Shown: piece after piece, positions 1 to 64,000 of the stretch
Layout: the number at the start of each line of letters is the position of its first letter
How positions within the stretch are numbered: the first letter of the stretch is position 1
NCBI GenBank assembly: GCA_007376535.1
Contig: VMGK01000005.1
Location: forward strand, 2,085 to 66,084
Length of the DNA stretch: 64,000 nucleotides
Origin: Candidatus Berkelbacteria bacterium Licking1014_7
GTDB lineage: Bacteria; Patescibacteriota; UBA1384; GWA2-35-9; CG2-30-39-44
Direction of reading: 5' to 3'
Made by a program: the position numbers and the translations under genes
The notes under the pieces: generated by a model
The model's database searches: none
Told to the model about the DNA's origin: nothing
Seen by the model: only the letters and a program-made list of their open reading frames with translations

Positions 1-2
1 TG

Positions 3-281
3 GTGGATAGCCGACGGACTGGCGACAGCGGCGGGACAAATAAAGACGAAAGCATTCCAGCCGGCGAGATGGTTTCAGTGGTAACGTTGGGCGCTTATAA
101 TTTTGTCAAAGTGGATGCCGGCAGTAAAGCGATTGCGGTCGGCGACTATTTGAAATCGTCCAGTAATCCGGGATACGCAACGCGGGCAGACCAGCCCAAG
201 CAGAGTTATACTTTTGGTCGCGCGCTCGGCGCTTGCCCTAAAAACACCACCTGCGAGATACCGGTTTTGATTTTAAGATAG
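3..281 (+). CDS. C-terminal fragment of an unidentified protein; the 5' end lies outside the window
   Basis: Open frame runs from the window edge to a stop at 281. No recognisable motif. Confidence 0.3.
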   Translation: MDSRRTGDSGGTNKDESIPAGEMVSVVTLGAYNFVKVDAGSKAIAVGDYLKSSSNPGYATRADQPKQSYTFGRALGACPKNTTCEIPVLILR

Positions 282-398
282 ACAACAAACTTCATTCTTA
301 AATCTGTAGAGCAATGATTATCAACCTGGCGCTTTTTGTGTTGTCAACCGTTGGCTTCGGCGTTCAGCAAATTTACGCCGGTGTCTGAGGTATAAATA

Positions 399-1004
399 AT
401 GTCTAAAACAATTCTTTTTGTTGACGGTTCGAATTTATACGGTGGTTTCACAGAGATATTAAAACCGGGAGAATATTTTGATTTTTCATCTTTTCTTAAG
501 ATTATGGAAAAAGATTTCAAAATAGATCAAGTAAATTTTTACGGCACCTATATGCGAATAGATAAAAGAAAATCAAAAGAAATTCATAAATTATCGGTTA
601 TGGCTCAGAAAGCGTTTTTTGACAGCGCCAAAAGAAATCCTAAGGTTAAATTTACCAAAGGGCATTTTTCGGGTTTTGGCAAAGAGAAAGCAGTGGATGT
701 GAAACTGGCGGTTGATATAGCAGTCGGCGCGGCGAGGAATGAATATAAGGAGGCGATTATAATGACAGGAGACGCTGATTTTATCTATGCGGTTCGGACC
801 GCAAAAAACGAAGGCAAACCAGTGCATTTGGCGGCGTTTTGCACTCGCTTTCCATACGGAATGTTTTTTTCCGCAGATCAAAAAATCGTTTATGATTTTG
901 GCAGATATTTTAAGAAACACATTTTGCCTAACCTGAAATTCAAGCCCAAGAACCTGATTATTAAAGAAATCAGCCCGAAAATTAAAATTAAAGTGATAAA
1001 ATGA
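399..1004 (+). CDS. NYN-domain (LabA-like, PIN-like) predicted RNA nuclease
   Basis: N-terminal FVDGSNLYG, with a downstream acidic cluster EKAVDVKLAVD and MTGDADF, both typical of NYN/LabA domains. Confidence 0.65.
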   Translation: MSKTILFVDGSNLYGGFTEILKPGEYFDFSSFLKIMEKDFKIDQVNFYGTYMRIDKRKSKEIHKLSVMAQKAFFDSAKRNPKVKFTKGHFSGFGKEKAVDVKLAVDIAVGAARNEYKEAIIMTGDADFIYAVRTAKNEGKPVHLAAFCTRFPYGMFFSADQKIVYDFGRYFKKHILPNLKFKPKNLIIKEISPKIKIKVIK

Positions 1005-1109
1005 AGAACCCGACACTTTGTGCCGGGTATGTTGTTTATAGTATAATAAATTAAATTAATGCTGTCAAGAGGGAGTTATCCACAGAAAATAATCTCAAAT
1101 GATAAAACT

Positions 1110-1284
1110 ATAATATCAATTTTCAAAATTATCTTGTTTGAAACATTGATAATTGAAACATTGTAAATTCAATGCCTGCCCGCCATAATTGCCTGAATGG
1201 AACACGAATGAATAATTCGAGTGGAATATCAAGCAATGAAGGTGGGAAAATTGAGAATTGAAAATTGAATTCAAGATTTTAAAC
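1110..1284 (+). repeat. About 170-bp repeat (core GAAACATTGTAAATTCAATGCCTGCCCGCCATAATTGCCTGAATGGAACACGAATGAATAATTCGAGTGGAATATCAAGCAAT...), copy 1, upstream of the LamG gene
   Basis: About 93% identical to 7170-7356, upstream of tyrS. Confidence 0.65.
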
Positions 1285-1338
1285 TTTACATTGTCATTTT
1301 GAGATTTGAATTTTGAGATTTGAATTTGAGATAGATTT

Positions 1339-2775
1339 ATGAAAAATTTCAACAAAAAACTCATTTTGTTCATTCTGGCGCTTTTTGTGTTGTCAACCGT
1401 TGGCTTCGGCGTCCAGCAAATTTACGCTTCGTTTTTGCGCGTTTCAAATTTGAATAAAGGTTTAGTCGGGCAGTGGGATTTGTCAAAAGAGAGTATGAAG
1501 TCGGCAACTGTTTTTGGGGACAGAACCCCTTACGGAAACAACGGCACTTCGGCAAACACTCCCACCCTTACCACTGACCAAAAAGGTCAGGCGAACAAGG
1601 CTTTGAGCTTTAATGGGACGAGTGATTATGTGGGAACTGGGACGAAAGTGTTATCTTCTTTCACTGCCATTACTGTAAGTGCTTGGGTTAAGTTTAATAC
1701 AACCGCAAATTATGACGGTTGGGTTAATCAGTGGGGGTCAGGCGTCTATAATGGATATGCTCATAGGATTTCAGATTCAGCCCCATATAAACAATACTTT
1801 GAGGTAAGTATAAACGATGAGAATCATGCTATTGGCGCTACGACTTTATCTACAGGAACTTGGTATCATCTTGTCGGGACGTGGACTAGCGGAGATAATG
1901 TTAGGGTTTATCTTAATGGAACATTAGATGGTACAAGCGCAACTGTGAAGACAGGAACTATTACGCCAAACAAAAATTTTGGAATAGGTTTCCTGCAATG
2001 GAGTGGAGCGAACCCTGCGAACTATCACAACGGCTCCATTAACGATGTGCGTATATACAATCGGGCGTTGACCCAAACCGAAATCACCCAACTTTACAAT
2101 CAATACGCTCCCAAACTCCAAGTCAACTCTTTAAGCAAAGGACTTGTCGGGCAGTGGAAACTCTCGCAGGCAAGCAAAAAAGGAACATTATACGGCGACT
2201 CCACCCCTTATTCCAACGACGGAACACCAGTAGGCACAACCCCCACCACCGACAGGCACGGACAAAGCAATATGGCTTTAAGTTTTAATGGGACGAGTGA
2301 TTGGGTGGATTTAGGAAATTTTTTAACGAATTGGCAACCACAAAGTATTTATACATTATCAGTTTGGTTTAAAACTACACTATCAGGTACAAACCAAGCA
2401 GTATTTGGTAATTTACAAAGTGGAGCACATGGCTATATTATTAGGATGCAAAATGAATCTATTTCTTATACTGTCTATGGTAGTGGAGTCAACGGAGTAT
2501 CTGCTTCAGCAAACTGGGTTAATATCCCAGATTCTAATTGGAATCATCTAGTCGTAATTGGAAATAATAAGGTTTTTAGTTTTTATCTAAATGGAAATCT
2601 CGTTCCAATAACTTCAAATAATTTAGTAGATGCTTCTTATACAGTGGGTGCTACACAAAGCACTAGAATAGGAGATGCATGGGTTTTTAAATTTACCGGC
2701 TCCATCTCCGATGTCCGCATTTACAATCGGGCGTTGAGCGCCGCTGAAATTTTGCAGTTGTATAATTTGTACTAA
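1339..2775 (+). CDS. Secreted protein with two LamG-like (concanavalin A-like lectin, Laminin_G_3) domains
   Basis: Signal peptide MKNFNKKLILFILALFVLSTVGFGVQQIYA. Two repeats of LVGQW.LS ... ALSFNGTSD.V ... DVRIYNRAL..EI.QLYN. Confidence 0.7.
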   Translation: MKNFNKKLILFILALFVLSTVGFGVQQIYASFLRVSNLNKGLVGQWDLSKESMKSATVFGDRTPYGNNGTSANTPTLTTDQKGQANKALSFNGTSDYVGTGTKVLSSFTAITVSAWVKFNTTANYDGWVNQWGSGVYNGYAHRISDSAPYKQYFEVSINDENHAIGATTLSTGTWYHLVGTWTSGDNVRVYLNGTLDGTSATVKTGTITPNKNFGIGFLQWSGANPANYHNGSINDVRIYNRALTQTEITQLYNQYAPKLQVNSLSKGLVGQWKLSQASKKGTLYGDSTPYSNDGTPVGTTPTTDRHGQSNMALSFNGTSDWVDLGNFLTNWQPQSIYTLSVWFKTTLSGTNQAVFGNLQSGAHGYIIRMQNESISYTVYGSGVNGVSASANWVNIPDSNWNHLVVIGNNKVFSFYLNGNLVPITSNNLVDASYTVGATQSTRIGDAWVFKFTGSISDVRIYNRALSAAEILQLYNLY

Positions 2776-2801
2776 TCCTCATCCTTTCACCTAACCCAAT
2801 T

Positions 2802-2840
2802 TTACGACACGGAGTGTCGTAAATCGTATTTTCATTTTTT
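2802..2840 (+). terminator. Putative rho-independent terminator of the LamG gene
   Basis: Perfect hairpin TTACGACAC-GGA-GTGTCGTAA followed by a T-rich tract. Confidence 0.5.
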
Positions 2841-2857
2841 AACGAGGCTCCATCTCC

Positions 2858-2895
2858 TTGACCCGTTAGTAGTGTTCCGCACTACTTTACGGGTC
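2858..2895 (+). repeat. 38-bp palindromic mini-insertion (CCCGTtAGTAGTG-TTCCG-CACTACTttACGGG core)
   Basis: Near-perfect inverted repeat sitting exactly between codons of the LamG remnant. Removing it restores the reading frame. Confidence 0.5.
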
Positions 2896-2911
2896 GATGT
2901 CCGCATCTACA

Positions 2912-3205
2912 CCCTGTGAAATTTGTAAATTTTTGAAGATAAGATGAAATTTTATTATACTTATATCCTTAAAAGTATAAAAGACAATAAATTGTATACT
3001 GGTTCAACAAAAAATTTACAAGAACGATTTGAGCAACATTGTAAGGGAAAAGTTTTTTCAACTAAGCATCGCAGACCATTAGAATTGATATACTATGAAG
3101 CTTGCTTAAATGAAAATGATGCTCGTCGCAGAGAAAGAGTATTCAAATCTTACAGAGGTAAAATGTTTATAAAAAGAAGGCTCAAATCGTATTTCACAGG
3201 GTAAA
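2912..3205 (+). mobile_element. 294-bp GIY-YIG nuclease cassette bounded by 11-bp perfect inverted repeats CCCTGTGAAAT / ATTTCACAGGG
   Basis: Inverted repeats at 2912-2922 and 3191-3201. The segment length is a multiple of 3 and removing it restores the LamG remnant frame precisely. Confidence 0.55.
2944..3204 (+). CDS. GIY-YIG domain nuclease (UPF0213/YhbQ-like small stand-alone GIY-YIG protein)
   Basis: YTYILKS...KLYTGSTKNLQERFEQH...RRPLELIYYE...RRRERVFKSYRG matches the GIY-YIG motifs (GIY, YIG, Arg and Glu core residues). Confidence 0.75.
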   Translation: MKFYYTYILKSIKDNKLYTGSTKNLQERFEQHCKGKVFSTKHRRPLELIYYEACLNENDARRRERVFKSYRGKMFIKRRLKSYFTG

Positions 3206-3316
3206 ATCGCGCCCTCATCGCCGCCGAAGTCCAACAACTCTACAATTCCTACTAATCCCATTATTCTCTTAAACTTTTATACTCTTACACTTTGAAACTT
3301 TACCCTTGTATACTAT

Positions 3317-3413
3317 GAACCCATTGCAAATCTCTCCAATCTACTACAATATGCCACATTTGGCTACAAAATACTCATCGTTCGTCATCGTCCGCCTTGG
3401 CGGATGCTTCCTC
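3317..3413 (+). mobile_element. MITE copy, 5' half only (terminal repeat GAACCCATTGCAAA), abutting and truncating the four-helix-bundle gene
   Basis: 97 bp nearly identical to 21725-21821 and 24893-24988. Confidence 0.6.
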
Positions 3414-3696
3414 TTCCGTCTCAGTGATGAGCAATCTCGCCGAGGGTTTTGAGCGCGGAACGCGCGAAGATCAAATTTATTTTTACTATATCGCCAAAGC
3501 ATCAGCCGGTGAAGTTCGTTGTCAGCTTTACATCGCGTATGACCAGAATTTCATTACAAAACAAGAATTAGACGATAACCTTACTCTTTGCAAAAAAACT
3601 TCCGCCACAATTTACCGCTTCATTGAGAGTGTAAAAGTTTCAGAGTATAAGGGTTTAAAGTTCAGAAAACCGATTAGAATTTTGGAAAAATTATGA
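3397..3696 (+). CDS. Four-helix-bundle protein (23S rRNA intervening-sequence protein family), N-terminally truncated. The first codons derive from the MITE
   Basis: SNLAEGFERGTREDQIYFYYIAKASAGEVRCQLYIA fits the IVS four-helix-bundle consensus. The usual N-terminal half is missing. Confidence 0.5.
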   Translation: MADASSSVSVMSNLAEGFERGTREDQIYFYYIAKASAGEVRCQLYIAYDQNFITKQELDDNLTLCKKTSATIYRFIESVKVSEYKGLKFRKPIRILEKL

Positions 3697-3796
3697 CAAA
3701 CCCAAATTACGGCACTTAATTCCTACCGAATATCGTGATAAGATATTAAAGAAAGGTAAAAACTCTTAAACAGGAAAAGGGGAAGGAGAGATAGAT

Positions 3797-6637
3797 CTAC
3801 TTGGTCTTGAAATTGTAAATAGAACTGGTGGCGGAGTTGGCGCTGCTGTCTTGCGAAACGATCTTAAAATAATATACGGTGGCGCTATTGAGATTGGCAA
3901 GCGTCAAAGAGTGGTTAGTAAATCCAGTTGTTTCTGTGACGGTTTTGGCATTAAGCGTGGTATTAATCAGTCCGTATTGGATATAACTTTGGCTAGGTTT
4001 GTCTGTTGTAAAACTAATTATGGCGGAGTTGGCAGTGGCTGAAACCAAGATATTGGAAATTTTAGGACCACTAGTATCAGGAGATACCAAAAATTTTATT
4101 TGTTTGTAAGCGGACGCCCCATTTTTATCAAAAGCAAAAGCGGTTAAAGTATGTTCTCCGACTGATAATCCATTCACATTGTAGGCGAGAGAGTAGGGGC
4201 TTGATGTGGCTTTGCCTATTTCAATATTATCAATTGAAAACGCCACTTCCCTGATTTCAAAATGCGCAGACGCAGATGCGGAAAAAACGGTTTCGCCTGT
4301 GGTCGTAGAATTTTCAGTCGGCGCAATTATTTCCATCACCGGCAATTTGTCTAACGAATTATACATATCGTCTTTTTCAGTCGGCGGCTGGTTGTCCATT
4401 CCTCGTTCAGCCGCCCACGCCAAAACCGGTCCCTCCCAGTTGCTGTTTTGCGGTTTTTCCGAGTGAATTTCTGTGTATAATTTTTCCTCAATTACTTCTT
4501 TAGGGGTAAATTCAGTGGCTAATTTACCATTTAATTTATTGATTTTAACCCGAATATGAATGTCGTCTTTTTTATCTGGCGCCTGCCAAGAGGTAAAAAT
4601 GTCCTTGATAATTTCCGGTGAATCAGCGGTAGGAAGTTTGTTGGATAATTTGTCAACTTCTATTTCGCGAATGCCCGACGGCTGATCAAAGCCCTTATTT
4701 TCTTTAGACAGCAGAAAACTTTTCATAAAAGCATTCCAAATCGGCGCGGCCACCACTGATCCGTCCGCGCCTTTTTTCATTCCGTCATTATTAGTATTTC
4801 CCACCCAGACAGCGGTTGAAATTTGCGGGGTATAACCCACAGTCCAGGCATCGTGAAACTCTTGAGTGGTGCCTGTCTTGACTGCCACTGTCTTGCCCGG
4901 AATGCTTAAATTATTGGTAAATCCAAAGACAGCGCCGCGGGCGTGATTGTCTGATAAAATATTGTTGATTTGGTAAGCGATTTGCGGATCAAGCACTGGT
5001 TTTGTTTCAAGATTTTCTGTCTTAAATTCTTCAAGTATTTTTCCGTTGTCGTCCTCGACTTTTAGTATGCCGGTGAGGGGCGCTTTTTTTCCTCCATTGG
5101 CAAAGACGCTAAAGGCGCCTGCCATTTCAATCGGTTTGACTTCGCCGCCGCCTAACACCAGAGAAAGTCCGTATCTGTCGGGTTGGGTTAAAGTGGTAAT
5201 TCCCAAATCCGCAGCGGTTTCCAGCGCTTTTTTAACGCCGACTAACCCCAATGTTTTGACTGCGGGAATGTTCAGAGAATTAGCCAGCGCCAAGCGCATT
5301 GAGACCGGACCGCGCTTGGAGCCGTCATAATTGTTGGGTACATAACCGCCGCCAAAATCAGTCGTAAGGTCAAAAAGAGTAAAAGCTGGGTTGTATTTAT
5401 CTTTGAAAGCAGTGGCGTAGACGATGGGCTTAAAAGACGAGCCCGGTTGGCGATTAGAAGTGGTGACATTTACCTGCCCATCAATGTCATCGTTAAAATA
5501 ATCGCGCGAGCCCACCATTGCCAGCACTTGTCCAGTGCTGGGGTCAATGGCGACCAGAGCGGCATTGTTGGCGCCATAGCGGTCTAATTTTTTACTGCCG
5601 GCTTCAATTGCGTCTAACGCTTTTTTTTGCGTATCAATATCTAATGTGGTGGTGACTTTCAGCCCGCCTTCTTCAACCATTTTTTCTCCATATTTTTCAG
5701 CCAGATATTCACGAATATAAAAAACAAAATGAGGAGCGATTAATGACTCGGACAGGGGGGTAAAGGTGATTTTGGCTTGCCGGGCTTTTTCCGCTTCATC
5801 TTTGGTGATATAGCCCAATTTTGCCATTTTTTCTAAAACCAGATCTTTTCGTTTGAGCAGTTTGTCTTTGTTAGCGCCATAAGGCGAGTAAAAAGTGGGC
5901 GCTTGCGGAAGCGCGGCAAGAGTGGCTGATTCTTCAAGTGTTAGATTTTTGGCGGGCTTGCCAAAATATTTACGGGACGCGGCTTCAATCCCATAAGCGG
6001 TTGAGCCATAAGGAATTTCATTTAAGTACATTTCTAAAATTTTGTCTTTGGAGTACATCATTTCCAATTCTAAAGACAGGATGAGTTCTTTAATTTTGCG
6101 CGAATAGGTTTTTTTCGGATTCAGAAGCGCGTTTTTGACATATTGTTGGGTAATGGTGGAGCCGCCTTGGGTAAAGCGCGATTTGCCAGTTAAGTTGTAA
6201 TAAATGGCGCGAAAAACGCCGGAAAAATCTAATCCGCGATGCTGATAAAAATCTTGGTCTTCAATGCTAACCGCAGCTTTTTTAACATAGTCGGGAATTT
6301 GGTCGGACGGAATAATCATCCGTTGTTTTTCGCCAGAAATAGCGTATAAAAGTTCGCCGTTTCGGTCAAGTATTTGGGTGGACTGCGCAGATTTTAGGGT
6401 TTTAAGTTTGGAAATGGCTGGCAGATCTTTGGAATACCAGACGAAAAGAACAACAATTGTCACAAAAAATCCCAGCGCCACTTTGCCGAAAAGTTTTAAC
6501 CAGCCCCTGAATCCTAATTTTTTGAGTTTGCGCCAGATCCTGTGGGGATTTCTAAGGTGGTTGATATGGCGCTTTATTCCGTGAGAAATTCCTAATGGGT
6601 TGAAAAGTCGTTTAATAAATTTCATGATAAAATTCAT
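3797..6637 (-). CDS. mrcA: Class A penicillin-binding protein (glycosyltransferase GT51 plus transpeptidase) with a C-terminal fibronectin-III/Ig-like extension
   Basis: EDQDFYQHRGLD and GGSTITQQ (GT51); SGSSFKP, SLN and KTGTT (transpeptidase). N-terminal TM anchor. Confidence 0.9.
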   Translation of the reverse strand: MNFIMKFIKRLFNPLGISHGIKRHINHLRNPHRIWRKLKKLGFRGWLKLFGKVALGFFVTIVVLFVWYSKDLPAISKLKTLKSAQSTQILDRNGELLYAISGEKQRMIIPSDQIPDYVKKAAVSIEDQDFYQHRGLDFSGVFRAIYYNLTGKSRFTQGGSTITQQYVKNALLNPKKTYSRKIKELILSLELEMMYSKDKILEMYLNEIPYGSTAYGIEAASRKYFGKPAKNLTLEESATLAALPQAPTFYSPYGANKDKLLKRKDLVLEKMAKLGYITKDEAEKARQAKITFTPLSESLIAPHFVFYIREYLAEKYGEKMVEEGGLKVTTTLDIDTQKKALDAIEAGSKKLDRYGANNAALVAIDPSTGQVLAMVGSRDYFNDDIDGQVNVTTSNRQPGSSFKPIVYATAFKDKYNPAFTLFDLTTDFGGGYVPNNYDGSKRGPVSMRLALANSLNIPAVKTLGLVGVKKALETAADLGITTLTQPDRYGLSLVLGGGEVKPIEMAGAFSVFANGGKKAPLTGILKVEDDNGKILEEFKTENLETKPVLDPQIAYQINNILSDNHARGAVFGFTNNLSIPGKTVAVKTGTTQEFHDAWTVGYTPQISTAVWVGNTNNDGMKKGADGSVVAAPIWNAFMKSFLLSKENKGFDQPSGIREIEVDKLSNKLPTADSPEIIKDIFTSWQAPDKKDDIHIRVKINKLNGKLATEFTPKEVIEEKLYTEIHSEKPQNSNWEGPVLAWAAERGMDNQPPTEKDDMYNSLDKLPVMEIIAPTENSTTTGETVFSASASAHFEIREVAFSIDNIEIGKATSSPYSLAYNVNGLSVGEHTLTAFAFDKNGASAYKQIKFLVSPDTSGPKISNILVSATANSAIISFTTDKPSQSYIQYGLINTTLNAKTVTETTGFTNHSLTLANLNSATVYYFKIVSQDSSANSATSSIYNFKTK

Positions 6638-6760
6638 ATTAAATTAAAATTAAGAATGCAGAATGAAGAAATTAAATTATAATTAAGAAATTTTTGATTT
6701 GCCTGCCCTGCCAGAATGAAATCTACCGCGCCCGCCAAAGTGAAATCTAATTTGAGAAGA

Positions 6761-6801
6761 CCTGCCCGCCATCGCTATCGCTCAGGCGATTAGCAGGCGG
6801 G
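6761..6801 (+). repeat. REP-like nested hairpin CCTGCCCGCCATCGCTATCGCTCAGGCGATTAGCAGGCGGG
   Basis: Homologous copies at 7067-7107, 31930-31970 and, inverted, 46944-46984. Confidence 0.6.
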
Positions 6802-7169
6802 GGAATTATCACCTAATTCTGGAAGAGATTGAATGCGGGCGGGGTTATTTCAATTCTTAATTCTTCATTTTTATTTCTTATTTTGCATTTGCATTATAGC
6901 ATAAAATGGATTACAATAAAATAAAATAAAGCAATCTCAAATCTCAAATTTCAAAACATTAAAAAGATTTAAGAATATAGAATAATCCTAATTATACGAC
7001 TGACGCAAAACTACCTTTTTATATTTTCTTGGATAATCGCTAAAAGCAATCTCAAAATCCAAATCTCCCGCCCGCCATCGCTAGCGCTCAGGCGCTTAGC
7101 GGGCAGGCAAATCTCAAAGTGTAATGCAATGTCTAAAATAAAGGGGATTAAACCGCATTTTCAAATATT

Positions 7170-7356
7170 CCATATCAATTTTCAATGACACAATTTTCAG
7201 ATATTCCTGTTTGTTACATTGAAACATTGTAAATTCAATGCCTGCCCGCCATAATTGCCTGAATGGAACACGAATGAATAATTCGAGTGGAATATCAAGC
7301 AATAAAGGTGGGTAAATTGAGAATTCTAAATTGTAAATTGAATTCAAAGTTTTAAG
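7170..7356 (+). repeat. Copy 2 of the same repeat, ending 7 nt before tyrS
   Basis: See 1110-1284. Confidence 0.65.
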
Positions 7357-7362
7357 AATAAT

Positions 7363-8553
7363 ATGAGTAAATTAACAGCGAAAATTAGCGATTTATTGAC
7401 CCGCGGAGTTTCAGAAATTATTGTTAAGCGCGATTTGGAAAAGCAACTTTTATCCGGGAAAAAATTAAGAATTAAACTTGGGCTTGATTCAAATATTCCT
7501 GATTTGCATTTGGGGCACGCAGTCAATCTGAGAAAATTGCGCGCGTTTCAGGACTTGGGGCATCAAGCGATTTTGATTCTGGGCGATTATACCGCCGCGA
7601 TTGGCGATCCGTCTGGACAAGATAAAACCAGACCGGCGGTTGATGTTTGCCAGACAAAAAAAAACGCGCGGGAATTTTTGAGGCAAGCCGGCAAAATTTT
7701 GGATAAAAATAAAACCGAGGCGCATTGTAATTCCGAGTGGTTTTCTAAAATGAGTTTTTTGGATGTTTTGAATTTGGCGTCCAAAATGACAGTTAAGCAT
7801 ATTTTGAGTCATGACACATTCAGACGAAGAATTAAAAAAGACCAGCCATTTTTTATGCACGAGTTGATGTATCCTTTGATGCAGGGTTATGATAGCGTGA
7901 TGGTGGCTGCTGATGTGGAGTTGGGCGCCAGCGAGCAGAAATTTAATTTGCTTTCTGGCAGGCGGTTGCAGAGGGCATTTGGGCAAAAAGAGCAAAATAT
8001 TTTGATGATGAGGTATTTGATTGGCACAGACGGAAAAGAAAAAATGTCTAAGACACTTGGTAATTTTATCTCTTTGCGCGACAGCGCCAGCGAGATGTAC
8101 GGAAAAATAATGTCAATTCCAGATGTATTGATGCGTGAGTATTTTGAATTATGCGCTGATTTGGAAGTTGGGGAAATTGACAAGTTGATGGTTTCAGCCA
8201 AAACAGAGCCCAAAAAAGTTAAAGAACGATTGGCTGGCGAGATTGTTAAAATGTATTATAGTGAAAAAGATGTTCAATTGGCAAAGCAAGAATTTGATAA
8301 TGTTTTTGGCGCGGTTAGCGGCGCTCCCAGCAAAATTCAGGAAGTTGGTCTGGGCGCAAAAAAAATTGTCTTACTGGGCGCGTTGGTGAAAACCGGTTTG
8401 GTTTTGTCGCGCTCCGAAGCGCGCAGATTAGTCGTCCAGGGCGGGGTGAAAATTGATCAGCAAAAAGTTGATGATGTCAATTTGATAATTGATTTGTCGC
8501 GTCCGAAAATTTTGCAAGTGGGAAAAAGGAAGTTTGTTAGGATTAAAAGTTGA
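7363..8553 (+). CDS. tyrS: Tyrosyl-tRNA synthetase
   Basis: HLGH (DLHLGHAV) and KMSKT (EKMSKTLGN) class I motifs, plus a C-terminal S4 domain. Confidence 0.9.
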   Translation: MSKLTAKISDLLTRGVSEIIVKRDLEKQLLSGKKLRIKLGLDSNIPDLHLGHAVNLRKLRAFQDLGHQAILILGDYTAAIGDPSGQDKTRPAVDVCQTKKNAREFLRQAGKILDKNKTEAHCNSEWFSKMSFLDVLNLASKMTVKHILSHDTFRRRIKKDQPFFMHELMYPLMQGYDSVMVAADVELGASEQKFNLLSGRRLQRAFGQKEQNILMMRYLIGTDGKEKMSKTLGNFISLRDSASEMYGKIMSIPDVLMREYFELCADLEVGEIDKLMVSAKTEPKKVKERLAGEIVKMYYSEKDVQLAKQEFDNVFGAVSGAPSKIQEVGLGAKKIVLLGALVKTGLVLSRSEARRLVVQGGVKIDQQKVDDVNLIIDLSRPKILQVGKRKFVRIKS

Positions 8554-8849
8554 TATTTTAAAATTGGAAGTGAAATGGCAATAAACCCAAGTAAAGAATG
8601 CCGAGGGCAAAGCCCGATGATTCTTTACTTATATTTTGAGGTATAATTGATTTTCAGCACGCCCGCCCACTTGCATTCAATCTCTTACAATATCCTGTCA
8701 AATCCTAAATTATACAATGTCAAAGTCCAAAATCCAAAGACCAAATCAAATCCTAATGATTCAATGTCAAAGTCCAAATTTTTTGACATTAAGATTTTGG
8801 ATTTTGGTATTCATTTGGCATTTGGAACAATTTGGATTTTGACATTTAT

Positions 8850-8927
8850 TTGCCTGCCCCGTAAAATTTCTTAATTGCCTGCCCCGTAATCCGCCTCAGG
8901 CGGATGTGCGGGGTAATTTAATTTCTT
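8850..8927 (+). repeat. 78-bp palindrome-containing repeat TTGCCTGCCCCGTAAAATTTCTTAATTGCCTGCCCCGTAATCCGCC..GGCGG...CGGGGTAATTTAATTTCTT
   Basis: Second copy at 33737-33815 (upstream of pilB). This copy is upstream of argS. Confidence 0.6.
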
Positions 8928-9104
8928 CTCCGTCAGCTGACGGACTTCATCCTTAATTCTTATTTAATTTTGTAATAAAAAAAATATGCCAAGCAGTGGT
9001 GGGTCAAAAACCCCGGATTTTAATCCATGCGTAGTTGATTGTATGTCTTTGTTTGTTGTAGGCATATTAATCATTGTAGGGATATTAAAAATAATTTTAT
9101 AGAG

Positions 9105-10703
9105 ATGGATTTAGTTAAAAAAGTTATAGATGGAGCAGTTTTAAGATTGTACAAGTTGCGATCGCAAAAATATTCCTTGGATTATAAAGAGCAATTTGGC
9201 GATTTGTCTACTAATCTTGCGTTTGTTTTGTCGTCGCAAATTAAAGATGCGCCACAAAAAATTGCGATCGCAATTAAACAAAAAATTGAAAAAGAAAAAT
9301 TTTTTGAAAAAGTTGAAATCGCTAACGCTGGATTTTTAAATTTCACTTTATCAGGCGACACGATAATGAAAATGCTTGAAAGCGAAAATTTTAATCATTC
9401 AAAAAAAAGCGATCGCAAAAAAATACAAATTGAATTTATTAGCGCTAATCCAACCGGACCGCTTACTCTTGGCAACGCGCGCAATGCTTTTACTGGCGAC
9501 GCGATCGCAAAAATTTTACGTTGGTCAGGACAAGATGTTCAGACCGAATATTATGTCAATGATATGGGGAATCAGATTGAGACGCTGGGGGAATCAGTAA
9601 TAAATTCAAAACTCAAAACGCAAATGTCAAAACCACCCCTAAAAAATCAAAAATTTTATGTTGGAGAATATATTGAAGAAATAGGCAAAAGGATTAACGG
9701 GAAAAATGTGCAACAAATAGGGGAGCGGGGAGCAAAAATTATTTTACAGGATTATATAAAACCGCTGATTAAAAAATTAAAAATACATTTTGATCGTTGG
9801 CAAAGTGAAAAAGCATTACATCAAAGGTACGACATTGAACAAGAGGTTGAAAAATTGCGATCGCAAAAATTTATCCAAGAAAAAGAAGGCGCGCTTTGGT
9901 TTTTGACTAAAAAATTTGGCGACGATAAAGATCGGGTGCTCAAGAAAAAAAATGGGCAGTGGACATATTTGGCGTCTGATCTTTTGTATTTGATTGACAG
10001 AAAAAAGAGGGGATTTGATAAAATTATCATTCTTTTAGGCGCTGATCATTCTGGTTATATCAAACGAATTTTGGCTTTGGGGCAGTCGTTGGGTTTTAAA
10101 AAAGATCAAATAAAAATTTTAATTTGTCAGTTGGCGCGGATTAAAAAAGGCGAGAAAAGTTTGAGAATGAGCAAACGCGCTGGCAATGTGATATACTTAG
10201 ACGAGTTAGTTGGTAAAGTCGGGCTGGATGCGAGCCGATATTTTTTCTTGGAAAAAAATCCTAACACTCATCTTGATTTTGACGGGCAAAAAGCGCTGAA
10301 AAGGGATTTGACCAATCCGGTTTATTATATTCAATATGGATATGTTAGAGCGCAAAGTATTTTGCGCAAATGTCAAATTTCAAATATCCCTGCCCCGAAG
10401 CAAGCGGGGAAATATCAAACAAATTTCAAATCCCAAATTCTAAATTCTCAAGAAAAGCGGTTGGCTTTGAAAATTTTAGCCTTACGCCCTGCCCTGTCCG
10501 ACATATCCCAGACTTTAGAGATTTACCGGTTGCCTCATTTGGCGCTGGATTTGACGCGCGCGTTTAGTAATTTTTACGAAAAAGAAAGAGTGATTGATGG
10601 CGAAACAGTAAATCCGCTGAATTTGTTGCTTACTCAAAAATTTTATACATCTATTGATTTGCTTTTAGACATGATGGGAATTTCCAAACCGGAAAAAATG
10701 TAA
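9105..10703 (+). CDS. argS: Arginyl-tRNA synthetase
   Basis: SANPTGPLTLGNARNAFTGDAIAKIL (HIGH region), MSKRAGN, C-terminal anticodon-binding region. Start placed at MDLVKK (9105) rather than the ORF-track 9039. Confidence 0.9.
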   Translation: MDLVKKVIDGAVLRLYKLRSQKYSLDYKEQFGDLSTNLAFVLSSQIKDAPQKIAIAIKQKIEKEKFFEKVEIANAGFLNFTLSGDTIMKMLESENFNHSKKSDRKKIQIEFISANPTGPLTLGNARNAFTGDAIAKILRWSGQDVQTEYYVNDMGNQIETLGESVINSKLKTQMSKPPLKNQKFYVGEYIEEIGKRINGKNVQQIGERGAKIILQDYIKPLIKKLKIHFDRWQSEKALHQRYDIEQEVEKLRSQKFIQEKEGALWFLTKKFGDDKDRVLKKKNGQWTYLASDLLYLIDRKKRGFDKIIILLGADHSGYIKRILALGQSLGFKKDQIKILICQLARIKKGEKSLRMSKRAGNVIYLDELVGKVGLDASRYFFLEKNPNTHLDFDGQKALKRDLTNPVYYIQYGYVRAQSILRKCQISNIPAPKQAGKYQTNFKSQILNSQEKRLALKILALRPALSDISQTLEIYRLPHLALDLTRAFSNFYEKERVIDGETVNPLNLLLTQKFYTSIDLLLDMMGISKPEKM

Positions 10704-10707
10704 GGAT

Positions 10708-10811
10708 CACGACTGACACAAAAACTTAAATGTTAGTCCTTTTATATTTTCTTGGATAATCGCTTCTCAGCACGCTCGTCGCCCCAGCACGGCTCCTCGC
10801 TCGTCCTCGCC
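10708..10811 (+). repeat. Copy of the ACGACTGAC..TTCTTGGATAATCGCTTCTCAGCACGCTCGTCGCC... repeat
   Basis: About 90% identical to 46098-46195. Supplies the predicted start of the TIGR00725-like gene. Confidence 0.6.
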
Positions 10812-11393
10812 TCGCTCGGTCGCCGCGGCGAAAAAAACAAGGATTATCTAAAGTATAAAATTGGGGTTTCAGGATCTGCCAAAGACAATTGCGCGCCCGG
10901 TGCGTTTAAGAAAGCGTATGAAGTTGGTCGTGAAGTGGCGCGCCAAGGCGCGATATTGGTCAACGGCGCGACAACTGGTATTCCGCAAAAAGCGGCCGAG
11001 GGCGCCAAACATGCCAACGGATTGGTGATTGGGATTTCGCCCGCGGTTTCTAAAAAAGAGCATTTGAGAAAATATAAACTACCGATTGATTATTGTGATT
11101 TGATTATGTATACCGGTATGGATTACGCGGGTAGAAATTTTTTGTTTATTCGCTCAACTGACGCCACAATTTATATTTGCGGACGGATCGGCACCTTAAA
11201 CGAATTTACCATTGCTTTTGAGGATAATAAACCAATTGGGATTTTAACCAATACTGGCGGCACAACCGAAGAAATTGCGGATTTGCTACGTGTGGCAAAG
11301 CGCGGAAAAGGCAAAATTGTCTGGGACGACGAGCCAAAACGATTAGTGGAAAAAGTGATAGAGATGATTAGGGAGAACGAGAATCATCATTAA
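10752..11393 (+). CDS. TIGR00725/LOG-like Rossmann-fold protein (SLOG superfamily)
   Basis: IGVSGSA, VNGATTGIP and ICGRIGTLNEF motifs. The annotated N-terminus (MDNRFSARSSPQHGSS...) is encoded by an interspersed repeat, so the true start is uncertain. Confidence 0.5.
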   Translation: MDNRFSARSSPQHGSSLVLASLGRRGEKNKDYLKYKIGVSGSAKDNCAPGAFKKAYEVGREVARQGAILVNGATTGIPQKAAEGAKHANGLVIGISPAVSKKEHLRKYKLPIDYCDLIMYTGMDYAGRNFLFIRSTDATIYICGRIGTLNEFTIAFEDNKPIGILTNTGGTTEEIADLLRVAKRGKGKIVWDDEPKRLVEKVIEMIRENENHH

Positions 11394-11474
11394 TAATCTC
11401 AAATCTCAAAATTGCTCCGCCATCTGGCGGAAGCTTTCGGGGAGATTTACTTTTTGCTTTTTAATATAGATTTT

Positions 11475-12827
11475 ATGACCATAAAATTCCTTGGCGCTAA
11501 TCGGGAAGTGACCGGGTCCTGTTATTTATTAGAAAACAAACAAAAATCAAAAATTCTAATTGATTGCGGATTTTTTCAAGGCGGAGATAAAAGTCAAGCG
11601 CGCAATCGGCAGAAATTTAATTTTAAGGTACAAGAGATTGATGCGGTTTGCATCACCCACGCGCATCTTGATCATATTGGCAGGTTGCCAAAATTGGTAA
11701 AAGATGGCTATCACAAAATGATTTACGCTATTGCGCCGACGATTGATTTGTCTCGGTTGGTGCTCGAAGACACGGTTAAAATCGCGCAAGAAGAATTTCG
11801 CCATACCGGCGAGCATAAGATTTTTGACGAATATGATGTGGTGCGAGTAATGGGATTATTTTCTGCGGCGGAATATAATAGGTTGTTTGAGCCAGCGCCT
11901 GGTTTTAAGGTTCGGTTTAGAAATGCCGGGCATATTTTGGGCTCGGCGTTTTTAGAAATTGAAGCCGATAATAAAAAGTATATTTTTTCCGGCGATCTGG
12001 GAAATCCTGATATGCCATTGCTTCTGAGCGCGAGCGCGCCGGCGCCAGCAGATGTTTTGGTGCTTGAGTCAACTTATGGATCTGTGGTGCATGAAAGAGG
12101 GGTTTCTCGTACCGTAGAATTGCAAGAAGCGATTGAGCAAACCATAAAAAATCGCGGCGTCTTGATGATTCCCGCTTTTGCTTTGGAGCGGACGCAAGAA
12201 ATACTTTTAGCCATCAATGGCCTAGTGGAAAACAAAAAAATTCCTCACGTGCCGGTTTTTTTGGATAGTCCGATGGCGATTTCTGCGACTGAAATATATA
12301 AACGATACGCAAAAACCCATTTTAGTCGAAAATCATTACAGGATTTGTTGGTTGATAGGGATTTATTTGATTTTGAAGGTTTTAAGTATTGCGATACAGT
12401 CGAGCAGTCAAAACAGATTAATCACACCCCGTCACCCAAAGTGATTATTGCTGGTTCGGGAATGATGGAGGGGGGCAGGATTTTGCATCACGCCAAAAGG
12501 TATTTATCCGATCCACGGTCAACTTTGCTTTTTGTTGGCTATCAGGTAGCCGGCACGCTCGGCAGACAACTTTTTGAAAAAGCCCGTCGTGTTTTTATCC
12601 ATGGCGAGCGGATAGCGGTGCACAGCCGAATTAAGTCCATCGGGGGATTGAGCGCGCACGCGGACAGTATTGATTTGGTAAAATTTGCTGAAAAAACGAA
12701 GACAAGTTTGCGAAAAATTTACCTGACGCACGGGGAGTTAGAACGGGCGCGAGGTCTCAGAAAAACTTTGTTAAAATCAGTTAAAGCAGAAATTGACATT
12801 CCAAAAATGGGAGAGATGGGGGAATAA
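11475..12827 (+). CDS. β-CASP family MBL-fold ribonuclease (RNase J / CPSF-like)
   Basis: HAHLDHIG (HxHxDH) plus downstream β-CASP and RNA-metabolising MBL C-terminal motifs. Start at MTIKFLGA. Confidence 0.8.
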   Translation: MTIKFLGANREVTGSCYLLENKQKSKILIDCGFFQGGDKSQARNRQKFNFKVQEIDAVCITHAHLDHIGRLPKLVKDGYHKMIYAIAPTIDLSRLVLEDTVKIAQEEFRHTGEHKIFDEYDVVRVMGLFSAAEYNRLFEPAPGFKVRFRNAGHILGSAFLEIEADNKKYIFSGDLGNPDMPLLLSASAPAPADVLVLESTYGSVVHERGVSRTVELQEAIEQTIKNRGVLMIPAFALERTQEILLAINGLVENKKIPHVPVFLDSPMAISATEIYKRYAKTHFSRKSLQDLLVDRDLFDFEGFKYCDTVEQSKQINHTPSPKVIIAGSGMMEGGRILHHAKRYLSDPRSTLLFVGYQVAGTLGRQLFEKARRVFIHGERIAVHSRIKSIGGLSAHADSIDLVKFAEKTKTSLRKIYLTHGELERARGLRKTLLKSVKAEIDIPKMGEMGE

Positions 12828-13111
12828 TCGCAAAATTCACATAAGATACAAGAAACAAGATACAAGATACAAACAATATTCAAAATTCAAAATCAAAACA
12901 ATTCAAAATCCAAAAATATTTTTGACTTAAGATGATAGAATATAGATTTAAGAATGTCCGCCATCTGGCGGATTAGAAGTTAGAATGCGGGGGGTTTTAT
13001 TCTTTATTCTACATTCTTGATTCATTCATAAATCTTGAATCTTACTTCTTGAATCTTTTTGAAAATTGTGTCATTGAAAATTCGTAATTAGAAATTTTAT
13101 TTCATCATTCC

Positions 13112-15382
13112 TCACAAATCCACCTCATAGCCATTTCCATCGGCTAAAATCCAGACCTTTTTACCTTTGTGATCCACTTGGAAACAAGTGGGTTTTTTGA
13201 TTGCGGGAGGAAAAAGATATTGTTTTAAGTAATTGCCGTCTTTGTCAAATTCTAAAACGCGCGCTTTGGTTTGGTCTAAAATATAAAGTGAAGAAATGGA
13301 TTCAGCTGTGTAGATATCAATCGGATTGGATAAATCATCAAACGTTTTGGGTAGATTTTTAAGTCGAAAATCAGTGGCCGCGCCCTTGCTAATTTTCAGG
13401 ACTTTATTTGGTAAAAGCGCGTAAATAGAATTGTCAATCGTAAGCGCGACTGCTTTTGACATCTGGTTTGCCAGCGCCGAGCCAGTGTAGGAGACCGGGT
13501 CTTGATAATTATTTTCGTTTTTGTTAAATTTCCAGATTTTCGCATCTTTTGCTGAAAACGCGTAAATATTGTCGGCAAAAATATCAAAATCAATCAGCGC
13601 GCCAGTTTTATTTTGAGGGAGATTAAGAGCGATTAGCCGTTCGTCCTCAGCATTGAAATTGTAAATTTCTCCGGCCTGAGTTAAAAGGTAAAAATGGCGA
13701 TCGTCAAATTTGATAAGGTCTTGCCATTTGCCAGCAATGGATGGAATTTCTTGCTTTTTACCAGATAAGATATTGATTTTTATAATTTTTTCATTTTCCA
13801 AAAGAAAGGCAGAGCCCTGAAAGGTGAACATTTTTTCACCTTTTAAGTCCGTGGCAAAGGGCGTCAAATTGAAATATCTTTTTGTCTGAGTGATTGAGTC
13901 GGCTTGATTGCTGGCTTGGCTGATAATTTTTTCCGCTTCGGTTTTGTACTCAGAGTTTTGAATTTTTTGCGCCAAATTTATCGCGTTTTCAAAAAGTTCA
14001 GTTGCAGTTTGCTTATCAGATAAAATTAAAGCGGATTTTCCTTCATCTAATTTTTTTTGCGCTTGGGATAGTGTCTCGGACTTTTGTTGGCTGGCAAGTT
14101 TTTGCGCTTGTTTTTTTCTTTGCACGCTGATAGAAACGATTAAAACGAAAATCAGTGTTACGGCGCATATCACAATCATTAACGGTCGTTTTTTGCTGGA
14201 TGAGTAATTTTTTCTAAAAAAATACCAAGCATTGTCGATTTTGATAATTACTTTTTTAATTGTTTGGTTGGCGGTTCTGACAATTTTTTTTGCGCTTGAT
14301 GTATGCTCATTTCTGTAATCATTGATGGTATAAATCGAGCGACCGATAAATGAATCGTTTTTGGTTGACGCGATTTCTGCCCCGTCCTTTTTAATTTTAA
14401 CTAAATTATCTCCAATAAATTTTTTGGCGCCGCCGCCGGTTTTTTGAATGATGGGTTTGGCTTTTTGAAAATATTCGCGCGATAATTGCCGAGAACGGTC
14501 TGACGCGGTTTTTAGAAATTTTTTACTTTGGGGAAGGTAGCGCGTTTTTGTCTTATTGATGCTGGCTTTGAGGTACTGATGGGTGTTTTGTCCGGTTTTC
14601 TTAACCCAGGGCAAAATATATTTTTTAGAAAATTTTATTGCTTGGCTCAACGCTGAGGCGGATTGTTTATCAACCGTCAGTTGAATATCTTGCACGGCTT
14701 GGTTTTCTACCGGGATTTCGACATTAAGAGTAAAAAAAGCGATCGCTTTGTCGCGCGTTTTTTTGAAGAAAGTAAAAATGTTTTCGCCTGCTTCAATAAA
14801 GTTTTGATTTGCGAAAAATTGCTTGACGATTTGCGAGGATAAGTGATTAAGCGCTTGAGAGTTGGCAAAAATTAATAAGTCGTTTGCATCAATGGAACCA
14901 GATGTGATATTAGAAAAGGTTTTAAGCGGATGGGGTCCGATAATTTGAATTTTTGAGTCAACAATTTCTGAAATTTTGTCATTGCGAATCAGCCAGGTCT
15001 TGATTTTTCCCGAGGTAGCAAGGTGTACTTGGTTTTGGATAGATAAGCAAAATATTGCGTTGAGGTTGCCGATCCAGCTGGTTTCGCCGTTTTGGCTGAT
15101 ATGCGCCAATGTTTCGTTAACTGACTTGAGCGCTTGTTCAAAATTCTGCAAATCAGAGGTGGATTCGCCAGAATAATAGGCGCGTTTTAGGGTATTAAGT
15201 ATGGTCTGTCCGATTTGGCGGTGGATTGAAGTGGCTTGCAAAATTTCTAACAAAACATAGATTTTGCCCATTTCCTGATGAATTTTGTCAGGCGATTCTA
15301 AAATTTGAGCCGTGATAAAACGCCCGGGAATTTGTCCAGAGTGTAAAATTTTGAGCGAGTTGAGGGTGAGGTTTTTGAGCAT
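13112..15382 (-). CDS. Large hypothetical membrane-anchored protein (single mid-protein TM, coiled coil, C-terminal β-propeller-like repeats)
   Basis: TM segment RPLMIVICAVTLIFVLIVSISV. Repetitive β-strand-rich C-terminus. No confident family. Confidence 0.45.
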   Translation of the reverse strand: MLKNLTLNSLKILHSGQIPGRFITAQILESPDKIHQEMGKIYVLLEILQATSIHRQIGQTILNTLKRAYYSGESTSDLQNFEQALKSVNETLAHISQNGETSWIGNLNAIFCLSIQNQVHLATSGKIKTWLIRNDKISEIVDSKIQIIGPHPLKTFSNITSGSIDANDLLIFANSQALNHLSSQIVKQFFANQNFIEAGENIFTFFKKTRDKAIAFFTLNVEIPVENQAVQDIQLTVDKQSASALSQAIKFSKKYILPWVKKTGQNTHQYLKASINKTKTRYLPQSKKFLKTASDRSRQLSREYFQKAKPIIQKTGGGAKKFIGDNLVKIKKDGAEIASTKNDSFIGRSIYTINDYRNEHTSSAKKIVRTANQTIKKVIIKIDNAWYFFRKNYSSSKKRPLMIVICAVTLIFVLIVSISVQRKKQAQKLASQQKSETLSQAQKKLDEGKSALILSDKQTATELFENAINLAQKIQNSEYKTEAEKIISQASNQADSITQTKRYFNLTPFATDLKGEKMFTFQGSAFLLENEKIIKINILSGKKQEIPSIAGKWQDLIKFDDRHFYLLTQAGEIYNFNAEDERLIALNLPQNKTGALIDFDIFADNIYAFSAKDAKIWKFNKNENNYQDPVSYTGSALANQMSKAVALTIDNSIYALLPNKVLKISKGAATDFRLKNLPKTFDDLSNPIDIYTAESISSLYILDQTKARVLEFDKDGNYLKQYLFPPAIKKPTCFQVDHKGKKVWILADGNGYEVDL

Positions 15383-15478
15383 AATAATCAAATCAAAAGT
15401 TATAAGTCCCCGAAGACAATGTGCTATCACTTGGCTTCAATCCTACGGATTGTAAAATTTTTGTAGCATTCATAGTTT

Positions 15479-16066
15479 TTATTTCTCCCAAATTATATGG
15501 CAGTTGATATTGTGTTTCTCATAATCTTTTAATACATCGGCGCAAAAATCCATCAACTCCTTATTTTTCTCGCTTTTGGCCAATTCATATAAACGAATAA
15601 ACATCTTTTTACCAGTTTCGGTCTGTTTGAGGTGTTTTTTAATAAAGTTGTGTTGAGCACATAAGGTCTGTCCATTTTCAACTATTGCTTTACCGCCTTC
15701 ATATCTTGATTTAATGTGATCAACTTGTAACTCAACTCCATCCTCTCTGCCTCGTCCACACAGGACACATTTATAGTCATCTCGTTTTAAGATAAATTCT
15801 TTTTGTTCAGGTGTAAAATCCTCTAAAATTCGTTGATTGACCATTTCGGGATCATATCTATATATTCCCTTATTTACTTTAACCAAAAAACCAACTTCGT
15901 GAAGATTTCTAATTGATCGCCAGGTATCTCTCGGTTTTTTATTATAAAGCCGCATGTACTTTGCTTCAACCCAATCAACAACTGGACCGTGTGGCATATC
16001 CTCTTTTGGATGTGCCTTGAAGTATTCAATAAGCAGGTCTCGTATTGATTTGTTTTTCTTTTTCAT
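15479..16066 (-). CDS. HNH endonuclease (probable restriction endonuclease partner of the adjacent methyltransferase)
   Basis: CVLCGRG...ELQVDHIKSRYEGG...NGQTLCAQHN (HNH with zinc-finger cysteines). Start at MKKKNK. Confidence 0.7.
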   Translation of the reverse strand: MKKKNKSIRDLLIEYFKAHPKEDMPHGPVVDWVEAKYMRLYNKKPRDTWRSIRNLHEVGFLVKVNKGIYRYDPEMVNQRILEDFTPEQKEFILKRDDYKCVLCGRGREDGVELQVDHIKSRYEGGKAIVENGQTLCAQHNFIKKHLKQTETGKKMFIRLYELAKSEKNKELMDFCADVLKDYEKHNINCHIIWEK

Positions 16067-16074
16067 AGTTATTA

Positions 16075-16914
16075 TTAAGTTAATAAATTTGGTTGATCTA
16101 TTTTTGCTTCTACCCGTAATCGCCTGATTGCTAAATCGCAATATTCTTTGTCAATATCAACACCAATTCCTTTTCTGTTGTGCAAATATGAAGCAATAAG
16201 CGTTGTTCCGCTACCCAAAAATGGGTCCAAAACTGTATCACCAATAAAACTAAATAATTTTATACATCGTCTCGGCAATTCAACCGGAAATGGCGCAGGA
16301 TGTCCGCCCGCCCCCTTTTTACTTTGGCCGGAGAATGTCCAAACACCATTTGTCCAATCCATAAATTCCTGCTTTGTAATGTCATTTTTCCTACTCCCGC
16401 CAGTTTTTTTCCAGCTGTCTTTATATAAAACTAAAATCAATTCAACAGGGGCAATGACATAAGGAGCTGAGGCAGACATATATGAACCCCAAGCGGTGCG
16501 GCGAGAAATATTTCCCTCGTTCCAGATAATCGTTGAGTGATATTTCCAGCCAATATCTTTTGCGATTTTTGTAATATCAGCGCCGACTGATTTTTGGCCA
16601 CCTTTATTTTTATCAAGAGGAATATTTAGCAAAAATCGTCCTTCCTTTTTTGCTAAATCAAAACATTTCTTAATCCATTTTTTGGTAAATTCTAAATAGT
16701 CTTCGTAAGTCAAATTGTCAGCGTGGGAATTGTAATGAATGTCAACATTATAAGGCGGTGAAGTAATAATTAGATCAACTGAATTTCCGGGTATGGCTGT
16801 AATCTTCAAAATATCGGCTTTGAAAATAGAAATTCCGTCTTTTTCAAAATATGGTTTTTGAGATTTCATCTCATCAATATTGCTAACTTGTTTTTCCGCC
16901 ATTATATTTTGCAT
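16075..16914 (-). CDS. β-class N4-cytosine/N6-adenine DNA methyltransferase
   Basis: Motif IV IITSPPYN near the N-terminus and motif I DPFLGSGTT near the C-terminus (N6_N4_Mtase order). Confidence 0.85.
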   Translation of the reverse strand: MQNIMAEKQVSNIDEMKSQKPYFEKDGISIFKADILKITAIPGNSVDLIITSPPYNVDIHYNSHADNLTYEDYLEFTKKWIKKCFDLAKKEGRFLLNIPLDKNKGGQKSVGADITKIAKDIGWKYHSTIIWNEGNISRRTAWGSYMSASAPYVIAPVELILVLYKDSWKKTGGSRKNDITKQEFMDWTNGVWTFSGQSKKGAGGHPAPFPVELPRRCIKLFSFIGDTVLDPFLGSGTTLIASYLHNRKGIGVDIDKEYCDLAIRRLRVEAKIDQPNLLT

Positions 16915-17204
16915 AAAATTTTTGTGATAAGCACAGCAACAGGGTTTATATCAATAGCAATTGATGGTCGTCCCATTACTTTTGATTCAACAAGCGTTGT
17001 GCCGCAACCACCAAATGGATCAACAATAGAATCACCCTCTCGCGTATATTTTTCCGCTAAGCGAGAGACAATTTGCGGAATAAACTTTGCGGGGTAGCGA
17101 TGATAGCCGTGCGTGATATACGTCGTGTCCTTCCTTGTTTTATCGGAAAAAGACCACGAATAATCAATTTTTGTCTTTGCGAGTAATGTTGTTATTTGTC
17201 TCAT
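16902..17204 (-). pseudogene. C-terminal fragment of an N6_N4 DNA methyltransferase (AdoMet-binding half only)
   Basis: HRYPAKFIPQIV...DSIVDPFGGCGTT...IAIDINP corresponds to the last ~100 aa of the N6_N4_Mtase domain. No DPPY motif. Confidence 0.5.
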
Positions 17205-17300
17205 AGCTTTTTTTTGTTAATTCCTCAATTTTCAAAATGTCTGAATTGGTCGCCTTTCGACTTGGCTCAAGGCGACTCTGAGATTGTCGTCTGGTCGTAA

Positions 17301-17313
17301 TTACTGAACGAAG
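17301..17313 (+). repeat. Left arm of a 13-bp inverted repeat TTACTGAACGAAG (partner at 18708-18720, next to tRNA-Pro)
   Basis: Exact 13-mer with extended 17/19 match. The two arms bracket the MTase fragment and the Bro-N gene. Confidence 0.5.
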
Positions 17314-17378
17314 CTCGAACCCCTTTCCTTTTTGCCCGCCCTCGCTTTCCGATTCCGATTTTACCGCCGCCGGAATCC

Positions 17379-17723
17379 TTATATCACTTGTAATTCCATC
17401 TGTAAATTTTTTCTCTCCGCTTTCCCCGTCTTAAACAAATTCGCTTTTTCATCCAATTCTTTTATTCTTCTTTCGGAAATTTTGACATACTTTTCGTTAG
17501 TATCAATTCCAATATTTTTTTCCCCTAACTTTTTTGCTGCCACAGCAGTTGTTCCGCTACCCATAAACGGATCAAAAACTAAATCACCCTTATTGCTTGC
17601 GGAAAGTAAAACTTGCTGAATTAACTTGAGCGGTTTTTGCGTTGGATGTGCTTTTATTCCATTTTCATCTCTTAATCTTTCTTGCCCTCTATACACACCA
17701 AAAACCCAATCAGTATCTTTCAT
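17379..17723 (-). CDS. Stand-alone C-terminal half of an N6_N4 DNA methyltransferase (HPTQKP...DPFMGSGTT)
   Basis: AHPTQKPLKLIQQVLLSASNKGDLVFDPFMGSGTTAVAAKKLGEKNIGIDTNEKY. The catalytic DPPY half is absent. 4-nt overlap with the upstream Bro-N gene. Confidence 0.5.
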   Translation of the reverse strand: MKDTDWVFGVYRGQERLRDENGIKAHPTQKPLKLIQQVLLSASNKGDLVFDPFMGSGTTAVAAKKLGEKNIGIDTNEKYVKISERRIKELDEKANLFKTGKAERKNLQMELQVI

Positions 17724-18562
17724 TTGTTATTCAAGTTTTTTCTTCTCTTTGCTTTCAGTAAATAATTTTTATTCGTCGGAACTTTTTTACCGCTTTTTCT
17801 TTCCAAATCTTTTCGTGCTTTGCCGGCTACACTTCCGCCTTCTTGCGCAACAATTTTATTTTCATTAAAACCTTGGGCATTTTTATTTTGAGCAATTTCC
17901 GTTGTTGACGCCTCTCCGAGCATTGAAAAAATTAACTCCAAATCATTCATATGATCTCGTAAATTCTCTCGCTTGAGTCCTTTGAATTTCTGATATTCGC
18001 TCGGCGTCATTCCAAAAGTTGCTTCGGAAATTTCAGCGGTTAAAATCGCGTATTCTTGGCCTTCCCTTACATCTCGTTTTTTCCATTCATTAGTCAGTGT
18101 TTCGCGAACTTCAATACCTCGCATCCTTTTTTCTATCCATGTATCAGAATATCCTTTGGCTTTATAAAGAGCTCGGGTTCTCTTAGTGGCTAACTCGGGG
18201 TCTTCAATTTCCTGTATTCTTTCATAGCCAACTCGAGCCAACCAACGTTTAAACGGTTCAGCTTTTGGCGACGGAATTGATTGAATAATGCGGAAAATGC
18301 CTTCCGTATTAGCGCTGGTTATCTTTCTTTTTTTGCCATCTTTAGCCACCATCTCAAGGAGGGGACAATTTGTCCCCCAGTAGACATTTAGCTCTTTGTC
18401 TCTCTTTCTCATCTTTTTTATATAATCTCTAACATCTACTGTATCGGTGAGCGCCCCAACTACATCCGCAACCGAAAACCACCATTCGTTTTTATGAATG
18501 ATTTTGCGAATTTCCTTTTTTTGGAAAATGGCAATTTTTGTAGTCGTAATTTTTCTGTTCAT
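17720..18562 (-). CDS. Bro-N domain protein (DinD / phage antirepressor-like)
   Basis: EWWFSVADVVGAL Bro-N signature. The C-terminal part resembles DNA-damage-inducible protein D. Confidence 0.55.
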   Translation of the reverse strand: MNRKITTTKIAIFQKKEIRKIIHKNEWWFSVADVVGALTDTVDVRDYIKKMRKRDKELNVYWGTNCPLLEMVAKDGKKRKITSANTEGIFRIIQSIPSPKAEPFKRWLARVGYERIQEIEDPELATKRTRALYKAKGYSDTWIEKRMRGIEVRETLTNEWKKRDVREGQEYAILTAEISEATFGMTPSEYQKFKGLKRENLRDHMNDLELIFSMLGEASTTEIAQNKNAQGFNENKIVAQEGGSVAGKARKDLERKSGKKVPTNKNYLLKAKRRKNLNNK

Positions 18563-18707
18563 AAAATTAAAATTTTAGTTTTTCTAACTCTAATCTCTTG
18601 TTGTAATAATTTATAATCTCATCATAATCTTTTACAACAAAACGATCTTCCAAAATTGAATAGGGTTCTCGCTCAAAATAGGTTCCCTCCAAAGGCGGGC
18701 AGGCGAT

Positions 18708-18720
18708 CTTCGTTCAGTAA
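18708..18720 (-). repeat. Right arm of the 13-bp inverted repeat TTACTGAACGAAG, immediately 3' of tRNA-Pro
   Basis: Reverse complement of 17301-17313. Confidence 0.5.
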
Positions 18721-18722
18721 AT

Positions 18723-18795
18723 TCGGGGTAGCCGGACTCGAACCGACGATCTTCGGACCCCCAGCCCGACGCTTTACCAACTAAGCTATACCCCG
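18723..18795 (-). tRNA. tRNA-Pro: tRNA-Pro (anticodon GGG)
   Basis: Cloverleaf read by hand: acceptor CGGGGTA/TACCCCG, D-loop AGTTGGTAA, anticodon loop CTGGGGG, T-loop GGTTCGAGTCC. No encoded CCA. Confidence 0.8.
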
Positions 18796-18912
18796 TTTGC
18801 ATCTCAAAAAACTCAAATTTCTTGCTTAATTTCATTATAACCTAAAATTTTGCGAAATCAAAAACCCGACCCTTCGACAAGCTCAGGGTCGGGAGTGATG
18901 AAAGATGAAATG

Positions 18913-20022
18913 TTATTGATGCAAGCCGTTACTGAGTTGTTGTCTAATGCGTAAAACCTCAGCGGCATCAATTGCGTCTTGGGTTGCTTCGGTTTCTATT
19001 CTGGCTAATTCAGTATCTACTAATGCGGTAGTGTCTGTGTTTCCCAGAGTAGATAATTCTTTAAGTAATTGTTTCGCCTCAGCGATTCTTGTATGAATTA
19101 CTTGTTTTGCATCTTCGGTTTGAGATAAACGCAATTCATGTTCTAATCTTACAATTTGACTTGTGATTTGTCTTTGCAATTTGCCAAATTGTTTTGTCAA
19201 ATCATCGTTGCCCAATTGTCTGCGCCATTTTCTGCTTTTTAATCTTCTGGTAATTCTGTAGTAAAGAAAGCCCAAGTCAAATGATTTGGTTGCGTCGAAA
19301 GACCGCTTGATGAGCGCGCTAACTAGTCGGAATGTTCTAAACAAGATATAAACAATGCCGTCATAAAGAGCGACGATTAATATTCCGGGAAGTGAAAAAA
19401 TCATTACGATAGTAGAACTGATTACAGATAATCCGTTCCAAAATTCGCGTAATCCGCATCCCACACGTAGATATAAACCCAAAATCAATCCGCCCAATGC
19501 CCAAATAGTCAAGGGAAGCGATTTCCAGTGGCTATGTTTAAGATATGTTGGCGGTTTTAGCTTTTGAACCTTTTTGATCATATCTTGGGCATTAGTTTTG
19601 CCCAGCGCTACTTTTTCAAATTCAGGCGATTGAAGGTAATCGGGATTAACATTTGCCAACACAAATTGTAGTGCAGCCAATTGTTTTTTGGGGTCTTTTT
19701 CATCCAAAAGGGCTTTGGTTTGCCTGCCTCGCTCAAAGGCAATAATCGTGTCCTTTGGAGAATTTTTGGGGATCTGAATACCAACGTATCCTTGCCAAAA
19801 AGCGTTATTGTCAACAGCGGTTTGATAGGTTTCATATTTTCGCGTGAATTCTTGTCTTGTGTCATAATTGTCTATGCCTTTCGAAGACGAACAAAGCAAC
19901 GGCAGCACAATTATACAAACAATTATTAGAACTGAAAATTGTCCAAAAAATTCTGTATATATGGCTTCAGAAAATTTTAGATAATTTTTTTCTTTTGTTC
20001 TTCCTTTTGTTCTCATTGTCAA
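18913..20022 (-). CDS. Hypothetical membrane protein (N-terminal TM, two central TMs, C-terminal coiled coil)
   Basis: Hydrophobic segments plus a heptad-rich C-terminus. No family recognised. Confidence 0.4.
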   Translation of the reverse strand: MTMRTKGRTKEKNYLKFSEAIYTEFFGQFSVLIIVCIIVLPLLCSSSKGIDNYDTRQEFTRKYETYQTAVDNNAFWQGYVGIQIPKNSPKDTIIAFERGRQTKALLDEKDPKKQLAALQFVLANVNPDYLQSPEFEKVALGKTNAQDMIKKVQKLKPPTYLKHSHWKSLPLTIWALGGLILGLYLRVGCGLREFWNGLSVISSTIVMIFSLPGILIVALYDGIVYILFRTFRLVSALIKRSFDATKSFDLGFLYYRITRRLKSRKWRRQLGNDDLTKQFGKLQRQITSQIVRLEHELRLSQTEDAKQVIHTRIAEAKQLLKELSTLGNTDTTALVDTELARIETEATQDAIDAAEVLRIRQQLSNGLHQ

Positions 20023-20119
20023 AGTGCCTCCTCTGTTTTTTTTGGATTAGACATATAAAATATACTATAAAACAAGACAGATGTCAACTCTTCGCACCTT
20101 TTTCATAATGTTTTCGGTA

Positions 20120-20752
20120 TTAGAATCCAATCTGTCCGTTGGTAATGAGTCCAAATAAAAAATTACTGGGAGTATAAATGATTGTTTCAAAAATCGGCAA
20201 GCCAAAATATGTAAGAAAGAGTAAAGCGATTAAAATCCAGAGTCCGTTTTGTGAAAAACGCCAATACATTTCTTCCGAAATAAACAAACGCAAAATTTTT
20301 GAACCGTCTAATGGCGGAATAGGCAAAAGGTTAAAAATCATTAAAATTAGATTGATAAAGGTTAAGAGAGAAAACAGGACTTGTAAATTGTCTGAAATGA
20401 TGTTGCCCGCAAATCGCAGTGTTAAGCCGAAAATTATTGCCAGTGCGAAATTTGTCAAAGGTCCGGCCAGACTAGATAGAAATTCATCGCGATGGGGGTG
20501 TTTGAAATTATGCGGATTAATCGGCACTGGCTTGCCCCAGCCAAAACCGAAAAAAAGCAAAAACAGGGTGCCGATTAGATCTAAATGCGCCAGCGGATTG
20601 AGTGTGGTTCTGCCAAATTTTTGCGCGGTGTCGTCGCCTAATTTGAGCGCGCTAAAAGCGTGCGCCGCTTCATGAAAAGAAATGGCGACTATCAGCGCGA
20701 TTAAAAAACTCAAAAAAAGTATGGGGTTGGTAAAGAGTGTTTGAAAAAGCAT
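20120..20752 (-). CDS. Site-2 protease family zinc metalloprotease (peptidase M50)
   Basis: HEAAHAF (HExxH) in a TM helix and a downstream LDG motif (PPLDGSKIL). Confidence 0.8.
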   Translation of the reverse strand: MLFQTLFTNPILFLSFLIALIVAISFHEAAHAFSALKLGDDTAQKFGRTTLNPLAHLDLIGTLFLLFFGFGWGKPVPINPHNFKHPHRDEFLSSLAGPLTNFALAIIFGLTLRFAGNIISDNLQVLFSLLTFINLILMIFNLLPIPPLDGSKILRLFISEEMYWRFSQNGLWILIALLFLTYFGLPIFETIIYTPSNFLFGLITNGQIGF

Positions 20753-20848
20753 AATTAGAAATTGAAAATTGAGAAAATTGACTTTTTAGTGTCAAATATG
20801 TTATGATATTATCATAATCAAGATAGAATAACAATAAATTTTTCAATT

Positions 20849-21067
20849 ATGATTCGTTTAAGAATTCCAAAACAAGTTTGCGCAATTTGCAATAAGGGTT
20901 CGGTTATCGGTTATAATCGCCCGAAATCTTTGCATCGGACTAAAAAAGTTGTCAATCCAAATTTGCAAAAAATGAAATTTGACGGCAAAATCCAAAGTTT
21001 GGTTTGCACCGGTTGTATGAGAACGATGAAGAAGAAATCAGACCCACTGCGAAATAATTTTTTGTAG
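20849..21067 (+). CDS. rpmB: 50S ribosomal protein L28
   Basis: CAICNKG...GYNRPKSLHRTKKVVNPNLQK matches the L28 family. Confidence 0.75.
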   Translation: MIRLRIPKQVCAICNKGSVIGYNRPKSLHRTKKVVNPNLQKMKFDGKIQSLVCTGCMRTMKKKSDPLRNNFL

Positions 21068-21279
21068 CGTCCCGACAAAATGTCGGGATGAGCGAAAACA
21101 ATGAGGGGCGACGAAGCGTTGTGGGTCTGTCAACAAATATGCTTTTGTAACGAAAATTGACAAATTTGTAACGAAAATTCTTAAAAGCGACGATGTTTAT
21201 CAGTTTATGATAAGCAGAGGAGCTTTTGAGGATTTGCAGTCAAAGTTGTCAATTTGCAGTCAAAATGATATTTGTTGGC

Positions 21280-21374
21280 AGACCCATTAATGGAATATAG
21301 CGTAAGGAGCCCTGAATTGTTTGCAGCCAAAATTACTATGTTGTAGTAGAAAAGGTTATTTTGCAGTGGGTCTA
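21280..21374 (-). mobile_element. Short (about 95 bp) inverted copy of the MITE
   Basis: GACCCATTAATGG ... TTGCAGCCAAAATTACTATGTTGTAGTAG ... TTGCAGTGGGTC. Its internal core is the reverse complement of the 21725 copy. Confidence 0.45.
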
Positions 21375-21659
21375 GTATAGTTTCTCCCTAAATTTTTTCT
21401 CAAAACATTCTGCGCATAGGACTGAGGCAGGGTCGCGCGGAGCAAATGGCACTTTATCTACTGATTCGCATTGAGAGCATTTGATTTGCGCTTCCAGTTC
21501 GCCTTTTTCCATTTTATCGCGAAATGATTTTCTGCACTCTGGACAACGAGATGGCGGATTTTTTAGACCTTTTTTATCAAAAAACTTTTGCTCGCCGATG
21601 GACCAGACGAAATCTTTGGCGCAATCGCGACAACTGATTTTTTTATCTTTATATTCCAT
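21372..21659 (-). CDS. Small zinc-ribbon protein (four CxxC pairs)
   Basis: CRDC...CPEC...CSQC...CAEC. Confidence 0.5.
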   Translation of the reverse strand: MEYKDKKISCRDCAKDFVWSIGEQKFFDKKGLKNPPSRCPECRKSFRDKMEKGELEAQIKCSQCESVDKVPFAPRDPASVLCAECFEKKFREKLY

Positions 21660-21724
21660 AAATTAAATTCTATCAGATAAATAAAAATTGTCAAAAATTG
21701 TTGGTTCTGCTATGATGGTTATAA

Positions 21725-21877
21725 GAACCCATGGCAAATCTCTCCAATCTACTACAATATGCCACATTTGGCTACAAAATGCTCATCGTTCGTCATCGTC
21801 CGCCTTGGCGGATGCTTCCTCACGTTTCGTATTTTTCGCTCAAATGTGATCATATTTCGCTACGATTGAGAGTTTTG
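21725..21877 (+). mobile_element. Complete MITE (153 bp) with 14-bp terminal inverted repeats GAACCCATgGCAAA / TTTGCAATGGGTTC
   Basis: Terminal inverted repeats with a single mismatch. Internal CCGCCTTGGCGG hairpin. Homologous copies at 3317, 24893, 29093, 29291 and others. Confidence 0.7.
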
Positions 21878-21904
21878 CAATGGGTTCTATGGGAGAATTC
21901 AAAT

Positions 21905-22627
21905 ATGCTTAATTTTCTGAGAGAAGAAATATACTCGTATCTGTTGATTGGCGATGAGAAAAATATTTTTGAAAATCTGATTCAGGCGCTCAGGCAAAAA
22001 GGAGTGAAGCAATACCAGATTCTGGATATATTGGATAGAGAGAAATCAATCATAACCATTGGTTGCGTCAGAAAGTTGAGAAAACAAATCAGCCAAAAGC
22101 CGTTTGACCAAAAAGATGTCTGGTATTTACTAATGAGGGCAAGTTGGCTTAAACATCCGGGCGGAATCGCAACACAAAACAGTTTGTTAAAAATTATTGA
22201 AGAGCCGCCCAAGTTTTTAAAAATTTTAATTGTTTGTCAGGATCCGAGGTTGATTTTGCCAACGATTGTGTCTCGTTGCGCGCGCGTTAGAATTGCCAAT
22301 GTCGGCCAGACCGCTATTTCCGTTGGCGAAAAAAATATTGATTTAAGGGATTTGGCAAACAAAAAATATTTTGAGATTTTTCAGTTTTCTCAAAAATTTG
22401 CCACAGATGAAAATTTGGCGGAAAAAATTGATAATTGGATAAAAGAATTTGGTAAGGGGTTGACAAAAGAAAGCGGGCGGGTTATGACAAAGAAAAGGCA
22501 AAGAATTCTAAAAGCGCTTTTGAAGGCAAAGGAGCATTTAGTAGAAACGAATGTAAACCGCAGATTGCTTTTGGATAATTTATTTTTAAAGATTAAAGAA
22601 TCTGACAGATTAAGATCCGTACAATAA
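21905..22627 (+). CDS. holB: DNA polymerase III delta' subunit-like (clamp-loader AAA+ with degenerate P-loop)
   Basis: LLKIIEEPP and TIVSRC sensor motifs. Start moved to MLNFL, downstream of the MITE. Confidence 0.6.
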   Translation: MLNFLREEIYSYLLIGDEKNIFENLIQALRQKGVKQYQILDILDREKSIITIGCVRKLRKQISQKPFDQKDVWYLLMRASWLKHPGGIATQNSLLKIIEEPPKFLKILIVCQDPRLILPTIVSRCARVRIANVGQTAISVGEKNIDLRDLANKKYFEIFQFSQKFATDENLAEKIDNWIKEFGKGLTKESGRVMTKKRQRILKALLKAKEHLVETNVNRRLLLDNLFLKIKESDRLRSVQ

Positions 22628-22630
22628 AAA

Positions 22631-23245
22631 ATGACATTTGAAATTATTATCATCTTGGCGGTAGCAATTATTTTTGTTATTTTGGTGCGTAAAATGCCTG
22701 ATGAGAGCGCGCAAAATTTAATAAAATCAGTTAAACCAAAATGGGGTTTTAGTTTGCCGAGCATAAAATTTGATTTGCCGAAAATGCCCAGATTTTCCAG
22801 TTTATCCCGCTTAGCGGGGTTAATAAAAAAAGAGCGCTCTAAGCAAAATTTTGATCCGTTTGAAGAAGAAAAGGAAAATTTGCCAGACGAGCAGAAAAAG
22901 GAATTTGACATTGAGAAATTAAAACAGGCAGATGATTGGTTGGCAGAAGGGAAAATGGACGAGGCGGAAAAAATGTATGTGCAACTTGGCGCTGAATTTC
23001 CCGGAGAACTGAGGATTTTCAATCGTTTGGGCGTGGTATATTTGAAACAGAAAAATTTTGCCGACGCGCGCGACAGTTTTTTGCAGGCGTTGAAAATTGA
23101 TGACACTCAGGCCAGCCGGCATTATAATTTGGCAATGGCATATTTGGGAATGGGGACGCGGGAAAAAGCCAGAGTATGTTTTAAGAAAGCGATTGAGATA
23201 GATCCCGGGCGAGAAAAATATCAAAAAGCGCTGGAAAAAATATAA
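22631..23245 (+). CDS. TPR-repeat protein with N-terminal TM anchor
   Basis: N-terminal hydrophobic helix and three TPR-like repeats (A..Y..G.....A...F..A). Confidence 0.6.
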   Translation: MTFEIIIILAVAIIFVILVRKMPDESAQNLIKSVKPKWGFSLPSIKFDLPKMPRFSSLSRLAGLIKKERSKQNFDPFEEEKENLPDEQKKEFDIEKLKQADDWLAEGKMDEAEKMYVQLGAEFPGELRIFNRLGVVYLKQKNFADARDSFLQALKIDDTQASRHYNLAMAYLGMGTREKARVCFKKAIEIDPGREKYQKALEKI

Positions 23246-23409
23246 GAGCCTGTCTGATAACTACTCTTGAAGCGAGAACGAGATTATTTTAGGCGAAAAA
23301 TGTGAATTGCGAGGAAAGATAGCCAAAGCTACCTTGACGAGTAATTCGCATTTTGCAGCCAAAATAAGTTATTCGCAGCTATCAGATGTAGTTATTAGAC
23401 AGGCTCTGA
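23246..23409 (-). mobile_element. MITE-family variant with 19-bp terminal inverted repeats AGAGCCTGTCTGATAACTAC / GTAGTTATTAGACAGGCTCT
   Basis: The inverted repeats flank 164 bp whose core (TTTTGCAGCCAAAAT...) matches the MITE in inverse orientation. Confidence 0.5.
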
Positions 23410-23540
23410 GGGGAATAGTTCTAAGTATCGGTTTGTTATGGGTTTGGGTGGTGATTTTGTTTTGACAGAGGAAATTTTTTAGAGTAAAATACAATTAACG
23501 CCTCCTTGCGATAGTTTTGCCTGCCCGCCAGTCGCCGAGC

Positions 23541-23616
23541 GCCGAAGTAGCTCAGTGGTTAGAGCAACTGTTTTGTAAACAGTAGGTCGTGGGTTCGAAT
23601 CCCACTTTCGGCTCCA
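23541..23616 (+). tRNA. tRNA-Thr: tRNA-Thr (anticodon TGT), CCA encoded
   Basis: GCCGAAG acceptor, anticodon loop TTTGTAA, T-loop GGTTCGAATCC, 3' CCA. Confidence 0.85.
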
Positions 23617-23843
23617 GGCAATCGGCAGGCGGGTAAACTGCCAAGGTTCCGGTTCAAGCCCGGTGGTGGGCTTAGGCGATAGCAGGCGGGTAAACTATTG
23701 GCGTCAGTTAGATTCTGACAGGGGGCTTACTCTGGCGGATTGGGGTAAACAGCCGCAGGTTTCCCGCCTGATTTTGGCAAGAAACCGATGATAAAATAAT
23801 TTTTTCATTTTTCATTTTGATTTTTAATTTGTATATAGTATAT

Positions 23844-23930
23844 GCTAGGGTTCCAGAGTGGTCAAATGGACCTGACTGTAAATCAGGTGGCTTTGTGCCT
23901 TCGGGGGTTCGAATCCCTCCCCTAGCACCA
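23844..23930 (+). tRNA. tRNA-Tyr: tRNA-Tyr (anticodon GTA), long variable arm, CCA encoded
   Basis: Acceptor GCTAGGG/CCCTAGC, anticodon loop CTGTAAA, type II variable arm, GGTTCGAATCC. Confidence 0.85.
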
Positions 23931-24012
23931 ATCGCTTCGCAGTGGAAATCCGAAATTTGAAATTTGAAGTTTAGTATATGCTATATTCGAACCGTATTAT
24001 TTTTTTTGCAAT

Positions 24013-24084
<72 letters not shown>

Positions 24085-24215
24085 AAGTAAAAATTAATTT
24101 TTCGAAATTCAAGTATTGTAATTTGAGATTTACCTATTCCGTTTTCGTAAAATGCGAAATTTCGGGATTTCTGATTTCGTGCTTTGGATTTCGAATTTAC
24201 TCCGTAGGAGTTGTT

Positions 24216-24401
24216 GTGCCAAAAAATAAAAAAAGACCATCAATTTATTTGAAATGCGAAAAGTGCAAAAGTTTGAATTATTTGTCAGTTCGCAGTGTCA
24301 TTAATACTCCGGAAAAATTGGAATTGAAAAAATTCTGCAAAAAATGCCGGGCGCACACTTTGCATAAAGAAGCGAAAATTTCCAAGCCCCGTAAGAAATA
24401 A
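24216..24401 (+). CDS. rpmG: 50S ribosomal protein L33
   Basis: CEKC...TPEKLELKKFCKKC...HKEAKI matches L33. GTG start 5 nt after TAGGAG. Confidence 0.8.
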   Translation: MPKNKKRPSIYLKCEKCKSLNYLSVRSVINTPEKLELKKFCKKCRAHTLHKEAKISKPRKK

Positions 24402-24553
24402 ACCGAAAAGATTGAGTTAAGCAAGATGTATATTGCAATCGCGAGAATATAACCAATCAAGCCAAGAGAACAAATTTCTAACGGGGCAAGGCGAAGAAGT
24501 AAGAATCACCAATATTGTTTGTATCTTGTAATTTGGAATTTATGAAAAACTAC

Positions 24554-24627
24554 GGGGGCGTGGGTTAGTGGTAAACTATCGGTCTCCAAAACCGATGCCG
24601 GAGGTTCGATTCCTCCCGCCCCTGCCA
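24554..24627 (+). tRNA. tRNA-Trp: tRNA-Trp (anticodon CCA), CCA encoded
   Basis: Acceptor GGGGGCG/CGCCCCT (G-U closing pair), anticodon loop CTCCAAA, GGTTCGATTCC. Confidence 0.8.
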
Positions 24628-24892
24628 GTTGGTAAAAGAAGAGTTTGGCTCGGTCGCCACAGGCGACCTCGCCAGCCGATTTTTGGTTCAAAATCAAATT
24701 TTTTGCCTTTGTCCCCCACTAAATTTTAGTGGGGGACGCCAGAAGCGGGTTTTTCCTTAAAGTCCGCACAAAGCTTGGCTTGACCCGAGACGATTTAGTG
24801 AGAAAGTCAGCCGTCCAACACACAACCCTTACAAAAATTGAGAGTAATGTGATGAGAGTAATGTGATTAAAAAACCGTCGGTTATTACTCTG

Positions 24893-24988
24893 AACCCATT
24901 GCAAATCTCTCCAATCTACTACAATATGCCACATTTGGCTACAAAATACTCATCGTTCGTCATCGTCCGCCTTGGCGGATGCTTCCTC
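24893..24988 (+). mobile_element. MITE copy (5' half) between tRNA-Trp and the methyltransferase gene
   Basis: About 97% identical to 3317-3413. Confidence 0.6.
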
Positions 24989-25006
24989 AGACTTGATTAA
25001 ATAAAT

Positions 25007-26011
25007 ATGGAAACAAAATCAAAAAATCGAGCATCAAGAAATAGAACCATAACTTTAGATAATGGCGAGATTTCTCGCTTGAGAAAGAAACTTGTCAAAA
25101 TAGATAAGCCGGTTTCTATTTCGGATATTGAGAATAAAACTATCAATCAAGATATTTTTCAGATTTTGGATTTTTTGCCAGATAATTTTGTTAATTTAGT
25201 TTTTGTAGACCCACCTTATAACTTAAACAAAACTTTTAACTTAACTGCTTTTAAGGCAATGGAGTCCGAAAAGTATGAGGAGTGGTTAGATTCGTGGGTT
25301 CAAAAAATAATCCGTTTATTAAAACCAAATGCATCGGTTTATATTTGTGGTGATTGGAAATCATCGGGAGCAATTTTTAATGTGGTAAAAAAATATTTTC
25401 AAATTCAAAATAGAATAACTTTTGAAAGAGAAAAAGGGCGGGGCGCAAAATCAAATTGGAAAAATTGCTCGGAAGATATTTGGTTTTGTACATTTTCAGA
25501 CAAGTATAACTTTGATGTTGATGCGGTAAAAATGACAAGGAAAGTTATTGCTCCATACAAAGACGAAAACGGAAATCCGAAAGATTGGGAAATAACGGAA
25601 AATGGAAATTATCGCATAACCCATCCCTCTAATATTTGGACCGACATTACAATTCCCTTTTGGTCTATGCCAGAAAATACTGACCACCCGACACAAAAAC
25701 CAGAAAAATTGGTTGCCAAAGTTATTTTGGCCAGTTCAAAACCAAATGATATTGTTTTTGATCCGTTTCTTGGTTCAGGCACAACATCTGTTGTGGCAAA
25801 AAAACTTGGTCGTAAATATGTTGGTATTGATATAGATGAATTATATTGTTGTTTGGCAGAAAAACGGCTTGAGATGGTTGATAATGACAAGACAATTCAG
25901 GGATATTCTGACGGAGTTTTTTGGGAAAGGAATACATTAAACGAACAAAATAATGGTAAAAATAAAAAGTCGGAAAATAATCATAATTTACTTTTTGATA
26001 AACTATTATAA
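25007..26011 (+). CDS. β-class N4C/N6A DNA methyltransferase (full length)
   Basis: VFVDPPYNL (motif IV) then HPTQKP...DPFLGSGTT (motif I). Confidence 0.85.
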   Translation: METKSKNRASRNRTITLDNGEISRLRKKLVKIDKPVSISDIENKTINQDIFQILDFLPDNFVNLVFVDPPYNLNKTFNLTAFKAMESEKYEEWLDSWVQKIIRLLKPNASVYICGDWKSSGAIFNVVKKYFQIQNRITFEREKGRGAKSNWKNCSEDIWFCTFSDKYNFDVDAVKMTRKVIAPYKDENGNPKDWEITENGNYRITHPSNIWTDITIPFWSMPENTDHPTQKPEKLVAKVILASSKPNDIVFDPFLGSGTTSVVAKKLGRKYVGIDIDELYCCLAEKRLEMVDNDKTIQGYSDGVFWERNTLNEQNNGKNKKSENNHNLLFDKLL

Positions 26012-26013
26012 AT

Positions 26014-26673
26014 ATGAAAAGTCAAATATTTTACGCAGATGAGTATAAAAAATTAGAAAAGAAAATCACCGAGTTTCTTAATTCTCAAACTGATTTTTTA
26101 TCTCCACGCACAATCGACAGCCCTCGAGCTGTCGGCGACGCAATACAGGATTTATTGGCAGATAATTTTGGTAAAATTCTAGGCGATTTAAGCTCAAATT
26201 ATTCTTCGGATTTTGCCAGACGCGCCATGGCGGATTTAGCCTTTAATGACAAAGATGGGTTTTATTATGTTGTTGATGTAAAAACCCATAGATTAGATTC
26301 AAGTTTCAATATGCCAAATCTTACATCAGTTGAAAGATTGGCAAGATTTTATGAAGATGATAAAAATTATTTCATAGTATTAAAAACCGATTATAAAATT
26401 CAAAAAACAAAAATAATTATAGACAAAGTTAATTTCGTTCCGATTGAATTTTTGGGCTGGGATTGTTTGACGCTTGGTGCTCTCGGTTGGGGGCAAATAC
26501 AAATCGCTAATTCAAATAATGTTAGTATAGTTGCTAAAAACAGCAGAAAAAAGTGGATGTTGGAATTATGTGATTCTCTTTTTGAATTTTATCCAAGAGA
26601 GATTGGAAAAATAAACGACAGAATTTTATATTTCAAGCGTGTTAGAAAATACTGGGAAGGTAAAAAGGGATAA
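26014..26673 (+). CDS. Putative type II restriction endonuclease (PD-(D/E)xK)
   Basis: Begins 3 nt after the methyltransferase stop. D...VDVK arrangement (DLAFNDKDGFYYVVDVKTH) fits PD-(D/E)xK. No other homology recognisable. Confidence 0.5.
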   Translation: MKSQIFYADEYKKLEKKITEFLNSQTDFLSPRTIDSPRAVGDAIQDLLADNFGKILGDLSSNYSSDFARRAMADLAFNDKDGFYYVVDVKTHRLDSSFNMPNLTSVERLARFYEDDKNYFIVLKTDYKIQKTKIIIDKVNFVPIEFLGWDCLTLGALGWGQIQIANSNNVSIVAKNSRKKWMLELCDSLFEFYPREIGKINDRILYFKRVRKYWEGKKG

Positions 26674-27127
26674 TGAAGAATTCGCCGCCCCTTCGATCCA
26701 TTCAACGAGTTCAGGGTCGCACTGAGGAAATCGAAGGGCGATAAACTCAGGGCAGTTTTGGGCGAAATCTGTTCGGATTTTGTTCAAACAGACACCGCCA
26801 TATCTTGTTTTCAGGGAGGTGGAGGCAATGCGATTTAGCAGTAGAAGTTCTTTAACAAGAAGGCAAAGACGAAATAGAAAATTGAGCCGAACAAGGACAA
26901 ATAAGAGATTGAGACAAATGAGCAGCGGCGATTATTACATCTTATATTGTGTATTAAAACAAGCCAAGCGGGAAGAAGAACGAAAATGAAATGGCTGGTA
27001 GTAGTGTGCGATCCTAATCTTTATTGTGGTTGCTTCGGAATCAGTATCTCAATGTTTGGCGTCTAAATATGCCCCAAATGTTAAGCCGCCGATCGCATCT
27101 TTGATGTTTTAGGGCAGGTCAATTATA

Positions 27128-27161
27128 GCGGTAAAAAGAAATACTTTTTCCGCTTTTTTTT
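27128..27161 (+). terminator. Hairpin plus T-run (GCGGTAAAAAG-AAATA-CTTTTTCCGC TTTTTTTT)
   Basis: 10-bp stem followed by eight T residues. Confidence 0.4.
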
Positions 27162-27226
27162 ATTTCAACAATTTCAACAATGTTTCGATGTGACGACTAA
27201 TTCCAGAATTTAGTGCAACTTTGGTT

Positions 27227-28030
27227 TTATTTTTTGATAAATTTCTGCGCAAGTTTGGCGATAACGGCGCTGGAATCATTTTTTTCAAAAGCGCGCAGGA
27301 TTTCGATCGGTATAGCAAAAATTACAGTGTTTGATTGATCTGACGAAAGATCGTTTAAGGTATTTAAAGTTCTAAGATGCAGGGCGCCGGTTGATGATGA
27401 CAATGTTTGCGCCGCCTTGGCTAAATTTTTTGAGGCGATCACTTCACCTTCTGCTTTGGTGATAACCGCGCGTTTTTCTCGTTCTGCCTCTGCTTGTTTG
27501 GCAATCACCCGTTGCATTTCTTGCGGAAGGGAAACATCTTTCAGGTCAACATTTTCCACAGTGATGCCCCAAGGATCAGTGAGTTTGTCAACAATGGTCT
27601 TAATCTGATTAGACACATCGTCGCGTTTGGAAAGCAAAGTGTCCAGATCAACTGAGCCAACAATATTTCGCATCGTGGTTTGGGCTATCTGCGAGATAGC
27701 GTAGTAAAAATTTTCCACTTCAAGTACAGCTTTCGACACATCAGCAACTTTGTAGTAAATGACCGCGTTGATTTTGACTGAAATATTATCGCGCGTGATG
27801 GCTTCTTGGTCTGGCACATCCACTGCTTTGACACGAATATCCACTTTGATTAGCGATTCAATGATTGGCAAAATTAGTCGCCAGCCCGGATTAATAATAT
27901 TGACAAATTTTCCCAGCCGAAATTTGACACCGCGTTCAAATTGGTTAATTTGGCGAATACTAACCAGGATTATGATTAAAATTACAATCGCTATAACTGA
28001 AAGGATGAGAGTGTCTAAAAAAAAGTTCAT
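27227..28030 (-). CDS. SPFH/band-7 (stomatin/prohibitin-like) membrane protein
   Basis: N-terminal TM then the characteristic RGVKFRLGKF...DLK..SLP and coiled-coil EAEREKRA region. Confidence 0.8.
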   Translation of the reverse strand: MNFFLDTLILSVIAIVILIIILVSIRQINQFERGVKFRLGKFVNIINPGWRLILPIIESLIKVDIRVKAVDVPDQEAITRDNISVKINAVIYYKVADVSKAVLEVENFYYAISQIAQTTMRNIVGSVDLDTLLSKRDDVSNQIKTIVDKLTDPWGITVENVDLKDVSLPQEMQRVIAKQAEAEREKRAVITKAEGEVIASKNLAKAAQTLSSSTGALHLRTLNTLNDLSSDQSNTVIFAIPIEILRAFEKNDSSAVIAKLAQKFIKK

Positions 28031-28155
28031 AATTTTTTTTGTTTATTTTTGTTTATTTATGATATTATACAAAGAAATTGAGAAAGATGTCAAGGGATCC
28101 AATTTTGTGATGATTTTTAGAGGACTTTGTGATATATTTGTGATATAATACAATT

Positions 28156-28461
28156 ATGCAGAAAGAAAAAAATAAATTTCCCAAATTCTTAAAACGATAT
28201 TTTTGGGACACGGATTTTTCATTGCTTGATAGGCAAAAAAACCAAAAATATATTATTGAGCGGATTTTGGATTGGGGCGATGAACAGGGTATTGAATGGT
28301 TGTTTCAGACCTATTCAAGCCAAGAAATTAAAGCGGTGGTATTAACATCGCGAGAATTATTTAAGAAAAGCATTAATTTTTGGGGAATCATTTTAGAGTT
28401 AGGAGAAAAATGGAGGAAAGAGGCATTAGCGAAAAGACAAAACAAAATTTGGAATTATTAG
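28156..28461 (+). CDS. Small hypothetical protein upstream of and overlapping the AbiEii-like gene (possible antitoxin partner)
   Basis: 101-aa ORF with a 52-nt overlap with the downstream gene. No recognisable domain. Confidence 0.35.
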   Translation: MQKEKNKFPKFLKRYFWDTDFSLLDRQKNQKYIIERILDWGDEQGIEWLFQTYSSQEIKAVVLTSRELFKKSINFWGIILELGEKWRKEALAKRQNKIWNY

Positions 28462-29051
28462 CCAAAACACATTTTATTGGACAATTTTATTTAGCCGGCG
28501 GAACGGCTTGCGGTTTGTATTTTGGGCACAGAATTTCTTATGATTTAGATTTTTTTTCCGAGCGAAAATTTAACGCGCAGAAAATCAGAGATGAGTTAGA
28601 AAAAATGGGCGAACTCAAAATAGACATTATTGACGAAAATACTTTTTTGGGTTTTTTGAATAAAGTAAAGATAAGTTTTTTTTATTATAAATATCCGCTG
28701 ATTGGCGAGACGCAGGTCTATAGAGGGGTGAGGATTGTTTCAAAAAAGGACTTGCAGGCAATGAAAATTGACGCTTTGCAGTCGCGCGGCACAAAAAGGG
28801 ACTTTATTGATTTGTATACGATTTTGCAAGCAGATAATTATTCTATAAAAAACGCATTAGATAATTTTAAGGAAAAATACCAAAAGGCAAATTATAATAT
28901 GGAGCATATTTTGATGAGTTTGGTATATTTTGAAGACGCGGATAGGGATAATCGTCTCAATATGTTGGTATCATACGACTGGGAAAAAATAAAAAATTAT
29001 TTTATTGAGGACGTTAAAGCATACGAAAAAAATAGATTAAAAATCGATTAA
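28410..29051 (+). CDS. AbiEii/AbiGii-family nucleotidyltransferase (DUF1814-like) toxin candidate
   Basis: LAGGTACGLYFGHRISYDLDFF resembles the GG(T/S)AL...R.S.DIDF motif of AbiEii toxins. AGGAG RBS 4 nt upstream. Confidence 0.5.
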   Translation: MEERGISEKTKQNLELLAKTHFIGQFYLAGGTACGLYFGHRISYDLDFFSERKFNAQKIRDELEKMGELKIDIIDENTFLGFLNKVKISFFYYKYPLIGETQVYRGVRIVSKKDLQAMKIDALQSRGTKRDFIDLYTILQADNYSIKNALDNFKEKYQKANYNMEHILMSLVYFEDADRDNRLNMLVSYDWEKIKNYFIEDVKAYEKNRLKID

Positions 29052-29092
29052 ACAGGCTCTAAGGAGGGAAATTGGCGCGGCATTATCCCTTA

Positions 29093-29290
29093 GAACCCAT
29101 TTCAAAAATCCATATATTGCACATCCATCGTCTGGCTGAATGGGCAGCTGCAACAGCAGATATTCTGGCTGCAAAGATTAGAATAATTCGTCAACAGAGC
29201 TTCTGGCTATGCTTCCTCATTATTCTAACTTTTCGCTCATAATCTCTACTGTTTCGCTCCTCAATCAACCAGACGATGGATGTGGGTTCT
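29093..29290 (+). mobile_element. Complete MITE copy (about 198 bp)
   Basis: Begins GAACCCATTTCAAA and ends GGATGTGGGTTC. Confidence 0.55.
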
Positions 29291-29424
29291 TTTATCTGCT
29301 ATTTTGGCTGCAAACAATTCAGAGCTCGTCAGTGTCCGCCAAGGCGGATGCCTTCTCGCTCTTCATTGTTTTCGCTCAAAATATCAAATAAAATTATCAA
29401 AAGAGAGTTTTATAATGGGTTCCT
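29291..29424 (+). mobile_element. Second, 5'-truncated MITE copy in tandem. Its 3' terminal repeat TTTTATAATGGGTTC contains the ATG of the downstream gene
   Basis: TTTTGGCTGCAAA ... TCCGCCAAGGCGGATGC ... TTTCGCTCAAA ... ATAATGGGTTC. Confidence 0.55.
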
Positions 29425-31862
29425 ACAATTCGTTTGAGAATTTTATTCATAAAATAAAAAGGCGAACTTATTTATCGTTATTTTTGTCGGTTTTGGTGGT
29501 GGTTGGTTTTGGCGCGGGATTGATTTTTTGGTCTAAAAATGTTTCACGCGGGGCGACTACTTTAAGTGGAACTATCAATGGCTTACGGACAATTAGCGGA
29601 GACGCGGTGATCAAGACCAACCAAACAGTCACTCACGATCAGGGAAATACTACCGGAGGAACAGGATTGGGAGTGAATGTGAGTGGCACTTTAACCTTGG
29701 AAGCCGGCGCCAAAATTGATGTGAGCGGGAAGGGATATAAGGGGGGATATATTTTTTTTAGCATGAATAATATAGGTGGTTATTATTATACAGCTTTATT
29801 TCCGGCTAAGGGAAGCAAGGATGGCAACGCTCCTCAACAGCAAAATCAAGCTGGTGCCGGCGGAGACTGGGAAAATGGCGGGGCAGGCGGCGGCACAGGA
29901 TATAGAACGGCAAATAGACTGGGCGTTGGCGGCGGCGGCGGCGGCGCGTTTGGCTATGGCTCAGGCGGAAAAACCAACCATTCTTCGGCAAGCCCTGGAT
30001 GTTATGGCGGCGGCGGCGCGGGCTGGAAAGGCAAGGGCGGGGCAGGCGTTTGTTCTGGATCGGCGGTTAACGGTGCAGTAAGCGCCAGCATAAATTTTTC
30101 TAATGACAGTTGGTATAATAACGAGATTCTTTTTGGCGCTGGCGGCGCCAGCGGATTTACCATTACGCAGGATAACTCGGAGGGTGATGGCGGCAACAGT
30201 GAATGCGTCAAAGGCGGCAATGGCGGAGGGGCGGTAAAAATAAAAGCCAAAAAATTAAAAATTGAATCCGGGGCAAGCATATCGGCGGCAGGAAAATCGG
30301 GCGGAAAAATGTGCGATCTGGCTTATAGAGTAAAGTGGTTAACTTTTGGACAATTTACTTTGGGAGCGGCTGGGGGAGGCGGAACAATTTATATTGAGGT
30401 TGACGAATTGGAATTGCCTAGCGGTAATGATTATAATTTTGATGTTTCAGGCGGCGATGGTTGGGGGGCGCTGAGCGGGTCGATGTGGGCATCTTCCGGA
30501 GCAGGAGGCGGAGGGATAGTTGTAATTAGAATCGCAGGGGGAGGAAAAATAAAAATCGGGAATAATTATGTAGATAACTTTGCGACGGTTTACGCCAGAG
30601 CAGATTCCAACAAAGGCATGCTTCGCAATATCATAAACGATGTTTATATTTTAACCCAGAAAATACCTGATAGTGCTTGGGGGGGAGACGGCAAAGAAAT
30701 TTTTGCCGGCAATCCGACCATTCCCGGTGGTTCCACCACCTGCGACACATCAAAAATTAAATTGACTGATCCGTCGTTTTCCAGCCAACCGGCGGCGAAT
30801 TCTCATTACCAGCGCGGTGATACTTTTTCCTATAAGGCGCAATATATTAGTCAAGACAGCGGTTCAAATTGTTCTGGCAAGTATCAATTATATTTCCAGA
30901 CCGCTTTATCAAATGATTTAGAATTTATTGGTGGCAGTAAATTGACTCCCGGAAATTTAGATCCAACAATAGGTGGCGGTTTATTTTCAACTCAACATTG
31001 GGAAGTAAATTCAGCCGGTTCTTACACTGGTGATATTAAGATAAAAATAAAAGATAATGCTTGCAATCAGGCAGGCGGCGGCGTTGAGAACAAAATTCAA
31101 ATTTATCAAAAATACGATAATGGTGTGCTGATGGCGCCATCATCAGGAAATCCAGTTTACTCTAATGCGAATATAATTGTTGATTGTCCGGGCGTGGCGA
31201 TTTCCGGCAATGTTGGCGCAAGCAGTATAACTACGCCCGATCTAAAAATTATCGGTAATTCAGTGGTGGCGATTACGGGTTCCTCGTCAGCCACGCTTGA
31301 TTCACAAGTAGTAAATTTATCTGGTTATACCCATTCAATCAATTTTTCCGACATAAATACAAATTTTGAAGCGCTAAAAACCCGGCGGGCAATTAAGCCG
31401 AATCCTTGGACAAATAATTTTAATTTGAATAAGTACAATAAACCCGAAGGTGGAGTGTGGAAAGAACATCCTACCCCTATGAATAGAACTTTTCTGCAAG
31501 GGTCGCGAGGCACGATATTTCATACTGGCGATTTGACAATAGATGGAATTTCTTGGCAAGGCGCGACGGCTGGTGTTTTGGGCATCGTGGTGAAAGATGG
31601 TAATGTGATGATCAAAGATTTAAATTTAAAAAATGTGGCGATTTACGCGTACGACACCGGTGGCGCGGAAGACGGAAAAATCACTTTTGGCACGGGCGCA
31701 ACGGACGAAACATTAGACATGACCGGTTCGTTTGTCGCTAAAAGCATTGAAATTAAAAGTAAGAAGGGTAATATTAAACATTCGGACGGATTAGATAAAA
31801 ATCCTCCGCCCGGATTTTCTAACTTGCAGTCGCAAATAAAAATTTTAGAAAAAGCGCGGTAG
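29415..31862 (+). CDS. Large glycine-rich secreted/surface protein (N-terminal signal anchor, predicted β-helix/adhesin-like)
   Basis: TM segment LSLFLSVLVVVGFGAGLIFW followed by long GGxGGxG tracts and NxxG repeats. Confidence 0.55.
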   Translation: MGSYNSFENFIHKIKRRTYLSLFLSVLVVVGFGAGLIFWSKNVSRGATTLSGTINGLRTISGDAVIKTNQTVTHDQGNTTGGTGLGVNVSGTLTLEAGAKIDVSGKGYKGGYIFFSMNNIGGYYYTALFPAKGSKDGNAPQQQNQAGAGGDWENGGAGGGTGYRTANRLGVGGGGGGAFGYGSGGKTNHSSASPGCYGGGGAGWKGKGGAGVCSGSAVNGAVSASINFSNDSWYNNEILFGAGGASGFTITQDNSEGDGGNSECVKGGNGGGAVKIKAKKLKIESGASISAAGKSGGKMCDLAYRVKWLTFGQFTLGAAGGGGTIYIEVDELELPSGNDYNFDVSGGDGWGALSGSMWASSGAGGGGIVVIRIAGGGKIKIGNNYVDNFATVYARADSNKGMLRNIINDVYILTQKIPDSAWGGDGKEIFAGNPTIPGGSTTCDTSKIKLTDPSFSSQPAANSHYQRGDTFSYKAQYISQDSGSNCSGKYQLYFQTALSNDLEFIGGSKLTPGNLDPTIGGGLFSTQHWEVNSAGSYTGDIKIKIKDNACNQAGGGVENKIQIYQKYDNGVLMAPSSGNPVYSNANIIVDCPGVAISGNVGASSITTPDLKIIGNSVVAITGSSSATLDSQVVNLSGYTHSINFSDINTNFEALKTRRAIKPNPWTNNFNLNKYNKPEGGVWKEHPTPMNRTFLQGSRGTIFHTGDLTIDGISWQGATAGVLGIVVKDGNVMIKDLNLKNVAIYAYDTGGAEDGKITFGTGATDETLDMTGSFVAKSIEIKSKKGNIKHSDGLDKNPPPGFSNLQSQIKILEKAR

Positions 31863-32121
31863 TCAAATATAAATCAAAAAGCAAATCCGCCAGCTGGCGG
31901 ATTAATCTCAAATCTCAAAATTCAAATCTCCCGTCCGCCATCGCTATCGCTCAGGCGATTAGCGGGCAGGCAAAATGACAATCCAAAATTCAAAACTCTA
32001 AATCCTAAATTCTAAATTCTAAGAAAATTATGTTCCCCATTTTCAACAACATCAATCACCAAAAATTTGACAAGCAAAACGGTTAGGTTGTATAATAGAG
32101 TTAATCAAAAGGAGAGGGAAA

Positions 32122-32685
32122 ATGGATCAAATAATCAGACCGCAAAATAGCGAGCGACCGGTAAGCTCGGCAGAAATTAAGAATACAATTCGCCTAAAAA
32201 ATCTGGCGACGGTTTTTGGTATTATTTCAATTTCCGTAATTATTTTATCGGCGCTTTCGTTCTTTATTGTCTGGCAAAAAAACAGCCAAATTTCATCAAT
32301 TCAAGATACCATCGATACCAAAAATCAGGGCTTGGACGTCTCGTATAAAACCATTATTTCTCAGCAGGAAACCCTCAAAAAACAAATTGCGGTTTTATCT
32401 GAGCAGGATACATCGTCAATTGATTACACCCAAGAATTGTGGGAAGAATTGTCTAAATCAGCAGTTAAAAATGTTCGATTGGTCGGTCTCACATTTGACA
32501 ATAAAACCATTTCTTTAGAAGGGCAAGCGGGAAGTTTTTCTGACATCGCGCGCCAGTTGGTGGCGTGGCGCCAGGCGACTAATTTTTCCAATGTGGAACT
32601 GGCATCTATCACTACTGCGGATAATGGACAAAAACAATTTGGCGCCCAGTTAAGCTTTAAGGTCACCCAAAAATCAAACGACTAA
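32122..32685 (+). CDS. pilN: PilN-like type IV pilus assembly protein (bitopic, coiled coil)
   Basis: Single TM after about 30 residues, coiled coil, position upstream of a PilO-like gene and pilB. Confidence 0.45.
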   Translation: MDQIIRPQNSERPVSSAEIKNTIRLKNLATVFGIISISVIILSALSFFIVWQKNSQISSIQDTIDTKNQGLDVSYKTIISQQETLKKQIAVLSEQDTSSIDYTQELWEELSKSAVKNVRLVGLTFDNKTISLEGQAGSFSDIARQLVAWRQATNFSNVELASITTADNGQKQFGAQLSFKVTQKSND

Positions 32686-32697
32686 TCCCCAAAATCA

Positions 32698-33351
32698 ATG
32701 ACCAGCGCGTACGAACAAAATCGTCAAAATTCGTCTTTAATTTTTCTTGAGGTGATTATTATAATCGCCGGATTGTATTTTGGCGTGTGGTGGCAGATGA
32801 ATAAAAACCGCGTCTTATCGCAAAATTTAAGCAGTAAACAGCAGGAATTCGCGATAGTAAAAGACAAAGAGGCGAAATTAGAAACATTAAAGCGGGAATT
32901 TTCCACGCGCAAATCAGAACTGCAAAATTTTAATATCGCGGCGCCTGAGATGTCAGAAATTCCCGAAGCGCTGATGATGATTGAGGCGATTGTGAGTCGC
33001 TCTGGCGCTGATTTGACGAATTTAACTCCCCAGAAACCCACTGGCGGCCAGGTTGAAATTGATTTGTGTCTGGCGTCAAATTATGAGCAGATGAAAACAT
33101 TTTTTACTATTTTGAAAAATAATTTAAGACCAGTGTCAGTTGATTCAATTAAGGTTTTAGCCAGTCAAGATGCCAGCGCCGCGCAAGCCAAATCGCTGTC
33201 TGTGTCAGTAAAATTAAAAATGCCTTATATGGTCAAAAATAACGACAAGACCTCTGATGGTTCAAGTAATAACCCGAGCGATAACTTAAGTAATAATCCC
33301 GGCGCCGGTCCAAGCGACGGGCAAACCATAAATAACACACAAAACGAATGA
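32698..33351 (+). CDS. pilO: PilO-like type IV pilus assembly protein
   Basis: N-terminal TM, coiled coil, position in the pilus operon. Confidence 0.45.
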   Translation: MTSAYEQNRQNSSLIFLEVIIIIAGLYFGVWWQMNKNRVLSQNLSSKQQEFAIVKDKEAKLETLKREFSTRKSELQNFNIAAPEMSEIPEALMMIEAIVSRSGADLTNLTPQKPTGGQVEIDLCLASNYEQMKTFFTILKNNLRPVSVDSIKVLASQDASAAQAKSLSVSVKLKMPYMVKNNDKTSDGSSNNPSDNLSNNPGAGPSDGQTINNTQNE

Positions 33352-33596
33352 TGATAAAATACAATAATTTTTTAATTGGGATGGGTATTTCTATAGTTCT
33401 GATAATTCTTTATATTTTTTTGTTAGTGTCGGGCAGGTCTGTAAGCGATAAAATCCAAGTTCAATCCGATATGTTAAATCCGCAGGAATTTCAAAATGGT
33501 CTCAACATCATCAGTAAAAAAGAAAAAAACGGGGATTTGCCAGTCAATACCAATGACGAATTACTGCAAAGAAGCGATCCGTTTGAAGGATTGTAG
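33348..33596 (+). CDS. Small membrane protein in the pilus operon (PilP-like?)
   Basis: N-terminal TM. Translationally coupled to the upstream gene. Confidence 0.3.
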   Translation: MMIKYNNFLIGMGISIVLIILYIFLLVSGRSVSDKIQVQSDMLNPQEFQNGLNIISKKEKNGDLPVNTNDELLQRSDPFEGL

Positions 33597-33736
33597 GATA
33601 GAAATTCAAATCTCAAATCTCAAATCTCAAAGCCACAGCGTAAAACTTAAAACCATTTTAAATTATCTAAGTTTTTACATTTGAGTTGTGGTTTTGAGTT
33701 TTACGTTTTAACATTTATGATTAAATTAATGTCATT

Positions 33737-33815
33737 TTGCCTGCCCCGTAAAATTTCTTAATTGCCTGCCCCGTAATCCCGCCAAGGCGGGATCTTCGGG
33801 GTAATTTAATTTCTT
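33737..33815 (+). repeat. Second copy of the 78-bp repeat
   Basis: See 8850-8927. Confidence 0.6.
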
Positions 33816-33861
33816 AATTTTTCATTCTTAATTCTTATTTATTATATTGGAGGGAAATTAG

Positions 33862-36093
33862 ATGGTTAATATTATTAAGTCACGCGACAAGAGAGATATT
33901 TTGGATGTCTTGCGCTCTAAAAATATTATTGATGAGTTAACCTACAATTTTATTAGCAAAAACTTTAGCACTAATGAAACGCGCATTCAGGCGCTGGAAA
34001 AAAAGAATATTGTTTCGCAGGAGGATTTATCCAAAGCCGCGGCGGAAATTTTTAATCTTCCGTTTGTCCATATTCAGGGAAAAAAGTTGGATTTTGAGGT
34101 ATTGAATTTAATTCCGTTTGAAATTTGTCAAAAATATAAAATTGTTTGTCTTGAAAAAAAGGGCAATGCCTATCAAATCGCTGTTGCCAGACCGTATCGT
34201 TTGGGCGGCAAAAAATCAGGACTATTGCACAACATTGAAAAAGAAAGATCAGTGGAGTTTCATTTGTCTGCCAGCACTGAGCCAGATGTTGATTGGGCTT
34301 TAAAGATTTATGAAAATTTTTTGTCTGAGCGGGCGGAAAAAAATACTCAGACCAACCTACCGTCCGCTCGGACTGATAAAGTGAAAATTTCTAATTTGCC
34401 TAGGGCTAAATTAGACGGACGATTTGATTTATTGGAAACAATCAGAAAAATTCCGCTGGAAATTATCAGACGTTATAAAATCGCGCTTTTTGAAATTTCA
34501 GATGAAAATATTTTTAAGATCGCCATGCTGGATTCGTTTGATCCGCGCGCCAGAGAAATTATCAATTTCATCAGTCAAAAAAACGGGGTGAAAGTTGAGC
34601 AGTATCAAATTGAGTCAAGGGATTTGGATTGGGTTTTGCAAAATTACAATTCTGCCGCGGCCGTTCAGCCAAGCGCGTCTAAAAACATTGAATCAGAAAA
34701 ATTAGCGCCGGATCAAGGCGCGCCCGACTCATCATCGTCAAAGGAAGTGATTGAAAAAAACGGTATGTTCACTATTCCTGAGGAAGCGATTGCCAAGCCC
34801 GGTTTATCCGGCGGCGAGGTGGACTTGGCTCAGGCAGACAAAACGGGCGCGATCAATCAAGATGAGATTGAAACGGATTTAGATACTTTTCTGGGGAAAC
34901 TGGTTACTAATGCCAAAGAATTGACGCAGATTATTGTGGAAGGTTTTGTGCCTAAAATGGTGGCGGGAATTTTGTCTTTGGGTATTAGTTTGCGCGCCTC
35001 TGATGTTCATCTGGAAGCCACCAGAAAGGGTTTGCGTCTAAGATATCGGGTTGATGGCGATTTGTTGGATTTTATTTATATGCCGATTGCTTTGCATCCG
35101 CCGATTATTTCCAGAATAAAAATTTTATCCGGTCTCAAAATTGATGAGCAGAGAATTCCCCAAGACGGCCGGTATAATGCCAAAGTCCAAAATCACGAAA
35201 TTGATGTTCGGGTTTCGTCATATCCGACAATTCATGGCGAAAAAATCGCCATGCGTCTTTTAGATAAGACCGCCAGCCAGTACAGTTTAGAGGATTTGGG
35301 GTTGACAGGCGCGCCGCTGGAAAAAATTAATCAAGAGATTATCAAGCCCTGGGGAGTGGTGATCATTACCGGTCCGACTGGTTCAGGTAAAAGCACGACT
35401 TTATACGCGATATTGAATGCAATTTCAAGTCCCAAAATCAATATCGTCACTTTGGAAGATCCGGTTGAGTATGATATTCCCGGGGTAAATCAAGCGCAAA
35501 TTAAGCCCAAAATCGGTTTTTCTTTTGCCGAAGGGCTAAGATCGATTTTGCGTCAGGATCCCAATGTGATAATGGTGGGCGAGGTGCGGGATTCTGAAAC
35601 AGCCAATCTGGTCACGCATGCGGCTTTAACCGGTCATTTGGTGCTTACCACTTTGCATACCAATGACGCGTCGTCCGCCCTGCCGCGATTAACCAATATG
35701 AAGGTTGAGCCGTATCTGATTACCAGCGCGATCAATGTAATTATTGCCCAGCGACTGATTAGAAAATTATGTCAGAAATGCAAACAGCCAATTAAAGTTC
35801 CCGCGCCGGTCCTAGAGTCAGAAGGGGTAAAAGACGTTAACGAGATGAAATTTTTTGGTCCGGGCAAAGGTTGCGGTGAATGCCGCAATGGTTATAAAGG
35901 CAGGATTGGAATTTTTGAAATTTTGGTGATGACTGACGCGATTGAGAAATTGGCGATAAATCACGCCCCGGTGTCGGAAATTTTGAAGCAGGCGATACAA
36001 GACGGAATGGTATCGTTAAAAGAAGACGGGATTGCCAAAGCCAAGCAGGGGATGGTGTCTTTGTCTGATATTTTGCAAGCAGTGAATGAGTGA
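33862..36093 (+). CDS. pilB: Type IV pilus assembly ATPase PilB (GspE family)
   Basis: GPTGSGKSTT Walker A, C-terminal tetracysteine CQKC...CGEC, N-terminal GSPII_E domains. Confidence 0.9.
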   Translation: MVNIIKSRDKRDILDVLRSKNIIDELTYNFISKNFSTNETRIQALEKKNIVSQEDLSKAAAEIFNLPFVHIQGKKLDFEVLNLIPFEICQKYKIVCLEKKGNAYQIAVARPYRLGGKKSGLLHNIEKERSVEFHLSASTEPDVDWALKIYENFLSERAEKNTQTNLPSARTDKVKISNLPRAKLDGRFDLLETIRKIPLEIIRRYKIALFEISDENIFKIAMLDSFDPRAREIINFISQKNGVKVEQYQIESRDLDWVLQNYNSAAAVQPSASKNIESEKLAPDQGAPDSSSSKEVIEKNGMFTIPEEAIAKPGLSGGEVDLAQADKTGAINQDEIETDLDTFLGKLVTNAKELTQIIVEGFVPKMVAGILSLGISLRASDVHLEATRKGLRLRYRVDGDLLDFIYMPIALHPPIISRIKILSGLKIDEQRIPQDGRYNAKVQNHEIDVRVSSYPTIHGEKIAMRLLDKTASQYSLEDLGLTGAPLEKINQEIIKPWGVVIITGPTGSGKSTTLYAILNAISSPKINIVTLEDPVEYDIPGVNQAQIKPKIGFSFAEGLRSILRQDPNVIMVGEVRDSETANLVTHAALTGHLVLTTLHTNDASSALPRLTNMKVEPYLITSAINVIIAQRLIRKLCQKCKQPIKVPAPVLESEGVKDVNEMKFFGPGKGCGECRNGYKGRIGIFEILVMTDAIEKLAINHAPVSEILKQAIQDGMVSLKEDGIAKAKQGMVSLSDILQAVNE

Positions 36094-36272
36094 TAGAAAT
36101 TGAAAATTGAAAATTGATGTGGAATGTTTGAAAATTGTGTTATTGAAAATTGATTGAAAATTGAAAATTGAAAATTGAAAATTTCTATATAGATAGTTTT
36201 AAGTTTTACGCTGTGGCTTGGATATTTTACATTTTACTTTTCAGATATAAAATATGTTATAATGAATTCATT

Positions 36273-37340
36273 ATGCAGATAATTAATGAAAAATTAGTTC
36301 AGTTTATTGATGAGGCGTTGAGATTTCAGGCATCGGATATTTTACTGATGACGGGCGTTTTCCCCAGTATTCGGATAAATGGCAATCTGCGCGCCATCTC
36401 AAACACCACTGCGCTTGCTCAAGGCGAGATGGACGATATTTTGAAAAGTATTTTATCTGATGAGACCTATCAGAAGTTTTTGAAAGACAAAGAAGCTGAT
36501 TTTTCATTTTCTCATCCGAAGGTGCGATTTCGGGGCAATGCCTATATGCAACGGGGAAAACCGGCGGTCTCTTTGCGTATTATTCCCCGGCAGATTCCTA
36601 ATTTTCAACAACTCGGCTTGCCGCCGATTGTTGAGAAAATCGCTTCGCACTCGCAGGGTTTTGTGTTAGTGACCGGTCCGACCGGGCATGGAAAGTCAAC
36701 CACTTTGGCTTCAATTATTGAGCATATTAACCAAAATCAAGCCAGTCATATTATCACGATTGAGGATCCAGTTGAATTTGAATTCGTTAATCAAAAAAGT
36801 ATTATTTCCCAGAGGCAAGTGGGGGTTGATACCGAAAGTTTTTCCCGGGCGTTAAAATCAGTGCTGCGCGAAGATCCCAATGTGATTTTAATCGGCGAGA
36901 TGCGCGATTTAGAATCAGTCAAATCAGCGCTTACCATAGCGGAAACCGGGCATTTGGTCTTGTCCACACTCCACACCAACAGCGCCAGTCAGTCAATTGA
37001 TAGAATAATTGATATTTTTCCGTCAGGCGAGCAACAGCAGGTTCGCCAGCAGTTAGCTTCTACCTTACTGGGTGTTTTTTCTCAACGTCTCTTGCCGCGC
37101 GCCAGTGGCAAAGGCAGGATTTTAGCCAGTGAGGTTTTAATCACAAATTCCGCGACAAGGAGTTTGATTCGGGAAGGCAAAGTTCATCAAATAGACAATG
37201 TCATATCCACTTCTGCGGCAGAGGGGATGATAAATTTGGACAAGGTTTTGGCAGAATTGGTTTCGCAAGGGGAAATTACTTTGGAGACCGCCCTGTCGTG
37301 GGCGGTTGACGCCAACACAGTCAAGCAATTAGTTTATTAG
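36273..37340 (+). CDS. pilT: Type IV pilus retraction ATPase PilT
   Basis: GPTGHGKSTT, Walker B IGEMRD, AHLV-type C-terminus. Start at MQIINEKL. Confidence 0.9.
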   Translation: MQIINEKLVQFIDEALRFQASDILLMTGVFPSIRINGNLRAISNTTALAQGEMDDILKSILSDETYQKFLKDKEADFSFSHPKVRFRGNAYMQRGKPAVSLRIIPRQIPNFQQLGLPPIVEKIASHSQGFVLVTGPTGHGKSTTLASIIEHINQNQASHIITIEDPVEFEFVNQKSIISQRQVGVDTESFSRALKSVLREDPNVILIGEMRDLESVKSALTIAETGHLVLSTLHTNSASQSIDRIIDIFPSGEQQQVRQQLASTLLGVFSQRLLPRASGKGRILASEVLITNSATRSLIREGKVHQIDNVISTSAAEGMINLDKVLAELVSQGEITLETALSWAVDANTVKQLVY

Positions 37341-37388
37341 TGTGTTACAAGAGGGCGCAGACAGAGGATCATTTTATGAAGAAAAATT

Positions 37389-38447
37389 ATGAAGAAAAAA
37401 GATTTTATTTTACTTAAAAAGGTTTCAACGGAAGAAAAAGCGTTTTTTTCCAAGCAATTAGCCGTAATGATCGGCGCTGGTTTGCAATTGGCAGGCGCGG
37501 TTAATATCTTAAAAAATCAGACCAGAAATCAATATTTTAAGCAGGTTTTAACCAAAATTTACGATGATTTGGAGCAAGGCAAGAAATTTTCCGAGGCGCT
37601 GGCAAATTATCCCAATGTTTTCAATCGCGTCTACATAAACATTGTATTTTCCGGTGAAAATTCTGGTAAATTAGACAAAGTGCTGGCAGAGTTAGGCGAT
37701 CAATTAACGCAAGAAAATGATTTTACTTCCCGTCTGCGCGGCGCAATGATATATCCGATGATTATTTTGATGGCGTTGATTGGGGTGGCGATTTTTACAT
37801 CAGTTAAACTCATTCCAAGTTTACAGCAAATGTTTTCTGAGGCAAAATCCGAATTGCCGTGGACAACGAAAATTGTATTTGGGTTTTCAAATTTTTTGAT
37901 TCATAGTTGGCTGTGGGTAATTTTGATAATTGTGGCGGGAGTGGTTTTGGTTATGTATTTTTTGCGCACCGCGCCCGGAGAAATGTTGCTTCACCAAATT
38001 CTGCTGAAAGAGCCGTTTGGTCTATTTAAAAAAATTTATCTCTTGCGTTTTACCCGTACGCTCGGATCTTTGCTTTCTTCCGGCGTGCCGATTATTGACG
38101 CGTTGAATATCACTTCCGAAGTGGTGGGCAATGATGTTTATCGCGAGGAATTGCAATTTTTTGCCAATGAACTTGAAAGAGGCGCTCCCTTGTCTGTGCC
38201 GGTCTCGCGCAGCAAATTGTTTCCGTATTTTATTTCGCAAATGATTATTGTGGGCGAGAAGACCGGGCAGACCGATAAAATTTTAGTTAATTTAGCCGAA
38301 AATTTTTACAAAGAAACCACTTATCAGATTGATAATTTTGCTAAGACCTTTGAACCGGTTATAATATTAATAATTGGAATGGGTGTGGCGCTGTTGGTTT
38401 TCGCGGTGATTATGCCGATTTACCAATTCGCCCAATTTGTGGGATAA
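37389..38447 (+). CDS. pilC: Type IV pilus platform protein PilC (GspF family)
   Basis: Duplicated T2SSF domains with three TM segments. Confidence 0.85.
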   Translation: MKKKDFILLKKVSTEEKAFFSKQLAVMIGAGLQLAGAVNILKNQTRNQYFKQVLTKIYDDLEQGKKFSEALANYPNVFNRVYINIVFSGENSGKLDKVLAELGDQLTQENDFTSRLRGAMIYPMIILMALIGVAIFTSVKLIPSLQQMFSEAKSELPWTTKIVFGFSNFLIHSWLWVILIIVAGVVLVMYFLRTAPGEMLLHQILLKEPFGLFKKIYLLRFTRTLGSLLSSGVPIIDALNITSEVVGNDVYREELQFFANELERGAPLSVPVSRSKLFPYFISQMIIVGEKTGQTDKILVNLAENFYKETTYQIDNFAKTFEPVIILIIGMGVALLVFAVIMPIYQFAQFVG

Positions 38448-38730
38448 TAGTTTAAAGTGAAATTTTCAATTTTCAATTTTCAATTTTCAATGAATTCTCA
38501 ATGTTCAGATTGAATGAATTAAATCAAACAGCCCCGAAGATAAATTTCAAAGTCCAAATTTCAAATATCAAAACATTAAAAAGATTAATGAAACCCCCGA
38601 CATTCTAACTTTTAATCCGCCAGTGGGCGGATGGCGGACATTCTTAAATCTAACATCTTAAATTTTAAATCTGTAAAACTTTTACTTTTTGCTGTTTGCA
38701 TTTTGGATTTTGACATTTACTCAAGGGATT

Positions 38731-38767
38731 CCTTCAAAATATAGTATATATTAAAATATAAAGTAAA
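38731..38767 (+). promoter_or_regulatory. Promoter-like 37-bp repeat CCTTCAAAATATAGTATATATTAAAATATAAAGTAAA upstream of the 841-aa gene
   Basis: Near-identical copy at 41432-41469, upstream of pilA. Contains TATAAT-like hexamers. Confidence 0.45.
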
Positions 38768-38815
38768 GAATTTGCGGAAAAAAACCGCAAGTAAAAAATT
38801 AAGAAAGGAGAAAAT

Positions 38816-41341
38816 ATGAAAAAGATAAAGTTAGGCAAAATTAGAAAGTTCTTTTCGGAGTGGTCGCGCAAGAAAGCAATACTATTTGCGGGCGGTGTCG
38901 CGCTCATTATTCTGGCTGGCGCAGCCGGTTATGTGGTCTATAAGCAAAGGGCCGGCGCGGATGTGCTTAAGCAATTTGAAGATGCGAAAATAAATATTGA
39001 AGCCTCGGCTGATTATTTCCCGATATTTAATCCCCCAATAGTTTCCATAAAACCAAATGCTCCGGCTGAAGTTAACACTGATGTGTATATAAAAGGAGGT
39101 CAGAAGGTTGCCGACCTTAATGCGCTCACATTCTCATGGGAAGAAACTTCTGGCGCTGAATTGTTAACTGGAAAAGATTTTGGAAAAACCCTTGATATCA
39201 CCTCCACTGGCGATGGAAAAATAAAAATTTCAGTCAAAGATTCGCTTAAAAACAGCATTAAGGGAAGAATATACACCTTTATTAAAGTAACAATCGCCAA
39301 ATCAAACACAACGGCTAAAACCCAAATCACCGAATTGCCAGTTATTATCAATCCTACAACACCTGCCTGGAATCAATTTGAGATTACTGTCAGATCCAGT
39401 GACGGCGGCATCACCGCTTACAAGGCCTGGGATACTGACGGCAAATTAATTCCATTGAATAAGCCGCCGGTCACGAATGATTATGCTAATTCTAGCGTTG
39501 GGGGGTGGAGATACGCTGATTATTATATTCTCAGATATAAATTTTTTTCTCCTGAATATGGAGATATTATTACTCCGTTTACTGAAATAAGATACTGTTT
39601 CGGCTTTAATTGGTGTGGTCGACCATGGCAATTTTCTGATGGCGAAAATGGACTAACCACGACAATACCCGACTATGGTCACGCAATAAATAATAACTAC
39701 TTGAATGGAATATTTACTACACCAATGTCAGCTTTTATAGTAACCGGCTTCGGATCGTTTCAATCAGGCTATATATCAGGTGGATGGTACCCTATACTTC
39801 GTAAAACGATCAAAATAGCGCCTGATTCCATAGAGTGGACGGTAAATAGTGATAAAATAAAAATTGCCAAAGGAGATAAATCACCCATTGTTTATCTATA
39901 TAATCTTGTCTCCGATAAACCAGATGATTATAAAATTAAACTTAATGCCAAAATTGATATAGGCGGAAAAAAAATTCTTCTTCAATCATCTGATTTCAGA
40001 TACAGTGGTACCTATACCTCTTTCCAAATATTTTCTCCCTCCGCCGCATCTTCCACACCCACCACCACCCCCACCACCAGCACCGTCACTTCGGCTGAAG
40101 AAATCAAAGCCCGCGACACCCAAAGAAAAGCTGACATAACCTCTATCCAGCAAGCATTGGAAAAATATTATCAAGCCAAGGGAACTTATCCGGATGCCAC
40201 AGGAGCCGCAGCGCCCAATGGTTCGTGGACTAACAGCGCCGATGATAGTTGGGATAAATTGACTGACGAGTTGAAACCCTATTTGTCCAATCTTCCCGAA
40301 GATCCGTCCAATACCGCCAATACCAGCAATGCCAATTGGACCGGTGTAGGCGAAGGAGATGCCTATAGTTACTCATATTTTTCAAAAGGTAATGGCAAAG
40401 ATAGTACCTGCCAATGGTATATGTTGGTTTATAGAATGGAAGACAAAGCCAACTCAGCCGGCATAACAAAAGGAGCAACCGCTTGCGATGCTAAAAAATA
40501 TAATTATGTTGGCAAAGACAGTTCGGTTGTGACAGTTGGCAATATGATTAAAAAATCTACCTCCACCACCACAACTCCGACTACCACTCCAACTGCTACT
40601 CCTGATCCTAAAATAGACCAGCAACGTCTCAAAGACATAGAAACCATTAAATCAGCCCTTGAGAAATACAAAACCGCCAAAGGGAGTTATCCGAGTACAA
40701 AAGGAGCTTCAAAACCGAATGGCAGCTGGTCAAGCAGCAACGATGACAGCTGGGCAAAGTTGGAAAAAGAACTTAAGCCCTATCTTGCGGCTGGAGTATT
40801 GCCCAAAGACCCGGTCAATACCAGTGGCGGTTGGGCGTTTTGGGGCAACACCTACACATACAGCTATTTCTCCGAGGGTTACGGCAAATCGTCTTCCTGC
40901 CAATGGTATATGCTGGTTTATCGGCTTGACGACGTTAAACTCAAAACCAGTCCGGGAGTAAAAGCGTGCAGTGGAACAAATTTCCAATACGGCAATGGAG
41001 CGATTACCGAGGGCAAAGTTGTCAACATAACTTCAACGACCACCACTCCGACCGTTAAAATCAACCAGGCCAACTTAACTCAATATACAACAGGAACATG
41101 GATTAGAAAAACCTATTACAAACTTGAAGCCAAGTGGACTGGCAGTGATAAAGAAGATGGAACCAATCTGACTTACCGCTATAAAGTAGATAATGGCAAA
41201 TGGAGCGCTTGGTCAAAAACCACATCTGCCACTATTAAAGCACTGAATGGCGTCAAACACTCTCTTACCGTAGAAGTCAAAGACAGCCAAGGGGCTGTCG
41301 GACAGGCAACTGCTTCCGCTTCATCTAAGGATTTTGACTAA
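38816..41341 (+). CDS. Large (841 aa) membrane-anchored protein with two tandem pilin/pseudopilin-like globular domains and Thr/Pro linkers
   Basis: Two repeats of RKADITSIQQALEKYYQAKGTYP ... CQWYMLVYR, matching the post-helix region of the pilA gene here. No prepilin leader. Confidence 0.6.
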   Translation: MKKIKLGKIRKFFSEWSRKKAILFAGGVALIILAGAAGYVVYKQRAGADVLKQFEDAKINIEASADYFPIFNPPIVSIKPNAPAEVNTDVYIKGGQKVADLNALTFSWEETSGAELLTGKDFGKTLDITSTGDGKIKISVKDSLKNSIKGRIYTFIKVTIAKSNTTAKTQITELPVIINPTTPAWNQFEITVRSSDGGITAYKAWDTDGKLIPLNKPPVTNDYANSSVGGWRYADYYILRYKFFSPEYGDIITPFTEIRYCFGFNWCGRPWQFSDGENGLTTTIPDYGHAINNNYLNGIFTTPMSAFIVTGFGSFQSGYISGGWYPILRKTIKIAPDSIEWTVNSDKIKIAKGDKSPIVYLYNLVSDKPDDYKIKLNAKIDIGGKKILLQSSDFRYSGTYTSFQIFSPSAASSTPTTTPTTSTVTSAEEIKARDTQRKADITSIQQALEKYYQAKGTYPDATGAAAPNGSWTNSADDSWDKLTDELKPYLSNLPEDPSNTANTSNANWTGVGEGDAYSYSYFSKGNGKDSTCQWYMLVYRMEDKANSAGITKGATACDAKKYNYVGKDSSVVTVGNMIKKSTSTTTTPTTTPTATPDPKIDQQRLKDIETIKSALEKYKTAKGSYPSTKGASKPNGSWSSSNDDSWAKLEKELKPYLAAGVLPKDPVNTSGGWAFWGNTYTYSYFSEGYGKSSSCQWYMLVYRLDDVKLKTSPGVKACSGTNFQYGNGAITEGKVVNITSTTTTPTVKINQANLTQYTTGTWIRKTYYKLEAKWTGSDKEDGTNLTYRYKVDNGKWSAWSKTTSATIKALNGVKHSLTVEVKDSQGAVGQATASASSKDFD

Positions 41342-41431
41342 TTTTAGAATAGTCCTTGATGGCACATTGGCATTTTCATTCTCTGTTATTCTGAGCCCCG
41401 CTATCTAACGGGATAAACTCCGCCGAAGGAT

Positions 41432-41469
41432 CCTTCCAAAATATAGTATATATTAAAATATAAAGTAAA
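41432..41469 (+). promoter_or_regulatory. Second copy of the promoter-like repeat, upstream of pilA
   Basis: See 38731-38767. Confidence 0.45.
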
Positions 41470-41741
41470 AATAATTATCCCCCGTCATTCAATCTCTTGC
41501 AATATTCTGACCCGTCTTGCCGACGAGGCAGGTTGCAGGTATTTGCAAGTAGATTTTCCGCCAGAGGCGCCCGCCTGCCGGACGGGCAGGGATCTGCCTT
41601 TGGCACGACATTTCGGGGGACTTTCTGAACTTGCTTTCTGCTGCGCCCTACCGAAGCACGCACTGTGAGTACACTATGTAATAGGTTTCACAGTAAGTGC
41701 GAAGGAGGGTTGGGAAACGCAATTCAGGAGCGGGAGAAAAT

Positions 41742-42185
41742 ATGTTAGAAAAAGCAAAAAGGGAAGTAAAAAGAGGATTTTCGCTCATTGAGCTTTTGGT
41801 CGTGATTGCCGTCATCGGCATTTTAGCCGGGATTTTGCTGATTGGCTTTAACAGCGCGCGTATCAAAGCGCGCGACGCCGACAGGAAAAGCGAGTTGGTG
41901 CAACTTAAAACATTGGTAGATATTTATATGACCGATAATACCAATGCGCCCGCCGGCACCGACATCAATGTTTCAGCGATAAACAATGATAATCCTGTGG
42001 GTGTATTTCCGGATTATAAAGCCGGTTTGGCAACTGGTCCCAACGGAACTGAAGATGAGTATAAATATACTGCCAGCGGGACCGATTTTACTCTTGGCGC
42101 AAAACTTGAGATTGCTCCAAGCAGTACGCCTAAACCATGCCCCACCGCTTTTGGCGCAACTTATAATTACTGCCTCGGCAATTAA
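41742..42185 (+). CDS. pilA: Type IV major pilin
   Basis: Class III leader MLEKAKREVKRG|FSLIELLVVIAVIGILAGI (G-1, F+1, E+5). Confidence 0.8.
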   Translation: MLEKAKREVKRGFSLIELLVVIAVIGILAGILLIGFNSARIKARDADRKSELVQLKTLVDIYMTDNTNAPAGTDINVSAINNDNPVGVFPDYKAGLATGPNGTEDEYKYTASGTDFTLGAKLEIAPSSTPKPCPTAFGATYNYCLGN

Positions 42186-42944
42186 TTGATGTTTGCAGAT
42201 TTAATCATAATTTTTATTTTTGGCTTAGGGCTGGGGTCGTTTGCCGGGGTGATTATTTGTCGCAGAAAAACCCCTTTTCTGATAGTTGCCAAACCCAGCC
42301 ACTGCGATTATTGTAAGCGCAAACTGGGATTTTTGGATTTAATCCCAGTGGTAAGTTTTGTCTTGCAAAAAGGAAAATGCCATTATTGTTGCAAAAAGAT
42401 CAGTTGGTTTTATCCGGGCGTTGAAATTTTATCTGGTATGGCTTTTGCCATAAATTGGTATTTTTTCAAATCGCAAAATCAAGATATCTCGCATTTGGTT
42501 TTGTCTAATGCGCTGATTTTTATTTTAATCATTATTGCGTTTATTGATTTTAAGCAGATGATTGTGCCTGATTCGTTAGTGCTGATTATTTTGTTGATCG
42601 CGCTTGTCAAAATGTTTTTGGGAAAGACCTACCTGGCAGGTTTTGAGGGATTGGCGCTGGCAGGCGGTTTTTTAGCAGTATTGGCTATCGCTGGCAGGGG
42701 CAATTGGATGGGTTGGGGCGATGTGAAATTAGCCGGCGCGCTCGGCATATTTTTGGGATTTTCTGGTTCGCTGGCAATGATTTTTAACGCCTTTATCATC
42801 GGCGCTTTAGTGTCAGTATTTTTATTGATAATCAAAGATAAAAAACTCAAAGATCATATTCCTTTTGCTCCTTTTATTGTGATCGGCGCTTTTTTGGCGC
42901 TATGGTTAGACCAGATAATATCAAATTATGTTTTATGGTTTTAA
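42186..42944 (+). CDS. pilD: Prepilin peptidase PilD (A24 family)
   Basis: N-terminal CDYC...CHYC zinc motif and conserved Asp-containing TM helices. Confidence 0.85.
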   Translation: MMFADLIIIFIFGLGLGSFAGVIICRRKTPFLIVAKPSHCDYCKRKLGFLDLIPVVSFVLQKGKCHYCCKKISWFYPGVEILSGMAFAINWYFFKSQNQDISHLVLSNALIFILIIIAFIDFKQMIVPDSLVLIILLIALVKMFLGKTYLAGFEGLALAGGFLAVLAIAGRGNWMGWGDVKLAGALGIFLGFSGSLAMIFNAFIIGALVSVFLLIIKDKKLKDHIPFAPFIVIGAFLALWLDQIISNYVLWF

Positions 42945-43437
42945 GAATGAGAAAGGTTTGTCTCTAATTGAGTTGGTTATTTCTATTTCAATCATCAGTA
43001 TTTTAACAGTGGCGGGCGTGATTTCTTTGAGCAAGACCAAGACATATCAAAATGTGGATATTGCCACAGGTGAATTGAAAGTCACGATTATAAAAGCCAA
43101 AAATTATGCGCAAAATCCGCCGGAAAAATACCAAGGATTGGATTATAAACAATATGGCGTAAAGATTGACAAAACAAATAATAAATATTGGTTAGTGGCT
43201 AAAAAAAGCGATGGCGGCAACACAGATTTAATAGAATATAATTTGCCAGATAAAGTTATTTTTGGCAACATAAATTTGAAAAAAAACACCGCTGTGCTTT
43301 CCGAAATTATTTTTGATATTGAAAGCCGAGCCAAAATTACTAACTTAGGTGAAGACGGGACCATTGAGATAAAAAATAATGTAGACACAAAGACCATAAT
43401 TATAAAATATCCGTATGGATCAGTTGAAGCGCGGTAA
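42928..43437 (+). CDS. Minor pilin / pseudopilin
   Basis: Leader ...NEKG|LSLIELVISISI. Confidence 0.6.
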   Translation: MFYGFKNEKGLSLIELVISISIISILTVAGVISLSKTKTYQNVDIATGELKVTIIKAKNYAQNPPEKYQGLDYKQYGVKIDKTNNKYWLVAKKSDGGNTDLIEYNLPDKVIFGNINLKKNTAVLSEIIFDIESRAKITNLGEDGTIEIKNNVDTKTIIIKYPYGSVEAR

Positions 43438-43837
43438 AAAATGGGGTTTTTCGCTGATTGAAGTGGTCATTGCCACCGGAATTTTAGCGATGAGCGTGTC
43501 GTCAATTATGTCATTGGCAATTTATACGCAAAAAAACACTCAATTTTTGTTAGAAAAGACCTACGCGACCATTCAAGCGTCAAATGGAATTGAGATGGTT
43601 CGGGTTCAGCGCGATCAGAATGTTAGTGATTCAAATTCAGCCACCGATTGGAATAACGGTTCTAATGACACAGCCAATTTTTCAAGCGATTCGTTTAATT
43701 TTTCAGGCAAAACATTTACCCGAACGATTATTTTTAAGACAGATGGAAAAATTACCAGCGCGGTCGCTTGGGGCGCTGGCGGTAGTAATAAAATTACTCT
43801 TGTTGCTCAATTAACTGATTGGAAATTTGAAAGATGA
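43415..43837 (+). CDS. Minor pilin / pseudopilin
   Basis: Leader ...KKWG|FSLIEVVIATGI. Confidence 0.65.
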   Translation: MDQLKRGKKWGFSLIEVVIATGILAMSVSSIMSLAIYTQKNTQFLLEKTYATIQASNGIEMVRVQRDQNVSDSNSATDWNNGSNDTANFSSDSFNFSGKTFTRTIIFKTDGKITSAVAWGAGGSNKITLVAQLTDWKFER

Positions 43838-44304
43838 AAAACACTAATCGTAAAACCGGATTTAGTTTGATTGAAATTGTGATTGCCACTGGTATTTTTG
43901 CTTTTGCCTTGGTCGCGGGTTTGTCGTCCTACCAAAGTTTTAATCGGACCTATAAAGCCACTCAGGCGAAAAGAGAAGCGACCCAGACCCTGCAATTTAT
44001 TTACGAAACCATTTCTCGCGAGGTCTGGTCTGCGGATAAAATTGTATTTGATGTTGCTAATACTAAAAAAGCCACGATCGGCAGTGTTGTTTTGGAGTAT
44101 AAAAATAATGAAATTCAAATAGGAGCCGTACGGCTAAATGATTCGGCAAAAGTTAAAATTGATGATTTTACTTTGTGTCCAGATAAAAATAGCGTAAGAA
44201 TCGACGACTGCACAACGGATAGAAATTTGGTGGTTCAATTTCAAATGGATTTTTCAGGCCGGCAAGAAACCATAAAATTTGTTAATACTTTGCGAAAATT
44301 ATGA
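43834..44304 (+). CDS. Minor pilin / pseudopilin
   Basis: Leader ...RKTG|FSLIEIVIATGI. Confidence 0.65.
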   Translation: MKNTNRKTGFSLIEIVIATGIFAFALVAGLSSYQSFNRTYKATQAKREATQTLQFIYETISREVWSADKIVFDVANTKKATIGSVVLEYKNNEIQIGAVRLNDSAKVKIDDFTLCPDKNSVRIDDCTTDRNLVVQFQMDFSGRQETIKFVNTLRKL

Positions 44305-45062
44305 CATTTAAGAAAATTAAATCAGGAAAGTCGCAATCAGGCAGCGCTTTGATGACGGTTTTGGTGGTGGTGTCAATAATGACCATCGTTTCGCTTTCTG
44401 GCTCAAAAATTTTAATGATGCAGTTTGAAAATATTCGCAATTTTGCCTCGTCGCGCGCCGCGTTTTATCTGGCAGAATCAGGCATAGAGCAAGGTCTTTA
44501 CGATTTTAGAAGAGATCGTCGGGAAGAGAAGAGTGATCAAAAGATTTCTTTGGGGGCGATTGATGGCAAGAATTTTGATTTTAATTATTCGTCAATTTTT
44601 TGGGTGAATGAAGTTGCAGATGTGAATGTGGGTCAAGATAATGTTTGGGATCAGGAAGTAAGTACCGGAGAATTACAAAATTTGCAATATAAATGGGCTT
44701 GGTTGGCAGGTGTCAATAATGATAACCGTCGGGCGCAGATTTTACATTATACAGATAGCGGAGAAGCAATTTCCGGCGCGGTGGTGGTGGCAGCTCCGGC
44801 GCCGTCTGCTTTTCAATCTATTCCTTTTGATACTCAAACCAAAAAATTTCGCTTTCTAATGTTTGGGGCAGGGATAAAAGATTTTAACTTAAAGTGTAGC
44901 GTTACAACATCAAAGTGTTTGGCTGATACACAAAATACCATTACCAGTAAGGCGTCTTATGGCGGGATTTCGCGAAAATTAGAAGTAAAAGTTGATCGCC
45001 AGACCGGCGCGTTAATAAGTTTGTTTGACTATACTTTGTATAGTGTTGGCGAAATTAAATAA
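44301..45062 (+). CDS. PilX-like minor pilin / pilus assembly protein
   Basis: N-terminal SGSALMTVLVVVSIMTIV helix typical of the PilX N-domain. Confidence 0.45.
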   Translation: MTFKKIKSGKSQSGSALMTVLVVVSIMTIVSLSGSKILMMQFENIRNFASSRAAFYLAESGIEQGLYDFRRDRREEKSDQKISLGAIDGKNFDFNYSSIFWVNEVADVNVGQDNVWDQEVSTGELQNLQYKWAWLAGVNNDNRRAQILHYTDSGEAISGAVVVAAPAPSAFQSIPFDTQTKKFRFLMFGAGIKDFNLKCSVTTSKCLADTQNTITSKASYGGISRKLEVKVDRQTGALISLFDYTLYSVGEIK

Positions 45063-45149
45063 ACAATCTGGGCTCGCAATAACCAAAATAAAAAAATTTG
45101 ACAATTTTTTGTTTTTGTGTAATAATGGAATAGACTTCTTCCGGAATAA

Positions 45150-45300
45150 TTTTTCGTAGCGAAACGCAGTAATTTTGAGCGAAAATTGTGAAGAACGAGG
45201 AAAGGTATATGGAATATCCATTGACGAGTTATGAACAATTTGCAGCCAAAATTACAAGTTGTAGTAGAAAAGGTTATTGTGGAAGAAGTCTAACAAAAAA
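45150..45300 (-). mobile_element. Degenerate inverted MITE copy downstream of the pilus operon
   Basis: TTTGCAGCCAAAATTACAAGTTGTAGTAG and GCGAAAATTGTGAAGAACGAGGAAAG match the MITE core in reverse. Confidence 0.4.
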
Positions 45301-45469
45301 TAATCCGTAGACAGCAAGCGAGGTTCAGATTTCTGATTTTGGAAGAAGTCTAGTAAGTCTTGCCGAGGAAATATTGTTAAATTGTTTTTAACCTTGAATT
45401 TCGTAATTCAAGGTATTTAATCAATATTTACCAACTGCGGAAACCGCAGTTTTTTAAAACGGGAACAAT

Positions 45470-45994
45470 ATGAAACTTTCAAAAGAACAGAAAAAACAGT
45501 TTGTAAAAAAATTAGCCAAAAAGGTTAATCAGGCAAAGGCGGTGATAATTCTCGGATTTAAGGGCACTGGTATGAGCCAGATGACTATTTTGCGCCAGGC
45601 GCTTCGGGAAAAAGACATTGAGATGTTTGTGGTAAAAAATAGTTTGCTTGAACGCGCGTTTCGCGATCAAGGCGCCTATTTGCCGCCAGAAATTTTAAAA
45701 CAACCGTTGGCGATTGTGATTGGTCTGACTGATGAAGTTGAACCAGCCAGGCAAATCGTGGAAATTGGTAAAGAAGTTGAGACCATCAAGCCATTATCAG
45801 GAATTTTTGAAGGTCAAATAGTGGACGAGCAATATATTCGAGAATTGGCGCAGTTGCCCAGTAAAGATGAAATTAGAGCAAAATTAGTTAGCGCGATTAA
45901 AGGTCCGATTACCAGCATGCATAATGTTTTGCGATACAATTTAGCGGGTTTGATTGAAATTTTGAAACAGAAAAGTCAGATGGCTAAATTCTAA
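45470..45994 (+). CDS. rplJ: 50S ribosomal protein L10
   Basis: Conserved L10 N-terminus (K.V.ELA.K....AVIILGFKG.GMSQMTILRQALR). Confidence 0.85.
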   Translation: MKLSKEQKKQFVKKLAKKVNQAKAVIILGFKGTGMSQMTILRQALREKDIEMFVVKNSLLERAFRDQGAYLPPEILKQPLAIVIGLTDEVEPARQIVEIGKEVETIKPLSGIFEGQIVDEQYIRELAQLPSKDEIRAKLVSAIKGPITSMHNVLRYNLAGLIEILKQKSQMAKF

Positions 45995-46097
45995 ACTCTT
46001 CAGCCAGAGGCTGATCCGCCTTTGGCGGACAATGTTTCAATGTTTATTGCATTAAATCAAAAATCAAACAGCAAAAAGCAAAAACAAATATCAAAAT

Positions 46098-46195
46098 TAC
46101 GACTTACGCAAAATTCGGCTTTATGTTATATTTTCTTGGATAATCGCTTCTCAGCACGCTCGTCGCCCCAGCGTGGCTCCTCGCTCGTCCTCGCC
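46098..46195 (+). repeat. Interspersed repeat family (ACGACTtACgCAAAA ... TTCTTGGATAATCGCTTCTCAGCACGCTCGTCGCCCCAGC..GGCTCCTCGCTCGTCCTCGCC) in the rplJ-rplL spacer
   Basis: Copies at 10708-10811 and, truncated, at 6996-7041. Confidence 0.6.
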
Positions 46196-46402
46196 TATAG
46201 ATTTTCCGCCAGAGGCGGATCTGCCTTTGGCATGACACTTTGACGGGCAGGCATTTTGATTTATCATTTTTGATATTTGATTTATTATTGTGTTATTAGA
46301 AAATATTATACGAAATTACGAAAATTAAAATAATTTTAACTTTGGGTTGTCATTTTGCATTTTGAGATTTGCATTTTGCATTTGACGACCGAAGGGAGGA
46401 AC

Positions 46403-46849
46403 ATGTCAGAAGAAAAGCGAACAAAAACCGAAACAAGCAAGGAGGAGAAAAAAGAAAAGTTAGCGGCTTTTTCAGAAATTGTGGAAAAGATTGAGAAGTT
46501 GTCTGTCAAGGACTTGGCTGATTTTGTTAAAGGATTAGAAGATCGTTGGGGTGTGCAAGCAGTTGCAACTGTTTCTGCTGGCGCTGGAGCCACTGCGCCC
46601 GCGCAGCCAGGCGCGCCCGCGGACGCGGATGAAAAAGCCGAATATACTATTCATTTGGCAGATAGCGGCAGTCAAAAAATCGCAGTGATTAAAACGATTC
46701 GCGAAATCCGTAATGACCTTGGACTCAAAGAAGCCAAGGATTTGGCAGATGGCGCGCCCAAAGATATTAAAGAAAATGTGCCCAAAGAAGAAGCGGAAGA
46801 AGCCAAGAAAAAGCTGGAAATAGCAGGTGCTAAGGTTGAATTGAAATAG
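46403..46849 (+). CDS. rplL: 50S ribosomal protein L7/L12
   Basis: Alanine-rich hinge and C-terminal KIAVIKTIREI...GLKEAKDLAD...KEEAEE.KKKLE.AGA.VELK. Confidence 0.9.
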   Translation: MSEEKRTKTETSKEEKKEKLAAFSEIVEKIEKLSVKDLADFVKGLEDRWGVQAVATVSAGAGATAPAQPGAPADADEKAEYTIHLADSGSQKIAVIKTIREIRNDLGLKEAKDLADGAPKDIKENVPKEEAEEAKKKLEIAGAKVELK

Positions 46850-47044
46850 ATTTCAATTCAACCAGAATTTCAATGTTAGATGCTATATTTTAGAATATTA
46901 AAATGATATTCAAATTTTTAGAAATAAATTTTAAATTTTACATTGTCATTTTGCCTGCCCGCTAATCGCCTGAGCGATAGCGATGGCGGGCGGGAGATTT
47001 GTGTCTTACATTTTGAGATTGAGGCAATTTCTATCAAATCAAAT

Positions 47045-48088
47045 ATGAAAATGCTAAAATCTAAAGTAGACCAATTAAGATTAATCCATGGCACTGTCCA
47101 ATTGCCTTGCTTTATTCCTTGCGCCACGCGCGGGGTTTTGCGCGGGATTTCTTGGGATGAGTTAAGCAAAATTGGCTATAATATGATTTTGGTAAATGCT
47201 TACTATATGTATTTGTTCCCGGGATTAGAAACAATCAAAAAACTGGGCGGTTTGCATCAGTTTATTGGTTGGCAGGGCGCGATTTTATGCGACAGCGGCG
47301 GCTTTCAGGTTTTTTCGCTAAAGCCAAAGATAGGGGATAGGGGAGTTAGATTTAAATCGCATATTGATGGCAGCGAGCATTTTTTTACGCCAGAGTTGGT
47401 TTGGCTGTCTAACGAGGTTTTAGGCGCTGACATTGCGATGCCATTAGACGATTGTCCGCCGGGCGAGGCGGATAAAAAAAGAGTTGAGCAGGCGGTTAAT
47501 AGAACTCATAATTGGCTTTTAAGAACTATTAACGCCAAAGAAAAAAGCCCTGCCAGAAAAACCGAACAAATACCGAAACTATTCGGAATTGCGCAGGGCG
47601 GAATATATCAGGATTTAAGAGAAAAATCAGTAAAATTTGTGGTAGATTTGTATAAAAGAAAAATGATTGACGGAATTGCCATCGGCGGCGTGGCAGTAGG
47701 CGAACAAAAGGCGAACATCAGGCAAGTTATTCGTTATGTAAGCAAGTGGTTGCCCAAAGACGCGCCCAAATATCTGATGGGGATTGGCGAGCCAGAAGAT
47801 ATAATATTTGCAGTTAGACACGGTTTTAATATGTTTGATTGCGTTTTGCCGACACGAATGGGGAGACATGGGGTCGCTTATCAGCGACAAATTTCAAAAT
47901 CCAAATTACAAATTCCAAATATTAAATACGAAAAATTGGATCTCAGGAAAAGTAAATTTAAAACTGATAAAAAGTGGGGATATTTGAGTTATTTATTGCG
48001 GATTGGCGATATGCAGGGCGCTCGGTTGGCGAGTTTAGAAAACTTGCGAGTGTACTATAGTTTAATGCAGAAATTGCGAAAAAAATAA
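47045..48088 (+). CDS. tgt: Queuine tRNA-ribosyltransferase
   Basis: DSGGFQ, GIGEPEDI and LPTRMGRHG motifs. Start at MKMLK. The canonical C-terminal CxCxxC...H zinc site is not evident. Confidence 0.8.
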   Translation: MKMLKSKVDQLRLIHGTVQLPCFIPCATRGVLRGISWDELSKIGYNMILVNAYYMYLFPGLETIKKLGGLHQFIGWQGAILCDSGGFQVFSLKPKIGDRGVRFKSHIDGSEHFFTPELVWLSNEVLGADIAMPLDDCPPGEADKKRVEQAVNRTHNWLLRTINAKEKSPARKTEQIPKLFGIAQGGIYQDLREKSVKFVVDLYKRKMIDGIAIGGVAVGEQKANIRQVIRYVSKWLPKDAPKYLMGIGEPEDIIFAVRHGFNMFDCVLPTRMGRHGVAYQRQISKSKLQIPNIKYEKLDLRKSKFKTDKKWGYLSYLLRIGDMQGARLASLENLRVYYSLMQKLRKK

Positions 48089-48354
48089 TCAGAATTGTTA
48101 TTGCGAACAGATTCATCTTAATGTCATTTATGTTTAGTATATATTAAGTTTTTATGTGGATTGTGGCGTCTATTCGTCTAACTGATTAAAATTAAAATCT
48201 TTAACATTTTAGTGCGATCGCATCAGTTTGTTAAAGATTCCAATAAATTTAATTGAGGAATAGCGCGCAAAAAAATAGCATGCCTTGACATTTGTCAGGG
48301 TTTTATAGTATATTGTTGATGATTTAATAAAAGCACATTGACAAGGAGGTAGAC

Positions 48355-48579
48355 GTGATGGATGTGGAGGTGCCGAAAGAGACAATTAGCACGTTATGTA
48401 GAACGATAGCCGAGTTATTTCAGAAGAATAGGGAATTGAATCTTAGTTTGAGGCGAGAAAAAGCCGAAAAGCAAGTGCTACGAGAGCAACTGTGGGCGAA
48501 GAAAATAGAAACTGGCCAAGACGAACTTTTGGAATATTTGGCAAAACAGATTGACAAGGAGGAAGGACGCGATGGGTAG
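48355..48579 (+). CDS. Small coiled-coil hypothetical protein
   Basis: Heptad-rich ORF in a compositionally distinct segment. Weak evidence only. Confidence 0.3.
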   Translation: MMDVEVPKETISTLCRTIAELFQKNRELNLSLRREKAEKQVLREQLWAKKIETGQDELLEYLAKQIDKEEGRDG

Positions 48580-48808
48580 AGAGGAAGAGCCATATAAAAC
48601 AATTGATGAGTTGCTTAATGATATTAGTGAGTTGAAATCGAGTTTAAAACGAGTAACAACCGAAAAACGAGCATCGGAAAAATCGTTGCTATCGGCGCAA
48701 GCAAGAATTATAGAATTGGAAGAGCAATTGCAAAAAACGCAGGCAATAATTGGTGCCCGTGAAAGAAAATCCAAGAAAGTACTAAATGAACTTAAGGTAG
48801 CACTCTAG
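48551..48808 (+). CDS. Small coiled-coil hypothetical protein
   Basis: Overlaps the upstream ORF. Heptad-rich. Confidence 0.3.
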   Translation: MTRRKDAMGREEEPYKTIDELLNDISELKSSLKRVTTEKRASEKSLLSAQARIIELEEQLQKTQAIIGARERKSKKVLNELKVAL

Positions 48809-49417
48809 ATAACATGAGAGGATGGACTAACCGAATCTGAGGTAGTAGACAACCTTATAGAGATTTTAACAGGAAAAGAGGAAGAAGAAAGAGTGATAGC
48901 AAGAATACCGGAACCTGCAGCAGAAGCGCTAATTGAAGATTTAGGTTTGCCAGATGGAGGTCTGAAATGACATTAAAAGCAGTCCGGGCAGATGAAATCA
49001 CCAGGCCCAAAAAGCCAAAATCCGAAAAACCGCTAACTTGCTGAGAGGTAGAACATACTTTATATTATGATTTGACCATTGAGGATTGTGATAATGTAGG
49101 GTTGCATCAGCATTTATCCAGATGTCCAGGTTGTTTGAAAATGTTGCTTCAATTGCGGGCGGACAGATTACTACATCGCGGGAGAGTAGAAAAACCTGAA
49201 TACGTTTGATCGTTATTTCAATAGCAGTTATTTCGTGGGGCGGGAGCGTTCAAAGACGTCTCGCCTTTTTTTATATTGTGAATGAGTGTGGTATAATGTA
49301 ATTAAATCAAAAGTCAAAAGTCAAAAATTAAAAATCAAAATGGCCCCGAACAATCCCGGCGGTAGCGGGATATACGGGGCAGGCAAATTTCAAAATGTAA
49401 AAAATGTAAAAAAAATT

Positions 49418-49846
49418 ATGGCGCAAGCAATATTAGATAAATCAGGGGGTAAAGAGAGTAAAGACGGCGCAAATTCAGTAACAGAACGGGAAAATGTAAC
49501 CGGTGCAACCGACGCGCAAGGTGAAAAAATAACCACAGCAACAGAAGCGAATTTATCGCAAACAGAAACAATAGTAGATAAAGATGTGACAGAAACACCA
49601 GTAATCGCTGGAAAAACCGAAACCGCGTCAGCGCCTGACGCAACAGTTGAAGTGGGCAATTTGCCAGAAGCGCCAAGCCAAAGCCAACCCGGCGCAGAAG
49701 AAAAAGTGATATTGACAGATACAACGGTCTATCCGGGTAGTAAGGAAAATTTAGCGGATGCTCATATTGCAGATGATTTTGTAAAAAGATTGTTAGCATT
49801 AAAAGAAGCCAACGAAAATCAAGGAGATGGGACAGAACAAGTTTAA
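49418..49846 (+). CDS. Acidic Thr/Glu-rich low-complexity protein preceding the first VirD4-like ATPase
   Basis: ORF-track start at 49286 runs through AT-rich tandem repeats and a REP hairpin. First plausible ATG is at 49418. Confidence 0.35.
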   Translation: MAQAILDKSGGKESKDGANSVTERENVTGATDAQGEKITTATEANLSQTETIVDKDVTETPVIAGKTETASAPDATVEVGNLPEAPSQSQPGAEEKVILTDTTVYPGSKENLADAHIADDFVKRLLALKEANENQGDGTEQV

Positions 49847-49980
49847 TCTCAAATCTCAAAATTCAAAATGACAATGTAAAATTCAAAATGATTTTGCATT
49901 TTGGATTATATTAAGCGATTTTTTCCCGCACTGCGATACGGGCGGGAATGCCAAGGCGGGGGAGTGTTAACAAAATTAAG

Positions 49981-52461
49981 ATGATTTTTATAATAATTTT
50001 CGGGATATTGATCTTGGTCTTTGGTATAGGACTGATAATTTTTAGTTTGCAAAAAGAAGCGGCGCGCAAAAAACGGATTTTATCAACAGTTACTTTGCAA
50101 ATTACTGTTCCCAAAGAATCAACCCGCCGCGACGATCAAGACACTAGCAACGAACCAAAGGATTTTCGCGAGGCGATCGCGCCGACCGATCAATTTTTTT
50201 CTTCGCTTTCCTCGCTTTTTAACCGCGACTTTCGCCGCCAAATACTATCTGATCAAGATTATTTATCATTTGAAATTGTCTCGTATAAAAATGAAATTTC
50301 TTTTTACATTGCCTGCCCTAAGGATTTGATGAGTTTGGTTGAAAAACAGGTCAATTCGTATTATCCTTATGCTAATATTGAGCGGGTGCGCGGTCATAAT
50401 ATTTTTGCCATTGGCAATGGCAAGGTTTCAGCCAGTAACATTAAACTAGTCAAAAGATTTATTTTCCCAATAAAAACCTATCGCTATTTGGATTCTGATC
50501 CATTGAACAATTTGACTAACGCGCTTTCTAAAATGGGACAAAACGCGTCCGGCGCAATTCAGTTTTTGATTAAACCGATTTCAAATAACTGGCGGATGGC
50601 GCCAACGTCTGCCGCCAAGCAAGTGATGGAAGGAAAAAATACTTATATGTATTCAAAATGGTGGCAAAAGGCGCTGAGTAATTTTTGGGAAGGAACTTCA
50701 AAAAGCGCTTCGCGCGCCGCCACACTGCCCGGTCAAACCATGCAAACCGACAGCCAAGGCAATCAGATGTATCGCCACACCCCGGCGCAGGAAGAATTGA
50801 TGAAAGCGTTTAATGAAAAAGCCGCTAAGCCCGGTTTTGCGGTTGAAGCGCGGGTGGTGGCAGTTGCGCAGGATGAACAATCTGTTAAAATGCTTAAAAA
50901 TAATATTGTGAGCGCCTTTGCTCAATTTAACGCGCCGGCGTGGAATAGTTTCAGAACCTCTTCGGCTGAGCAAAAGCAAATTATTTTGGACTATATTACT
51001 CGTAATTTTAATAAGGGAAATGTGCTCAATTCTGAGGAGGTGGCGTCGCTTTGGCATTTGCCAAATAAATTTATCCAGACGCCGAATATCAAATGGTTGC
51101 AATCGCGCACTTTGCCCGCGCCCACCAATTTGCCAGAACAGGGTGTAGTGATAGGAAAAAGCGTTTATCGCGGCGAGGAAAAGTTGATTCGTTTTAAGGA
51201 CGATGATCGACGCCGTCATTTGTTTATGATTGGTAAAACCGGTGTTGGTAAAACCACTTTATTTGAAAATATGATTATGCAAGACATTTCTCAGGGCAAA
51301 GGGGTTTGTTTTGTTGATCCATTGGGCGATGCGATTGAATCAATTCTGCAAAAAATTCCCACTCATCGCGCCCGCGATGTGATTGTTTTTGATCCGTCTG
51401 ACACTGATTATCCGCTGGGACTTAATTTGCTTAATTGGGAAAAACCAGAAGAAAAGGATTTTTTAGTGTCTGAATGGTTGGAAATTTTCTACAAACTTTT
51501 TGATCCGGGTCGCACTGGTATAGTGGGACCGCAGTTTGAGCATTGGGGGAGAAATGCCGCGCTTTCAGTTATGAGTTTGCCTGAAGGCGGGACTTTGATT
51601 GATATTCCCCGCATGTTCACTGATGATGATTTTCGGGACAGAGTGATTGCGAATGTAAAAGATCCGGTCGTTCTGGCTTTCTGGCAAAAGCAATTAGTGA
51701 AAACCGCTGATTTTCATAAGTCAGAAATGTTTAATTATTTTATTTCTAAATTTGGACGGTTTATGACCAATGATTTGATGCGTAATATTATCGGTCAGGC
51801 GCGATCTACGTTTAATTTTCGACAGGTGATGGATGAGGGGAAGATTTTACTGATTAATTTGTCAAAGGGAAAAATCGGCGAGATGAATTCCAATCTTTTA
51901 GGTATGATTTTAGTGTCAAAAATTCAGGCGGGGGCATTCTCGCGCGCAGACATTAGCGAAGAAAACCGACGGGATTTTTACCTTTATGTTGACGAGTTTC
52001 AAAATTTTACCACTGATACATTTGCGACAATTTTGTCTGAAGCCAGAAAATACCGCTTAAATTTGAATATTACCAATCAGTACATTGCTCAATTAACAGA
52101 GAAAATTCGCGACGCGGTGATTGGCAATGCCGGCACATTGGTGGTCTATCGGATTGGCGCGGCTGACGGTGAATTTATGTCAAAAGAATTTCCCGGGGCA
52201 ACGATTGACGATATGGTTAATTTAGATAGATTTAAGACATATGTTAAATTGTTGATTGATTTGACGCCTTCAAAACCGTTTTCTATGCTGGGCATAAAAA
52301 CGAATTATCCTTCAAATCCACAAATGTCAGAGTGGATAAAACAGAATAGCCGGGCGCTTCACAGCCGGGCAAAGACGCAAGTTGAAAAAGAAATCGGCGG
52401 ACGCGGCGGCTTGACTGCGCCGCCGGCGCCCGAGCCAACCGAGGCGCTTCGCCAAACGTAG
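49981..52461 (+). CDS. Membrane-anchored VirD4/TraG-like (type IV coupling-protein-like, FtsK/HerA superfamily) P-loop ATPase, paralog 1
   Basis: N-terminal TM; Walker A FMIGKTGVGKTT; Walker B FYLYVDEFQNF; ARKYRLNL and TNQYIAQL (Arg-finger and sensor-like). Start could also be 49948. Confidence 0.65.
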   Translation: MIFIIIFGILILVFGIGLIIFSLQKEAARKKRILSTVTLQITVPKESTRRDDQDTSNEPKDFREAIAPTDQFFSSLSSLFNRDFRRQILSDQDYLSFEIVSYKNEISFYIACPKDLMSLVEKQVNSYYPYANIERVRGHNIFAIGNGKVSASNIKLVKRFIFPIKTYRYLDSDPLNNLTNALSKMGQNASGAIQFLIKPISNNWRMAPTSAAKQVMEGKNTYMYSKWWQKALSNFWEGTSKSASRAATLPGQTMQTDSQGNQMYRHTPAQEELMKAFNEKAAKPGFAVEARVVAVAQDEQSVKMLKNNIVSAFAQFNAPAWNSFRTSSAEQKQIILDYITRNFNKGNVLNSEEVASLWHLPNKFIQTPNIKWLQSRTLPAPTNLPEQGVVIGKSVYRGEEKLIRFKDDDRRRHLFMIGKTGVGKTTLFENMIMQDISQGKGVCFVDPLGDAIESILQKIPTHRARDVIVFDPSDTDYPLGLNLLNWEKPEEKDFLVSEWLEIFYKLFDPGRTGIVGPQFEHWGRNAALSVMSLPEGGTLIDIPRMFTDDDFRDRVIANVKDPVVLAFWQKQLVKTADFHKSEMFNYFISKFGRFMTNDLMRNIIGQARSTFNFRQVMDEGKILLINLSKGKIGEMNSNLLGMILVSKIQAGAFSRADISEENRRDFYLYVDEFQNFTTDTFATILSEARKYRLNLNITNQYIAQLTEKIRDAVIGNAGTLVVYRIGAADGEFMSKEFPGATIDDMVNLDRFKTYVKLLIDLTPSKPFSMLGIKTNYPSNPQMSEWIKQNSRALHSRAKTQVEKEIGGRGGLTAPPAPEPTEALRQT

Positions 52462-52641
52462 ATAAATCAAATATCAAAAATTAAAAATCAAAATGACATA
52501 TCAAAAATTAAAAATATTTTTACATTTTAATATTTGTTTTTGATATTTGATATTTGATATTTGATTTATTAATAATAGGGAAAATAATTTCCACCATTGT
52601 TGATTAAAAATAATACAACAAAAACCTAAAATAATAATTTT

Positions 52642-53169
52642 ATGAAAAGTTTAGACGAAAAAGAACAAAAGTTGGCGCAAGAGTTTGAAAAAATGTTTTC
52701 TCATTTGGACTGCGCCATCTCGGCATTATCTGATTTGAAATCCGAGCTTTTTGAAATATACCAAAGTGAATTTTCTGTTCCGTCGGGCGCTAAACCAATT
52801 GATCAAAAAAATTTTATCGGTGTTTTTGACGGCAGATGCTTGAAGAGCGCGGATAAATTATTTCCGGTGCCAGAAAATTATATTTCAAAATCAAAAATTG
52901 TTGAGGGCGATAAATTAAAACTTACAATTGAGGCAGACGGAAGTTTTATTTTCAAACAGATTGACAGAGTAGAAAGAAAGAAACAAATAGGAAAAATTAT
53001 CGAAATTTCTGGAAAATATATGGCGCAAGTTAAAAAACGGCTTTATAAGGTTTTGCCTGCTGGCGTAAAATTTCATAAACCGTTGGTTGGCGATTTTGTG
53101 ACCATTGTTTTGCCGCGCGAGGGCGAAGCCAAGTGGGCGGTGATTGAAAATAAAATCGATAAAAATTAA
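52642..53169 (+). CDS. Hypothetical protein immediately upstream of the second ATPase (3-nt spacing)
   Basis: 175-aa ORF with the stop 2 nt before the next start. Possible OB-fold-like C-terminus. No confident family. Confidence 0.45.
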   Translation: MKSLDEKEQKLAQEFEKMFSHLDCAISALSDLKSELFEIYQSEFSVPSGAKPIDQKNFIGVFDGRCLKSADKLFPVPENYISKSKIVEGDKLKLTIEADGSFIFKQIDRVERKKQIGKIIEISGKYMAQVKKRLYKVLPAGVKFHKPLVGDFVTIVLPREGEAKWAVIENKIDKN

Positions 53170-53171
53170 AT

Positions 53172-56096
53172 ATGTTAGCCATAATAATTTTATTGGGTTG
53201 CATTTTGCTGGCGATAATCATCGGGATAATTTTGCTGATTATAAGAATGCAAAAAGAGGAGAATAATCTGGAAAATTTTGTTGACGAGCAATATGTTTTA
53301 CTCGAGATTCTGGTGCCCAGAAATAATGAAAAAGGACCTCCTCACTCTGAAAGTATGTTTGCCGCCTTGCATGGAATTTTTGATCCCGGCAAGAATTATC
53401 AAGATCATATTAGTTTTGAAATTACCTCAAAAAATAAATATATTTTATTTTATTGTTGGGCGCCAGAACGACTAAAGGACTTTGTTGAAGGGCAGATTTA
53501 CGCGCAGTATCCCACAGTTGAAATTCGCGAGGCGCCAGAGGATTATTCGCTAAATTTAAATGCTAACTTAAAATTTGCCGGCACTACTTTAGAGTTAAAT
53601 AAAAGTGATGTTTTCCCGATAAAAACCTTTCCCAATTTTGAAGTTGATCCGCTGGCGTCGATTACCAGTGTTTTGTCAAAGGTCTCTGGCGATCAGCAGG
53701 TTTGGATTCAACTATTGGTCCGTCCGGTTTCAGATGATTGGCGACAAAAGGGCATTAGTTATGTGCGAGCGATAAAAGCCGGAGAAAGTGTTGAAAAACC
53801 ATCGCTTTCTTCACGGATTATCTTGGGGGCGTTTGATTTTACTAAGGAAGTGGTTAAAACCGCTACTACTGTGACTCCCCAAGAATCAGGAGCAGGGGAG
53901 AGTGAGCCGCCCAAACTTTCCGGACCTGAGGAAGAAGCGCTGAGCGCCATTGAGCAAAAGGTGGTTAAACTTGGTTTTGAAGCAAAAATCAGAATAGTTG
54001 CTTCGGCTGAAAACGAGGTGCAAGCGCGCAGTAAATTGCAAAATGCGGTCTCGGCGTTTAAGCAATTTAACGCGACTAACATTAATGGTTTTGTTGCCAA
54101 AGAGATTTTGACTAATCAGGATATTTTAGAAAAATATCAGCAAAGATCTTTTCAGAAAGATGGCTATATTTTAAATATTGAAGAATTGGCGTCAATTTTC
54201 CATTTGCCGCATATTACTGTGGAAACGCCGTCAATTGCTTGGGCAGGCGCTAAAAAGGGAGAGCCGCCCAGCAATTTGCCGATTGCGGGCACAGTTGACG
54301 ATATTGATTTGACTCTATTTGGCCGGACAAATTTTAGGCATTTTAATCAAAAATTTGGGATTAAATCGCGCGACCGGCGCTTGCACTTTTACGCGATTGG
54401 CAAAACCGGCACCGGAAAAACAACGATGTTGGAAAATATGATTATTGATGATATAGAAGAGGGGAGAGGGCTGGCGGTAGTGGATCCGCATGGAGATTTG
54501 ATTGAGCATATTTTAAATTTCATACCCGAAAAAAGAATCCAAGATGTGATATATTTTGCTCCGCACGATAGGCAATTTCCGATTGGATTTAATATTTTAG
54601 AGAAAGTTGATGATGATTTGAAATCAATTGTTGCTTCTGGCGTGGTCGGGGTTTTCAAAAAAATTTTTGGCGAGTCCTGGGGTCCCCGATTAGAGTATAT
54701 ACTAAGAAATACGGTTTTATCGCTTTTGGACTTGGATGATGCCACTATGCTGGGAATAACCCGGGTTTTGGTTGATAAGGCCTATCGAAAAAAAATGGTA
54801 GATAAAATCAAGGATCCGGTAATTAAGGATTTCTGGGTGAGTGAATATGAGCAATACGATGCAAAATTTCGCACTGAGGCAGTCGCGCCCATTCAAAATA
54901 AGGTTGGTCAGTTTTTGTCTACTTCTACCATTCGCAATATTGTTGGACAGTCAAAATCAACCATTGACATTCGTGAAATAATGGACAATAAGCGAATTTT
55001 TTTGATTGATTTGGCAGTCGGTAAAGTCGGGGAGGATGTGTCGTCTCTTCTTGGCGCGATGATGATTACAAAAATCCAGTTGGCTGCGATGCAAAGAGCC
55101 AATGTTCCAGAAGATGAGCGGATAGATTTTTATCTTTATGTGGACGAGTTTCAAAATTTTGCGACTGAAAGCTTTGCGACAATTTTATCCGAAGCGCGCA
55201 AATATCATTTGAATTTGATAATGACCAATCAATATATTGCCCAGATGCCAGAAGTGGTGCGCGACGCGGTTTTTGGCAACATTGGTTCTTTGGTGAGTTT
55301 TCGGGTTGGCGCAACTGACGCGGATTTTTTACAGAAAGAGTTTGAACCGGTTTTTGACGCTAATGATTTGGTAAATATGGATAATTATGATATCTATGTA
55401 AAAATGGCGATTGACGGTGTTACTTCAAATGCATTTTCAGCGCAGACCCTGCCGCCTAAAACCAAAAGATTTGGACACCGCGATCAAATTATTGATTTTT
55501 CACGCCATCGCTACAGCCAGAGTAGGGAAGAGATAGAGGAAAAAATTCAGCAATGGTCAAATGCGCTCGCTCAAGAAAATATTGAAACCCACAAAAAAGA
55601 TACGGTTATCGGGCAGGAAAGATCCGAAAAAATTAAGAACTTAGGGTATCGTAAAATTAAAAGTTTAACGGGAAATGATTGGTATGTTAGAGAAAATCAA
55701 AAATCAAAAATCAGAAATCAAATAGAAAATGTCAGTCAAGATAAAGCTCCATTTGCAAAAATCCCCGAAAGCTTGCGCCATCCGCCCCTGGCGGAAGCGG
55801 AGCAATACGGGGCAGGCACCCGATTAGATAACTTTGTATCTAACGGGGCAGGCAAAAATCAAATAGAATTAGAATCAAAATCTAAAGATGAGAGTAATCA
55901 TAGCAGTGATGATAGTAGTGCAACAGAATCAAAATATCAGGATGTTAGCCAAGATAAAAACGAGCCAGCCAAACCCAAAATTCCCCCCAGATATAGTATA
56001 TACTCTAAAAAACCAAAGAATTATGCGAAAGTTGACAAAAGTTTTTTTGATTTGAATAGGTTCAATAAAAAAGAGGATACTAAAAGTCGCCGGTGA
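53172..56096 (+). CDS. Membrane-anchored VirD4/TraG-like P-loop ATPase, paralog 2, with a C-terminal low-complexity tail
   Basis: N-terminal TM; Walker A FYAIGKTGTGKTT; Walker B FYLYVDEFQNF; ARKYHLNL and TNQYIAQM. Collinear with paralog 1 over about 750 aa. Confidence 0.65.
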   Translation: MLAIIILLGCILLAIIIGIILLIIRMQKEENNLENFVDEQYVLLEILVPRNNEKGPPHSESMFAALHGIFDPGKNYQDHISFEITSKNKYILFYCWAPERLKDFVEGQIYAQYPTVEIREAPEDYSLNLNANLKFAGTTLELNKSDVFPIKTFPNFEVDPLASITSVLSKVSGDQQVWIQLLVRPVSDDWRQKGISYVRAIKAGESVEKPSLSSRIILGAFDFTKEVVKTATTVTPQESGAGESEPPKLSGPEEEALSAIEQKVVKLGFEAKIRIVASAENEVQARSKLQNAVSAFKQFNATNINGFVAKEILTNQDILEKYQQRSFQKDGYILNIEELASIFHLPHITVETPSIAWAGAKKGEPPSNLPIAGTVDDIDLTLFGRTNFRHFNQKFGIKSRDRRLHFYAIGKTGTGKTTMLENMIIDDIEEGRGLAVVDPHGDLIEHILNFIPEKRIQDVIYFAPHDRQFPIGFNILEKVDDDLKSIVASGVVGVFKKIFGESWGPRLEYILRNTVLSLLDLDDATMLGITRVLVDKAYRKKMVDKIKDPVIKDFWVSEYEQYDAKFRTEAVAPIQNKVGQFLSTSTIRNIVGQSKSTIDIREIMDNKRIFLIDLAVGKVGEDVSSLLGAMMITKIQLAAMQRANVPEDERIDFYLYVDEFQNFATESFATILSEARKYHLNLIMTNQYIAQMPEVVRDAVFGNIGSLVSFRVGATDADFLQKEFEPVFDANDLVNMDNYDIYVKMAIDGVTSNAFSAQTLPPKTKRFGHRDQIIDFSRHRYSQSREEIEEKIQQWSNALAQENIETHKKDTVIGQERSEKIKNLGYRKIKSLTGNDWYVRENQKSKIRNQIENVSQDKAPFAKIPESLRHPPLAEAEQYGAGTRLDNFVSNGAGKNQIELESKSKDESNHSSDDSSATESKYQDVSQDKNEPAKPKIPPRYSIYSKKPKNYAKVDKSFFDLNRFNKKEDTKSRR

Positions 56097-56468
56097 AGAA
56101 TCTTCTGATGAGTCAGAAGAAACCGGATTTTAAGCGGGGGAGTGGTTTTCGGGGGAGTGGTCAAATTTAGACCATAAATAATAAACAATAGATAATAATG
56201 TCGGGAGCGCGGAAGGACTGAGCAGGGCAAAATGCAATTTTTAAAAATTTTGAACTAATAATTTTTTTAATAAAAAAAATTATAAAAAAAATCAGAAAAC
56301 GTGTCTAACCTCAAAATGTCGTAAAATATACATTGTGCGACGATATATTAAAAACATCAGGGAACGCATCCGTTACAATATTCCGTTACAATATTTCGTC
56401 CTCGCCTTCCCGAACATCCTCGCTATCGCTCGGATTACGGGACAAGCGCTCTCGGCTGCCTGCCCCGT

Positions 56469-56882
56469 TTATAATTGTTTCTCTCTAATCTCTTCCTCAA
56501 TTCTCTTTTTGCCCAATATATTAGATAATAGCCAATATCTGATAGTTCCGATGTTGGCGAAAATTCTCAATGTAAAGACGATTATCACCGCCAAATATAA
56601 ATCCAAACTCAATTTGTCTCCCAAGTAAGTAATAGCGACAGCCAGTATCATATTAAAAATTAAACCAGAGACAAAAATTGAATGATTATATTTATGTTGC
56701 AAGTCCGCGCGCATCGCGCCGAATATTGAGTCCAGTATGCCTAAGATTCCAATGGCGGTATAGCGCGTAAATTCAATCGGTATTTCGTAAGGCAGCCACA
56801 CGCCCAGCGCAATTCCGATTATAAGACCAAATAATGCAAACCACATAAATGCTCCTTTCGTCGCATAAATTCCAAATTCCAA
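56469..56882 (-). CDS. Small basic protein (DUF1290/Sbp-like)
   Basis: Two TM helices and ILDSIFGAMRA ... YLGDKLSLDLYLA, as in Sbp/YlxX. Confidence 0.55.
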   Translation of the reverse strand: MEFGIYATKGAFMWFALFGLIIGIALGVWLPYEIPIEFTRYTAIGILGILDSIFGAMRADLQHKYNHSIFVSGLIFNMILAVAITYLGDKLSLDLYLAVIIVFTLRIFANIGTIRYWLLSNILGKKRIEEEIREKQL

Positions 56883-57110
56883 ATTTCAAATCTTTAATTT
56901 GAAAATTAGAATTTTTAAATTGTTTATAATTTGTTACTTATGATTTGTTATTTATTTGACTTTCGTGGTCAAATTAACAGGCTAAAACGCTCAAAATTGC
57001 GCTCTCAAGCGTTTTTTACATTATAGCCGACTCTTTGTATATCCGCAAGCGTTTTTTAATAATTTTTAATTTTTCAAATATTCTAAAATCTAAAATCCAG
57101 TTTCTAAATT

Positions 57111-58004
57111 CTATTTTCTATGCCAGAAAACTAAAATGGGAGTGGCAATAAAAATTGACGAATATGTGCCAGTAATCATGCCAATCAGCATGGCTACAAT
57201 AAATGGCTGAATGGTATTTCCGCCCAAAGTTAACATTACTATCAATACCAAAATAATTGTTAGCGAGGTATTAAGCGATCTGCCCATTGTTTGAACTAAA
57301 CTGTAATTAGCGACCGATTCAATATCGAGACCTGAATAGGGTGAATTGCTGTGAAAATTTTCCCGAATTCTGTCAAAAACAACGATGGTGTCGTGAACGC
57401 TGAAGCCCAAAATTGTAAGCAGAGCGGTGATAAACATTGAATCAATTTCATAACCCCAAAAATGACTCAGGATGCTAAAAGCGCCCAAGACAATCAGTAG
57501 ATCGTGCACTAACGCGATTATCGCGCTTATACCAAATTTCCAGGGCGATAAAAATTTAGGCAGGCGGCGAAACGCCAAAGCAATATAAAAAATTATGGCA
57601 AACATTGCTAAAATTATGGCAAAAATTGATTTTTGGCGCAAATTCTGCGAAACTGTTGGTCCGACTGTTTCAAATCTTCTTTCCTCGCTCTCCCCTACTT
57701 TGTTTTTAATGGCATTAATTATTTCATTTTTTTTGTTTTCGTCTATTTCTTTCATTTTCAAAACCCAACCCCCCTCCCCTATTTGGTATATACTTAGGTT
57801 TTCTATATTTTTGTCGGCAAGGGCTTGTTTAATTTTGTCATTGGAAAAATTAGTGTTTTGTTTGGTTTCAATTTCAATAATTGATCCGCCGACAAAATCA
57901 ATTCCCAGACGCAATTTGAAAATCAACAGAGAAATAATCCCAGTCAAAATTATTATTCCGGATATCGCTAAATACCAAATTTTTTTTCTACCGAGAAGAT
58001 TCAT
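57111..58004 (-). CDS. secF: Protein translocase subunit SecF
   Basis: GIDFVGGS and six-TM SecF architecture. 4-nt overlap with secD. Confidence 0.85.
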   Translation of the reverse strand: MNLLGRKKIWYLAISGIIILTGIISLLIFKLRLGIDFVGGSIIEIETKQNTNFSNDKIKQALADKNIENLSIYQIGEGGWVLKMKEIDENKKNEIINAIKNKVGESEERRFETVGPTVSQNLRQKSIFAIILAMFAIIFYIALAFRRLPKFLSPWKFGISAIIALVHDLLIVLGAFSILSHFWGYEIDSMFITALLTILGFSVHDTIVVFDRIRENFHSNSPYSGLDIESVANYSLVQTMGRSLNTSLTIILVLIVMLTLGGNTIQPFIVAMLIGMITGTYSSIFIATPILVFWHRK

Positions 58005-59290
58005 TTTTTTAATTTTTCTTTCAAAATCAGCAACATCAAAGTTTTTGAAATAGTAATGGCGGAAAACATTGAAACCAAAATTCCGATTAAAAGGGTGATG
58101 GCAAATCCTCGCACTAATCCGGTGCTTAACCAGATTAAAATTATGGCGGTGATAATTGAAGCCATATTTGAGTCGCGAATCGACAGCCAGGCGCGATCAA
58201 AGCCAGTTTCAATTGCCTCTTGGAGTGAATTCCCTTGTTTTAATTCTTCTTTGGTTCTTTCAAAAATTAAGATATTGGCGTCCACTGCCGCGCCGATTGA
58301 TAAAATAAAGCCGGCAATTCCAGAAAGTGTCAGGGTGATGGGAATCAATTTGAAAATCGCCAGCACAATTAAAGTATAAATAATGAGGGCAATGCCGGCA
58401 ATTAGTCCTGACAAGCGATAATAAAAAACCATATATACAAACACAACTAATAGCCCGATAATGCCAGCGATTAAACTTTTTTGAATTGATTCATTGCCAA
58501 GCGTGGCGCCAATGCTTCGCTCTGACACGACTTTGAGCGGCACTGGCAAAGCGCCGGAGTTGAGTTGCAATGCTAATTCGCGCGCGCCTTTTAAGGTAAA
58601 TTCACCAGTAATTACCGCGTCGCCAGCGCTAATTTCATTTTGCACAGTTGGCGCTGAAACGAGCGCGCCGTCTAACACGATCGCGACTGGTTTTCCAATA
58701 TTTCTGGCAGTTATTTCGCCAAACCGTCTTGCGCCTTCAGCATTAAATTTTAAGGAAATTTGTGGTTTATTATTGATTGATTGACTGTTAGCGCCAGAAA
58801 ATGTTACATCGGCTTTTGCCAGATGCGCGCCGGTCAGACCGGTTAAATTCCAGCCCGGAGCGCTGCCGTCTCCCCCGCCTTGACTCGGGTCTATCACTTG
58901 TTCTTCAAAAGTAAGTTCAGCGGTCTTGCCGATCGTGTCCAACGCTTCTTTGGGATTTTTTATTCCCGCTAATTCGACACTAATACCTTTTTTGTCGCCA
59001 TAAGATGTTTCGCGAATCGTTGGTTCGGATACGCCCAAACCATTGACTCGTTTTTCAATTACATTGATCGCGCCGGCCAGCGCTTGTTTTTGGTTGGCGG
59101 TCTCAATTTTAGAAAAGTCCGCTTCATATTCAATATGCACTCCGCCGGCCAGATCTAAGCCCTGGACAATATCAAGTTTTTTGTCAATAAACCAAAATTT
59201 TAAGTTTGGTCCAGATGGCATATCAATTAGAATCGCCAGCGCCAAAATTATTAGAATTAGGCACAACTTAGTAATAATATTTTTTTTCAT
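58001..59290 (-). CDS. secD: Protein translocase subunit SecD
   Basis: LGLDLAGG, a periplasmic domain, then the C-terminal six-TM bundle. Confidence 0.85.
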   Translation of the reverse strand: MKKNIITKLCLILIILALAILIDMPSGPNLKFWFIDKKLDIVQGLDLAGGVHIEYEADFSKIETANQKQALAGAINVIEKRVNGLGVSEPTIRETSYGDKKGISVELAGIKNPKEALDTIGKTAELTFEEQVIDPSQGGGDGSAPGWNLTGLTGAHLAKADVTFSGANSQSINNKPQISLKFNAEGARRFGEITARNIGKPVAIVLDGALVSAPTVQNEISAGDAVITGEFTLKGARELALQLNSGALPVPLKVVSERSIGATLGNESIQKSLIAGIIGLLVVFVYMVFYYRLSGLIAGIALIIYTLIVLAIFKLIPITLTLSGIAGFILSIGAAVDANILIFERTKEELKQGNSLQEAIETGFDRAWLSIRDSNMASIITAIILIWLSTGLVRGFAITLLIGILVSMFSAITISKTLMLLILKEKLKK

Positions 59291-59307
59291 AGTGAAAGCG
59301 CGGTTGA

Positions 59308-60387
59308 TTATAAATATTTATTAGTTTTATTTTTCTTTAGGATTTCAATTATCTTTTTTACTTCTTGCGAAGCGTGTTGATTGATAACCAAAATAGCGTC
59401 TGGCGTATCAATGATGGCAATGTCTTTTAGCCCAACCGTGGCAATCATTTTTTTGTGTCCCAGCACAAAAATATTTTCGTCATTATGCCCGATGTGGTGT
59501 CCTTGGGAGATATTGGTAACGCCAAGTTTTTTGGACAGGATATCATAGACCGATTTCCAACTGCCGACATCTGACCAATCCAAATCAGATGGGATCACGA
59601 GCATTTTATCTAATTTTTCCACAATGGCTGTGTCAATCGGTTCGTTAGGCATTTTTTCAAACAATCGATTAATTTTTTTTGGCTCATTTGTGGCGCGTAT
59701 TTTATTTAAGATATTATAAATTTTTGGTGAGTGCTTTTTGTATTTATTAAGTATTTGAGAAGCGCTAAAAATAAAATAAGATCCGTTCCAAAGGTATTCT
59801 AATGACTCAAAATATTTTTGCGCGGTTTCTTTATCTGGTTTTTCAACAAATTTTTCTATTCGAAAAATGATTTGTCCAGAAATTTTTTCAAATTCTTCGC
59901 CGATTTTAATATATCCATAGCCGGTTTCAGGATAAGTTGGTTTGAGTCCGATTGTCATTAAAAACTGCGGGTGTTTTTCAATTATTTTGAAGGCGAGTTT
60001 TAAATCAATGACAAAATTTTTCTCTTTTTGGATTTCATGATCTGAGGCAATGGTGGCTAAGATTGCTTGCGGATTTTTTTGATAAATTCGCAGGGTTGAT
60101 AGACCGATGGCTGGCGCGGTATTTTTTGCGACTGGTTCAACAATATAATTTTTTAGAAGAATTTGTGGCAGTTGTTGGCGTCCTAACGGAATAAGTTTTT
60201 TCCCAATGCTTAAAAAAATATTTTGCTGAGGAACAACTTTTGCCACACGCGCATAGGTCTTTTGGATAAGAGTTTTTCTACCGGTAAATTTCTGAAATTG
60301 TTTGGGGGTTTTTTGCCGCGAAAGCGGCCAAAGTCGGGTGCCTGACCCGCCTGCCATAATGACCGCGTAAAAATTTTGTTTTGACAT
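59308..60387 (-). CDS. manC: Mannose-1-phosphate guanylyltransferase (GDP-mannose pyrophosphorylase)
   Basis: AVIMAGGSGTRLWPLSR nucleotidyltransferase signature. Confidence 0.8.
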   Translation of the reverse strand: MSKQNFYAVIMAGGSGTRLWPLSRQKTPKQFQKFTGRKTLIQKTYARVAKVVPQQNIFLSIGKKLIPLGRQQLPQILLKNYIVEPVAKNTAPAIGLSTLRIYQKNPQAILATIASDHEIQKEKNFVIDLKLAFKIIEKHPQFLMTIGLKPTYPETGYGYIKIGEEFEKISGQIIFRIEKFVEKPDKETAQKYFESLEYLWNGSYFIFSASQILNKYKKHSPKIYNILNKIRATNEPKKINRLFEKMPNEPIDTAIVEKLDKMLVIPSDLDWSDVGSWKSVYDILSKKLGVTNISQGHHIGHNDENIFVLGHKKMIATVGLKDIAIIDTPDAILVINQHASQEVKKIIEILKKNKTNKYL

Positions 60388-60464
60388 AATGTTTAGTTTA
60401 ATTTTTTTAGAGTAAAGTTTGATTTTATGAGAACATTATATCAGTTTCAGCTTAAAACGCAAAA

Positions 60465-61151
60465 TTAAAATTTTAAAGATGCGAGATAGTGCAAAATTTT
60501 CCTTAAATCGTCAGAGAGCGGATCTTTGATACTGATGGTTTGTTCTATGGCGAGATGAGTAAAGCCCAAATAAACTGAATGTAAAAATTGTCGGTGTAAT
60601 CCAATTTGACGGCTAATTTTTTTAGATAATTTTGTGTTGTAGACCGGGTCGCCTAAAATCGGAAAGCCAATATTTGATAAGTGAATTCTGATTTGATGGG
60701 TTCGGCCGGTGGCGATTTTTACTTCAAGCAGAGATAGCGGATTTTTTTGAAAATTGTAAGAGCGAATTTTTTTGTACTCGCTTTTTGACCAGCGCCACTT
60801 CCCCCTATTTTGTCCCACTGGAATGTTGGAAAAAATAAACGGTTTTTTGCGCTGCGGATCGCGCGCTAAATATCCTTCAATGATGCCCTTTTCCGGGGTG
60901 TTGCCAATCACTAATGCTTGGTATTTTTTGATAATTTTTCTGGTTTTGAATTGGGCTTGAAGCGCTTTGAGAACTTTTTCGTTTTTTGCCAAAAGTAAAA
61001 TTCCAGAAGTGTTTTTATCCAAGCGATGGGCGGGAAATATTTGATTGGCGATTTTTTGCTTTTTGAGATCATTCGCGATATCACAAGTTTCAATTCCGGC
61101 TGGTTTGGATAGAGCGAGTATATCTTGATCTTGATAAATAATTTTAATCAT
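60465..61151 (-). CDS. RluA-family pseudouridine synthase
   Basis: HRLDKNTSGILLLAKN catalytic-Asp motif. Confidence 0.85.
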   Translation of the reverse strand: MIKIIYQDQDILALSKPAGIETCDIANDLKKQKIANQIFPAHRLDKNTSGILLLAKNEKVLKALQAQFKTRKIIKKYQALVIGNTPEKGIIEGYLARDPQRKKPFIFSNIPVGQNRGKWRWSKSEYKKIRSYNFQKNPLSLLEVKIATGRTHQIRIHLSNIGFPILGDPVYNTKLSKKISRQIGLHRQFLHSVYLGFTHLAIEQTISIKDPLSDDLRKILHYLASLKF

Positions 61152-61164
61152 AAGTATATTTTAT

Positions 61165-61640
61165 CCCCACACCTTTCCAGAATACCTCTCAGTTTGCTGC
61201 GAGGATGAATGGACATTATAAATTCTTTCGGCGGGGTTTAATACCTCGCCGAAAGGTGTGGGGATTTATCGCTAGACCGGCTGCGGCCTAATGGTGAGAT
61301 AAAGAAAAAGGCGCCCATCGCGCTGACTTTCCAGCGGGCCGGGTATGCTGGTTGGTCGGGGGTGCGCGAGGGGCGCCACGGGCACTACTTTTTCTGCTTT
61401 CGGAACGGAATCCGAACACAGCAGAGTGGGTTAAAGTAGCGCCCGGAGATGGGTGGAGCGTCTGGGGTTGTGCCCTAAGGGGCAGCACACACGGAAAGGA
61501 GAGGGTCCCGAGAGGGTCCCCCCAGACGCTCCGAAAATGAAAGAAGGGAAGGGGGCGGGCTGCAGTCGGAAGAGGAGTCCCTGCAACCCACCCAGAAGAC
61601 GGGAGGGTAGTGGGGAAAGGAGAACCCGCGCCCATCCGTC
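61165..61640. ncRNA. GC-rich (roughly 60-65% by eye) island with no credible ORF. Candidate structured RNA of unknown class
   Basis: Sharp local GC rise against an AT-rich background. Tandem GAGAGGGTCCC, a GCGCCCATC direct repeat, and a long-range hairpin CCCCACACCTTTC ... GAAAGGTGTGGGG at 61167-61265. Strand not determined. Confidence 0.4.
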
Positions 61641-61719
61641 CTTTCGTAAAGACAATCTAATCTTATCATACAATTGCTTTGCTTGTCAAGTTCCGAAAGG
61701 TCGCCAGACCGTGGACAAA

Positions 61720-62847
61720 TTAAATCAATTTGTCTTTGTCGTTTTTGGACTCTTCTAACATTTCCAATCCTTTGATTTGCGGGAAATTCGGTCCAGCAAT
61801 GCCGGTAATGCCACCATAGATATTAAACAATGATTTGAACATTTTATTGAGCTGAACTTCTCTTCGCTTCCATTGTGTTTCAAAAGCCACTTTTTCTTTG
61901 ATGATTTGCTCTTGCATTCCAAAATACGATTCTGCGATCGCTTCCATTTGCTGAGTGAACTCGTGGCTGTTCAGATATTCATATAATTCTTCGGCAGTGC
62001 TGGCACTTTGAGCTGAAATTGCCTTTTGTTTGGCGCCTTCCAGCAAGATATTACGCAAAAATGTTGCTAAGGCAATAAAATATTTTGGCGTGGTCACCCA
62101 AACTTTGTTAATAGGGATAATTTCCTTTGGAGCGTCTTTGGGTAAAACCATACTGACTAGCCCTGCGAACCTTGCTTTTTCCACGCGCTGATCGGAGCGT
62201 AATTTGTCAATCCATTTATTTTCCCAGTTTTTAGTCCGTTTGTTTTCCCATATAATTTTTCCAGCTATATTGCCCATTGGGGTTTTAACCAATTGAACCA
62301 AATCCGCGCCCCGTACGCCCTTTTTTACTTCTAAAATTTCGTCTTGGGGGAAAACGTTTCTCAGTGAATTTTCCAAATCCAATTCCAAAATTTCGCCTTG
62401 GGCTTGCTCAGAACCTTGTTCTGCTTTCCGTTTAAGTTCTTCGGCTACTTTTTTAAGATCAGCAATTTGTTTGTCTTTTTCTAAATTTTTTAGTCGATTT
62501 TCTTCGTTAATTTTTTGCGCTAAATTTTCTTTGGCTTTTTCTATTTCGTCAAAAATTTGTTTTTGACTTTTCAGTTCTCTTTCTTCGTCTTTTTCTCGTA
62601 GTAAGCGCAAACTTTTATTCAATTCTAAAAGTTGATTGCCAAGTTCACGGTTTCGCTTTTTTAATTCTTCTGCCTCATTTTCTTTATCTTTAATTTTCAA
62701 TTCCTGTTCCGCTAAAATTTTCTCGCGCAATTTTTGTTCAAAATTTTTTTCGATTTCCTGTTTTTGCTCCTCGCGAATTTGATCCGTAAGCGCTTCGCTC
62801 AGTTCAATTTCTTTTTGGCAATAGGGGCATTTGATAGTATTTATCAT
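61720..62847 (-). CDS. DUF2130-like coiled-coil protein with N-terminal CxxC zinc ribbon
   Basis: CPYC, a long EQK-rich coiled coil, and a conserved C-terminal globular domain. Confidence 0.5.
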   Translation of the reverse strand: MINTIKCPYCQKEIELSEALTDQIREEQKQEIEKNFEQKLREKILAEQELKIKDKENEAEELKKRNRELGNQLLELNKSLRLLREKDEERELKSQKQIFDEIEKAKENLAQKINEENRLKNLEKDKQIADLKKVAEELKRKAEQGSEQAQGEILELDLENSLRNVFPQDEILEVKKGVRGADLVQLVKTPMGNIAGKIIWENKRTKNWENKWIDKLRSDQRVEKARFAGLVSMVLPKDAPKEIIPINKVWVTTPKYFIALATFLRNILLEGAKQKAISAQSASTAEELYEYLNSHEFTQQMEAIAESYFGMQEQIIKEKVAFETQWKRREVQLNKMFKSLFNIYGGITGIAGPNFPQIKGLEMLEESKNDKDKLI

Positions 62848-63049
62848 AGTTCAAATATAACAAATTATTGTCTAAAAAACAAATCTCAAAAAGCAAAAGT
62901 TTTTTGACTTAAGATTTTTGATACTACGTTTCTCGGTTACTGCAACGATGCCCGTATCGTCTGACGTCTGACGTATTACGAAATTCATTCTAAAATCATA
63001 AATCCATATTCTTAAATCTTTTTAATGTTTTGAATTTTGAGATTTGAGA

Positions 63050-64000
63050 TTAGTTCTCAAAAAATGCGCACCACTGACAAGGTTTGCCCGGGGTTTCGCG
63101 ATGATCAAATTTTAGCGCTTGGATATTTTGCCAGACATCAATAATTTGTTTTTTGAAATCCTTCATTTCATTTTTGTCAAACGAAAAAATATGTTTGGCA
63201 AAACGATAATTTTCGTCCAAAAATTCAATTGCGGTCTCCCCTATTTTCCATTTGGTAAAAAAACGGTGATCCAATTCTCCCAAAAGCCAATAAAATTGCA
63301 GTTGCAATAAATAGTTGCGATCGCGTTTTTTTGTCAACCCCATTATTTCATTCCTGCTTTTGGCTTGCCCGGTTTTATAGTCAATCACCCGGACTAAATT
63401 TTTTCTTTTATCCAACCATTCAATTTTGTCAATTTTGCCAGTTAACGGTATACTGCCAAAGCGCACATTGTGAGGTCTGAAATTAAATTCAGTCCAAAGC
63501 GGTTTTTGAAAATTGTTTTTATTCCAAGACGGCGAATACCTCGGAGCTTGCTCCGAGTCCCGCCCCTTGGCGGGATCAAATGGCGGAACAAACGAATACC
63601 CCGCAGCTTGCTGCGTGGGTCGTTTATATTTTTCAAAATAATTGCTTAGCAATTTTTTACCCGCTTGTAAAAATTCAATCTTCTCTTTTTTTGATAAAAT
63701 TTCTTTTTCAATCGCCCGATCAAAATATTTTATCAAATCGTTTGCTTCGGGCAAGTAATTATTTTTTATATAATCGCGAAAAAATTCTTCTAATGCTTTG
63801 TGTATGGCTGTTCCATAACTTTGCGCCGCTGACTTGATTTGCGGCAGGCGAATAATGTTTTTTAGCAAATAGTCGCGCGGACATTTTAGATAAGTGGTAA
63901 AACCGGTCGGGCTCAGCGGTTGATTTTTGACAATATTTTTTAGCCAAGTTTTTTCCGCGCGCGGAAAATTAATTATCGCGGTGGCGCTTAATTCATCTAC
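63050..64000 (-). CDS. PD-(D/E)xK (RecB/AddB/Cas4-like) nuclease domain protein; the 5' end lies outside the window
   Basis: TYLKCPRDY ... IDYKTGQ ... QLQFY ... CQWC. The frame is open to the window edge. Confidence 0.5.
   Translation of the reverse strand, partial: VDELSATAIINFPRAEKTWLKNIVKNQPLSPTGFTTYLKCPRDYLLKNIIRLPQIKSAAQSYGTAIHKALEEFFRDYIKNNYLPEANDLIKYFDRAIEKEILSKKEKIEFLQAGKKLLSNYFEKYKRPTQQAAGYSFVPPFDPAKGRDSEQAPRYSPSWNKNNFQKPLWTEFNFRPHNVRFGSIPLTGKIDKIEWLDKRKNLVRVIDYKTGQAKSRNEIMGLTKKRDRNYLLQLQFYWLLGELDHRFFTKWKIGETAIEFLDENYRFAKHIFSFDKNEMKDFKKQIIDVWQNIQALKFDHRETPGKPCQWCAFFEN

Follow-up and report, generated by a model that had tools for sequence, protein, structure and literature searches.

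The question raised by this locus is what the repeated DNA at 29093-29422 is, and what it does to the gene into which it runs, which encodes an 815-aa glycine-rich membrane-anchored protein (29415..31862, + strand, from the gene calls of two assemblies). The window, by which we mean the whole 64-kb stretch of Candidatus Berkelbacteria bacterium Licking1014_7 DNA that was analysed, holds at least nine copies or fragments of the same element of about 160 nt. The segment is very probably made up of two nested copies of a non-autonomous DNA transposon (MITE) with IS5-type ends, belonging to a Patescibacteria family. MITEs of this kind are well known; the family itself is uncatalogued and unusually structured, and no prior description of such an element in Patescibacteria was found in the literature.

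The repeat pair and its relatives in the window

The two units at 29093-29424 share the blocks TTTTGGCTGCAAA ... TCGTCA-hairpin-CTTCCTC ... TTTTCGCTCAAAAT. A covariance model built from the alignment of the element family, R1, matches both units, at 29152-29252 in copy D (74.1 bits, E 1e-17) and at 29291-29391 in copy E (85.5 bits, E 9e-21). Further core matches lie at 21755-21855, 23277-23375(-), 45163-45262(-) and 21154-21256(-), with half-copy matches at 3347-3438 and 24922-25016, and E values in the window range from 1e-13 to 2e-22. R1 recovers five full cores (A, B, C, D and E), one divergent full copy (I) and two 5' halves (G and H); the ninth copy, F, was spotted by eye and is split by copy I within its apical hairpin. 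The copies at 23.3 kb, 45.2 kb and 21.3 kb were found by pattern search and reading of both strands, and a repeat finder pairs 29303-29380 with 3359-3436, 21767-21844 and 24934-25011 (families D3 and D4). When the copies are aligned by hand the blocks are kept, and the intervening and surrounding sequence varies in complementary fashion. The claim that the segment is repeated elsewhere, on which the sequence-only reading had made itself depend, is borne out by the other window copies and by copies that R1 finds in Patescibacteria genomes.

Copy A is complete (21725..21887, +, 87.5 bits with R1) and lies between a zf_Tbcl gene and holB. Copy C (23246..23406, -, arms AGAGCCTGTCTAATAACTAC/GTAGTTATCAGACAGGCTCT, 82.7 bits) is situated between a TPR gene and a tRNA cluster, and copy B (45133..45290, -, arms TAGACTTCTTCC/GGAAGAAGTCTA, 91.8 bits) between a pilX-like gene and an L10 leader. 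Copy B is 89.7% identical to copies of another MAG, and approximately 70-75% identical to the other window copies. Its arm GGAAGAAGTCTA is repeated 60 nt away inside the predicted L10 leader (window 45278-45349, +); the leader match at 45287-45428 scores 46.6 against a threshold of 44 bits, and it overlaps the MITE arm at its 5' end. Copy F (total 21041..21372, -, in two parts, 21372-21286 and 21122-21041) is interrupted by the nested copy I (21285-21123, -, 60 bits). Of copies H (24892..24988, +) and G (3317..3413, +) the window holds the 5' half alone, and G abuts a truncated gene whose ORF may be four-helix-bundle-like. The two half copies are 99% identical and end at the same cut, just after the CTTCCTC loop 3' of hairpin P4, and the DNA downstream of the cut differs between them. 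Their common cut could be a recurrent breakpoint or a copied fragment.

Two copies had been recognized before the glycine-rich gene by the sequence-only reading, as a complete and a 5'-truncated copy placed head to tail. The count of two stands; the truncation and the head-to-tail geometry do not, since 29093-~29111 is the 5' arm that the second copy had seemed to lack. The 5' part of the outer copy E (29093..29119, +) consists of a terminal arm, GAACCCATTTCAAAAATCC, and 8 nt, with TTA before it (29090-29092). The inner copy D (29120..29289, +) has a complete core and a perfect 16-bp closing stem (CACATCCATCGTCTGG/CCAGACGATGGATGTG); its 3' tip TGGGTTC is present and its 5' tip (GAACCCA) is absent, the first ~6-7 nt having been lost. 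The remainder of E (29290..29422, +) carries the core TTTTGGCTGCAAA ... TCGTCA-hairpin-CCTTCTC ... TTTTCGCTCAAAAT and the 3' arm GAGAGTTTTATAATGGGTTC, followed by CTA. The 19-nt arm at 29093-~29111 is complementary to the last 20 nt of E at ~29402-29422, matching its reverse complement at 15 of 18 positions, and it is homologous to the 5' arm of copy A beyond the shared GAACCCAT. Removal of D leaves a 5' region of ~45 nt in E, against 44 nt in copy A. The minimum free energy fold of 29088-29428 (-118.8 kcal/mol, z = -8.9) pairs 29093-29101 with 29414-29422 around two rods. Because of this complementarity and the homology with the arm of copy A, nesting is the better reading of the two copies, D having apparently entered E and lost its 5' tip.

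It is possible, but in our view unlikely, that the geometry is tandem after all, with a complete copy at 29093-29289 that bears a ~22-nt insertion in its 5' arm, followed by a copy at 29290-29422 that has no 5' arm. The tip GGGTTC at the 3' end of the inner copy (...GGATGTGGGTTC) could pair with GAACCC at 29093, the TTT after this end resembles a TWA flank, and beside CACATCC the inner copy lacks a 5' tip. However, the supposed 22-nt insertion corresponds precisely to the arm missing from the second copy under this scheme, and a second, unambiguous nested pair, I in F, is present in the same window.

The nested pair is accompanied by an orphan 3' arm, ATTAAACAGGCTCT, at 29047..29060 (+). This exact 14-mer is the reverse complement of AGAGCCTGTTTAAT, which belongs to another subfamily; it overlaps the AbiEii stop codon, is followed by AAG, and is the same arm as that seen in L078, L047 and L055 and at IS5 termini. 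The 380 nt before the gene accordingly hold an orphan 3' arm, the outer copy E and the inner copy D, from which it follows that the site has been struck at least three times. The earlier suggestion of a hotspot for insertion agrees with this and with the second nested pair at 21041-21372. Comparable arrangements are seen in other genomes, as a tandem array of two and a half copies with a 185-nt period (L005, 3037-3450) and as a copy interrupted in its 5' region (L076, ~1750-2010), and clustering of copies is therefore a trait of the family.

The Licking1014_7 genome is rich in short dispersed repeats. A second, GC-rich palindromic family (…CCCGCCCGCCATCGCTAGCGCTCAGGCGCTTAGCGGGCAGGCAAA) occurs in the window at 6742-6805, 7048-7111, 31904-31995 and 46929-47020, and also at 8849-8903 and 33736-33790; one such palindrome, terminator-like in look, lies about 40 nt past the stop codon of the glycine-rich gene. 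Two intergenic repeat pairs are 97% identical (1152-1267 with 7218-7333, and 10742-10812 with 46126-46196), and AT-rich, heptamer-like runs of the AATCTCA type are found at 1276-1327, 6933-6986, 33602-33664, 49845-49900 and 62998-63051. A direct repeat of 234 nt (51958-52191 and 55110-55343, 73% identical), inside two large ORFs of 837 and 974 aa, probably reflects paralogous domains.

The start codon and the promoter question

The observation that the repeat ends at the start codon of the glycine-rich gene proved accurate, as ATG 29415-29417 lies inside the element end, within the last 8 nt of copy E (ATGGGTTC, end 29422). The codon is contained in the 3' arm (...TATAATGGGTTC), and the first codons, ATG GGT TC, are the terminal repeat of E itself. 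Both available annotations start the 815-aa ORF at this ATG, downstream of which no other canonical start occurs before the membrane anchor. The position of the gene is syntenic, before pilN in L115, and residue 5 of the homologue P0002 (38% identical, from the syntenic locus of a related bacterium) aligns to window residue 6. Because the two gene calls agree and the homology with P0002 extends from residue 6, comparison at the sequence level shows ATG 29415, inside the terminal repeat of E, to be the predicted true start, and a real start far downstream does not agree with homology that begins so early.

Just upstream of E, at 29061..29074 (+), is AAGGAGGGAAATTG, a strong Shine-Dalgarno sequence (AAGGAGG) with a TTG, which was compared with GGAGGGTATG in L115. 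It is possibly the displaced original initiation region of the gene; with the element taken out, however, its TTG does not share the frame of the present gene. The sequence now found upstream of ATG 29415 is GAGAG, a weak ribosome-binding-like stretch.

Promoter capture had been proposed for this junction, in which an outward promoter of the elements now drives the glycine-rich gene. Such an effect would be compatible with the MITE reading, concerning as it does the consequence of insertion only. The 363 nt from the AbiEii stop to the ATG are nearly all MITE sequence, so that a dedicated promoter must lie within the element unless transcription enters from the toxin-antitoxin genes; and while the homologous gene of L115 is preceded by a TATAAT/GGAGGG-ATG region of its own, with no element in 14 kb, that region is missing here. 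Against this, a sigma-70 consensus scan of the + strand over 28900-29600 returned no sigma-70-like site, the only TATAAT (29411-29416) overlaps the ATG, and the family has no orientation bias relative to downstream genes. Capture of a promoter is consequently not what these results favour, and we regard it as improbable. The element can be shown to give the gene its start codon and, just 5' of that codon, the GAGAG stretch, rather than a promoter.

A similar placement of the element end is seen at three other loci, in three other genomes, where GAACCCAT-type arms carry an outward ATG that continues in frame into a downstream ORF: L063 (-) at 2308, L090 (+) at 1670 and L093 (+) at 1582, with ORFs of 286, 136 and 147 aa, respectively. 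By their N-terminal motifs these ORFs are presumably holB-, RuvX- and L11-like. The in-frame ATGs in other genomes therefore indicate that these ends repeatedly land, and are tolerated, at translation starts. The junction GGGTTC-T-ATG occurs at five independent sites, and in copy A (window 21880) this ATG begins an ORF of 10 codons, which overlaps with the start of holB.

Mobility, distribution and an IS5-family partner

Comparison of the presence and absence of the elements, as had been recommended for the junction, shows the syntenic locus L115 to be free of E/D, and of copies A and C as well. A second assembly, L114, drawn from the same population, does not differ from the window between 24989 and 42685. 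It contains a full-length copy H and, after it, 35 nt that the window lacks; H lies within an HTH_3 gene located upstream of a methyltransferase, and the extra 35 nt restore the HTH_3 reading frame across the insertion site. Relative to L114, the window carries a 105-nt deletion that starts right after CTTCCTC, the same cut point as in copy G. This XRE/HTH_3 gene, upstream of an N6/N4 methyltransferase (window 24700-25006, L114 1-194) and probably the controller of a restriction-modification system, has been wrecked in three ways: by a frame shift from a 14-nt tandem duplication (GAGAGTAATGTGAT twice, 24847-24874), by the insertion of copy H and, in the window assembly, by the 105-nt deletion, which removes its 3' end. 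The adjoining island at 24.9-29.05 kb comprises the methyltransferase and a 219-aa gene, an SPFH/Band_7 gene, and a DUF6922 and AbiEii toxin-antitoxin pair. It replaces the L33 gene and a 172-aa gene of L115 (4.9-5.9 kb) and lies between copy H at one border and the orphan arm plus E at the other. In total the MITE family makes up ~2% of the 64-kb stretch.

The pattern TGGCTRCAAA-N9-13-TCGTCA-N30-50-TTTCGC was scanned against one genome per species and returned at least 113 stretches. Some 85% of the matches listed are in MAGs labelled as Patescibacteria lineages (Saccharibacteria, Parcubacteria/Paceibacterota, Moranii-, Berkel-, Kaiser-, Peregrini-, Magasanik-, Falkow-, Shapiro-, Kuenen-, Taylor- and Uhrbacteria), and all of the Patescibacteria matches listed share the full architecture. 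A few are in MAGs deposited under the labels Bdellovibrionales or Gammaproteobacteria; pattern matches in other phyla fall in coding DNA, where R1 scores nothing. With R1 above 40 bits, at least ~105 further copies were found in the genome loci, nearly all labelled Patescibacteria, and several MAGs hold at least 5-6 copies each. Viral contigs yielded a single match to the core pattern, which spans 83 nt against 63-73 nt in the family and is probably due to chance, and gave no sign of carriage by phage.

Among the matches listed, 78 of the 86 genome copies are intergenic and overlap no ORF. With respect to their neighbours, 24 are co-directional in the sense orientation, 26 are antisense, 13 lie between divergent genes and 11 between convergent genes. 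The neighbours are diverse housekeeping genes, with no recurrent transposase, reverse transcriptase, integrase or other gene beside the 86 copies, and near-identical subfamilies occupy unrelated gene contexts in different genomes. A cis-regulatory leader or riboswitch was considered for the element and is excluded by the random orientation and the diverse, non-recurrent neighbours. In L059 (1346-3088) two inverted MITE copies surround a glutamate dehydrogenase gene in a composite-transposon-like arrangement, and apart from this pair no long inverted pairs with TWA flanks were seen in the genome loci.

With element ends set by the outermost complementarity, lengths are regular at 158-172 nt (183-206 nt where a subtype has an additional 5' hairpin), and the terminal inverted repeats have arms of 16-25 bp in 78 instances. 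The termini read G...C and fall into the classes GAGCCTGT, GACCTCTTGC, GAACCCAT, GAGGTCAT and GGAACCTC. The flank profile of 56 copies is T (40/56), W, A (41/56) before the G...C unit and T (48/56), W, A after it; TTA..TTA occurs ten times and TAA..TAA five times, and inverted combinations are few. A 3-bp direct repeat flanks 23 of 71 copies, compared with 7.4±2.3 in shuffled pairings, none of 500 shuffles being as high, and repeats of 2, 4 or 5 bp show no enrichment. The window flanks themselves are imperfect (E TTA/CTA, A TAA/TAT, C TCA/TTA, B TTA/TAT, D none). Duplications of 3 bp at AT-rich sites are made by PIF/Harbinger and IS5 elements (PMC4122938).

When the terminus AGAGCCTGTTYAAWATCT was scanned against metagenome contigs, three loci were found with both termini ~870 bp apart. 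The corresponding IS5-family insertion sequence, of ~840-870 bp, is represented by L237 (253-1092), L169 (629-1499), L134 (576-1443) and L194 (108-975), the last known from its terminus positions alone. In L169 and L134 the transposase is encoded by two ORFs, DUF4096 and DDE_Tnp_1, and its match to NCBIfam NF033580 (IS5 family) is split into 1-86 and 84-257 of 258, as expected for a frameshifted gene. A fused homologue, P0075 (78% identical), is annotated in a Candidatus Spechtbacteria MAG; its contig, L237, carries an 840-bp insertion sequence with ends AGAGCCTGTTCAAAATCTTTT and the complement, flanked by TAA..TAA. Two of the three insertion-sequence copies with flanks read have TAA..TTA, and the copy in L169 interrupts a 211-aa ORF (64-699). 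The termini of these insertion sequences (L169, L134 and L237) are identical to the AGAGCCTGT-type MITE arms. No insertion sequence was found with the GAACCCAT-type termini (GAACCCATTGCAAATC and complement) of copies E, A, G and H, and there is no transposase in the 64-kb window or beside any of the 86 genome copies.

The interior of the MITE is not derived from the IS5-family insertion sequence. Other hairpin MITEs, of ~143-165 bp, share the AGAGCCTGTTTAAWATCT termini and the TTA/TAA flanks, and have different, GC-richer interiors to which R1 gives no match (metagenome contigs L119, L124, L125, L135, L139, L141, L150, L173 and L184). The R1 core is present at 6 places in loci carrying the AGAGCCTGTTTAAWATCT terminus, in 5 of the 100 loci searched. 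Different interiors between the same ends imply that the Patescibacteria core is one of several cargoes.

The initial description of these repeats as MITEs is upheld by several properties of the family: the elements are small (158-206 nt) and have no conserved ORF, with variation that follows pairing rather than codons; they end in inverted repeats and are flanked by TWA, with 3-bp repeats in excess; they are present in many copies; and an autonomous IS5-family element shares termini with the AGAGCCTGT-type arms. The regular ends, the TWA duplication and the IS5 partner therefore qualify the elements as MITEs, in the AGAGCCTGT-type subfamilies at least. On this basis the history of the locus may be proposed as follows. 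A family with G...C ends (GAGCC.../GACC.../GAACCC... and complement) would have proliferated in the Berkelbacteria genome by insertion at T-W-A sites with a 3-bp duplication, which is the signature of an IS5/PIF-Harbinger-type DDE transposase, and mobilization in trans is presumably provided by the IS5-family insertion sequences that share these termini. An older element may have left its 3' arm alone at 29047-29060. The outer copy E would have landed in or beside the first codons of the glycine-rich pilus-cluster gene, so that its terminal repeat (...GAGAGTTTTATAATGGGTTC) now supplies the sole canonical in-frame start beside the conserved N-terminus, and copy D would have inserted into E later.

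Patescibacteria have tiny genomes that are usually described as poor in mobile DNA. Here, one MITE family borders a defence island, splits what is probably a restriction-modification regulator, and has taken over the translation start of a conserved pilus-cluster gene. Metagenome assemblies are broken by the family as well, since several contigs end inside copies, and the covariance model is therefore useful for annotating and curating Patescibacteria genomes.

The conserved fold and relation to known elements

The whole element has a conserved, covarying rod fold. RNAalifold predicts, from 78 full-length instances, one long rod composed of an outer stem P1, a stem P2, a helix UUGGC..AAA / UUU..GC.CAA with the internal loop UGC/UC, a stem P3, an asymmetric loop UCGUCA/CUUCCUC and the apical hairpin P4. 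Compensatory changes are observed in 40 of the 47 predicted pairs. In the core alignment of 91 R1 matches, 90.8% of cells are paired, versus 66.1% in shuffled alignments and 32-46% with slid partners; 23 of 28 core pairs have changed on both sides, and the covariation score is 0.578 versus 0.135, a value reached in none of 500 shuffles. Single copies fold far better than shuffled sequence (copy A, -62.3 kcal/mol, z = -8.6). The covarying core is present in Saccharibacteria, Parcubacteria, Berkelbacteria, Peregrinibacteria and others, and the two asymmetric, pyrimidine-rich loops, UGC/UC and UCGUCA/CUUCCUC, are conserved across classes. Overall, G-U and A-C combinations number 76 and 95, respectively, counts that favour neither strand; at the P4 position 51/103 there are 34 G-U/U-G pairs and no A-C.

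These features could conceivably mark the element as primarily a structured non-coding RNA, either a small RNA gene or a module on neighbouring messages, for which the inverted-repeat ends and the spread would be secondary and whose conserved loops the host would use to bind protein or RNA. The 40 compensated pairs, the covariation score, the fold z-scores of copy A and of the nested pair, the G-U/U-G pairs without A-C at 51/103 in P4 and an interior that is not derived from the insertion sequence are all in keeping with such a role. We nevertheless consider it distinctly improbable, as copies have neither an orientation bias to genes nor a conserved neighbour, are truncated, nested and inserted in genes, and show no conserved promoter or terminator and no Rfam family. 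With Rfam 15, no copy is matched at the gathering score in the whole window, nor at E<=10 over 21100-29500. Moreover, the otherwise invariant loops decay in divergent copies, TCGTCA to TCCTCA or TTCTCA and CTTCCTC to CTTCGGC or CTTCAAA, which fits a constraint on propagating lineages rather than on each resident copy. Resemblances to 6S RNA, SRP RNA, a ribozyme, a retron and a Cas12a repeat were also considered and rejected; these were short, remembered likenesses with no support from models.

A second way to account for the fold is transposition as folded single-stranded DNA by a HUH/Y1 enzyme, of the REPIN-RAYT or IS200/IS605 type, or through an RNA intermediate. A hairpin that runs the whole length of the element and has conserved loops is what selection by structure-recognising enzymes would be expected to produce; copies insert into the hairpins of other copies (I in the P4 loop of F), and the breaks in the two half copies coincide, immediately 3' of hairpin P4. 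Elements of this type, however, have no target duplication or long terminal inverted repeats, both of which are present in this family. The termini equal those of a DDE IS5-family element, and neither a Y1 transposase nor a reverse transcriptase is found in the window or near the copies. This mode of movement is, in our estimate, highly improbable.

For a MITE mobilized by a DDE transposase, the fold is most likely conserved through a constraint on the propagation of the element or on its tolerance inside transcripts. DDE cut-and-paste transposition, which needs the termini alone, leaves the covariation of the interior and its fixed loops unexplained. One tentative suggestion, to which we would give a small chance, is that the ~100-nt core is a functional module, being either a structured RNA used by the host or a folded single-stranded intermediate of IS5-type MITEs. 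If true, the first version would point to, for example, a protein-binding or message-stabilising element used by Patescibacteria, and the second would lie outside the accepted picture of DDE cut-and-paste. The conservation of the fold is a concrete question for work on MITE transposition and on structured RNA in the superphylum.

Among known systems, the family is most readily compared with the Tourist-like MITEs of the IS5-PIF-Harbinger group, which likewise are small and non-coding, share their terminal inverted repeats with a DDE element, make a 3-bp TWA duplication, occupy AT-rich sites near genes and show nested insertions and hairpin potential (PMC4122938). The present family is unlike them in that its interior is unrelated to the insertion sequence, is conserved across many Patescibacteria classes, covaries and has fixed asymmetric loops, and in that subfamilies with the termini GAGCC, GACC, GAACCC, GAGGTC and GGAACC share one core, with a partner for one type. 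Hairpin MITEs of ~162 bp from outside the Patescibacteria (L119, L125, L139, L150, L173 and L184) resemble it in termini, length, TTA/TAA flanks and rod-like complementarity, and differ in their interior.

Correia elements of Neisseria are hairpin MITEs of ~100-160 bp with a TA-containing duplication, which lie beside genes and at the borders of variable islands and are co-transcribed. They can alter the expression of neighbours, with documented promoter and RNase III effects, and are confined to one genus. The two families are alike as hairpin MITEs scattered beside genes and have no sequence relation. ERIC/IRU, REP/REPIN and the Rickettsia palindromic elements are imperfect palindromic intergenic repeats that occur in either orientation, sometimes inside genes, and keep their hairpins over long times. 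REPINs are moved by RAYT (HUH) enzymes without duplication, and we know of no transposase for ERIC or the Rickettsia palindromic elements. From these palindromic repeats the present family is set apart by its IS5-type ends and TWA flanks.

Follow-up and report, generated by a model that had tools for sequence, protein, structure and literature searches.

A modular glycine-rich surface protein beside type IV pilus genes in a Berkelbacteria genome: a putative pilus-linked attachment factor

The glycine-rich gene and the pilus locus

A gene for an 815-aa glycine-rich protein was found upstream of a type IV pilus gene cluster, and on the same strand, in the window, by which we mean the whole 64-kb stretch of DNA that was analysed. 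The gene and the pilus genes were located as follows.

29415..31862, plus strand: coding sequence of 815 aa, hypothetical protein CEN89_208 of Ca. Berkelbacteria bacterium Licking1014_7 (ORF list; identical database protein; homologues align from M1)
31884..31903, no strand assigned: perfect 8-bp stem hairpin, AATCCGCC-AGCT-GGCGGATT, 22 nt past the stop codon
32067..32096, plus strand: perfect σ70 consensus promoter, TTGACA-18-TATAAT, 25 nt 5' of the pilN start
32122..33596, plus strand: pilN, pilO and a conserved 82-aa membrane protein with C-terminal NG-x-LP...NPF (Pfam PilN/PilO matches; BLASTP between loci; small-protein alignment)
32122-32685, plus strand: PilN (Pfam)
32698-33351, plus strand: PilO (Pfam)
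33862..38447, plus strand: pilB (T2SSE plus MshEN), pilT and pilC (Pfam for pilB only; pilT and pilC by their translations and by T2SSE/T2SSF matches in the L001 equivalents)
33862-36093, plus strand: PilB (Pfam)
36168-37340, plus strand: T2SSE-family ORF read as PilT
37389-38447, plus strand: PilC (length and position)

The ORF runs from ATG 29415 to the stop codon at 31860-31862, and a purine-rich AAAGAGAG lies about 7 nt 5' of the ATG. An 860-aa reading from ATG 29280 was dropped, as the homologues do not extend upstream and align from M1 of the 815-aa form. Glycine makes up 17.2% of the protein, compared with a mean of 6.2±1.9% (maximum 10.3) among the 44 other ORFs of the window, so that it lies about 5.8 standard deviations out. 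The 815-aa ORF and its extreme glycine richness, both reported in an earlier note on this DNA, were thus borne out, and the three tracts quoted there were recovered in the translation: GGAGGGTGY at residues 155-163, GVGGGGGGAFGYGSGG at 170-185 and GGGGAGWKGKGGAG at 198-211. Between G150 and G367, 19 glycines were invariant in eight homologues of 24-43% identity, and the region is therefore not random low complexity.

The spacer between the glycine-rich gene and pilN measures 259 nt. The role of its hairpin as a plus-strand terminator is uncertain because the T-run is on the minus-strand side. The promoter is one of only two 12/12 sites within the 64 kb, and the corresponding site before pilN scored 12/12 in the related loci L001, L003 and L004 and 11/12 in L002 and L006. 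Considering that a consensus σ70 promoter precedes pilN, the pilus operon probably starts 3' of the glycine-rich gene, and with a promoter of its own it does not require co-transcription with that gene. The earlier note had placed the gene directly upstream of, and leading into, the pilus locus; the adjacency is conserved, while the spacer and its promoter part the gene from pilN. The six loci with the largest spacers have such a consensus promoter before pilN, an observation that counts against a role in the pilus.

Downstream of pilC, pilins and a prepilin peptidase are encoded, and the pilins of the window match PF07963. The minor pilins are located at 42928-45062, about 11 kb from the glycine-rich gene, which adjoins the pilN end. 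PilM was found neither among the 29 larger ORFs of the window (Pfam) nor among the called genes of L001, L012 and L013. In systems with PilM and PilN, an INLLP-like motif is the PilM-binding motif; the alignment of the PilN N-termini contained no such motif.

Export signal and domain layout

The protein was divided into the following elements.

29466..29531, plus strand: hydrophobic helix, residues ~18-39, after the basic KIKRR; signal anchor or uncleaved signal peptide (Kyte-Doolittle maximum at residues 18-40; AF2 helix 7-40)
29547..29759, plus strand: predicted first β-helix rungs, residues ~45-115, in which the motifs VTHDQGN and GTLTLEAGAKIDVSGKGYKGG are conserved
29835..30230, plus strand: glycine-richest zone, residues 141-272, with Gly at 44 of 132 positions (33%; composition, invariant glycines, pLDDT 30-55)
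29928..29946, plus strand: (GGC)6 trinucleotide run, codons of G172-G177; no other DNA-level repeat underlies the glycine tracts (Tandem Repeats Finder)
30216..30569, plus strand: predicted β-helix rungs GG-x-GGG-A-V-x-I-x-A-x-x-L-x-I-x-x-G-x-x-I-x-A-x-G, residues ~268-385
30777..31139, plus strand: probable Ig-like β-sandwich, residues ~455-575, of DUF11 type in relatives, with invariant C550 (seven low-pLDDT strands; weak Foldseek matches to Ig-like domains)
31176..31859, plus strand: conserved C-terminal domain, predicted β-helical and DUF7305-related, residues ~588-815, starting at the invariant C591-P592 (profile A4, 206 bits; common to 72 relatives)
31803..31817, plus strand: PPPGF motif, residues 797-801, then a tail of 14 residues with EKAR at its end (C-termini of 72 relatives; alignment A4)

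Hydropathy and the AF2 model gave a single N-terminal membrane helix preceded by the basic KIKRR, in agreement with the signal anchor that had been proposed for the protein. A Sec-type N-terminus was found in all 72 family members and a prepilin leader in none of them. A long hydrophobic anchor, of the kind seen in the bitopic PilN and PilO, is present in the 815-aa protein and in the relatives closest to it; in several relatives, short, cleavable-looking signal peptides stand in place of the anchor. The residues after the helix are predicted to lie outside the cell, and the protein would be exported by Sec and either membrane-anchored or released. Pilins are recognised by a class III signal peptide, in which a short basic leader and the cleavage motif G/FTLxE are followed by the hydrophobic α1 helix. 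A type IV pilin or pseudopilin was rejected: no N_methyl match (PF07963) was obtained at E ≤ 10, the N-terminus, MGSYNSFENFIHKIKRRTYLSLFLSV..., does not contain the class III motif, and neither does any of the 72 relatives. ComZ of Thermus thermophilus (PDB 6qvi), a pilin with an N-terminal pilin helix and a prepilin leader, differs from our protein, which has neither.

Structure prediction gave β-helix rungs and not a disordered chain devoid of them. β-helix, the fold suggested in the earlier note, is the predicted class of the confidently modelled parts, although overall pLDDT is low (~56) and the glycine tracts quoted in its support have low-confidence models (pLDDT 30-55). The C-terminal domain reached pLDDT ~70-77 for residues 700-800. 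The middle domain is probably Ig-like, at low model confidence, and DUF11 matches were found at the equivalent position in the relatives P0013, P0015, P0017 and P0059.

It is rather improbable, in our estimate, that the glycine tracts are not rungs at all and form an element inserted in the β-helix, either a polyglycine-II helix bundle or a flexible disordered linker. Residues 110-270 have pLDDT 30-55 in both models and contain only isolated β-bridges; runs of four to six glycines are parted by single aromatic residues; and the less glycine-rich P0062 joins the same two rungs with ~55 instead of ~155 residues, as an insertion might. Polyglycine-II helix bundles occur in the glycine-rich domain of ALK/LTK, in phage gp38 adhesins and in snow-flea antifreeze protein. 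However, sequence tests gave no match to PF12810 or to PDB chains, those of ALK and gp38 included, and an ALK/LTK-type domain was rejected. Moreover, the zone reads as three GGGG-x-aromatic-x-x-G-x-GG units with W152, F179 and W204 spaced by 25-27 residues, which comes close to the 44-50-residue GGG(G) spacing of the modelled part, about two rung lengths; and the invariant glycines speak against a disordered linker.

Family modularity and conserved neighbourhood

The C-terminal module is common to about 70 cluster representatives (72 relatives), in which it follows differing N-terminal domains; only about nine of these representatives have the glycine-rich domain. The other heads include Laminin_G_3, Kelch, PKD, PA14, GLEYA, VWA and Big_2, and judged from these assignments the variable heads appear to be typical binding domains. 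The family consensus at the extreme C-terminus is PPPGF-x(8-12)-E-x-AP. In 17 of the 72 members, PF23981 (DUF7305) was matched at E ≤ 0.001, with 28.5 bits for P0006 and 30.1 bits for P0017 against a gathering threshold of 27 bits. On the model, which has 185 positions, the C-terminal ~110 residues of relatives cover positions ~81-185, and the matches fall where the profile built on our protein also matches. The 815-aa protein itself had no DUF7305 match in Pfam even at E ≤ 10; its kinship with DUF7305 therefore rests on transitive homology. DUF7305 is uncharacterised, and no mention of it or of PF23981 was found in the literature searched; the present family, at ~230 aa, is longer, and its defining feature is the terminal PPPGF...E-x-AP tail.

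At E cut-offs as loose as 10 or 1, the protein matched nothing in Pfam, NCBIfam or PHROGs, and PDB sequence searches with three profiles, one full-length and one for each half, returned only noise (the tau repeat PGGG-V-x-I at E 0.01, rifin, OspB). In the word-indexed protein-database search, the full-length query gave three matches and the C-terminal 375 aa one fragment (P0075); profile A4 gave none there, probably a limit of this search, as its own family should match. The scan of GTDB genomes found no relative. Within the window, profile searches found no second copy of either module, and the small genes preceding the relatives had no homologue there. A phage tail-fibre origin was dropped after tblastn gave no match in 50,697 phage records and PHROGs gave none. 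The protein appears, from sequence comparison, to belong to a small uncharacterised family of surface proteins.

Twelve related loci were chosen from the best matches and not at random, and two of their contigs were too short to tell. A homologue lies directly upstream of pilN, pilO, the small gene and pilB in 8 of the 12. Among the 10 informative loci it lies upstream of pilN in nine, eight of them directly; the comparison that had been suggested for the gene thus found its family present in related pilus loci, not absent. The order homologue, pilN, pilO, gene of ~85 aa, pilB was read in the window and in L001, L002, L003, L004, L006, L010 and L013. L011 keeps this order apart from an additional small gene of 97 aa ahead of pilN, and it has two family genes in tandem, of which one bears a Kelch-type head. 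A β-propeller gene separates the homologue from pilN in L012. PilN proteins of L001, L003, L006 and L004 are only ~30-41% identical to that of the window (BLASTP), and the adjacency is therefore not the result of recent shared ancestry alone. P0010 and P0030 are linked to pil genes though they do not have the glycine-rich head. Linkage to the pilus genes tracks the C-terminal module and not the head. The relative P0017 (L008) is not near pilus genes, an observation that counts against a pilus role.

Known systems and possible functions

Several known classes of surface protein were compared with the 815-aa protein. PilY1-type proteins are non-pilin, tip-associated adhesins of type IVa pili and are normally encoded with minor pilins. 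The protein resembles PilY1/PilC in being large, Sec-exported, non-pilin and encoded within a type IV pilus gene cluster, and in combining a constant C-terminal domain with a variable N-terminal part; some relatives also carry VWA or β-propeller heads. Unlike PilY1/PilC genes, its gene adjoins pilN and not the minor pilins, whose distance also counts against a pilus role. Membership of PilY1/PilC was rejected, as no Pfam or NCBIfam family was matched at E ≤ 10 and the C-terminal domain was modelled as a β-helix and not as a propeller. Tāpirins bind cellulose. Those of Caldicellulosiruptor (PDB 4wa0, 6n2b, 6n2c) are not glycine-rich and have neither the DUF11/DUF7305 module nor the PPPGF tail, and the PDB sequence search with the full-length and the two half-length profiles found no tāpirin chain at E ≤ 10.

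The likeness to HMW1, EtpA, FHA, HxuA, Ag43 and the ice-binding DUF3494 proteins exists at the fold level only, and the ice-binding family was not matched. β-Helical adhesins of the TPS and autotransporter type were rejected, since Pfam gave no match to haemagglutination-activity, autotransporter or pertactin families. TPS and autotransporter pathways need an outer membrane. CPR bacteria reportedly have none (PMC6744442). A calcium β-roll of the RTX/PE_PGRS kind was also rejected: no HemolysinCabind match was found in Pfam, and GGDG motifs occur in isolation, not as tandem GGXGXD nonapeptides.

Taken together, it is plausible that the protein is a putative pilus-linked attachment factor. Its head would be a right-handed β-helix in which segments rich in glycine and aromatic residues replace or expand the middle rungs, its middle module may serve as an Ig-like spacer, and the constant, β-helical, DUF7305-like C-terminal module with the PPPGF...E-x-AP tail would tie it to the pilus apparatus or filament. 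The variable head, which may be a glycine-rich β-helix, a Kelch-type propeller, or a lectin-like, PA14, VWA or PKD domain, would bind a surface outside the cell, for example that of a host cell or a substrate. Binding by the head, attachment of the constant module to the pilus and any part in episymbiosis are all inferred. By analogy, the protein would be a non-pilin pilus accessory, and to us the case for an exported surface protein that works with the pilus, comparable in function to PilY1 or tāpirins, appears evenly balanced.

Two other functions were weighed against it. We consider it unlikely that the protein acts independently of the pilus, as a structural protein of the wall or S-layer or as a β-helical enzyme degrading or modifying polysaccharides, and that its adjacency to pilN is gene order without shared function. 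The adjacency is kept across loci whose pilus proteins are ~25-40% identical and whose upstream flanks differ, and it is kept when the head domain is exchanged, so that chance gene order is a poor explanation; no enzyme family was found in Pfam or NCBIfam. Less likely still would be a structural part of the pilus machine, an anchored extracellular component at the gene position of pilM that works with PilN, PilO and the 82-aa protein, for example as a collar or guide through the wall or S-layer where there is no outer membrane or secretin. The gene does sit where pilM normally precedes pilN, the scanned ORFs and called genes contain no PilM, the PilN N-termini do not show its binding motif, and the long anchor recalls PilN and PilO. 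Nevertheless, such a part would be expected to be conserved from end to end, whereas in this family constancy is confined to the C-terminal third, and lectin, propeller or VWA domains take the place of the head; several relatives have cleavable-looking signal peptides and no anchor, the protein has no cytoplasmic domain able to replace the actin-like PilM, and the pil operon promoter lies downstream of the gene.

A more far-reaching version of the attachment-factor reading is possible but doubtful. According to it, the DUF11-DUF7305 module and the invariant PPPGF...E-x-AP tail would together form a device specialised for docking or sorting, which places swappable heads on a type IV pilus with a pilM-less cluster, in Berkelbacteria and probably other CPR. 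These proteins would then form a new class of non-pilin, pilus-displayed adhesins setting the choice of host or surface, and the head described here would be a β-helix made partly of glycine/aromatic rungs or of polyglycine-II, a structural type of which no solved protein yet offers an example.

Few protein systems are as strongly enriched in CPR/Patescibacteria as type IV pili, for which a central part in the associations of these bacteria with other organisms has been proposed (PMC6744442). Saccharibacterium TM7x, which has been cultivated, needs its pili for normal host binding (PMC12206443), and there the adhesin candidate is PilX2, a pilin carrying an extra domain. The family described here would differ from that solution in being non-pilin, with a constant module and swappable heads, encoded beside pilus assembly genes in uncultivated lineages. 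If the pilus link is true, its genes would be candidate determinants of host recognition and markers of host range in Berkelbacteria-like organisms, and the conserved C-terminal tail would offer a handle on how non-pilin proteins are coupled to pili where there is no outer membrane. If it is not, the protein would be an ordinary β-helical surface protein, the database name of one relative, 'glycine-rich cell wall structural protein 1.8-like', seems to be an artefact of composition, and a genomic context would still be gained for DUF7305.

The glycine-rich protein and its predicted fold

The 815-residue open reading frame described in the earlier note was recovered on the forward strand, from an ATG at 29415 to a stop at 31862, with the purine-rich AAAGAGAG just 5' of the ATG. 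A longer reading from 29280 is a possible frame, yet homologues start at the same Met as the 815-aa form, and it was rejected. The product was identical to the hypothetical protein CEN89_208 of Candidatus Berkelbacteria bacterium Licking1014_7 in the protein database search; it had no family match in Pfam, NCBIfam, or PHROGs, permissive thresholds included, and none among PDB sequences. Because its one hydrophobic helix (about residues 18–40) follows a KIKRR stretch, the bulk of the protein is predicted to be extracytoplasmic.

The three quoted glycine tracts were found at residues 155–163, 170–185, and 198–211. Of the protein's residues 17.2% are glycine, and in the stretch 141–272 the count is 44 of 132; the window's remaining 44 ORFs averaged 6.2 ± 1.9%, with 10.3% as the highest value. 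Since a single short (GGC)6 run is the sole DNA-level repeat beneath this richness and eight homologues of just 24–43% identity all preserve 19 glycines in the stretch G150 to G367, the richness is, judged by sequence comparison, a conserved structural property rather than drift or slippage.

The β-helix that had been proposed was borne out in part. Both AlphaFold2 models, one of full length (8 sequences; pLDDT 56, pTM 0.45) and one of residues 41–430 (11 sequences; pLDDT 57, pTM 0.68), were rich in strands, with confident segments at residues 41–110, 270–300, 320–385, and 700–800, and the rung motif GG-x-GGG-hydrophobic-x-I-x-A-x-x-L-x-I-x-x-G-x-x-I-x-A-x-G occurs several times in the sequence. 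However, the glycine-richest zone (about residues 110–270), home of all three tracts, reached only pLDDT 30–55. It can be read as three GGGG-x-aromatic-x-x-G-x-GG units with aromatics 25–27 residues apart, a spacing compatible with glycine-rich rungs. That this zone is instead non-β-helical, for example a polyglycine-II element or an insertion, seems rather improbable to us; in its favor, the relative P0062 needs about 55 residues to bridge this gap, versus about 155.

A constant C-terminal module under variable heads

A HMMER search run exhaustively against 1.84 billion cluster representatives (E ≤ 0.001) retrieved 72 relatives. The glycine-rich N-terminal region was common to only about nine of them (P0002–P0007, P0020, P0059, and P0062, the last with tandem, less glycine-rich copies of the module). 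All ten clusters looked up were singletons or nearly so, and the sub-family is therefore rare. In the other relatives similarity was confined to the last ~230 residues, a domain that starts with an invariant Cys-Pro (C591-P592), contains four segments (GTIIV.G, LGIIV.G, AIYAP.G, and F.GS.VA), and in nearly all members is closed at the extreme C-terminus by PPPGF-x(8-12)-E-x-AP. Pfam DUF7305 was matched by 17 of the 72, the full-length relative P0006 and P0017 scoring above its gathering threshold. Because the 815-aa protein has no direct match and is connected only through such relatives, its putative membership of DUF7305 is by transitive homology.

Directly before this module, relatives carry a DUF11 Ig-like domain; AlphaFold2 modeled the equivalent segment here, with low confidence, as a sandwich of seven strands, and its Ig-like Foldseek matches were weak. 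The N-terminal parts vary across the wider family (Laminin_G_3, Kelch-type propellers, PKD, PA14, GLEYA, VWA, Big_2, and βγ-crystallin). All members have a Sec-type N-terminus, and a prepilin leader was found in none of the 72. One relative (TSC93733.1, locus L010) is labeled 'glycine-rich cell wall structural protein 1.8-like', a plant-derived label most probably due to glycine composition, not homology. In three related loci (L004 1-124, L005 784-1095, and L006 568-897) an ORF of ~100 aa directly upstream of the homologue encodes a signal peptide and the start of a DUF11-like domain (…YTITKE…PNDEIRYKITVTK); the ORF may represent a small secreted protein in its own right or part of a split gene.

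Linkage to the type IV pilus genes

Downstream of the gene lie, in order, PilN, PilO, an 82-aa membrane protein, PilB, a T2SSE-family ORF read as PilT, and PilC, followed by a giant pilin-like protein, a pilin, a prepilin peptidase, further pilins, and a PilX-like protein; the pilT and pilC calls were based on translations and the equivalent genes of L001. The adjacency pointed out earlier extends to relatives. Among 12 related loci, the homologue lay directly 5' of pilN-pilO-(~85 aa)-pilB in L001, L002, L003, L004, L006, L010, and L013; L011 had the same order with one small gene inserted, and L012 one β-propeller gene between homologue and pilN. The contigs of L005 and L007 are too short to show the gene order, and in L008 (carrying P0017) the homologue lies away from pilus genes. 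The loci were chosen from best hits, so this share is indicative, not a statistic. The downstream genes are orthologous to those of the window yet diverged (25–44% identity, BLASTP). Because P0010 and P0030 are pil-linked without a glycine-rich head and L011 carries a tandem pair of family genes, of which one has a Kelch-type head, the linkage tracks the C-terminal module, not the glycine-rich head. Of the new evidence, this gene context is the strongest, and it is solid.

The ~85-aa membrane protein (window region 32122-33596; L001–L013) always lies between pilO and pilB, ends in a conserved NG-x-LP(I/V)...(D/N)PF motif, and has no Pfam match. Just past pilC, 38816-41341 (+) encodes a protein of 841 aa that has a hydrophobic helix at its N-terminus, two globular domains of pilin type (T2SSG, E 1e-7, two stretches; weak ComP_DUS match), linkers rich in Thr/Pro, and additional β-rich segments. 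This is apparently a tandem pilin-like protein of unusual size.

A spacer of 259 nt separates the gene from pilN, and only two 12/12 promoter sites occur in the 64-kb window.

Hairpin and promoter sites (window unless a related locus is named)
31884-31903: perfect hairpin in the 259-nt spacer
32067-32096, +: perfect σ70 consensus promoter, TTGACA-18-TATAAT, upstream of pilN
~28093, −: the other 12/12 site, preceding a band-7-like gene (27227-28030)
L001 12349-12377: pilN promoter, 12/12
L003 3385-3414: pilN promoter, 12/12
L004 2773-2802: pilN promoter, 12/12
L002 3103-3132: pilN promoter, 11/12
L006 4321-4350: pilN promoter, 11/12

Upstream of pilN, the window and these five loci thus share a perfect or near-perfect TTGACA-17/18-TATAAT; more distant loci had weaker matches (9–10/12), with exact TTGACA in three of four. 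Since the consensus recurs in this spacer across related loci, the pilus operon most probably starts at pilN, and the glycine-rich protein gene is most probably a conserved pil neighbor with its own transcription. The 363-nt spacer 5' of that gene (29052-29414) is strongly structured (MFE −121.6 kcal/mol, z −7.1 versus shuffles) and contains a ~165-nt hairpin (29120-29284); against Rfam nothing exceeded threshold (ssnA, 17.9 bits, under its gathering score). It also includes one copy of a palindromic intergenic repeat of ~100 nt, with core GTCCGCC-TTGG-CGGAT, which is dispersed in the window in at least six copies (29290-29393, 21767-21844, 45172-45252, 3359-3413, 24934-24988, and 21307-21333). 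The hairpin past the stop codon has a similar core, and the repeats resemble a family of REP- or MITE-like elements.

Candidate function and the wider window

The reading with most support, to which we give an even chance, is that of an exported surface protein in three modules: the constant C-terminal module would couple it functionally to the type IV pilus system, and the variable head would bind something outside the cell. A structural component of the pilus machine at the pilM position has some appeal: no pilM turned up in the scanned window ORFs or in the genes called in the longer related loci, and the long, variable PilN N-termini of the window and L001–L013 lack the INLLP-type motif, the usual PilM-binding motif of PilN. 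However, the heads of the family are swapped, which argues against a core machine part, and we consider this quite unlikely. A pilus-independent surface protein or β-helical enzyme is unlikely too, if slightly less so.

The favored surface-protein reading resembles PilY1, in which the C-terminal domain is constant and the N-terminal domain variable. The nearest structural and contextual analogue is the tāpirins of Caldicellulosiruptor, a monoderm in which these cellulose-binding β-helix proteins have their genes next to the pilus locus. Largely sequence-based membership tests placed the protein outside the pilins (the family has no prepilin leader), PilY1, tāpirins, TPS or autotransporter adhesins, RTX β-rolls, and ALK-type glycine-rich domains. 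It is of an already known kind, the non-pilin surface proteins linked to type IV pilus loci, in a new form. The literature searched yielded nothing on DUF7305 or this family, and Patescibacteria pilus loci as described, with pilM-pilN-pilO and pilin-borne adhesin candidates, include no protein of this kind (PMC6744442; PMC12206443). In uncultivated CPR bacteria, the family makes a good candidate for a host-recognition role.

Other features of the window
23541-24624: tRNA cluster
25007-26673, +: restriction-modification-like ORF pair just upstream of the gene (resemblance from translations alone)
28156-29051, +: pair of DUF6922 and AbiEii genes (type IV toxin-antitoxin), likewise just upstream of the glycine-rich protein gene
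45287-45428, +: ribosomal protein L10 leader (RF00557, 46.6 bits), directly past the pilus cluster, before rplJ-rplL
49948-52461 and 53172-56096, +: two large tandem VirD4/TrwB-type coupling-protein-like ATPases (TrwB_AAD_bind, TraG-D_C)

The ArgRS and β-CASP genes lie ~17–19 kb upstream of the gene in the window versus ~7–9 kb upstream of the homologue in L001; additional DNA thus appears to lie between those genes and the glycine-rich protein gene in the window. Patescibacteria are reported to have a monoderm-type type IV secretion system, of which the tandem ATPases may be components.

Follow-up and report, generated by a model that had tools for sequence, protein, structure and literature searches.

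The gene analyzed here occupies positions 38816 to 41341 (stop codon counted in) of the window, the whole 64-kb stretch of DNA under study, and lies on the plus strand, as do all other features for which coordinates are given. Its open reading frame of 841 codons starts with ATG behind an AAGGAG ribosome-binding site, and the product matches, with 100% identity, a protein deposited for Candidatus Berkelbacteria bacterium Licking1014_7 under the source name "Type II secretion system protein G." The reading frame proposed in an earlier note on this DNA is thus real, and we read it as encoding a modular protein that this CPR bacterium exports through Sec to its cell surface. A word-indexed homology search with the full 841-aa protein returned the protein itself as the sole match. 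The gene stands between pilC and pilA, and these are followed by pilD, genes for three minor pilins, and a gene for a PilX_N protein. When genome contigs were scanned with PilC for syntenic Berkelbacteria loci, the only locus found was from a planctomycete (Planctomycetota, 26% identity).

Two copies of a promoter-like repeat were found, copy 1 at 38726 to 38767 (42 nt) and copy 2 at 41428 to 41469, some 270 nt ahead of the pilA start codon. The copies share an exact 33-mer (38735 to 38767 and 41437 to 41469) and are 93% identical over the extended 42 nt, bearing out the earlier observation that an element ahead of the 841-aa gene is duplicated upstream of pilA. In shuffled sequence no 33-mer match is expected, and no third copy exists in the window with 3 mismatches allowed. 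Copy 1 can possibly be read in a consensus-like manner as a −35 hexamer, TTCAAA (38733 to 38738), and a −10 hexamer, TATAAA (38757 to 38762), with an 18-nt spacer. The identical element in front of both genes suggests co-regulation of the 841-aa gene with pilA; alternatively, the 42-nt direct repeats could be an insertion or duplication scar. Past pilC there is a dispersed repeat containing a hairpin, which suggests that the 841-aa gene begins its own transcript. The pilA leader (41470 to 41741) is long, G+C rich, and strongly structured (z, −6.8). A riboswitch in this leader was considered and dropped because part of the leader is a REP-like hairpin, of which the rplJ-rplL spacer contains another copy. 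No Rfam family was found in the upstream region of either the 841-aa gene or pilA.

The protein begins with a region rich in Lys and Arg, a hydrophobic segment, and a juxtamembrane motif (aa 1 to 48; 38816 to 38959). The hydrophobic segment, aa 19 to 43, is the only one in the protein and is directly followed by the conserved motif Y-x-x-Y-[KR]-Q-R-[AS]-G-A-D, common to four different proteins (P0001, P0002, P0082, and P0126). The N terminus is probably a Sec signal anchor, as the earlier note had it, or else a long signal peptide that would be cleaved at an AxA-type site after Ala48; in both cases the signal/anchor is lineage specific. There follows an orphan N-terminal region (aa 49 to 405; 38960 to 40030). 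No homologue or family was detected for it, nor a confident fold; its AlphaFold single-sequence model (aa 44 to 412) had a pLDDT of 31.5 and was unusable. The real activity of the protein may reside in these 360 residues. The Thr/Pro linkers noticed previously are indeed present and number three: linker 1 (aa 406 to 428; 40031 to 40099), linker 2 (aa 577 to 600; 40544 to 40615), and linker 3 (aa 738 to 748; 41027 to 41059), with Thr, Pro, and Ser making up 74, 67, and 73% of the residues, respectively. They surround the heads described below and are probably extended. The C terminus is an Ig-like domain (aa 749 to 841; 41060 to 41338) with a weak PKD match (E = 0.11); among its matches, giant proteins carry up to 27 repeats of it, and it also closes other Berkelbacteria-type surface proteins (P0082 and P0126). 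The protein ends in ...GQATASASSKDFD, with nothing hydrophobic past aa 43, and a sortase LPXTG-type motif with a hydrophobic tail is absent.

Between the linkers lie two domains, D1 (aa 429 to 576; 40100 to 40543; HMM i-E value, 2.8e-47) and D2 (aa 601 to 737; 40616 to 41026), each a pilin head without a leader. D1 consists of α1-C, a β-sheet, and the pair Cys532-Cys557, and D2 has the corresponding pair Cys695-Cys718. The internal repeats, aa 434 to 564 and aa 601 to 725, are 52% identical (E = 5e-36). Word-indexed searches with D1 alone, which gave no match, and with the N-terminal region, which gave zero matches up to E ≤ 10, are weak negatives because they missed the source protein itself. 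An exhaustive phmmer search gave 892 matches at E ≤ 1e-3 and 148 at E ≤ 1e-10. Among the 150 best matches, 117 were proteins of 110 to 270 aa that are 35 to 54% identical to D1 or D2, with the aligned part usually beginning 30 to 45 residues in, or later where the N-terminal extension is long. The prepilin motif G-F-T-L-I-E is found in 99 of these 117 short proteins; those without it mostly look like 5′-truncated gene calls. The pilin family has 34 head positions with a conservation of 70% or more; D1 and D2 retain 31 to 33 of them, both cysteines included. The proposal of two tandem pilin-type globular domains was therefore well founded, as the internal repeats do align with the heads of real prepilins, and D1 and D2 are two tandem copies of the globular head found in a type IV pilin family that is widespread among CPR bacteria.

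Structural comparisons led to the same assignment. The globular α-β roll, in which α1-C lies against an antiparallel sheet and the C terminus forms a disulfide loop, was recovered, and in an AlphaFold2 model D2 is predicted with a pLDDT of 96.7 to have the pilin fold. A head-only profile built from 12 leaderless domains reached GspG/EpsG structures by sequence (E = 0.004 to 0.24). A full-length alignment for structure prediction was dropped, because MAFFT placed every pilin on D1, so that D2 and the C terminus had no coverage.

The heads lack the part of a pilin that precedes them. At the conserved α1-N columns of the family alignment, both D1 and D2 have gaps in 13 of 13, and the residues just ahead of the heads are TSTVTSAEE (D1) and TATPDPKI (D2). 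A regular-expression search of the whole protein found no prepilin motif, neither N_methyl (Pfam) nor TIGR02532 matched it, although pilA and the minor pilins do match, and the Gly-1/Glu+5 of a class III signal peptide is absent; the absence of a prepilin leader reported earlier was thereby upheld. The first head begins only 428 residues past the N terminus, with 380 non-pilin residues after the signal/anchor. These observations bear on the source annotation, under which the protein would be a bona fide pilin or pseudopilin, or a modular pilin polymerized into a fiber. Pfam T2SSG (PF08334) does match in two stretches with 32.4 bits (E = 1e-7), above the gathering threshold of 21, and the GspG equivalog TIGR01710 matches weakly over model positions 31 to 103 (E = 1.9e-6), but the latter scores 28 bits against a cutoff of 88.85. 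We consider a true pilin extremely improbable and rejected this reading as contradicted by the sequence, which has no leader and no α1-N.

The downstream gene, pilA (41742 to 42185), encodes a 147-aa prepilin (MLEKAKREVKRG/FSLIELLVV...). The earlier note had described a signature shared between its product and the repeats of the 841-aa protein. The likeness is real for the α1-C helix motif KARDxxRK (BLASTP E = 0.003) and confined to it; the ALExY..G.YP and CQWYMLVYR elements occur in D1 and D2 and are missing from pilA, which covers only positions 4 to 74 of the head-family HMM. D1/D2 and the neighboring pilA belong to different pilin families, and the heads are not copies of the pilA head. 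In this respect the locus differs from an arrangement that it superficially resembles, namely, silent leaderless cassettes of the Neisseria pilS type that serve as antigenic-variation donors for pilA, with the long open reading frame being incidental. Two tandem, 5′-truncated pilin copies directly upstream of an expressed pilin gene, in a segment flanked by direct repeats, would suit such cassettes. However, the best blastn match of D1/D2 DNA to pilA is 30 nt at 83% (E = 0.17), both copies keep their fold-critical residues, and they sit in frame in a 2.5-kb open reading frame equipped with a ribosome-binding site, a signal sequence, and linkers of its own. Independent assemblies, moreover, show this architecture and leader again. 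Silent cassettes are thus largely refuted by the missing DNA homology to pilA and the translated open reading frame, and we give them next to no credence.

In a neighbor-joining tree, the leaderless D domains of large CPR surface proteins form at least four groups. They are combined with FlgD_ig in P0002/L005 (1 to at least 3 D domains), with Ig-like and CarboxypepD_reg domains in L006, with TSP1 and Laminin_G_3 in P0005 and P0007 (2 D domains), with GDYXXLXY in P0012, and with Ig repeats in P0117. In the seven neighborhoods of such proteins that were examined, no pilus genes were found. The leaderless pilin head is a reused module of non-pilus surface proteins. Close relatives differ in the tandem copy number of D, which ranges from 1 to at least 3, a pattern often typical of surface proteins under diversifying pressure, although it could alternatively reflect assembly collapse of near-identical repeats. 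Copy-number variation of this kind, together with heads that are up to about 50% identical to real pilin heads yet unable to polymerize, would be in keeping with a decoy or mimic, in which cell-bound or shed heads absorb pilus-targeting phages, antibodies, or competitor receptors, or, in a variant, with heads that offer a landing pad for the D-type pili of sibling cells. The window, however, encodes no D-type pilin for the heads to mimic, and we regard a decoy as very unlikely.

The recurrence of leaderless heads in CPR surface proteins, in seven of seven cases away from pilus loci, makes it likely that the protein is a non-polymerizing adhesion module. Among the functions that the earlier note had left as alternatives, the non-polymerizing adhesin thus fits best, since leaderless heads are also found in further large surface proteins that bear adhesion-type domains. 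Our preferred reading, which we hold to be moderately probable, is a Sec-exported modular surface protein whose tandem leaderless heads form a displayed adhesion or recognition module that is co-produced with the pilus. Type IV pilus (T4P) assembly, from PilD cleavage through extraction by PilB/PilC to packing of the filament core, needs the class III signal peptide, Glu5, and α1-N. Heads without a class III signal peptide, Glu5, and the hydrophobic α1-N should therefore escape cleavage by PilD and, without the polymerization segment, could neither be drawn out of the membrane by the PilB/PilC motor nor pack into a filament core. Each such polymerization-incompetent copy comprises the C-terminal half of helix α1, the β-sheet, and the disulfide-bonded C-terminal loop and lies among Thr/Pro linkers, with the orphan N-terminal region on one side and the Ig-like domain on the other. 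Pilin-head binding surfaces would in this way be shown on or near the cell body for adhesion or recognition, and, given the identical promoter-like element ahead of its gene and of pilA, the protein would be made along with the pilus. We infer export topology or cleavage, adhesion, and co-transcription; most likely the protein is a non-polymerizing adhesion module and not a pilus subunit.

The gene's place between pilC and pilA, under the shared element, speaks for some connection with the pilus, and a generic adhesin leaves that connection unexplained. One way to supply it is a pilus accessory with a tip, cap, or docking role, its heads binding a minor-pilin tip complex or the shaft head to head and so placing the orphan N-terminal region at the pilus, as PilY1-type adhesins ride on minor pilins. 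Besides the location within a T4P locus and the promoter-like element identical to that of pilA, there is a CPR precedent in TM7x PilX2, a large T4P-locus protein with no predicted PilD signal (PMC11623550) that is required for host binding (PMC11623550). TM7x PilX1 and PilX2, however, have an N-terminal hydrophobic helix plus a head, and the 841-aa protein does not; the α1-N helix for filament insertion is missing, the D1/D2 family differs from the local pilA head, and the seven related leaderless-head proteins examined all lie outside pilus loci. Neither PilY1/Neisseria_PilC nor any other tip-adhesin family gave a Pfam match in the 841-aa protein even at E ≤ 1. An accessory role is accordingly unlikely in our estimation. 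A further proposal, which we rate as doubtful, is that CPR bacteria captured helix-stripped heads on several occasions as a portable domain for recognition, which here works with the pilus. The protein may then be a cell-body counterpart, engaging the same ligand after retraction draws a partner cell near, or it may act toward pili or pilus-specific phages as a docking site or as a decoy; its stoichiometry with PilA may be fixed by the identical promoter.

In ultrasmall CPR bacteria, type IV pili are believed to play a central part in locating host cells and keeping hold of them, and we know of no ligands for the highly diverse CPR pilin heads. The occurrence of leaderless heads beside lectin-like and Ig-like modules in secreted proteins indicates that the head suffices by itself as a domain for binding or recognition. 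Leaderless heads should be soluble and so may serve directly in ligand screens, with no engineering. The analysis also corrects a recurrent misannotation, as such proteins carry the name "type II secretion system protein G."

Compared with type IV pilins and GspG (PDB 4lw9, 2kep, and 6t8s), the 841-aa protein is without the class III signal peptide, Glu5, and the hydrophobic α1-N, carries two tandem internal heads, and falls far under the TIGR01710 cutoff. Clostridioides difficile PilJ (PDB 4ixj) has a dual-pilin fold but a complete prepilin start, with leader and α1-N, and enters the pilus, whereas neither D1 nor D2 has α1-N. D1 and D2 resemble PilA-C of Geobacter sulfurreducens in being naturally encoded without α1-N. 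In that organism the pilin head is reportedly encoded apart from α1-N, as PilA-C and PilA-N, and Gu et al. are said to have described in 2021 that PilA-C is a single head that becomes the non-covalent partner of the adjacent helix-only pilin and enters the filament. Unlike in the Geobacter split pilin, the local pilA encodes a head of its own, and a helix-only pilin was not seen. The pilS copies of Neisseria are leaderless, 5′-truncated tandem pilin copies near the expressed pilin gene, and they are untranslated DNA donors homologous to pilE; D1 and D2, in contrast, are translated in one open reading frame and have no DNA homology to pilA. The CPR Pam pilus, whose Ig-fold pilins assemble by donor-strand exchange, was considered and set aside as unrelated (bioRxiv 10.64898/2026.03.03.709456). 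Parallels also exist with modular pilins, in which a pilin module is joined to other extracellular modules and the gene is in a T4P locus, as with the adhesion modules of Streptococcus sanguinis PilB/PilC (PMC8179133) and with PilX1/PilX2 of Saccharibacteria TM7x (PMC11623550). The 841-aa protein likewise mixes a pilin module with extracellular modules and is encoded in a T4P locus. In modular pilins, however, the pilin module is N-terminal and keeps its hydrophobic helix, and therefore the extra module rides on the fiber; the 841-aa protein has no such module at its N terminus. It is the reverse, heads grafted on a non-pilin, Sec-type scaffold, and the modular pilin concept thereby gains its converse case, pilin modules on non-pilin scaffolds.

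The 841-amino-acid (aa) open reading frame (38816-41341, plus strand) lies inside a type IV pilus (T4P) locus. Its product (P0001) is 100% identical to the protein deposited for Licking1014_7, a metagenome-assembled genome, in which it is annotated as "Type II secretion system protein G." Candidatus Berkelbacteria are candidate-phyla-radiation (CPR) bacteria. The locus encodes PilN (32122-32685), PilO (32698-33351), PilB (33862-36093), PilT (36168-37340), and PilC (37389-38447) before the gene, followed by pilA (41742-42185; N terminus MLEKAKREVKRG followed by FSLIELL), the prepilin peptidase PilD (42186-42944), three N_methyl minor pilins (42928-44304), and a PilX_N protein (44301-45062); an L10 leader, rplJ, and rplL lie downstream. 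Of the ORFs scanned from 25 to 34 kb of the window, none was recognized as PilM. A Gly-rich protein of 860 aa (29280-31862), which matches no Pfam family and has a hydrophobic segment at its N terminus, is encoded directly 5' of pilN and pilO, the place expected for pilM. Upstream of the locus are an N6/N4 DNA methylase (25007-26011) and an AbiEii-type toxin nucleotidyltransferase (28380-29051); four tRNA genes occur at 23541-24624 and a fifth at 18723-18795. Downstream, two large VirD4/TraG/TrwB-like coupling-protein ATPases (49948-52461 and 53172-56096) are possibly part of a CPR type IV secretion system.

Two segments of the protein, D1 (aa 429-576) and D2 (aa 601-737), had been described in the earlier note as pilin-like and as resembling PilA; the first part of that description stands, but the resemblance to PilA is limited to the motif KARDxxRK (E 0.003) in alpha1-C, the C-terminal half of the pilin helix that forms part of the head. 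D1 and D2 are 52% identical to one another (E 5e-36), and Pfam T2SSG matches two stretches at 32.4 bits, above its gathering score of 21. A head-family HMM covers both as full heads (i-E 2.8e-47 and 1.1e-43) and pilA just at positions 4 to 74, the helix, so the heads belong to another pilin family than PilA. No other ORF in the 64-kb window carries a head of this type. The idea of pilS-like silent cassettes was rejected, since the copies have no DNA homology to pilA and lie within a complete, translated ORF.

Exhaustive searching of 1.84 billion representative proteins with phmmer returned 892 matches at E<=1e-3, of which 148 reached E<=1e-10. Among the best 150, 117 are 110 to 270 aa long and 35 to 54% identical to D1 or D2, with the alignment typically beginning 30 to 45 residues in, or later where gene calls have long N-terminal extensions. 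The canonical prepilin N terminus G-F-T-L-I-E-L-L-V-V-I is present in 99 of these 117, and most of the others look like gene calls beginning within the hydrophobic helix. When D1, D2, and 98 of the pilin-sized matches were aligned (A1), the two domains kept 31 to 33 of the 34 head positions conserved at >=70%, including R, D, ALExY, G.YP, two Trp, LPxDP, Y.Y, C..QWY..VY, and the second Cys. Neither domain has any of the 13 conserved positions of alpha1-N, the hydrophobic N-terminal half of the helix, and D1 starts exactly at the ARD that opens alpha1-C. The prepilin leader is absent, as the earlier note had claimed: Pfam and NCBIfam profiles and a motif search found no cleavage/methylation motif anywhere in the protein. 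The source annotation as a true pilin or GspG is contradicted by the sequence: TIGR01710 gives 28 bits versus a cut-off of 88.85.

The fold agrees with D1 and D2 being pilin heads. An AlphaFold2 model of D2 built with A1 is very confident (pLDDT 96.7, pTM 0.91), with a 25-residue helix at the N terminus accompanied by a second helix and a beta-sheet; PilE, TcpA, PulG, and PilJ are lower-ranked entries listed after the model. A head-only profile from twelve leaderless domains (A4) retrieves GspG/EpsG/PulG structures by sequence (E 0.004 to 0.24). Neither of the two outcomes that the earlier note named as refuting its reading was observed. In pilins, alpha1-N with Glu5 is required for membrane extraction and fiber-core packing. 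D1 and D2 are intact heads without the segment needed for PilD processing and filament assembly, from which we infer that the 841-aa protein cannot be a pilus subunit.

The protein begins MKKIKLGKIRKFFSEWSRKKAILFAGGVALIILAGAAGYVVYKQRAGAD, a Lys/Arg-rich start followed by a hydrophobic stretch of about 22 residues; the protein has a single hydrophobic segment (aa 19-43), in keeping with the N-terminal anchor proposed before. The motif Y-x-x-Y-[KR]-Q-R-[AS]-G-A-D follows, and its longer form, AGG.GY..Y[KR]QR[AS]GAD, is common to four different large proteins: P0001 and the homology-search matches P0002 (cluster annotation Candidatus Berkelbacteria), P0082, and P0126. It resembles a signal-peptide or sorting signal specific to the lineage and is compatible with an AxA signal-peptidase site after Ala48, as a cleaved signal peptide or a signal anchor. 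For residues 49 to 405, Pfam, NCBIfam, and PDB gave no match, the matches listed included no homolog, and a single-sequence model was useless. The Thr/Pro linkers reported earlier are three (aa 406-428, 577-600, and 738-748; 67 to 74% Thr+Pro+Ser). The last ~90 residues form an Ig-like domain, with a weak PKD match, that recurs in up to 27 copies in giant proteins and at the C terminus of P0082 and P0126. In another CPR genome, a PMT-family protein O-mannosyltransferase (L009, 6790-8073) is encoded near a D-family pilin gene and may bear on how pilins or Thr/Ser-rich linkers are glycosylated.

The promoter-like element said to precede both this gene and pilA is indeed duplicated: an exact 33-mer, for which no matches are expected by chance, occurs at 38735-38767 and 41437-41469, and the similarity continues over 42 nt with 93% identity. 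A third copy was absent from the 64 kb, even when three mismatches or half-elements were allowed. TTCAAA (TCCAAA in copy 2) and TATAAA, separated by an 18-nt spacer, make a plausible putative sigma-70-type promoter, which would give the 841-aa gene a 5' untranslated region of about 45 nt and pilA one of about 270 nt. Upstream of copy 1, a dispersed intergenic repeat of about 129 nt with a CCGCC...GGCGG hairpin (38587-38713) has an inverted counterpart at 12880-13001 (74% identity, E 1e-18). Given its location after pilC in one case and between convergent genes in the other, the element is probably of the terminator type, compatible with a terminator after pilC and a separate transcript for the 841-aa gene. 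Tandem AATTTTC repeats (about 4 to 6 units, 38461-38506) directly follow the pilC stop codon, and shorter A/T-rich pieces of this intergenic region recur in several other spacers (6938, 47886, 56865, and 63009). The G+C-rich pilA leader (41470-41741, about 270 nt) is strongly folded (-116 kcal/mol, z -6.8 versus shuffles), and no Rfam family was hit. It includes an expanded version of a hairpin element, GCCAGAGGC..GATC..GCCTTTGGC, which is found twice in the rplJ-rplL spacer (46003-46026 and 46208-46231), so the fold may reflect REP-like repeats and not a riboswitch.

Because the direct repeats flank the gene, they are possibly the scar of a duplication or insertion that placed it before pilA, and recombination between them would remove it precisely. 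Whether promoter or scar, the same sequence precedes both genes. Only two features, gene position and this shared element, favor a rival reading of the protein as a pilus-associated tip or docking factor; TM7x PilX2 offers a loose precedent but keeps its N-terminal helix (PMC11623550).

Leaderless heads recur in other large proteins. P0002 and its orthologs (L001, L005, and L007) combine the same N-terminal signal with a different middle, containing HExxH and FlgD_ig, and then D. A second paralog (L006 and L008) has D with Ig-like and CarboxypepD_reg domains; two D with thrombospondin type 1 and Laminin_G_3 are present in both P0005 (2848 aa) and P0007 (1638 aa); P0012 has GDYXXLXY and D; and P0117 has Ig repeats and D. 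The HExxH (LIHEISHAW; L001, 8224-11004) suggests that the shared signal and the head flank a metalloprotease-like payload. At least three nearly identical tandem D occur in L005 (12179-13444), and L001 and L007 have one followed by a disrupted second copy; the L006 D is almost identical to that of the P0002-type gene. These differences are either real copy-number variation with domain exchange or assembly collapse of repeats, and many cluster members are partial because contigs end within these genes. In a neighbor-joining tree, built without support values, leaderless D form at least four separate groups among true pilins, with the Berkelbacteria-type copies, including D1 and D2, in one. Pilus genes are absent from all seven neighborhoods examined for other leaderless-D genes (next to rpsB-tsf-pyrH-frr, between fusA and tuf, after secA...ftsEX, in a DUF2157 operon, and next to tpiA), and the three D-family true pilins looked up are orphan genes too. 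Among the cases seen, the window is exceptional in showing T4P linkage. This recurrence in varied proteins, away from pilus genes, argues that the head behaves like an extracellular module subject to shuffling.

The earlier note described a real feature and interpreted its structure correctly. On the best reading, the 841-aa protein would be an exported, non-polymerizing surface protein, made together with PilA, that presents pilin-head surfaces on flexible Thr/Pro stalks. Thrombospondin type 1, LamG, and Ig-like partners in its relatives point to adhesion or recognition; a decoy or mimic is a less likely candidate.

Here the pilin fold occurs in tandem, without a leader and outside a pilin, an arrangement found repeatedly in CPR surface proteins. 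Full-text literature on Patescibacteria pilin-like domains, PF08334, and Berkelbacteria pili yielded no description of this architecture. Its nearest known counterparts are GspG-type pseudopilins and type IV pilins, PilJ, modular pilins, and Geobacter PilA-C. The pseudopilins and type IV pilins share the head fold and motifs of D1 and D2, and Geobacter PilA-C is likewise a pilin head encoded without its helix. A large pilin family and disulfide-forming enzymes are known to be enriched in CPR bacteria (PMC6744442). Clostridioides difficile PilJ also has two heads per chain but is a real pilin (PMC9556784). The modular pilins of Streptococcus sanguinis and TM7x have an adhesin grafted onto a pilin module that carries it (PMC8179133, PMC11623550), and the architecture of the 841-aa protein is the inverse.

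Follow-up and report, generated by a model that had tools for sequence, protein, structure and literature searches.

Genes A and B of Candidatus Berkelbacteria bacterium Licking1014_7 represent two ancient lineages of one family of ATPases, specific to the CPR (Patescibacteria) and some phages, which belongs to the VirB4/VirD4 branch of the FtsK-HerA superfamily and may well act in membrane-anchored DNA translocation; taken as a whole, this reading is given a probability of about one half. Pfam and a 2025 survey (PMC12102498) already list this family, and A and B therefore do not constitute a new system. The features of the locus, within the 64-kb stretch of DNA that was analysed (the window), are as follows.

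49270-49297, + strand: promoter-like site TTTATA-16 nt-TG-TATAAT, with 10 of 12 consensus matches plus the TG; a consensus match alone
49321-49342, + strand: 22-nt AT-rich element TCAAAAATTAAAAATCAAAATG, copy 1, ending in the ATG at 49340
49340-49846, + strand: acidic low-complexity ORF, 168 aa from the ATG at 49340 or 142 aa from the ATG at 49418
49948-52461, + strand: paralogue A, 837 aa (817 aa in the NCBI call), of the CPR-wide lineage; TM helix at about aa 12-34, DUF8128 at about aa 45-400 (50080-51147), T4CP-like ATPase at about aa 405-790
51232-51258, + strand: Walker A of A (aa 429-437)
51979-52008, + strand: Walker B of A (aa 678-687)
52462-52569, no strand assigned: AT-rich inverted repeat, perfect centre, with arms of 54 nt each at 52462-52515 and 52516-52569
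52474-52495: 22-nt element, copy 2, exact, within the inverted repeat (0.01 chance matches expected)
52642-53169, + strand: 175-aa partner ORF, ending 2 nt before the start of B
53172-56096, + strand: paralogue B, 974 aa; TM helix at aa 1-24, DUF8128 at about aa 31-380, T4CP-like ATPase at about aa 381-790
54399-54425, + strand: Walker A of B (aa 410-418)
55131-55160, + strand: Walker B of B (aa 654-663)
about 55542-56093, + strand: C-terminal tail of B, 184 aa, low-complexity, K/S/E/N-rich

The ATPase domain

A and B are 37% identical over 763 amino acids (BLASTP, E 3e-160). Walker A GKTG(V/T)GKTT and Walker B YLYVDEFQNF are present in both, as are EARKY(R/H)LNL, TNQYIAQ and FPIKT(Y/F), i.e. 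all motifs quoted in the first-pass annotation. Both proteins have one hydrophobic segment only, at the amino terminal end, and the portion that follows it is probably cytoplasmic. The two are 100% identical to Berkelbacteria proteins P0001 and P0135, which carry PF26449 (DUF8128) and PF10412 in precomputed matches; the layout of the DUF8128-T4CP-like family, a DUF8128 N-domain and then a TrwB_AAD_bind-type ATPase, is found, with a match over the full length. BLASTP, Pfam and hhalign together sustain the initial description of two large paralogues with an N-terminal TM segment, a common N-domain and an ATPase of the VirD4/TraG/TraD type.

The Pfam scores for TrwB_AAD_bind, T4SS-DNA_transf and TraG-D_C barely exceed their cut-offs: A reaches 26.8 bits with PF10412 (cut-off 20.5), 24.9 with PF02534 (20.1) and 24.1 with PF12696 (22), and B 34.1 bits with PF10412 over aa 399-708. 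NCBIfam models stay far under cut-off (TIGR03743 TraD, 58 bits vs 366; TIGR03754, 37.5 vs 648; NF045973, 30.5 vs 250), and the solved T4CPs are weakly similar in a PDB profile search (DotL, E 5e-4; TrwB, E 4e-3). By hhalign, with the R388 sequence NC_028464, the match to TrwB has 92% probability (E 5e-7) and spans 271 columns, probably with the all-alpha region among them. This alignment is continuous over TrwB residues 120-393, which we take to include the all-alpha domain, and in B profile positions 11-302 of PF10412 are covered. The match to TrwK reaches 1.6%, that to TrsE consists of 39 columns around Walker A, and neither Pfam nor NCBIfam gave a match to a VirB4-type ATPase (CagE_TrbE_VirB, AAA_10, TIGR VirB4 models). 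Structure prediction covered the N-domain, and the C-terminal half was judged by sequence alignment, according to which the ATPase domain is of the T4CP type and not of the VirB4 type.

Could A and B be FtsK/SpoIIIE-like translocases of the CPR, with a role in chromosome segregation or dimer resolution? They are membrane-anchored ATPases of the right superfamily, Microgenomates loci have an XerC/D-type integrase gene and a DivIC/FtsB gene one to three genes downstream, and in the window a DUF1290 gene lies downstream, DUF1290 being linked to cell division in Firmicutes. But there is no FtsK_SpoIIIE (PF01580) Pfam match at E<=0.1 and no gamma domain, the anchor is a single TM segment rather than multi-pass, the Xer and FtsB neighbours are lineage-specific and on the opposite strand, and TM7x has a separately annotated ftsK. 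Such a function is very unlikely.

A part for A and B in anti-phage defence, as the ATPases of a HerA- or MADS-like module, is hardly credible. Of this idea, raised in the first-pass annotation, a moderate match of the ATPase domain to PADLOC mad8 (55 and 52 bits) is what is left, next to weak HerA matches and the presence of restriction-modification, AbiEii and HNH genes elsewhere in the window. The mad8 score, however, is no better than that for TraD, and the MADS paper gives no domain description of mad8. The defence-like genes lie over 20 kb from A and B, no methylase or nuclease is linked and no mad or HerA-partner genes are adjacent. The ATPase genes themselves are near-universal and vertically inherited, in housekeeping contexts.

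The N-terminal domain

Pfam names PF26449 a domain of unknown function, and its precomputed matches include the N-domains of both A and B; a literature search turned up no paper naming DUF8128 or PF26449. What type of domain is this? The AF2 model of the N-domain has a pLDDT of 92, and with it the best 14 Foldseek matches are all TrwK, the VirB4 of R388 (PDB 7o42, 7o41, 8rtd), at E 1e-6 to 4e-5. On this predicted structure, DUF8128 has the fold of the VirB4 N-terminal domain. An hhalign search revealed no sequence link of DUF8128 to the VirB4 N-domain or to TrsD, at a sensitivity that is low because the targets were single sequences. The original label 'VirD4-like' suits the ATPase domain but is incomplete, as the N-domain carries a VirB4-like fold.

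The architecture differs from that of both known relatives. With T4CPs (TrwB of R388, TraD, VirD4, DotL), A and B share a homologous ATPase domain, probably with its all-alpha region, and a membrane anchor, and the long low-complexity tail of B resembles that of many T4CPs. T4CPs, however, have two N-terminal TM helices directly before the ATPase, whereas A and B have one helix followed by the soluble DUF8128, an extra cytoplasmic domain of about 350 aa that T4CPs lack; T4CPs also come with linked relaxase and/or mating-pair-formation genes, and A and B with neither. Compared with VirB4, the N-domain is without sequence similarity and the ATPase is T4CP-type by sequence. VirB4 pairs with VirB3, whereas A and B carry a TM helix of their own, and in the window they have no VirB3/VirB6/VirB8-type neighbours.

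Two old lineages

Did A and B arise from the tandem duplication of a module of small protein and ATPase, as was first proposed? This does not hold, as the small proteins are unrelated to each other (although the ORF before each ATPase is real) and A and B diverged anciently. Orthologues of A and of B are each 55-74% identical, vs 37% between A and B, and in the phylogeny B branches outside the entire CPR-wide A clade, which makes them two separate old lineages. In the survey of 80 loci, A stands alone within 10 kb in about 73 loci from other CPR lineages. The B-type elsewhere consists of two split genes behind a sigma70_r4/HARE-HTH gene (directly upstream in L002-4 and L085-L090), and this split ATPase shares 58% identity with the C-terminal domain of B, against 43% with that of A. 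The window has no HARE-HTH gene. This gene could also encode a housekeeping transcription factor whose synteny with the B-type is incidental.

A-type genes are found in housekeeping contexts in the 80 loci, from many CPR classes, with subclades that follow taxonomy; the homologue search of the representative library pertains to the best 150 matches listed. The A-type is a core, vertically inherited gene. In Berkelbacteria the A locus (TGT side) adjoins the B locus (SecDF side), an adjacency that resembles a tandem duplication without being one of recent date; recent duplication is ruled out by identity levels, tree and synteny survey.

Small partner proteins and non-coding elements

The acidic ORF upstream of A (27 D+E vs 12-16 K+R) has no match in Pfam, NCBIfam, PADLOC or PHROG and is not alignable in sequence even with its counterpart in the Berkelbacteria relative L081. 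Of 78 loci, 61 have an ORF of 60-280 aa on the same strand no more than 130 nt ahead of A, and these ORFs are rich in disorder, with a pI lower than that of other ORFs. By position, the acidic ORF corresponds to the small disordered protein that precedes A-type genes across the CPR. Its mechanically called GTG start at 49286 lies inside the promoter-like site and is unlikely to be the start.

The AT-rich inverted repeat between the two ATPase genes, seen in the initial reading, is real. It starts right after the stop codon of A, its arms are 83% complementary and it folds with -30.4 kcal/mol (z = -6.9). In L081 the repeat is missing, and the OB gene and the end of A overlap. Degenerate relatives of the 22-nt element are found at 49839-49895. 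An Rfam search of the locus gave no match except an L10 leader.

The 175-aa protein has a predicted structure consisting of an N-terminal helix of about 40 aa and two OB/cold-shock-like beta-barrels, and from this tandem OB-fold the protein is predicted to bind single-stranded nucleic acid. It does not fall into the curated SSB, CSD or S1 families (Pfam and NCBIfam at E<=0.1 yielded noise only), and no homologues were found in viral contigs. An AbrB/SpoVT-like fold, a guess from motifs, is ruled out by the OB barrels of the model. Nor is the protein a dedicated partner of B, since its gene follows A in loci that lack B (L007-L010, L014); the context survey ties it to A.

Genomic context

A Walker A scan of the window detected PilB and PilT as the only other P-loop ATPases, and Pfam gave no match to T4SS or relaxase families among the tested ORFs (at least 120 aa). 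A tblastn search with SPO1 gp27.3, added to these two, uncovered no hidden VirB4 or relaxase, in agreement with the first-pass annotation, which saw no VirB4, VirB6 or relaxase there. As far as tested, the ATPase genes have no linked relaxase, oriT or channel gene, either in the window or in the 80 loci. Two large ORFs of the window (13112-15430 and 29280-31862) are without any Pfam match.

The type IV pilus locus, large and about 4 kb from A and B, was correctly noted as adjacent, but the adjacency is not conserved: PilB, PilT and PilC are within 10 kb in 1 of 80 loci, and a functional tie to this locus is rejected on that ground. This bears on whether A and B power natural transformation or the scavenging of host DNA, where a motor would pull single-stranded DNA through ComEC after capture by the pilus, as do ComFA, archaeal Ced or Helicobacter pylori ComB, and the OB protein would coat the incoming strand. 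CPR bacteria are naturally competent via T4P and ComEC, an OB-fold partner would fit, and there are faint NCBIfam matches to CedB and CedD. These matches (E 0.007-0.03), however, are confined to the Walker A region, comEC and comF are not linked, and the phage homologues adjoin a relaxase, which suggests that an element exports or processes its own DNA. This role is improbable.

Phage relatives and the Patescibacteria survey

Full-length homologues are present in Bacillus phages, namely SPO1 gp27.4, phage G gp156 and 0305phi8-36 ORF201. The match to phrog_5156 has an E of 9e-100 for A (aa 63-816) and 2e-88 for B, that to gp156 3e-48, and the DUF8128 HMM matches gp156 at 6e-36 and gp27.4 at 4e-21. 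The phage genes lie beside a Replic_Relax/MobC-type relaxase gene, in a neighbourhood named the 'DNA translocation operon' (PMC3357382); proteins of this operon are the only full-length relatives of the CPR family. The homology of these 'coupling ATPases' to A and B includes DUF8128, at only 20-25% identity. There are differences: ORF201 has no TM helix (PMC3357382) whereas A and B have one, and the phage genes adjoin, besides the relaxase, an actin-like protein gene and in phage G also a VirB4-like ATPase gene, which the CPR genes do not. The phage gene is non-essential in the laboratory, as is that of S. epibionticum (PMC3357382; accessible text of PMC12102498).

By that same text, the survey (Quinonero-Coronel et al. 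2025, PMC12102498) counted 5,713 T4CP homologues in 2,918 of 3,035 genomes, about two per genome, and treats them as VirD4 homologues; these orphan homologues are the same family as A and B. For them it leaves open an exapted function. It lists 39 CPR relaxase genes near t4cp, MOBC being the commonest class. Its accessible text describes neither the N-domain nor the division into A and B, and is silent on the split genes, the partners and the phage relatives.

Could A and B instead be true coupling proteins, working with the relaxase-less, MPF-FATA-like T4SS on Patescibacteria chromosomes from genes at a distance from virB4? Their task would then be to bring protein effectors or DNA to this machine, with a separate set of substrates for each paralogue. 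The acidic protein and the C-terminal tail would provide interfaces for adaptors, as in DotL-IcmSW or TraD-TraM. This is possible but doubtful. The T4CP-type ATPase domain and the long low-complexity tail of B, as in many T4CPs, agree with it, and the VirB4-like N-domain could dock on the same VirB3/VirB8-type partners; T4CP genes are often far from virB4, and the CPR T4SS cluster, in the survey's accessible text, has no recognisable coupling protein. On the other hand, the figures given there show only 148 of the 5,713 homologues near virB4, and VirB4 itself in only 2,417 of the 3,035 genomes. The S. epibionticum homologue is non-essential in Tn-seq, whereas the T4SS is essential (PMC12102498, accessible text); any role would thus be conditional. 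In addition, no T4SS gene is found in the 64-kb window, and the phage homologues function where neither phage nor host has an obvious T4SS (PMC3357382).

Proposed mechanism and significance

In the favoured reading, that of membrane-anchored DNA translocases, A and B would assemble as rings beneath the membrane, like their relatives, and use ATP to thread nucleic acid to a channel in the membrane, with DNA as the most probable substrate. Docking would fall to the VirB4-like N-domain, and translocation would be largely independent of a linked T4SS or relaxase. Putative accessory subunits are the small acidic disordered protein before A across the CPR, a candidate from synteny; the tandem-OB protein behind A, which from its predicted fold may bind single-stranded nucleic acid; and, in other lineages, perhaps the sigma70_r4/HARE-HTH DNA-binding protein before B. 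The link to DNA was counted from the phage relaxase neighbours, the CPR MOBC relaxases near t4cp, the OB partner and the HARE-HTH gene. T4CPs move proteins too, which was counted against a DNA substrate.

A bolder and rather unlikely reading has the DUF8128 ATPases as a third, hitherto unrecognised branch of the VirB4/VirD4 radiation, forming a self-contained, T4SS-independent DNA translocation system universal in the CPR. This system would be common to the CPR and large Bacillus phages and have its own DNA-handling subunits in the tandem-OB protein, the sigma-r4/HARE-HTH protein and an acidic regulator. With a VirB4 N-domain kept on a VirD4-type motor, the family might represent a 'missing link' or an ancestral form. 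If true, DNA might be moved between epibiont and host, for example, or host DNA be scavenged.

CPR bacteria account for a large part of bacterial diversity; they spend their lives attached to other cells and exchange macromolecules with these hosts. About 96% of CPR genomes carry the family, with about two copies each, which is more genomes than have a T4SS (figures of PMC12102498). The DUF8128-T4CP architecture bears on the divergence of VirB4 and VirD4. With a VirB4-like N-domain, two ancient lineages, each with its own conserved partners predicted to bind nucleic acid, and phage relatives beside relaxases, the 'T4CP homologue' becomes a testable hypothesis with named components.

The locus and its surroundings

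The genes around A and B, the two paralogous membrane-anchored ATPases of the window, are housekeeping. The ORFs reported in the first-pass annotation (A, B, the 175-aa ORF and the acidic ORF) are present where it placed them.

The ATPase genes and their neighbours
~32-45 kb: type IV pilus locus
45287-45428: leader of ribosomal protein L10 (Rfam RF00557; its 46.6 bits exceed the gathering score), followed by the genes for L10 and L7/L12 and then by TGT
end at 49846: acidic low-complexity ORF
49948-52461: paralogue A, ORF of 837 aa
52462-52515 and 52516-52569: arms of an AT-rich inverted repeat
52642-53169: 175-aa ORF, 2 nt between its end and B
53172-56096: paralogue B, ORF of 974 aa
downstream of the modules, opposite strand: DUF1290, SecF, SecD, sugar nucleotidyltransferase

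A and B are 100% identical to CEN89_228 and CEN89_230, hypothetical proteins of Candidatus Berkelbacteria bacterium Licking1014_7 (CPR/Patescibacteria), the source of the window. For the 175-aa protein, the identical entry is CEN89_229. The proposed paralogy is borne out (37% identity over 763 residues, E 3e-160), the motifs quoted earlier all occur in both proteins, and each has one hydrophobic segment, at the N-terminus, and no second. The inverted repeat is also real: its arms are 83% complementary, with a folding energy of -30.4 kcal/mol (z -6.9). Besides A and B, the window has no P-loop ATPases other than PilB and PilT. Do A and B then represent a competence motor, as the pilus locus nearby might suggest? 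The pilus neighbourhood is not conserved, and this role is improbable.

Other features of the window

Several further features were observed in the window.

13112-15430 (-) and 29280-31862 (+): long ORFs of 772 and 860 aa, respectively, with no Pfam match; the 860-aa one, directly 5' of PilN and PilO, may be part of the pilus locus
15479-18795 and 25007-29051: patches of mobile/defence-like genes, comprising an HNH endonuclease and an N6/N4 DNA methylase (15479-16914), a Bro-N protein adjoining tRNA-Pro (17720-18562), another DNA methylase (25007-26011), an SPFH protein and an AbiEii toxin-like protein (28380-29051)
38816-41341: unusually large (841 aa) pilin-like protein encoded in the type IV pilus locus; it matches T2SSG and, weakly, ComP_DUS
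48285-49040: two or three short ORFs of coiled-coil type (48355-48579, 48551-48808), lying between TGT and the modules, with a strong promoter-like site nearby (48285-48314)

The same 24-nt stretch with AAGGAGG lies 5' of each of these two coiled-coil ORFs (48331-48354, 48544-48567), and their PHROG matches are weak and of coiled-coil type only.

Two old lineages

How did the pair arise? A tandem duplication of a module, a small protein plus a VirD4/TraG-like ATPase, had been proposed. A survey of one genome per GTDB species gave 80 loci from many CPR classes, spanning Saccharibacteria, Microgenomates groups, Gracilibacteria/Peregrinibacteria, Doudnabacteria, Kazan, Berkelbacteria and Staskawiczbacteria. 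In about 73 of the 80, no further copy accompanies the A-type gene within 10 kb; a B-type gene adjoins it only in loci L001-L006, and in L014 lies 8 kb upstream. Orthologues of each paralogue, separate for A and B, are found at 55-74% identity, and in a neighbour-joining tree the B clade falls outside the whole A clade, whose subclades track taxonomy. A recent tandem duplication is contradicted by these results. The original observation stands, and its interpretation was right in part. Berkelbacteria probably carry two old loci side by side.

In L081, a Berkelbacteria relative, the order is an acidic 179-aa protein, A, the 175-aa protein (overlapping the end of A), B and, further on, DUF1290-SecF-SecD. 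Linkage to SecDF is a property of the B-type, both in the window and in the split form described below, and linkage to TGT one of the A-type, in Berkelbacteria-like loci. Microgenomates loci (L015-L027 and others, clusters c1 and c3) have an XerC/D-type integrase on the opposite strand and a DivIC/FtsB gene near the A-type gene, one to three genes downstream in about 20 of them; this synteny is lineage-specific.

Domain architecture

The C-terminal halves of A and B match Pfam TrwB_AAD_bind, T4SS-DNA_transf and TraG-D_C just above the gathering cut-offs, and NCBIfam TraD models well below theirs. Aligned with TrwB of R388, a family profile gives 92% probability across 271 columns that run from Walker A to past Walker B, whereas its alignment with the VirB4 proteins TrwK and TrsE is confined to the Walker A region. 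Similarity to solved structures is weak at the sequence level (DotL 5e-4, TrwB 4e-3). Judged by these matches, the C-terminal halves are coupling-protein-like. Could they instead be FtsK-like segregation motors? Neither has an FtsK domain, and TM7x has an ftsK of its own, which makes such a role very unlikely. That they are defence ATPases is less probable still, as the match to mad8 is limited to the ATPase domain.

The N-terminal ~350 residues correspond to Pfam PF26449, named DUF8128, of which a literature search found no mention. Residues 45-400 of A were modelled from a 121-sequence alignment (pLDDT 92, pTM 0.88). With this model, the best 14 Foldseek matches, at E 1e-6 to 4e-5, are TrwK chains without exception; the first match after them is at 1.4e-2. 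From the sequence and Foldseek results together, the architecture is therefore a TM helix, a DUF8128 domain resembling the VirB4 N-domain and a VirD4/TrwB-like motor. Since the ATPase has to be on the cytoplasmic side and there is a single TM helix, A and B are probably cytoplasmic throughout past the anchor.

A split form of the B lineage

A DUF8128-only profile, run against a library of 1.84 billion proteins, found 5,156 cluster representatives. Among the best 149 of these matches, 16 are complete ~420-aa proteins that end exactly where DUF8128 ends. Their contigs share a conserved operon, adjoining SecF or EF-P, with a sigma70_r4 + HARE-HTH gene, a TM-DUF8128 gene (product ~420-425 aa, ending exactly at the ..P..LP motif) and an ATPase gene (product ~550-600 aa, with a C-terminal zf_Tbcl_2 zinc finger).

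Loci with the split form
L085: 1238-5264
L086
L087
L088
L089: 1-3977
L090: 2925-5387

The split ATPase belongs to the B lineage, because it shares 58% identity with the C-terminal domain of B and 43% with that of A. The same HARE-HTH gene immediately precedes B in L002-L004. Relatives that consist of the ATPase alone, with 38-62% identity to the split/B C-terminal domain, occur at ~10000-11300 on L091-L098, IMG/VR contigs labelled viral, where no ORF of at least 80 aa matches DUF8128. The contigs could belong to CPR phages or be CPR sequence that was misclassified; a third architecture is the other possibility.

Small partner proteins

A is preceded on its own strand by an ORF of 60-280 aa, no more than 130 nt away, in 61 of 78 loci. 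These ORFs have more disorder-promoting residues and a lower pI than size-matched ORFs (p 1e-10 to 1e-26, with controls that include spurious ORFs from a crude gene caller). Their sequences form lineage-specific clusters with only a short C-terminal helix in common, and the upstream acidic proteins could not be aligned even within Berkelbacteria. The acidic ORF of the window is the positional equivalent of those elsewhere. A 21-nt stretch, ACGGGGCAGGCAAA..TCAAA, recurs at 90% identity in the 5' part of the acidic gene (49374-49394) and in the region coding for the C-terminal tail of B (55843-55863); both encode a GAGK-type motif, which may be chance.

The 175-aa protein has 14 detectable homologues and is predicted, from its two modelled OB barrels, to bind single-stranded nucleic acid. 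In L002-4, L007-10, L014 and L081 it follows A. Its pairing with B holds in the Berkelbacteria lineage of the window only; the protein travels with A, since A precedes it also where no B follows (L007-10, L014).

Regulatory elements

A promoter-like site is found at 49270-49297, which makes GTG 49286, a mechanical call, unlikely as the start of the acidic ORF. The 22-nt AT-rich element TCAAAAATTAAAAATCAAAATG has two exact copies (chance expectation 0.01), one immediately 5' of the acidic gene (49321-49342) and one in the left arm of the hairpin (52474-52495), with degenerate copies at 49839-49895, between the acidic gene and A. The copies may represent an operator or leader that the two sites share, or a 5' region that was duplicated. 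The 180-nt spacer that bears the hairpin is absent in L081. Together, the promoter-like site, the element copies and the spacer suggest two transcription units in Licking1014_7, one with the acidic gene and A and one with the OB gene and B, which may be under common control.

Relatives in phages

PHROGs family 5156, of unknown function, matches A (E 9e-100) and B (2e-88) over the full length. By tblastn, 44 phage records contain homologues, and 40 of these records are from Bacillus phages; examples of the homologues are gp156 of phage G (25% identity across 83% of A, E 3e-48), SPO1 gp27.4, and proteins of SP-10 and 0305phi8-36 (ORF201). A DUF8128 HMM built here finds gp156 at 6e-36 and gp27.4 at 4e-21. 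In SPO1 (L101 2797-8307), gp27.4 is flanked by an actin-like partition (ALP) protein and gp27.3 of the Replic_Relax family; in phage G (L102 2243-6385), a VirB4-like P-loop_TraG ATPase precedes gp156. The GenBank note on gp156, 'ATP-binding/permase; MsbA-like', looks wrong. Pathria et al. (2012, PMC3357382) named a 'DNA translocation operon' in 0305phi8-36, dispensable in the laboratory, with a MobC-type relaxase (ORF200), a coupling ATPase (ORF201), a VirB6-like protein (ORF203) and an MreB-like protein (ORF207). ORF201 is without a TM helix (PMC3357382), whereas A and B have one N-terminal segment each.

Function and significance

What do these ATPases do? Family membership, architecture, intact catalytic motifs, old paralogy and conserved partner positions are direct results of the analysis. 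The reading of A and B as a DNA translocase largely independent of a linked T4SS is given a probability of about one half. A and B would form membrane-tethered rings, as T4CPs and VirB4 do, and pump a nucleic-acid substrate. The VirB4 N-domain contacts VirB3 and VirB8 in the R388 structure; by analogy, DUF8128 might be a docking module. The OB and HARE-HTH proteins would handle DNA, and the acidic protein may be a regulator or adaptor.

A 2025 survey (Quinonero-Coronel et al. 2025, PMC12102498) counts 5,713 'T4CP homologues', spread over 2,918 of 3,035 Patescibacteria genomes; just 148 lie near virB4, and VirB4 is found in only 2,417 genomes. It gives MOBC as the commonest class of CPR relaxases, with 39 relaxase genes near t4cp. 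Old A and B loci side by side fit the T4CP-homologue counts. A and B might alternatively be the distally encoded coupling protein of a CPR T4SS, but the family is distributed more widely than VirB4 and, where the T4SS is essential, the gene is not; this alternative is unlikely, though not negligible.

The DUF8128 ATPase family is already catalogued (Pfam DUF8128; PMC12102498; PMC3357382) and is thus not a new system. Undescribed before, as far as was found, are a VirD4-like motor that carries a VirB4-like N-domain, the division into two ancient lineages, a split form included, the conserved partners with their predicted nucleic-acid binding, and the link that DUF8128 ATPases make between CPR bacteria and Bacillus phages.
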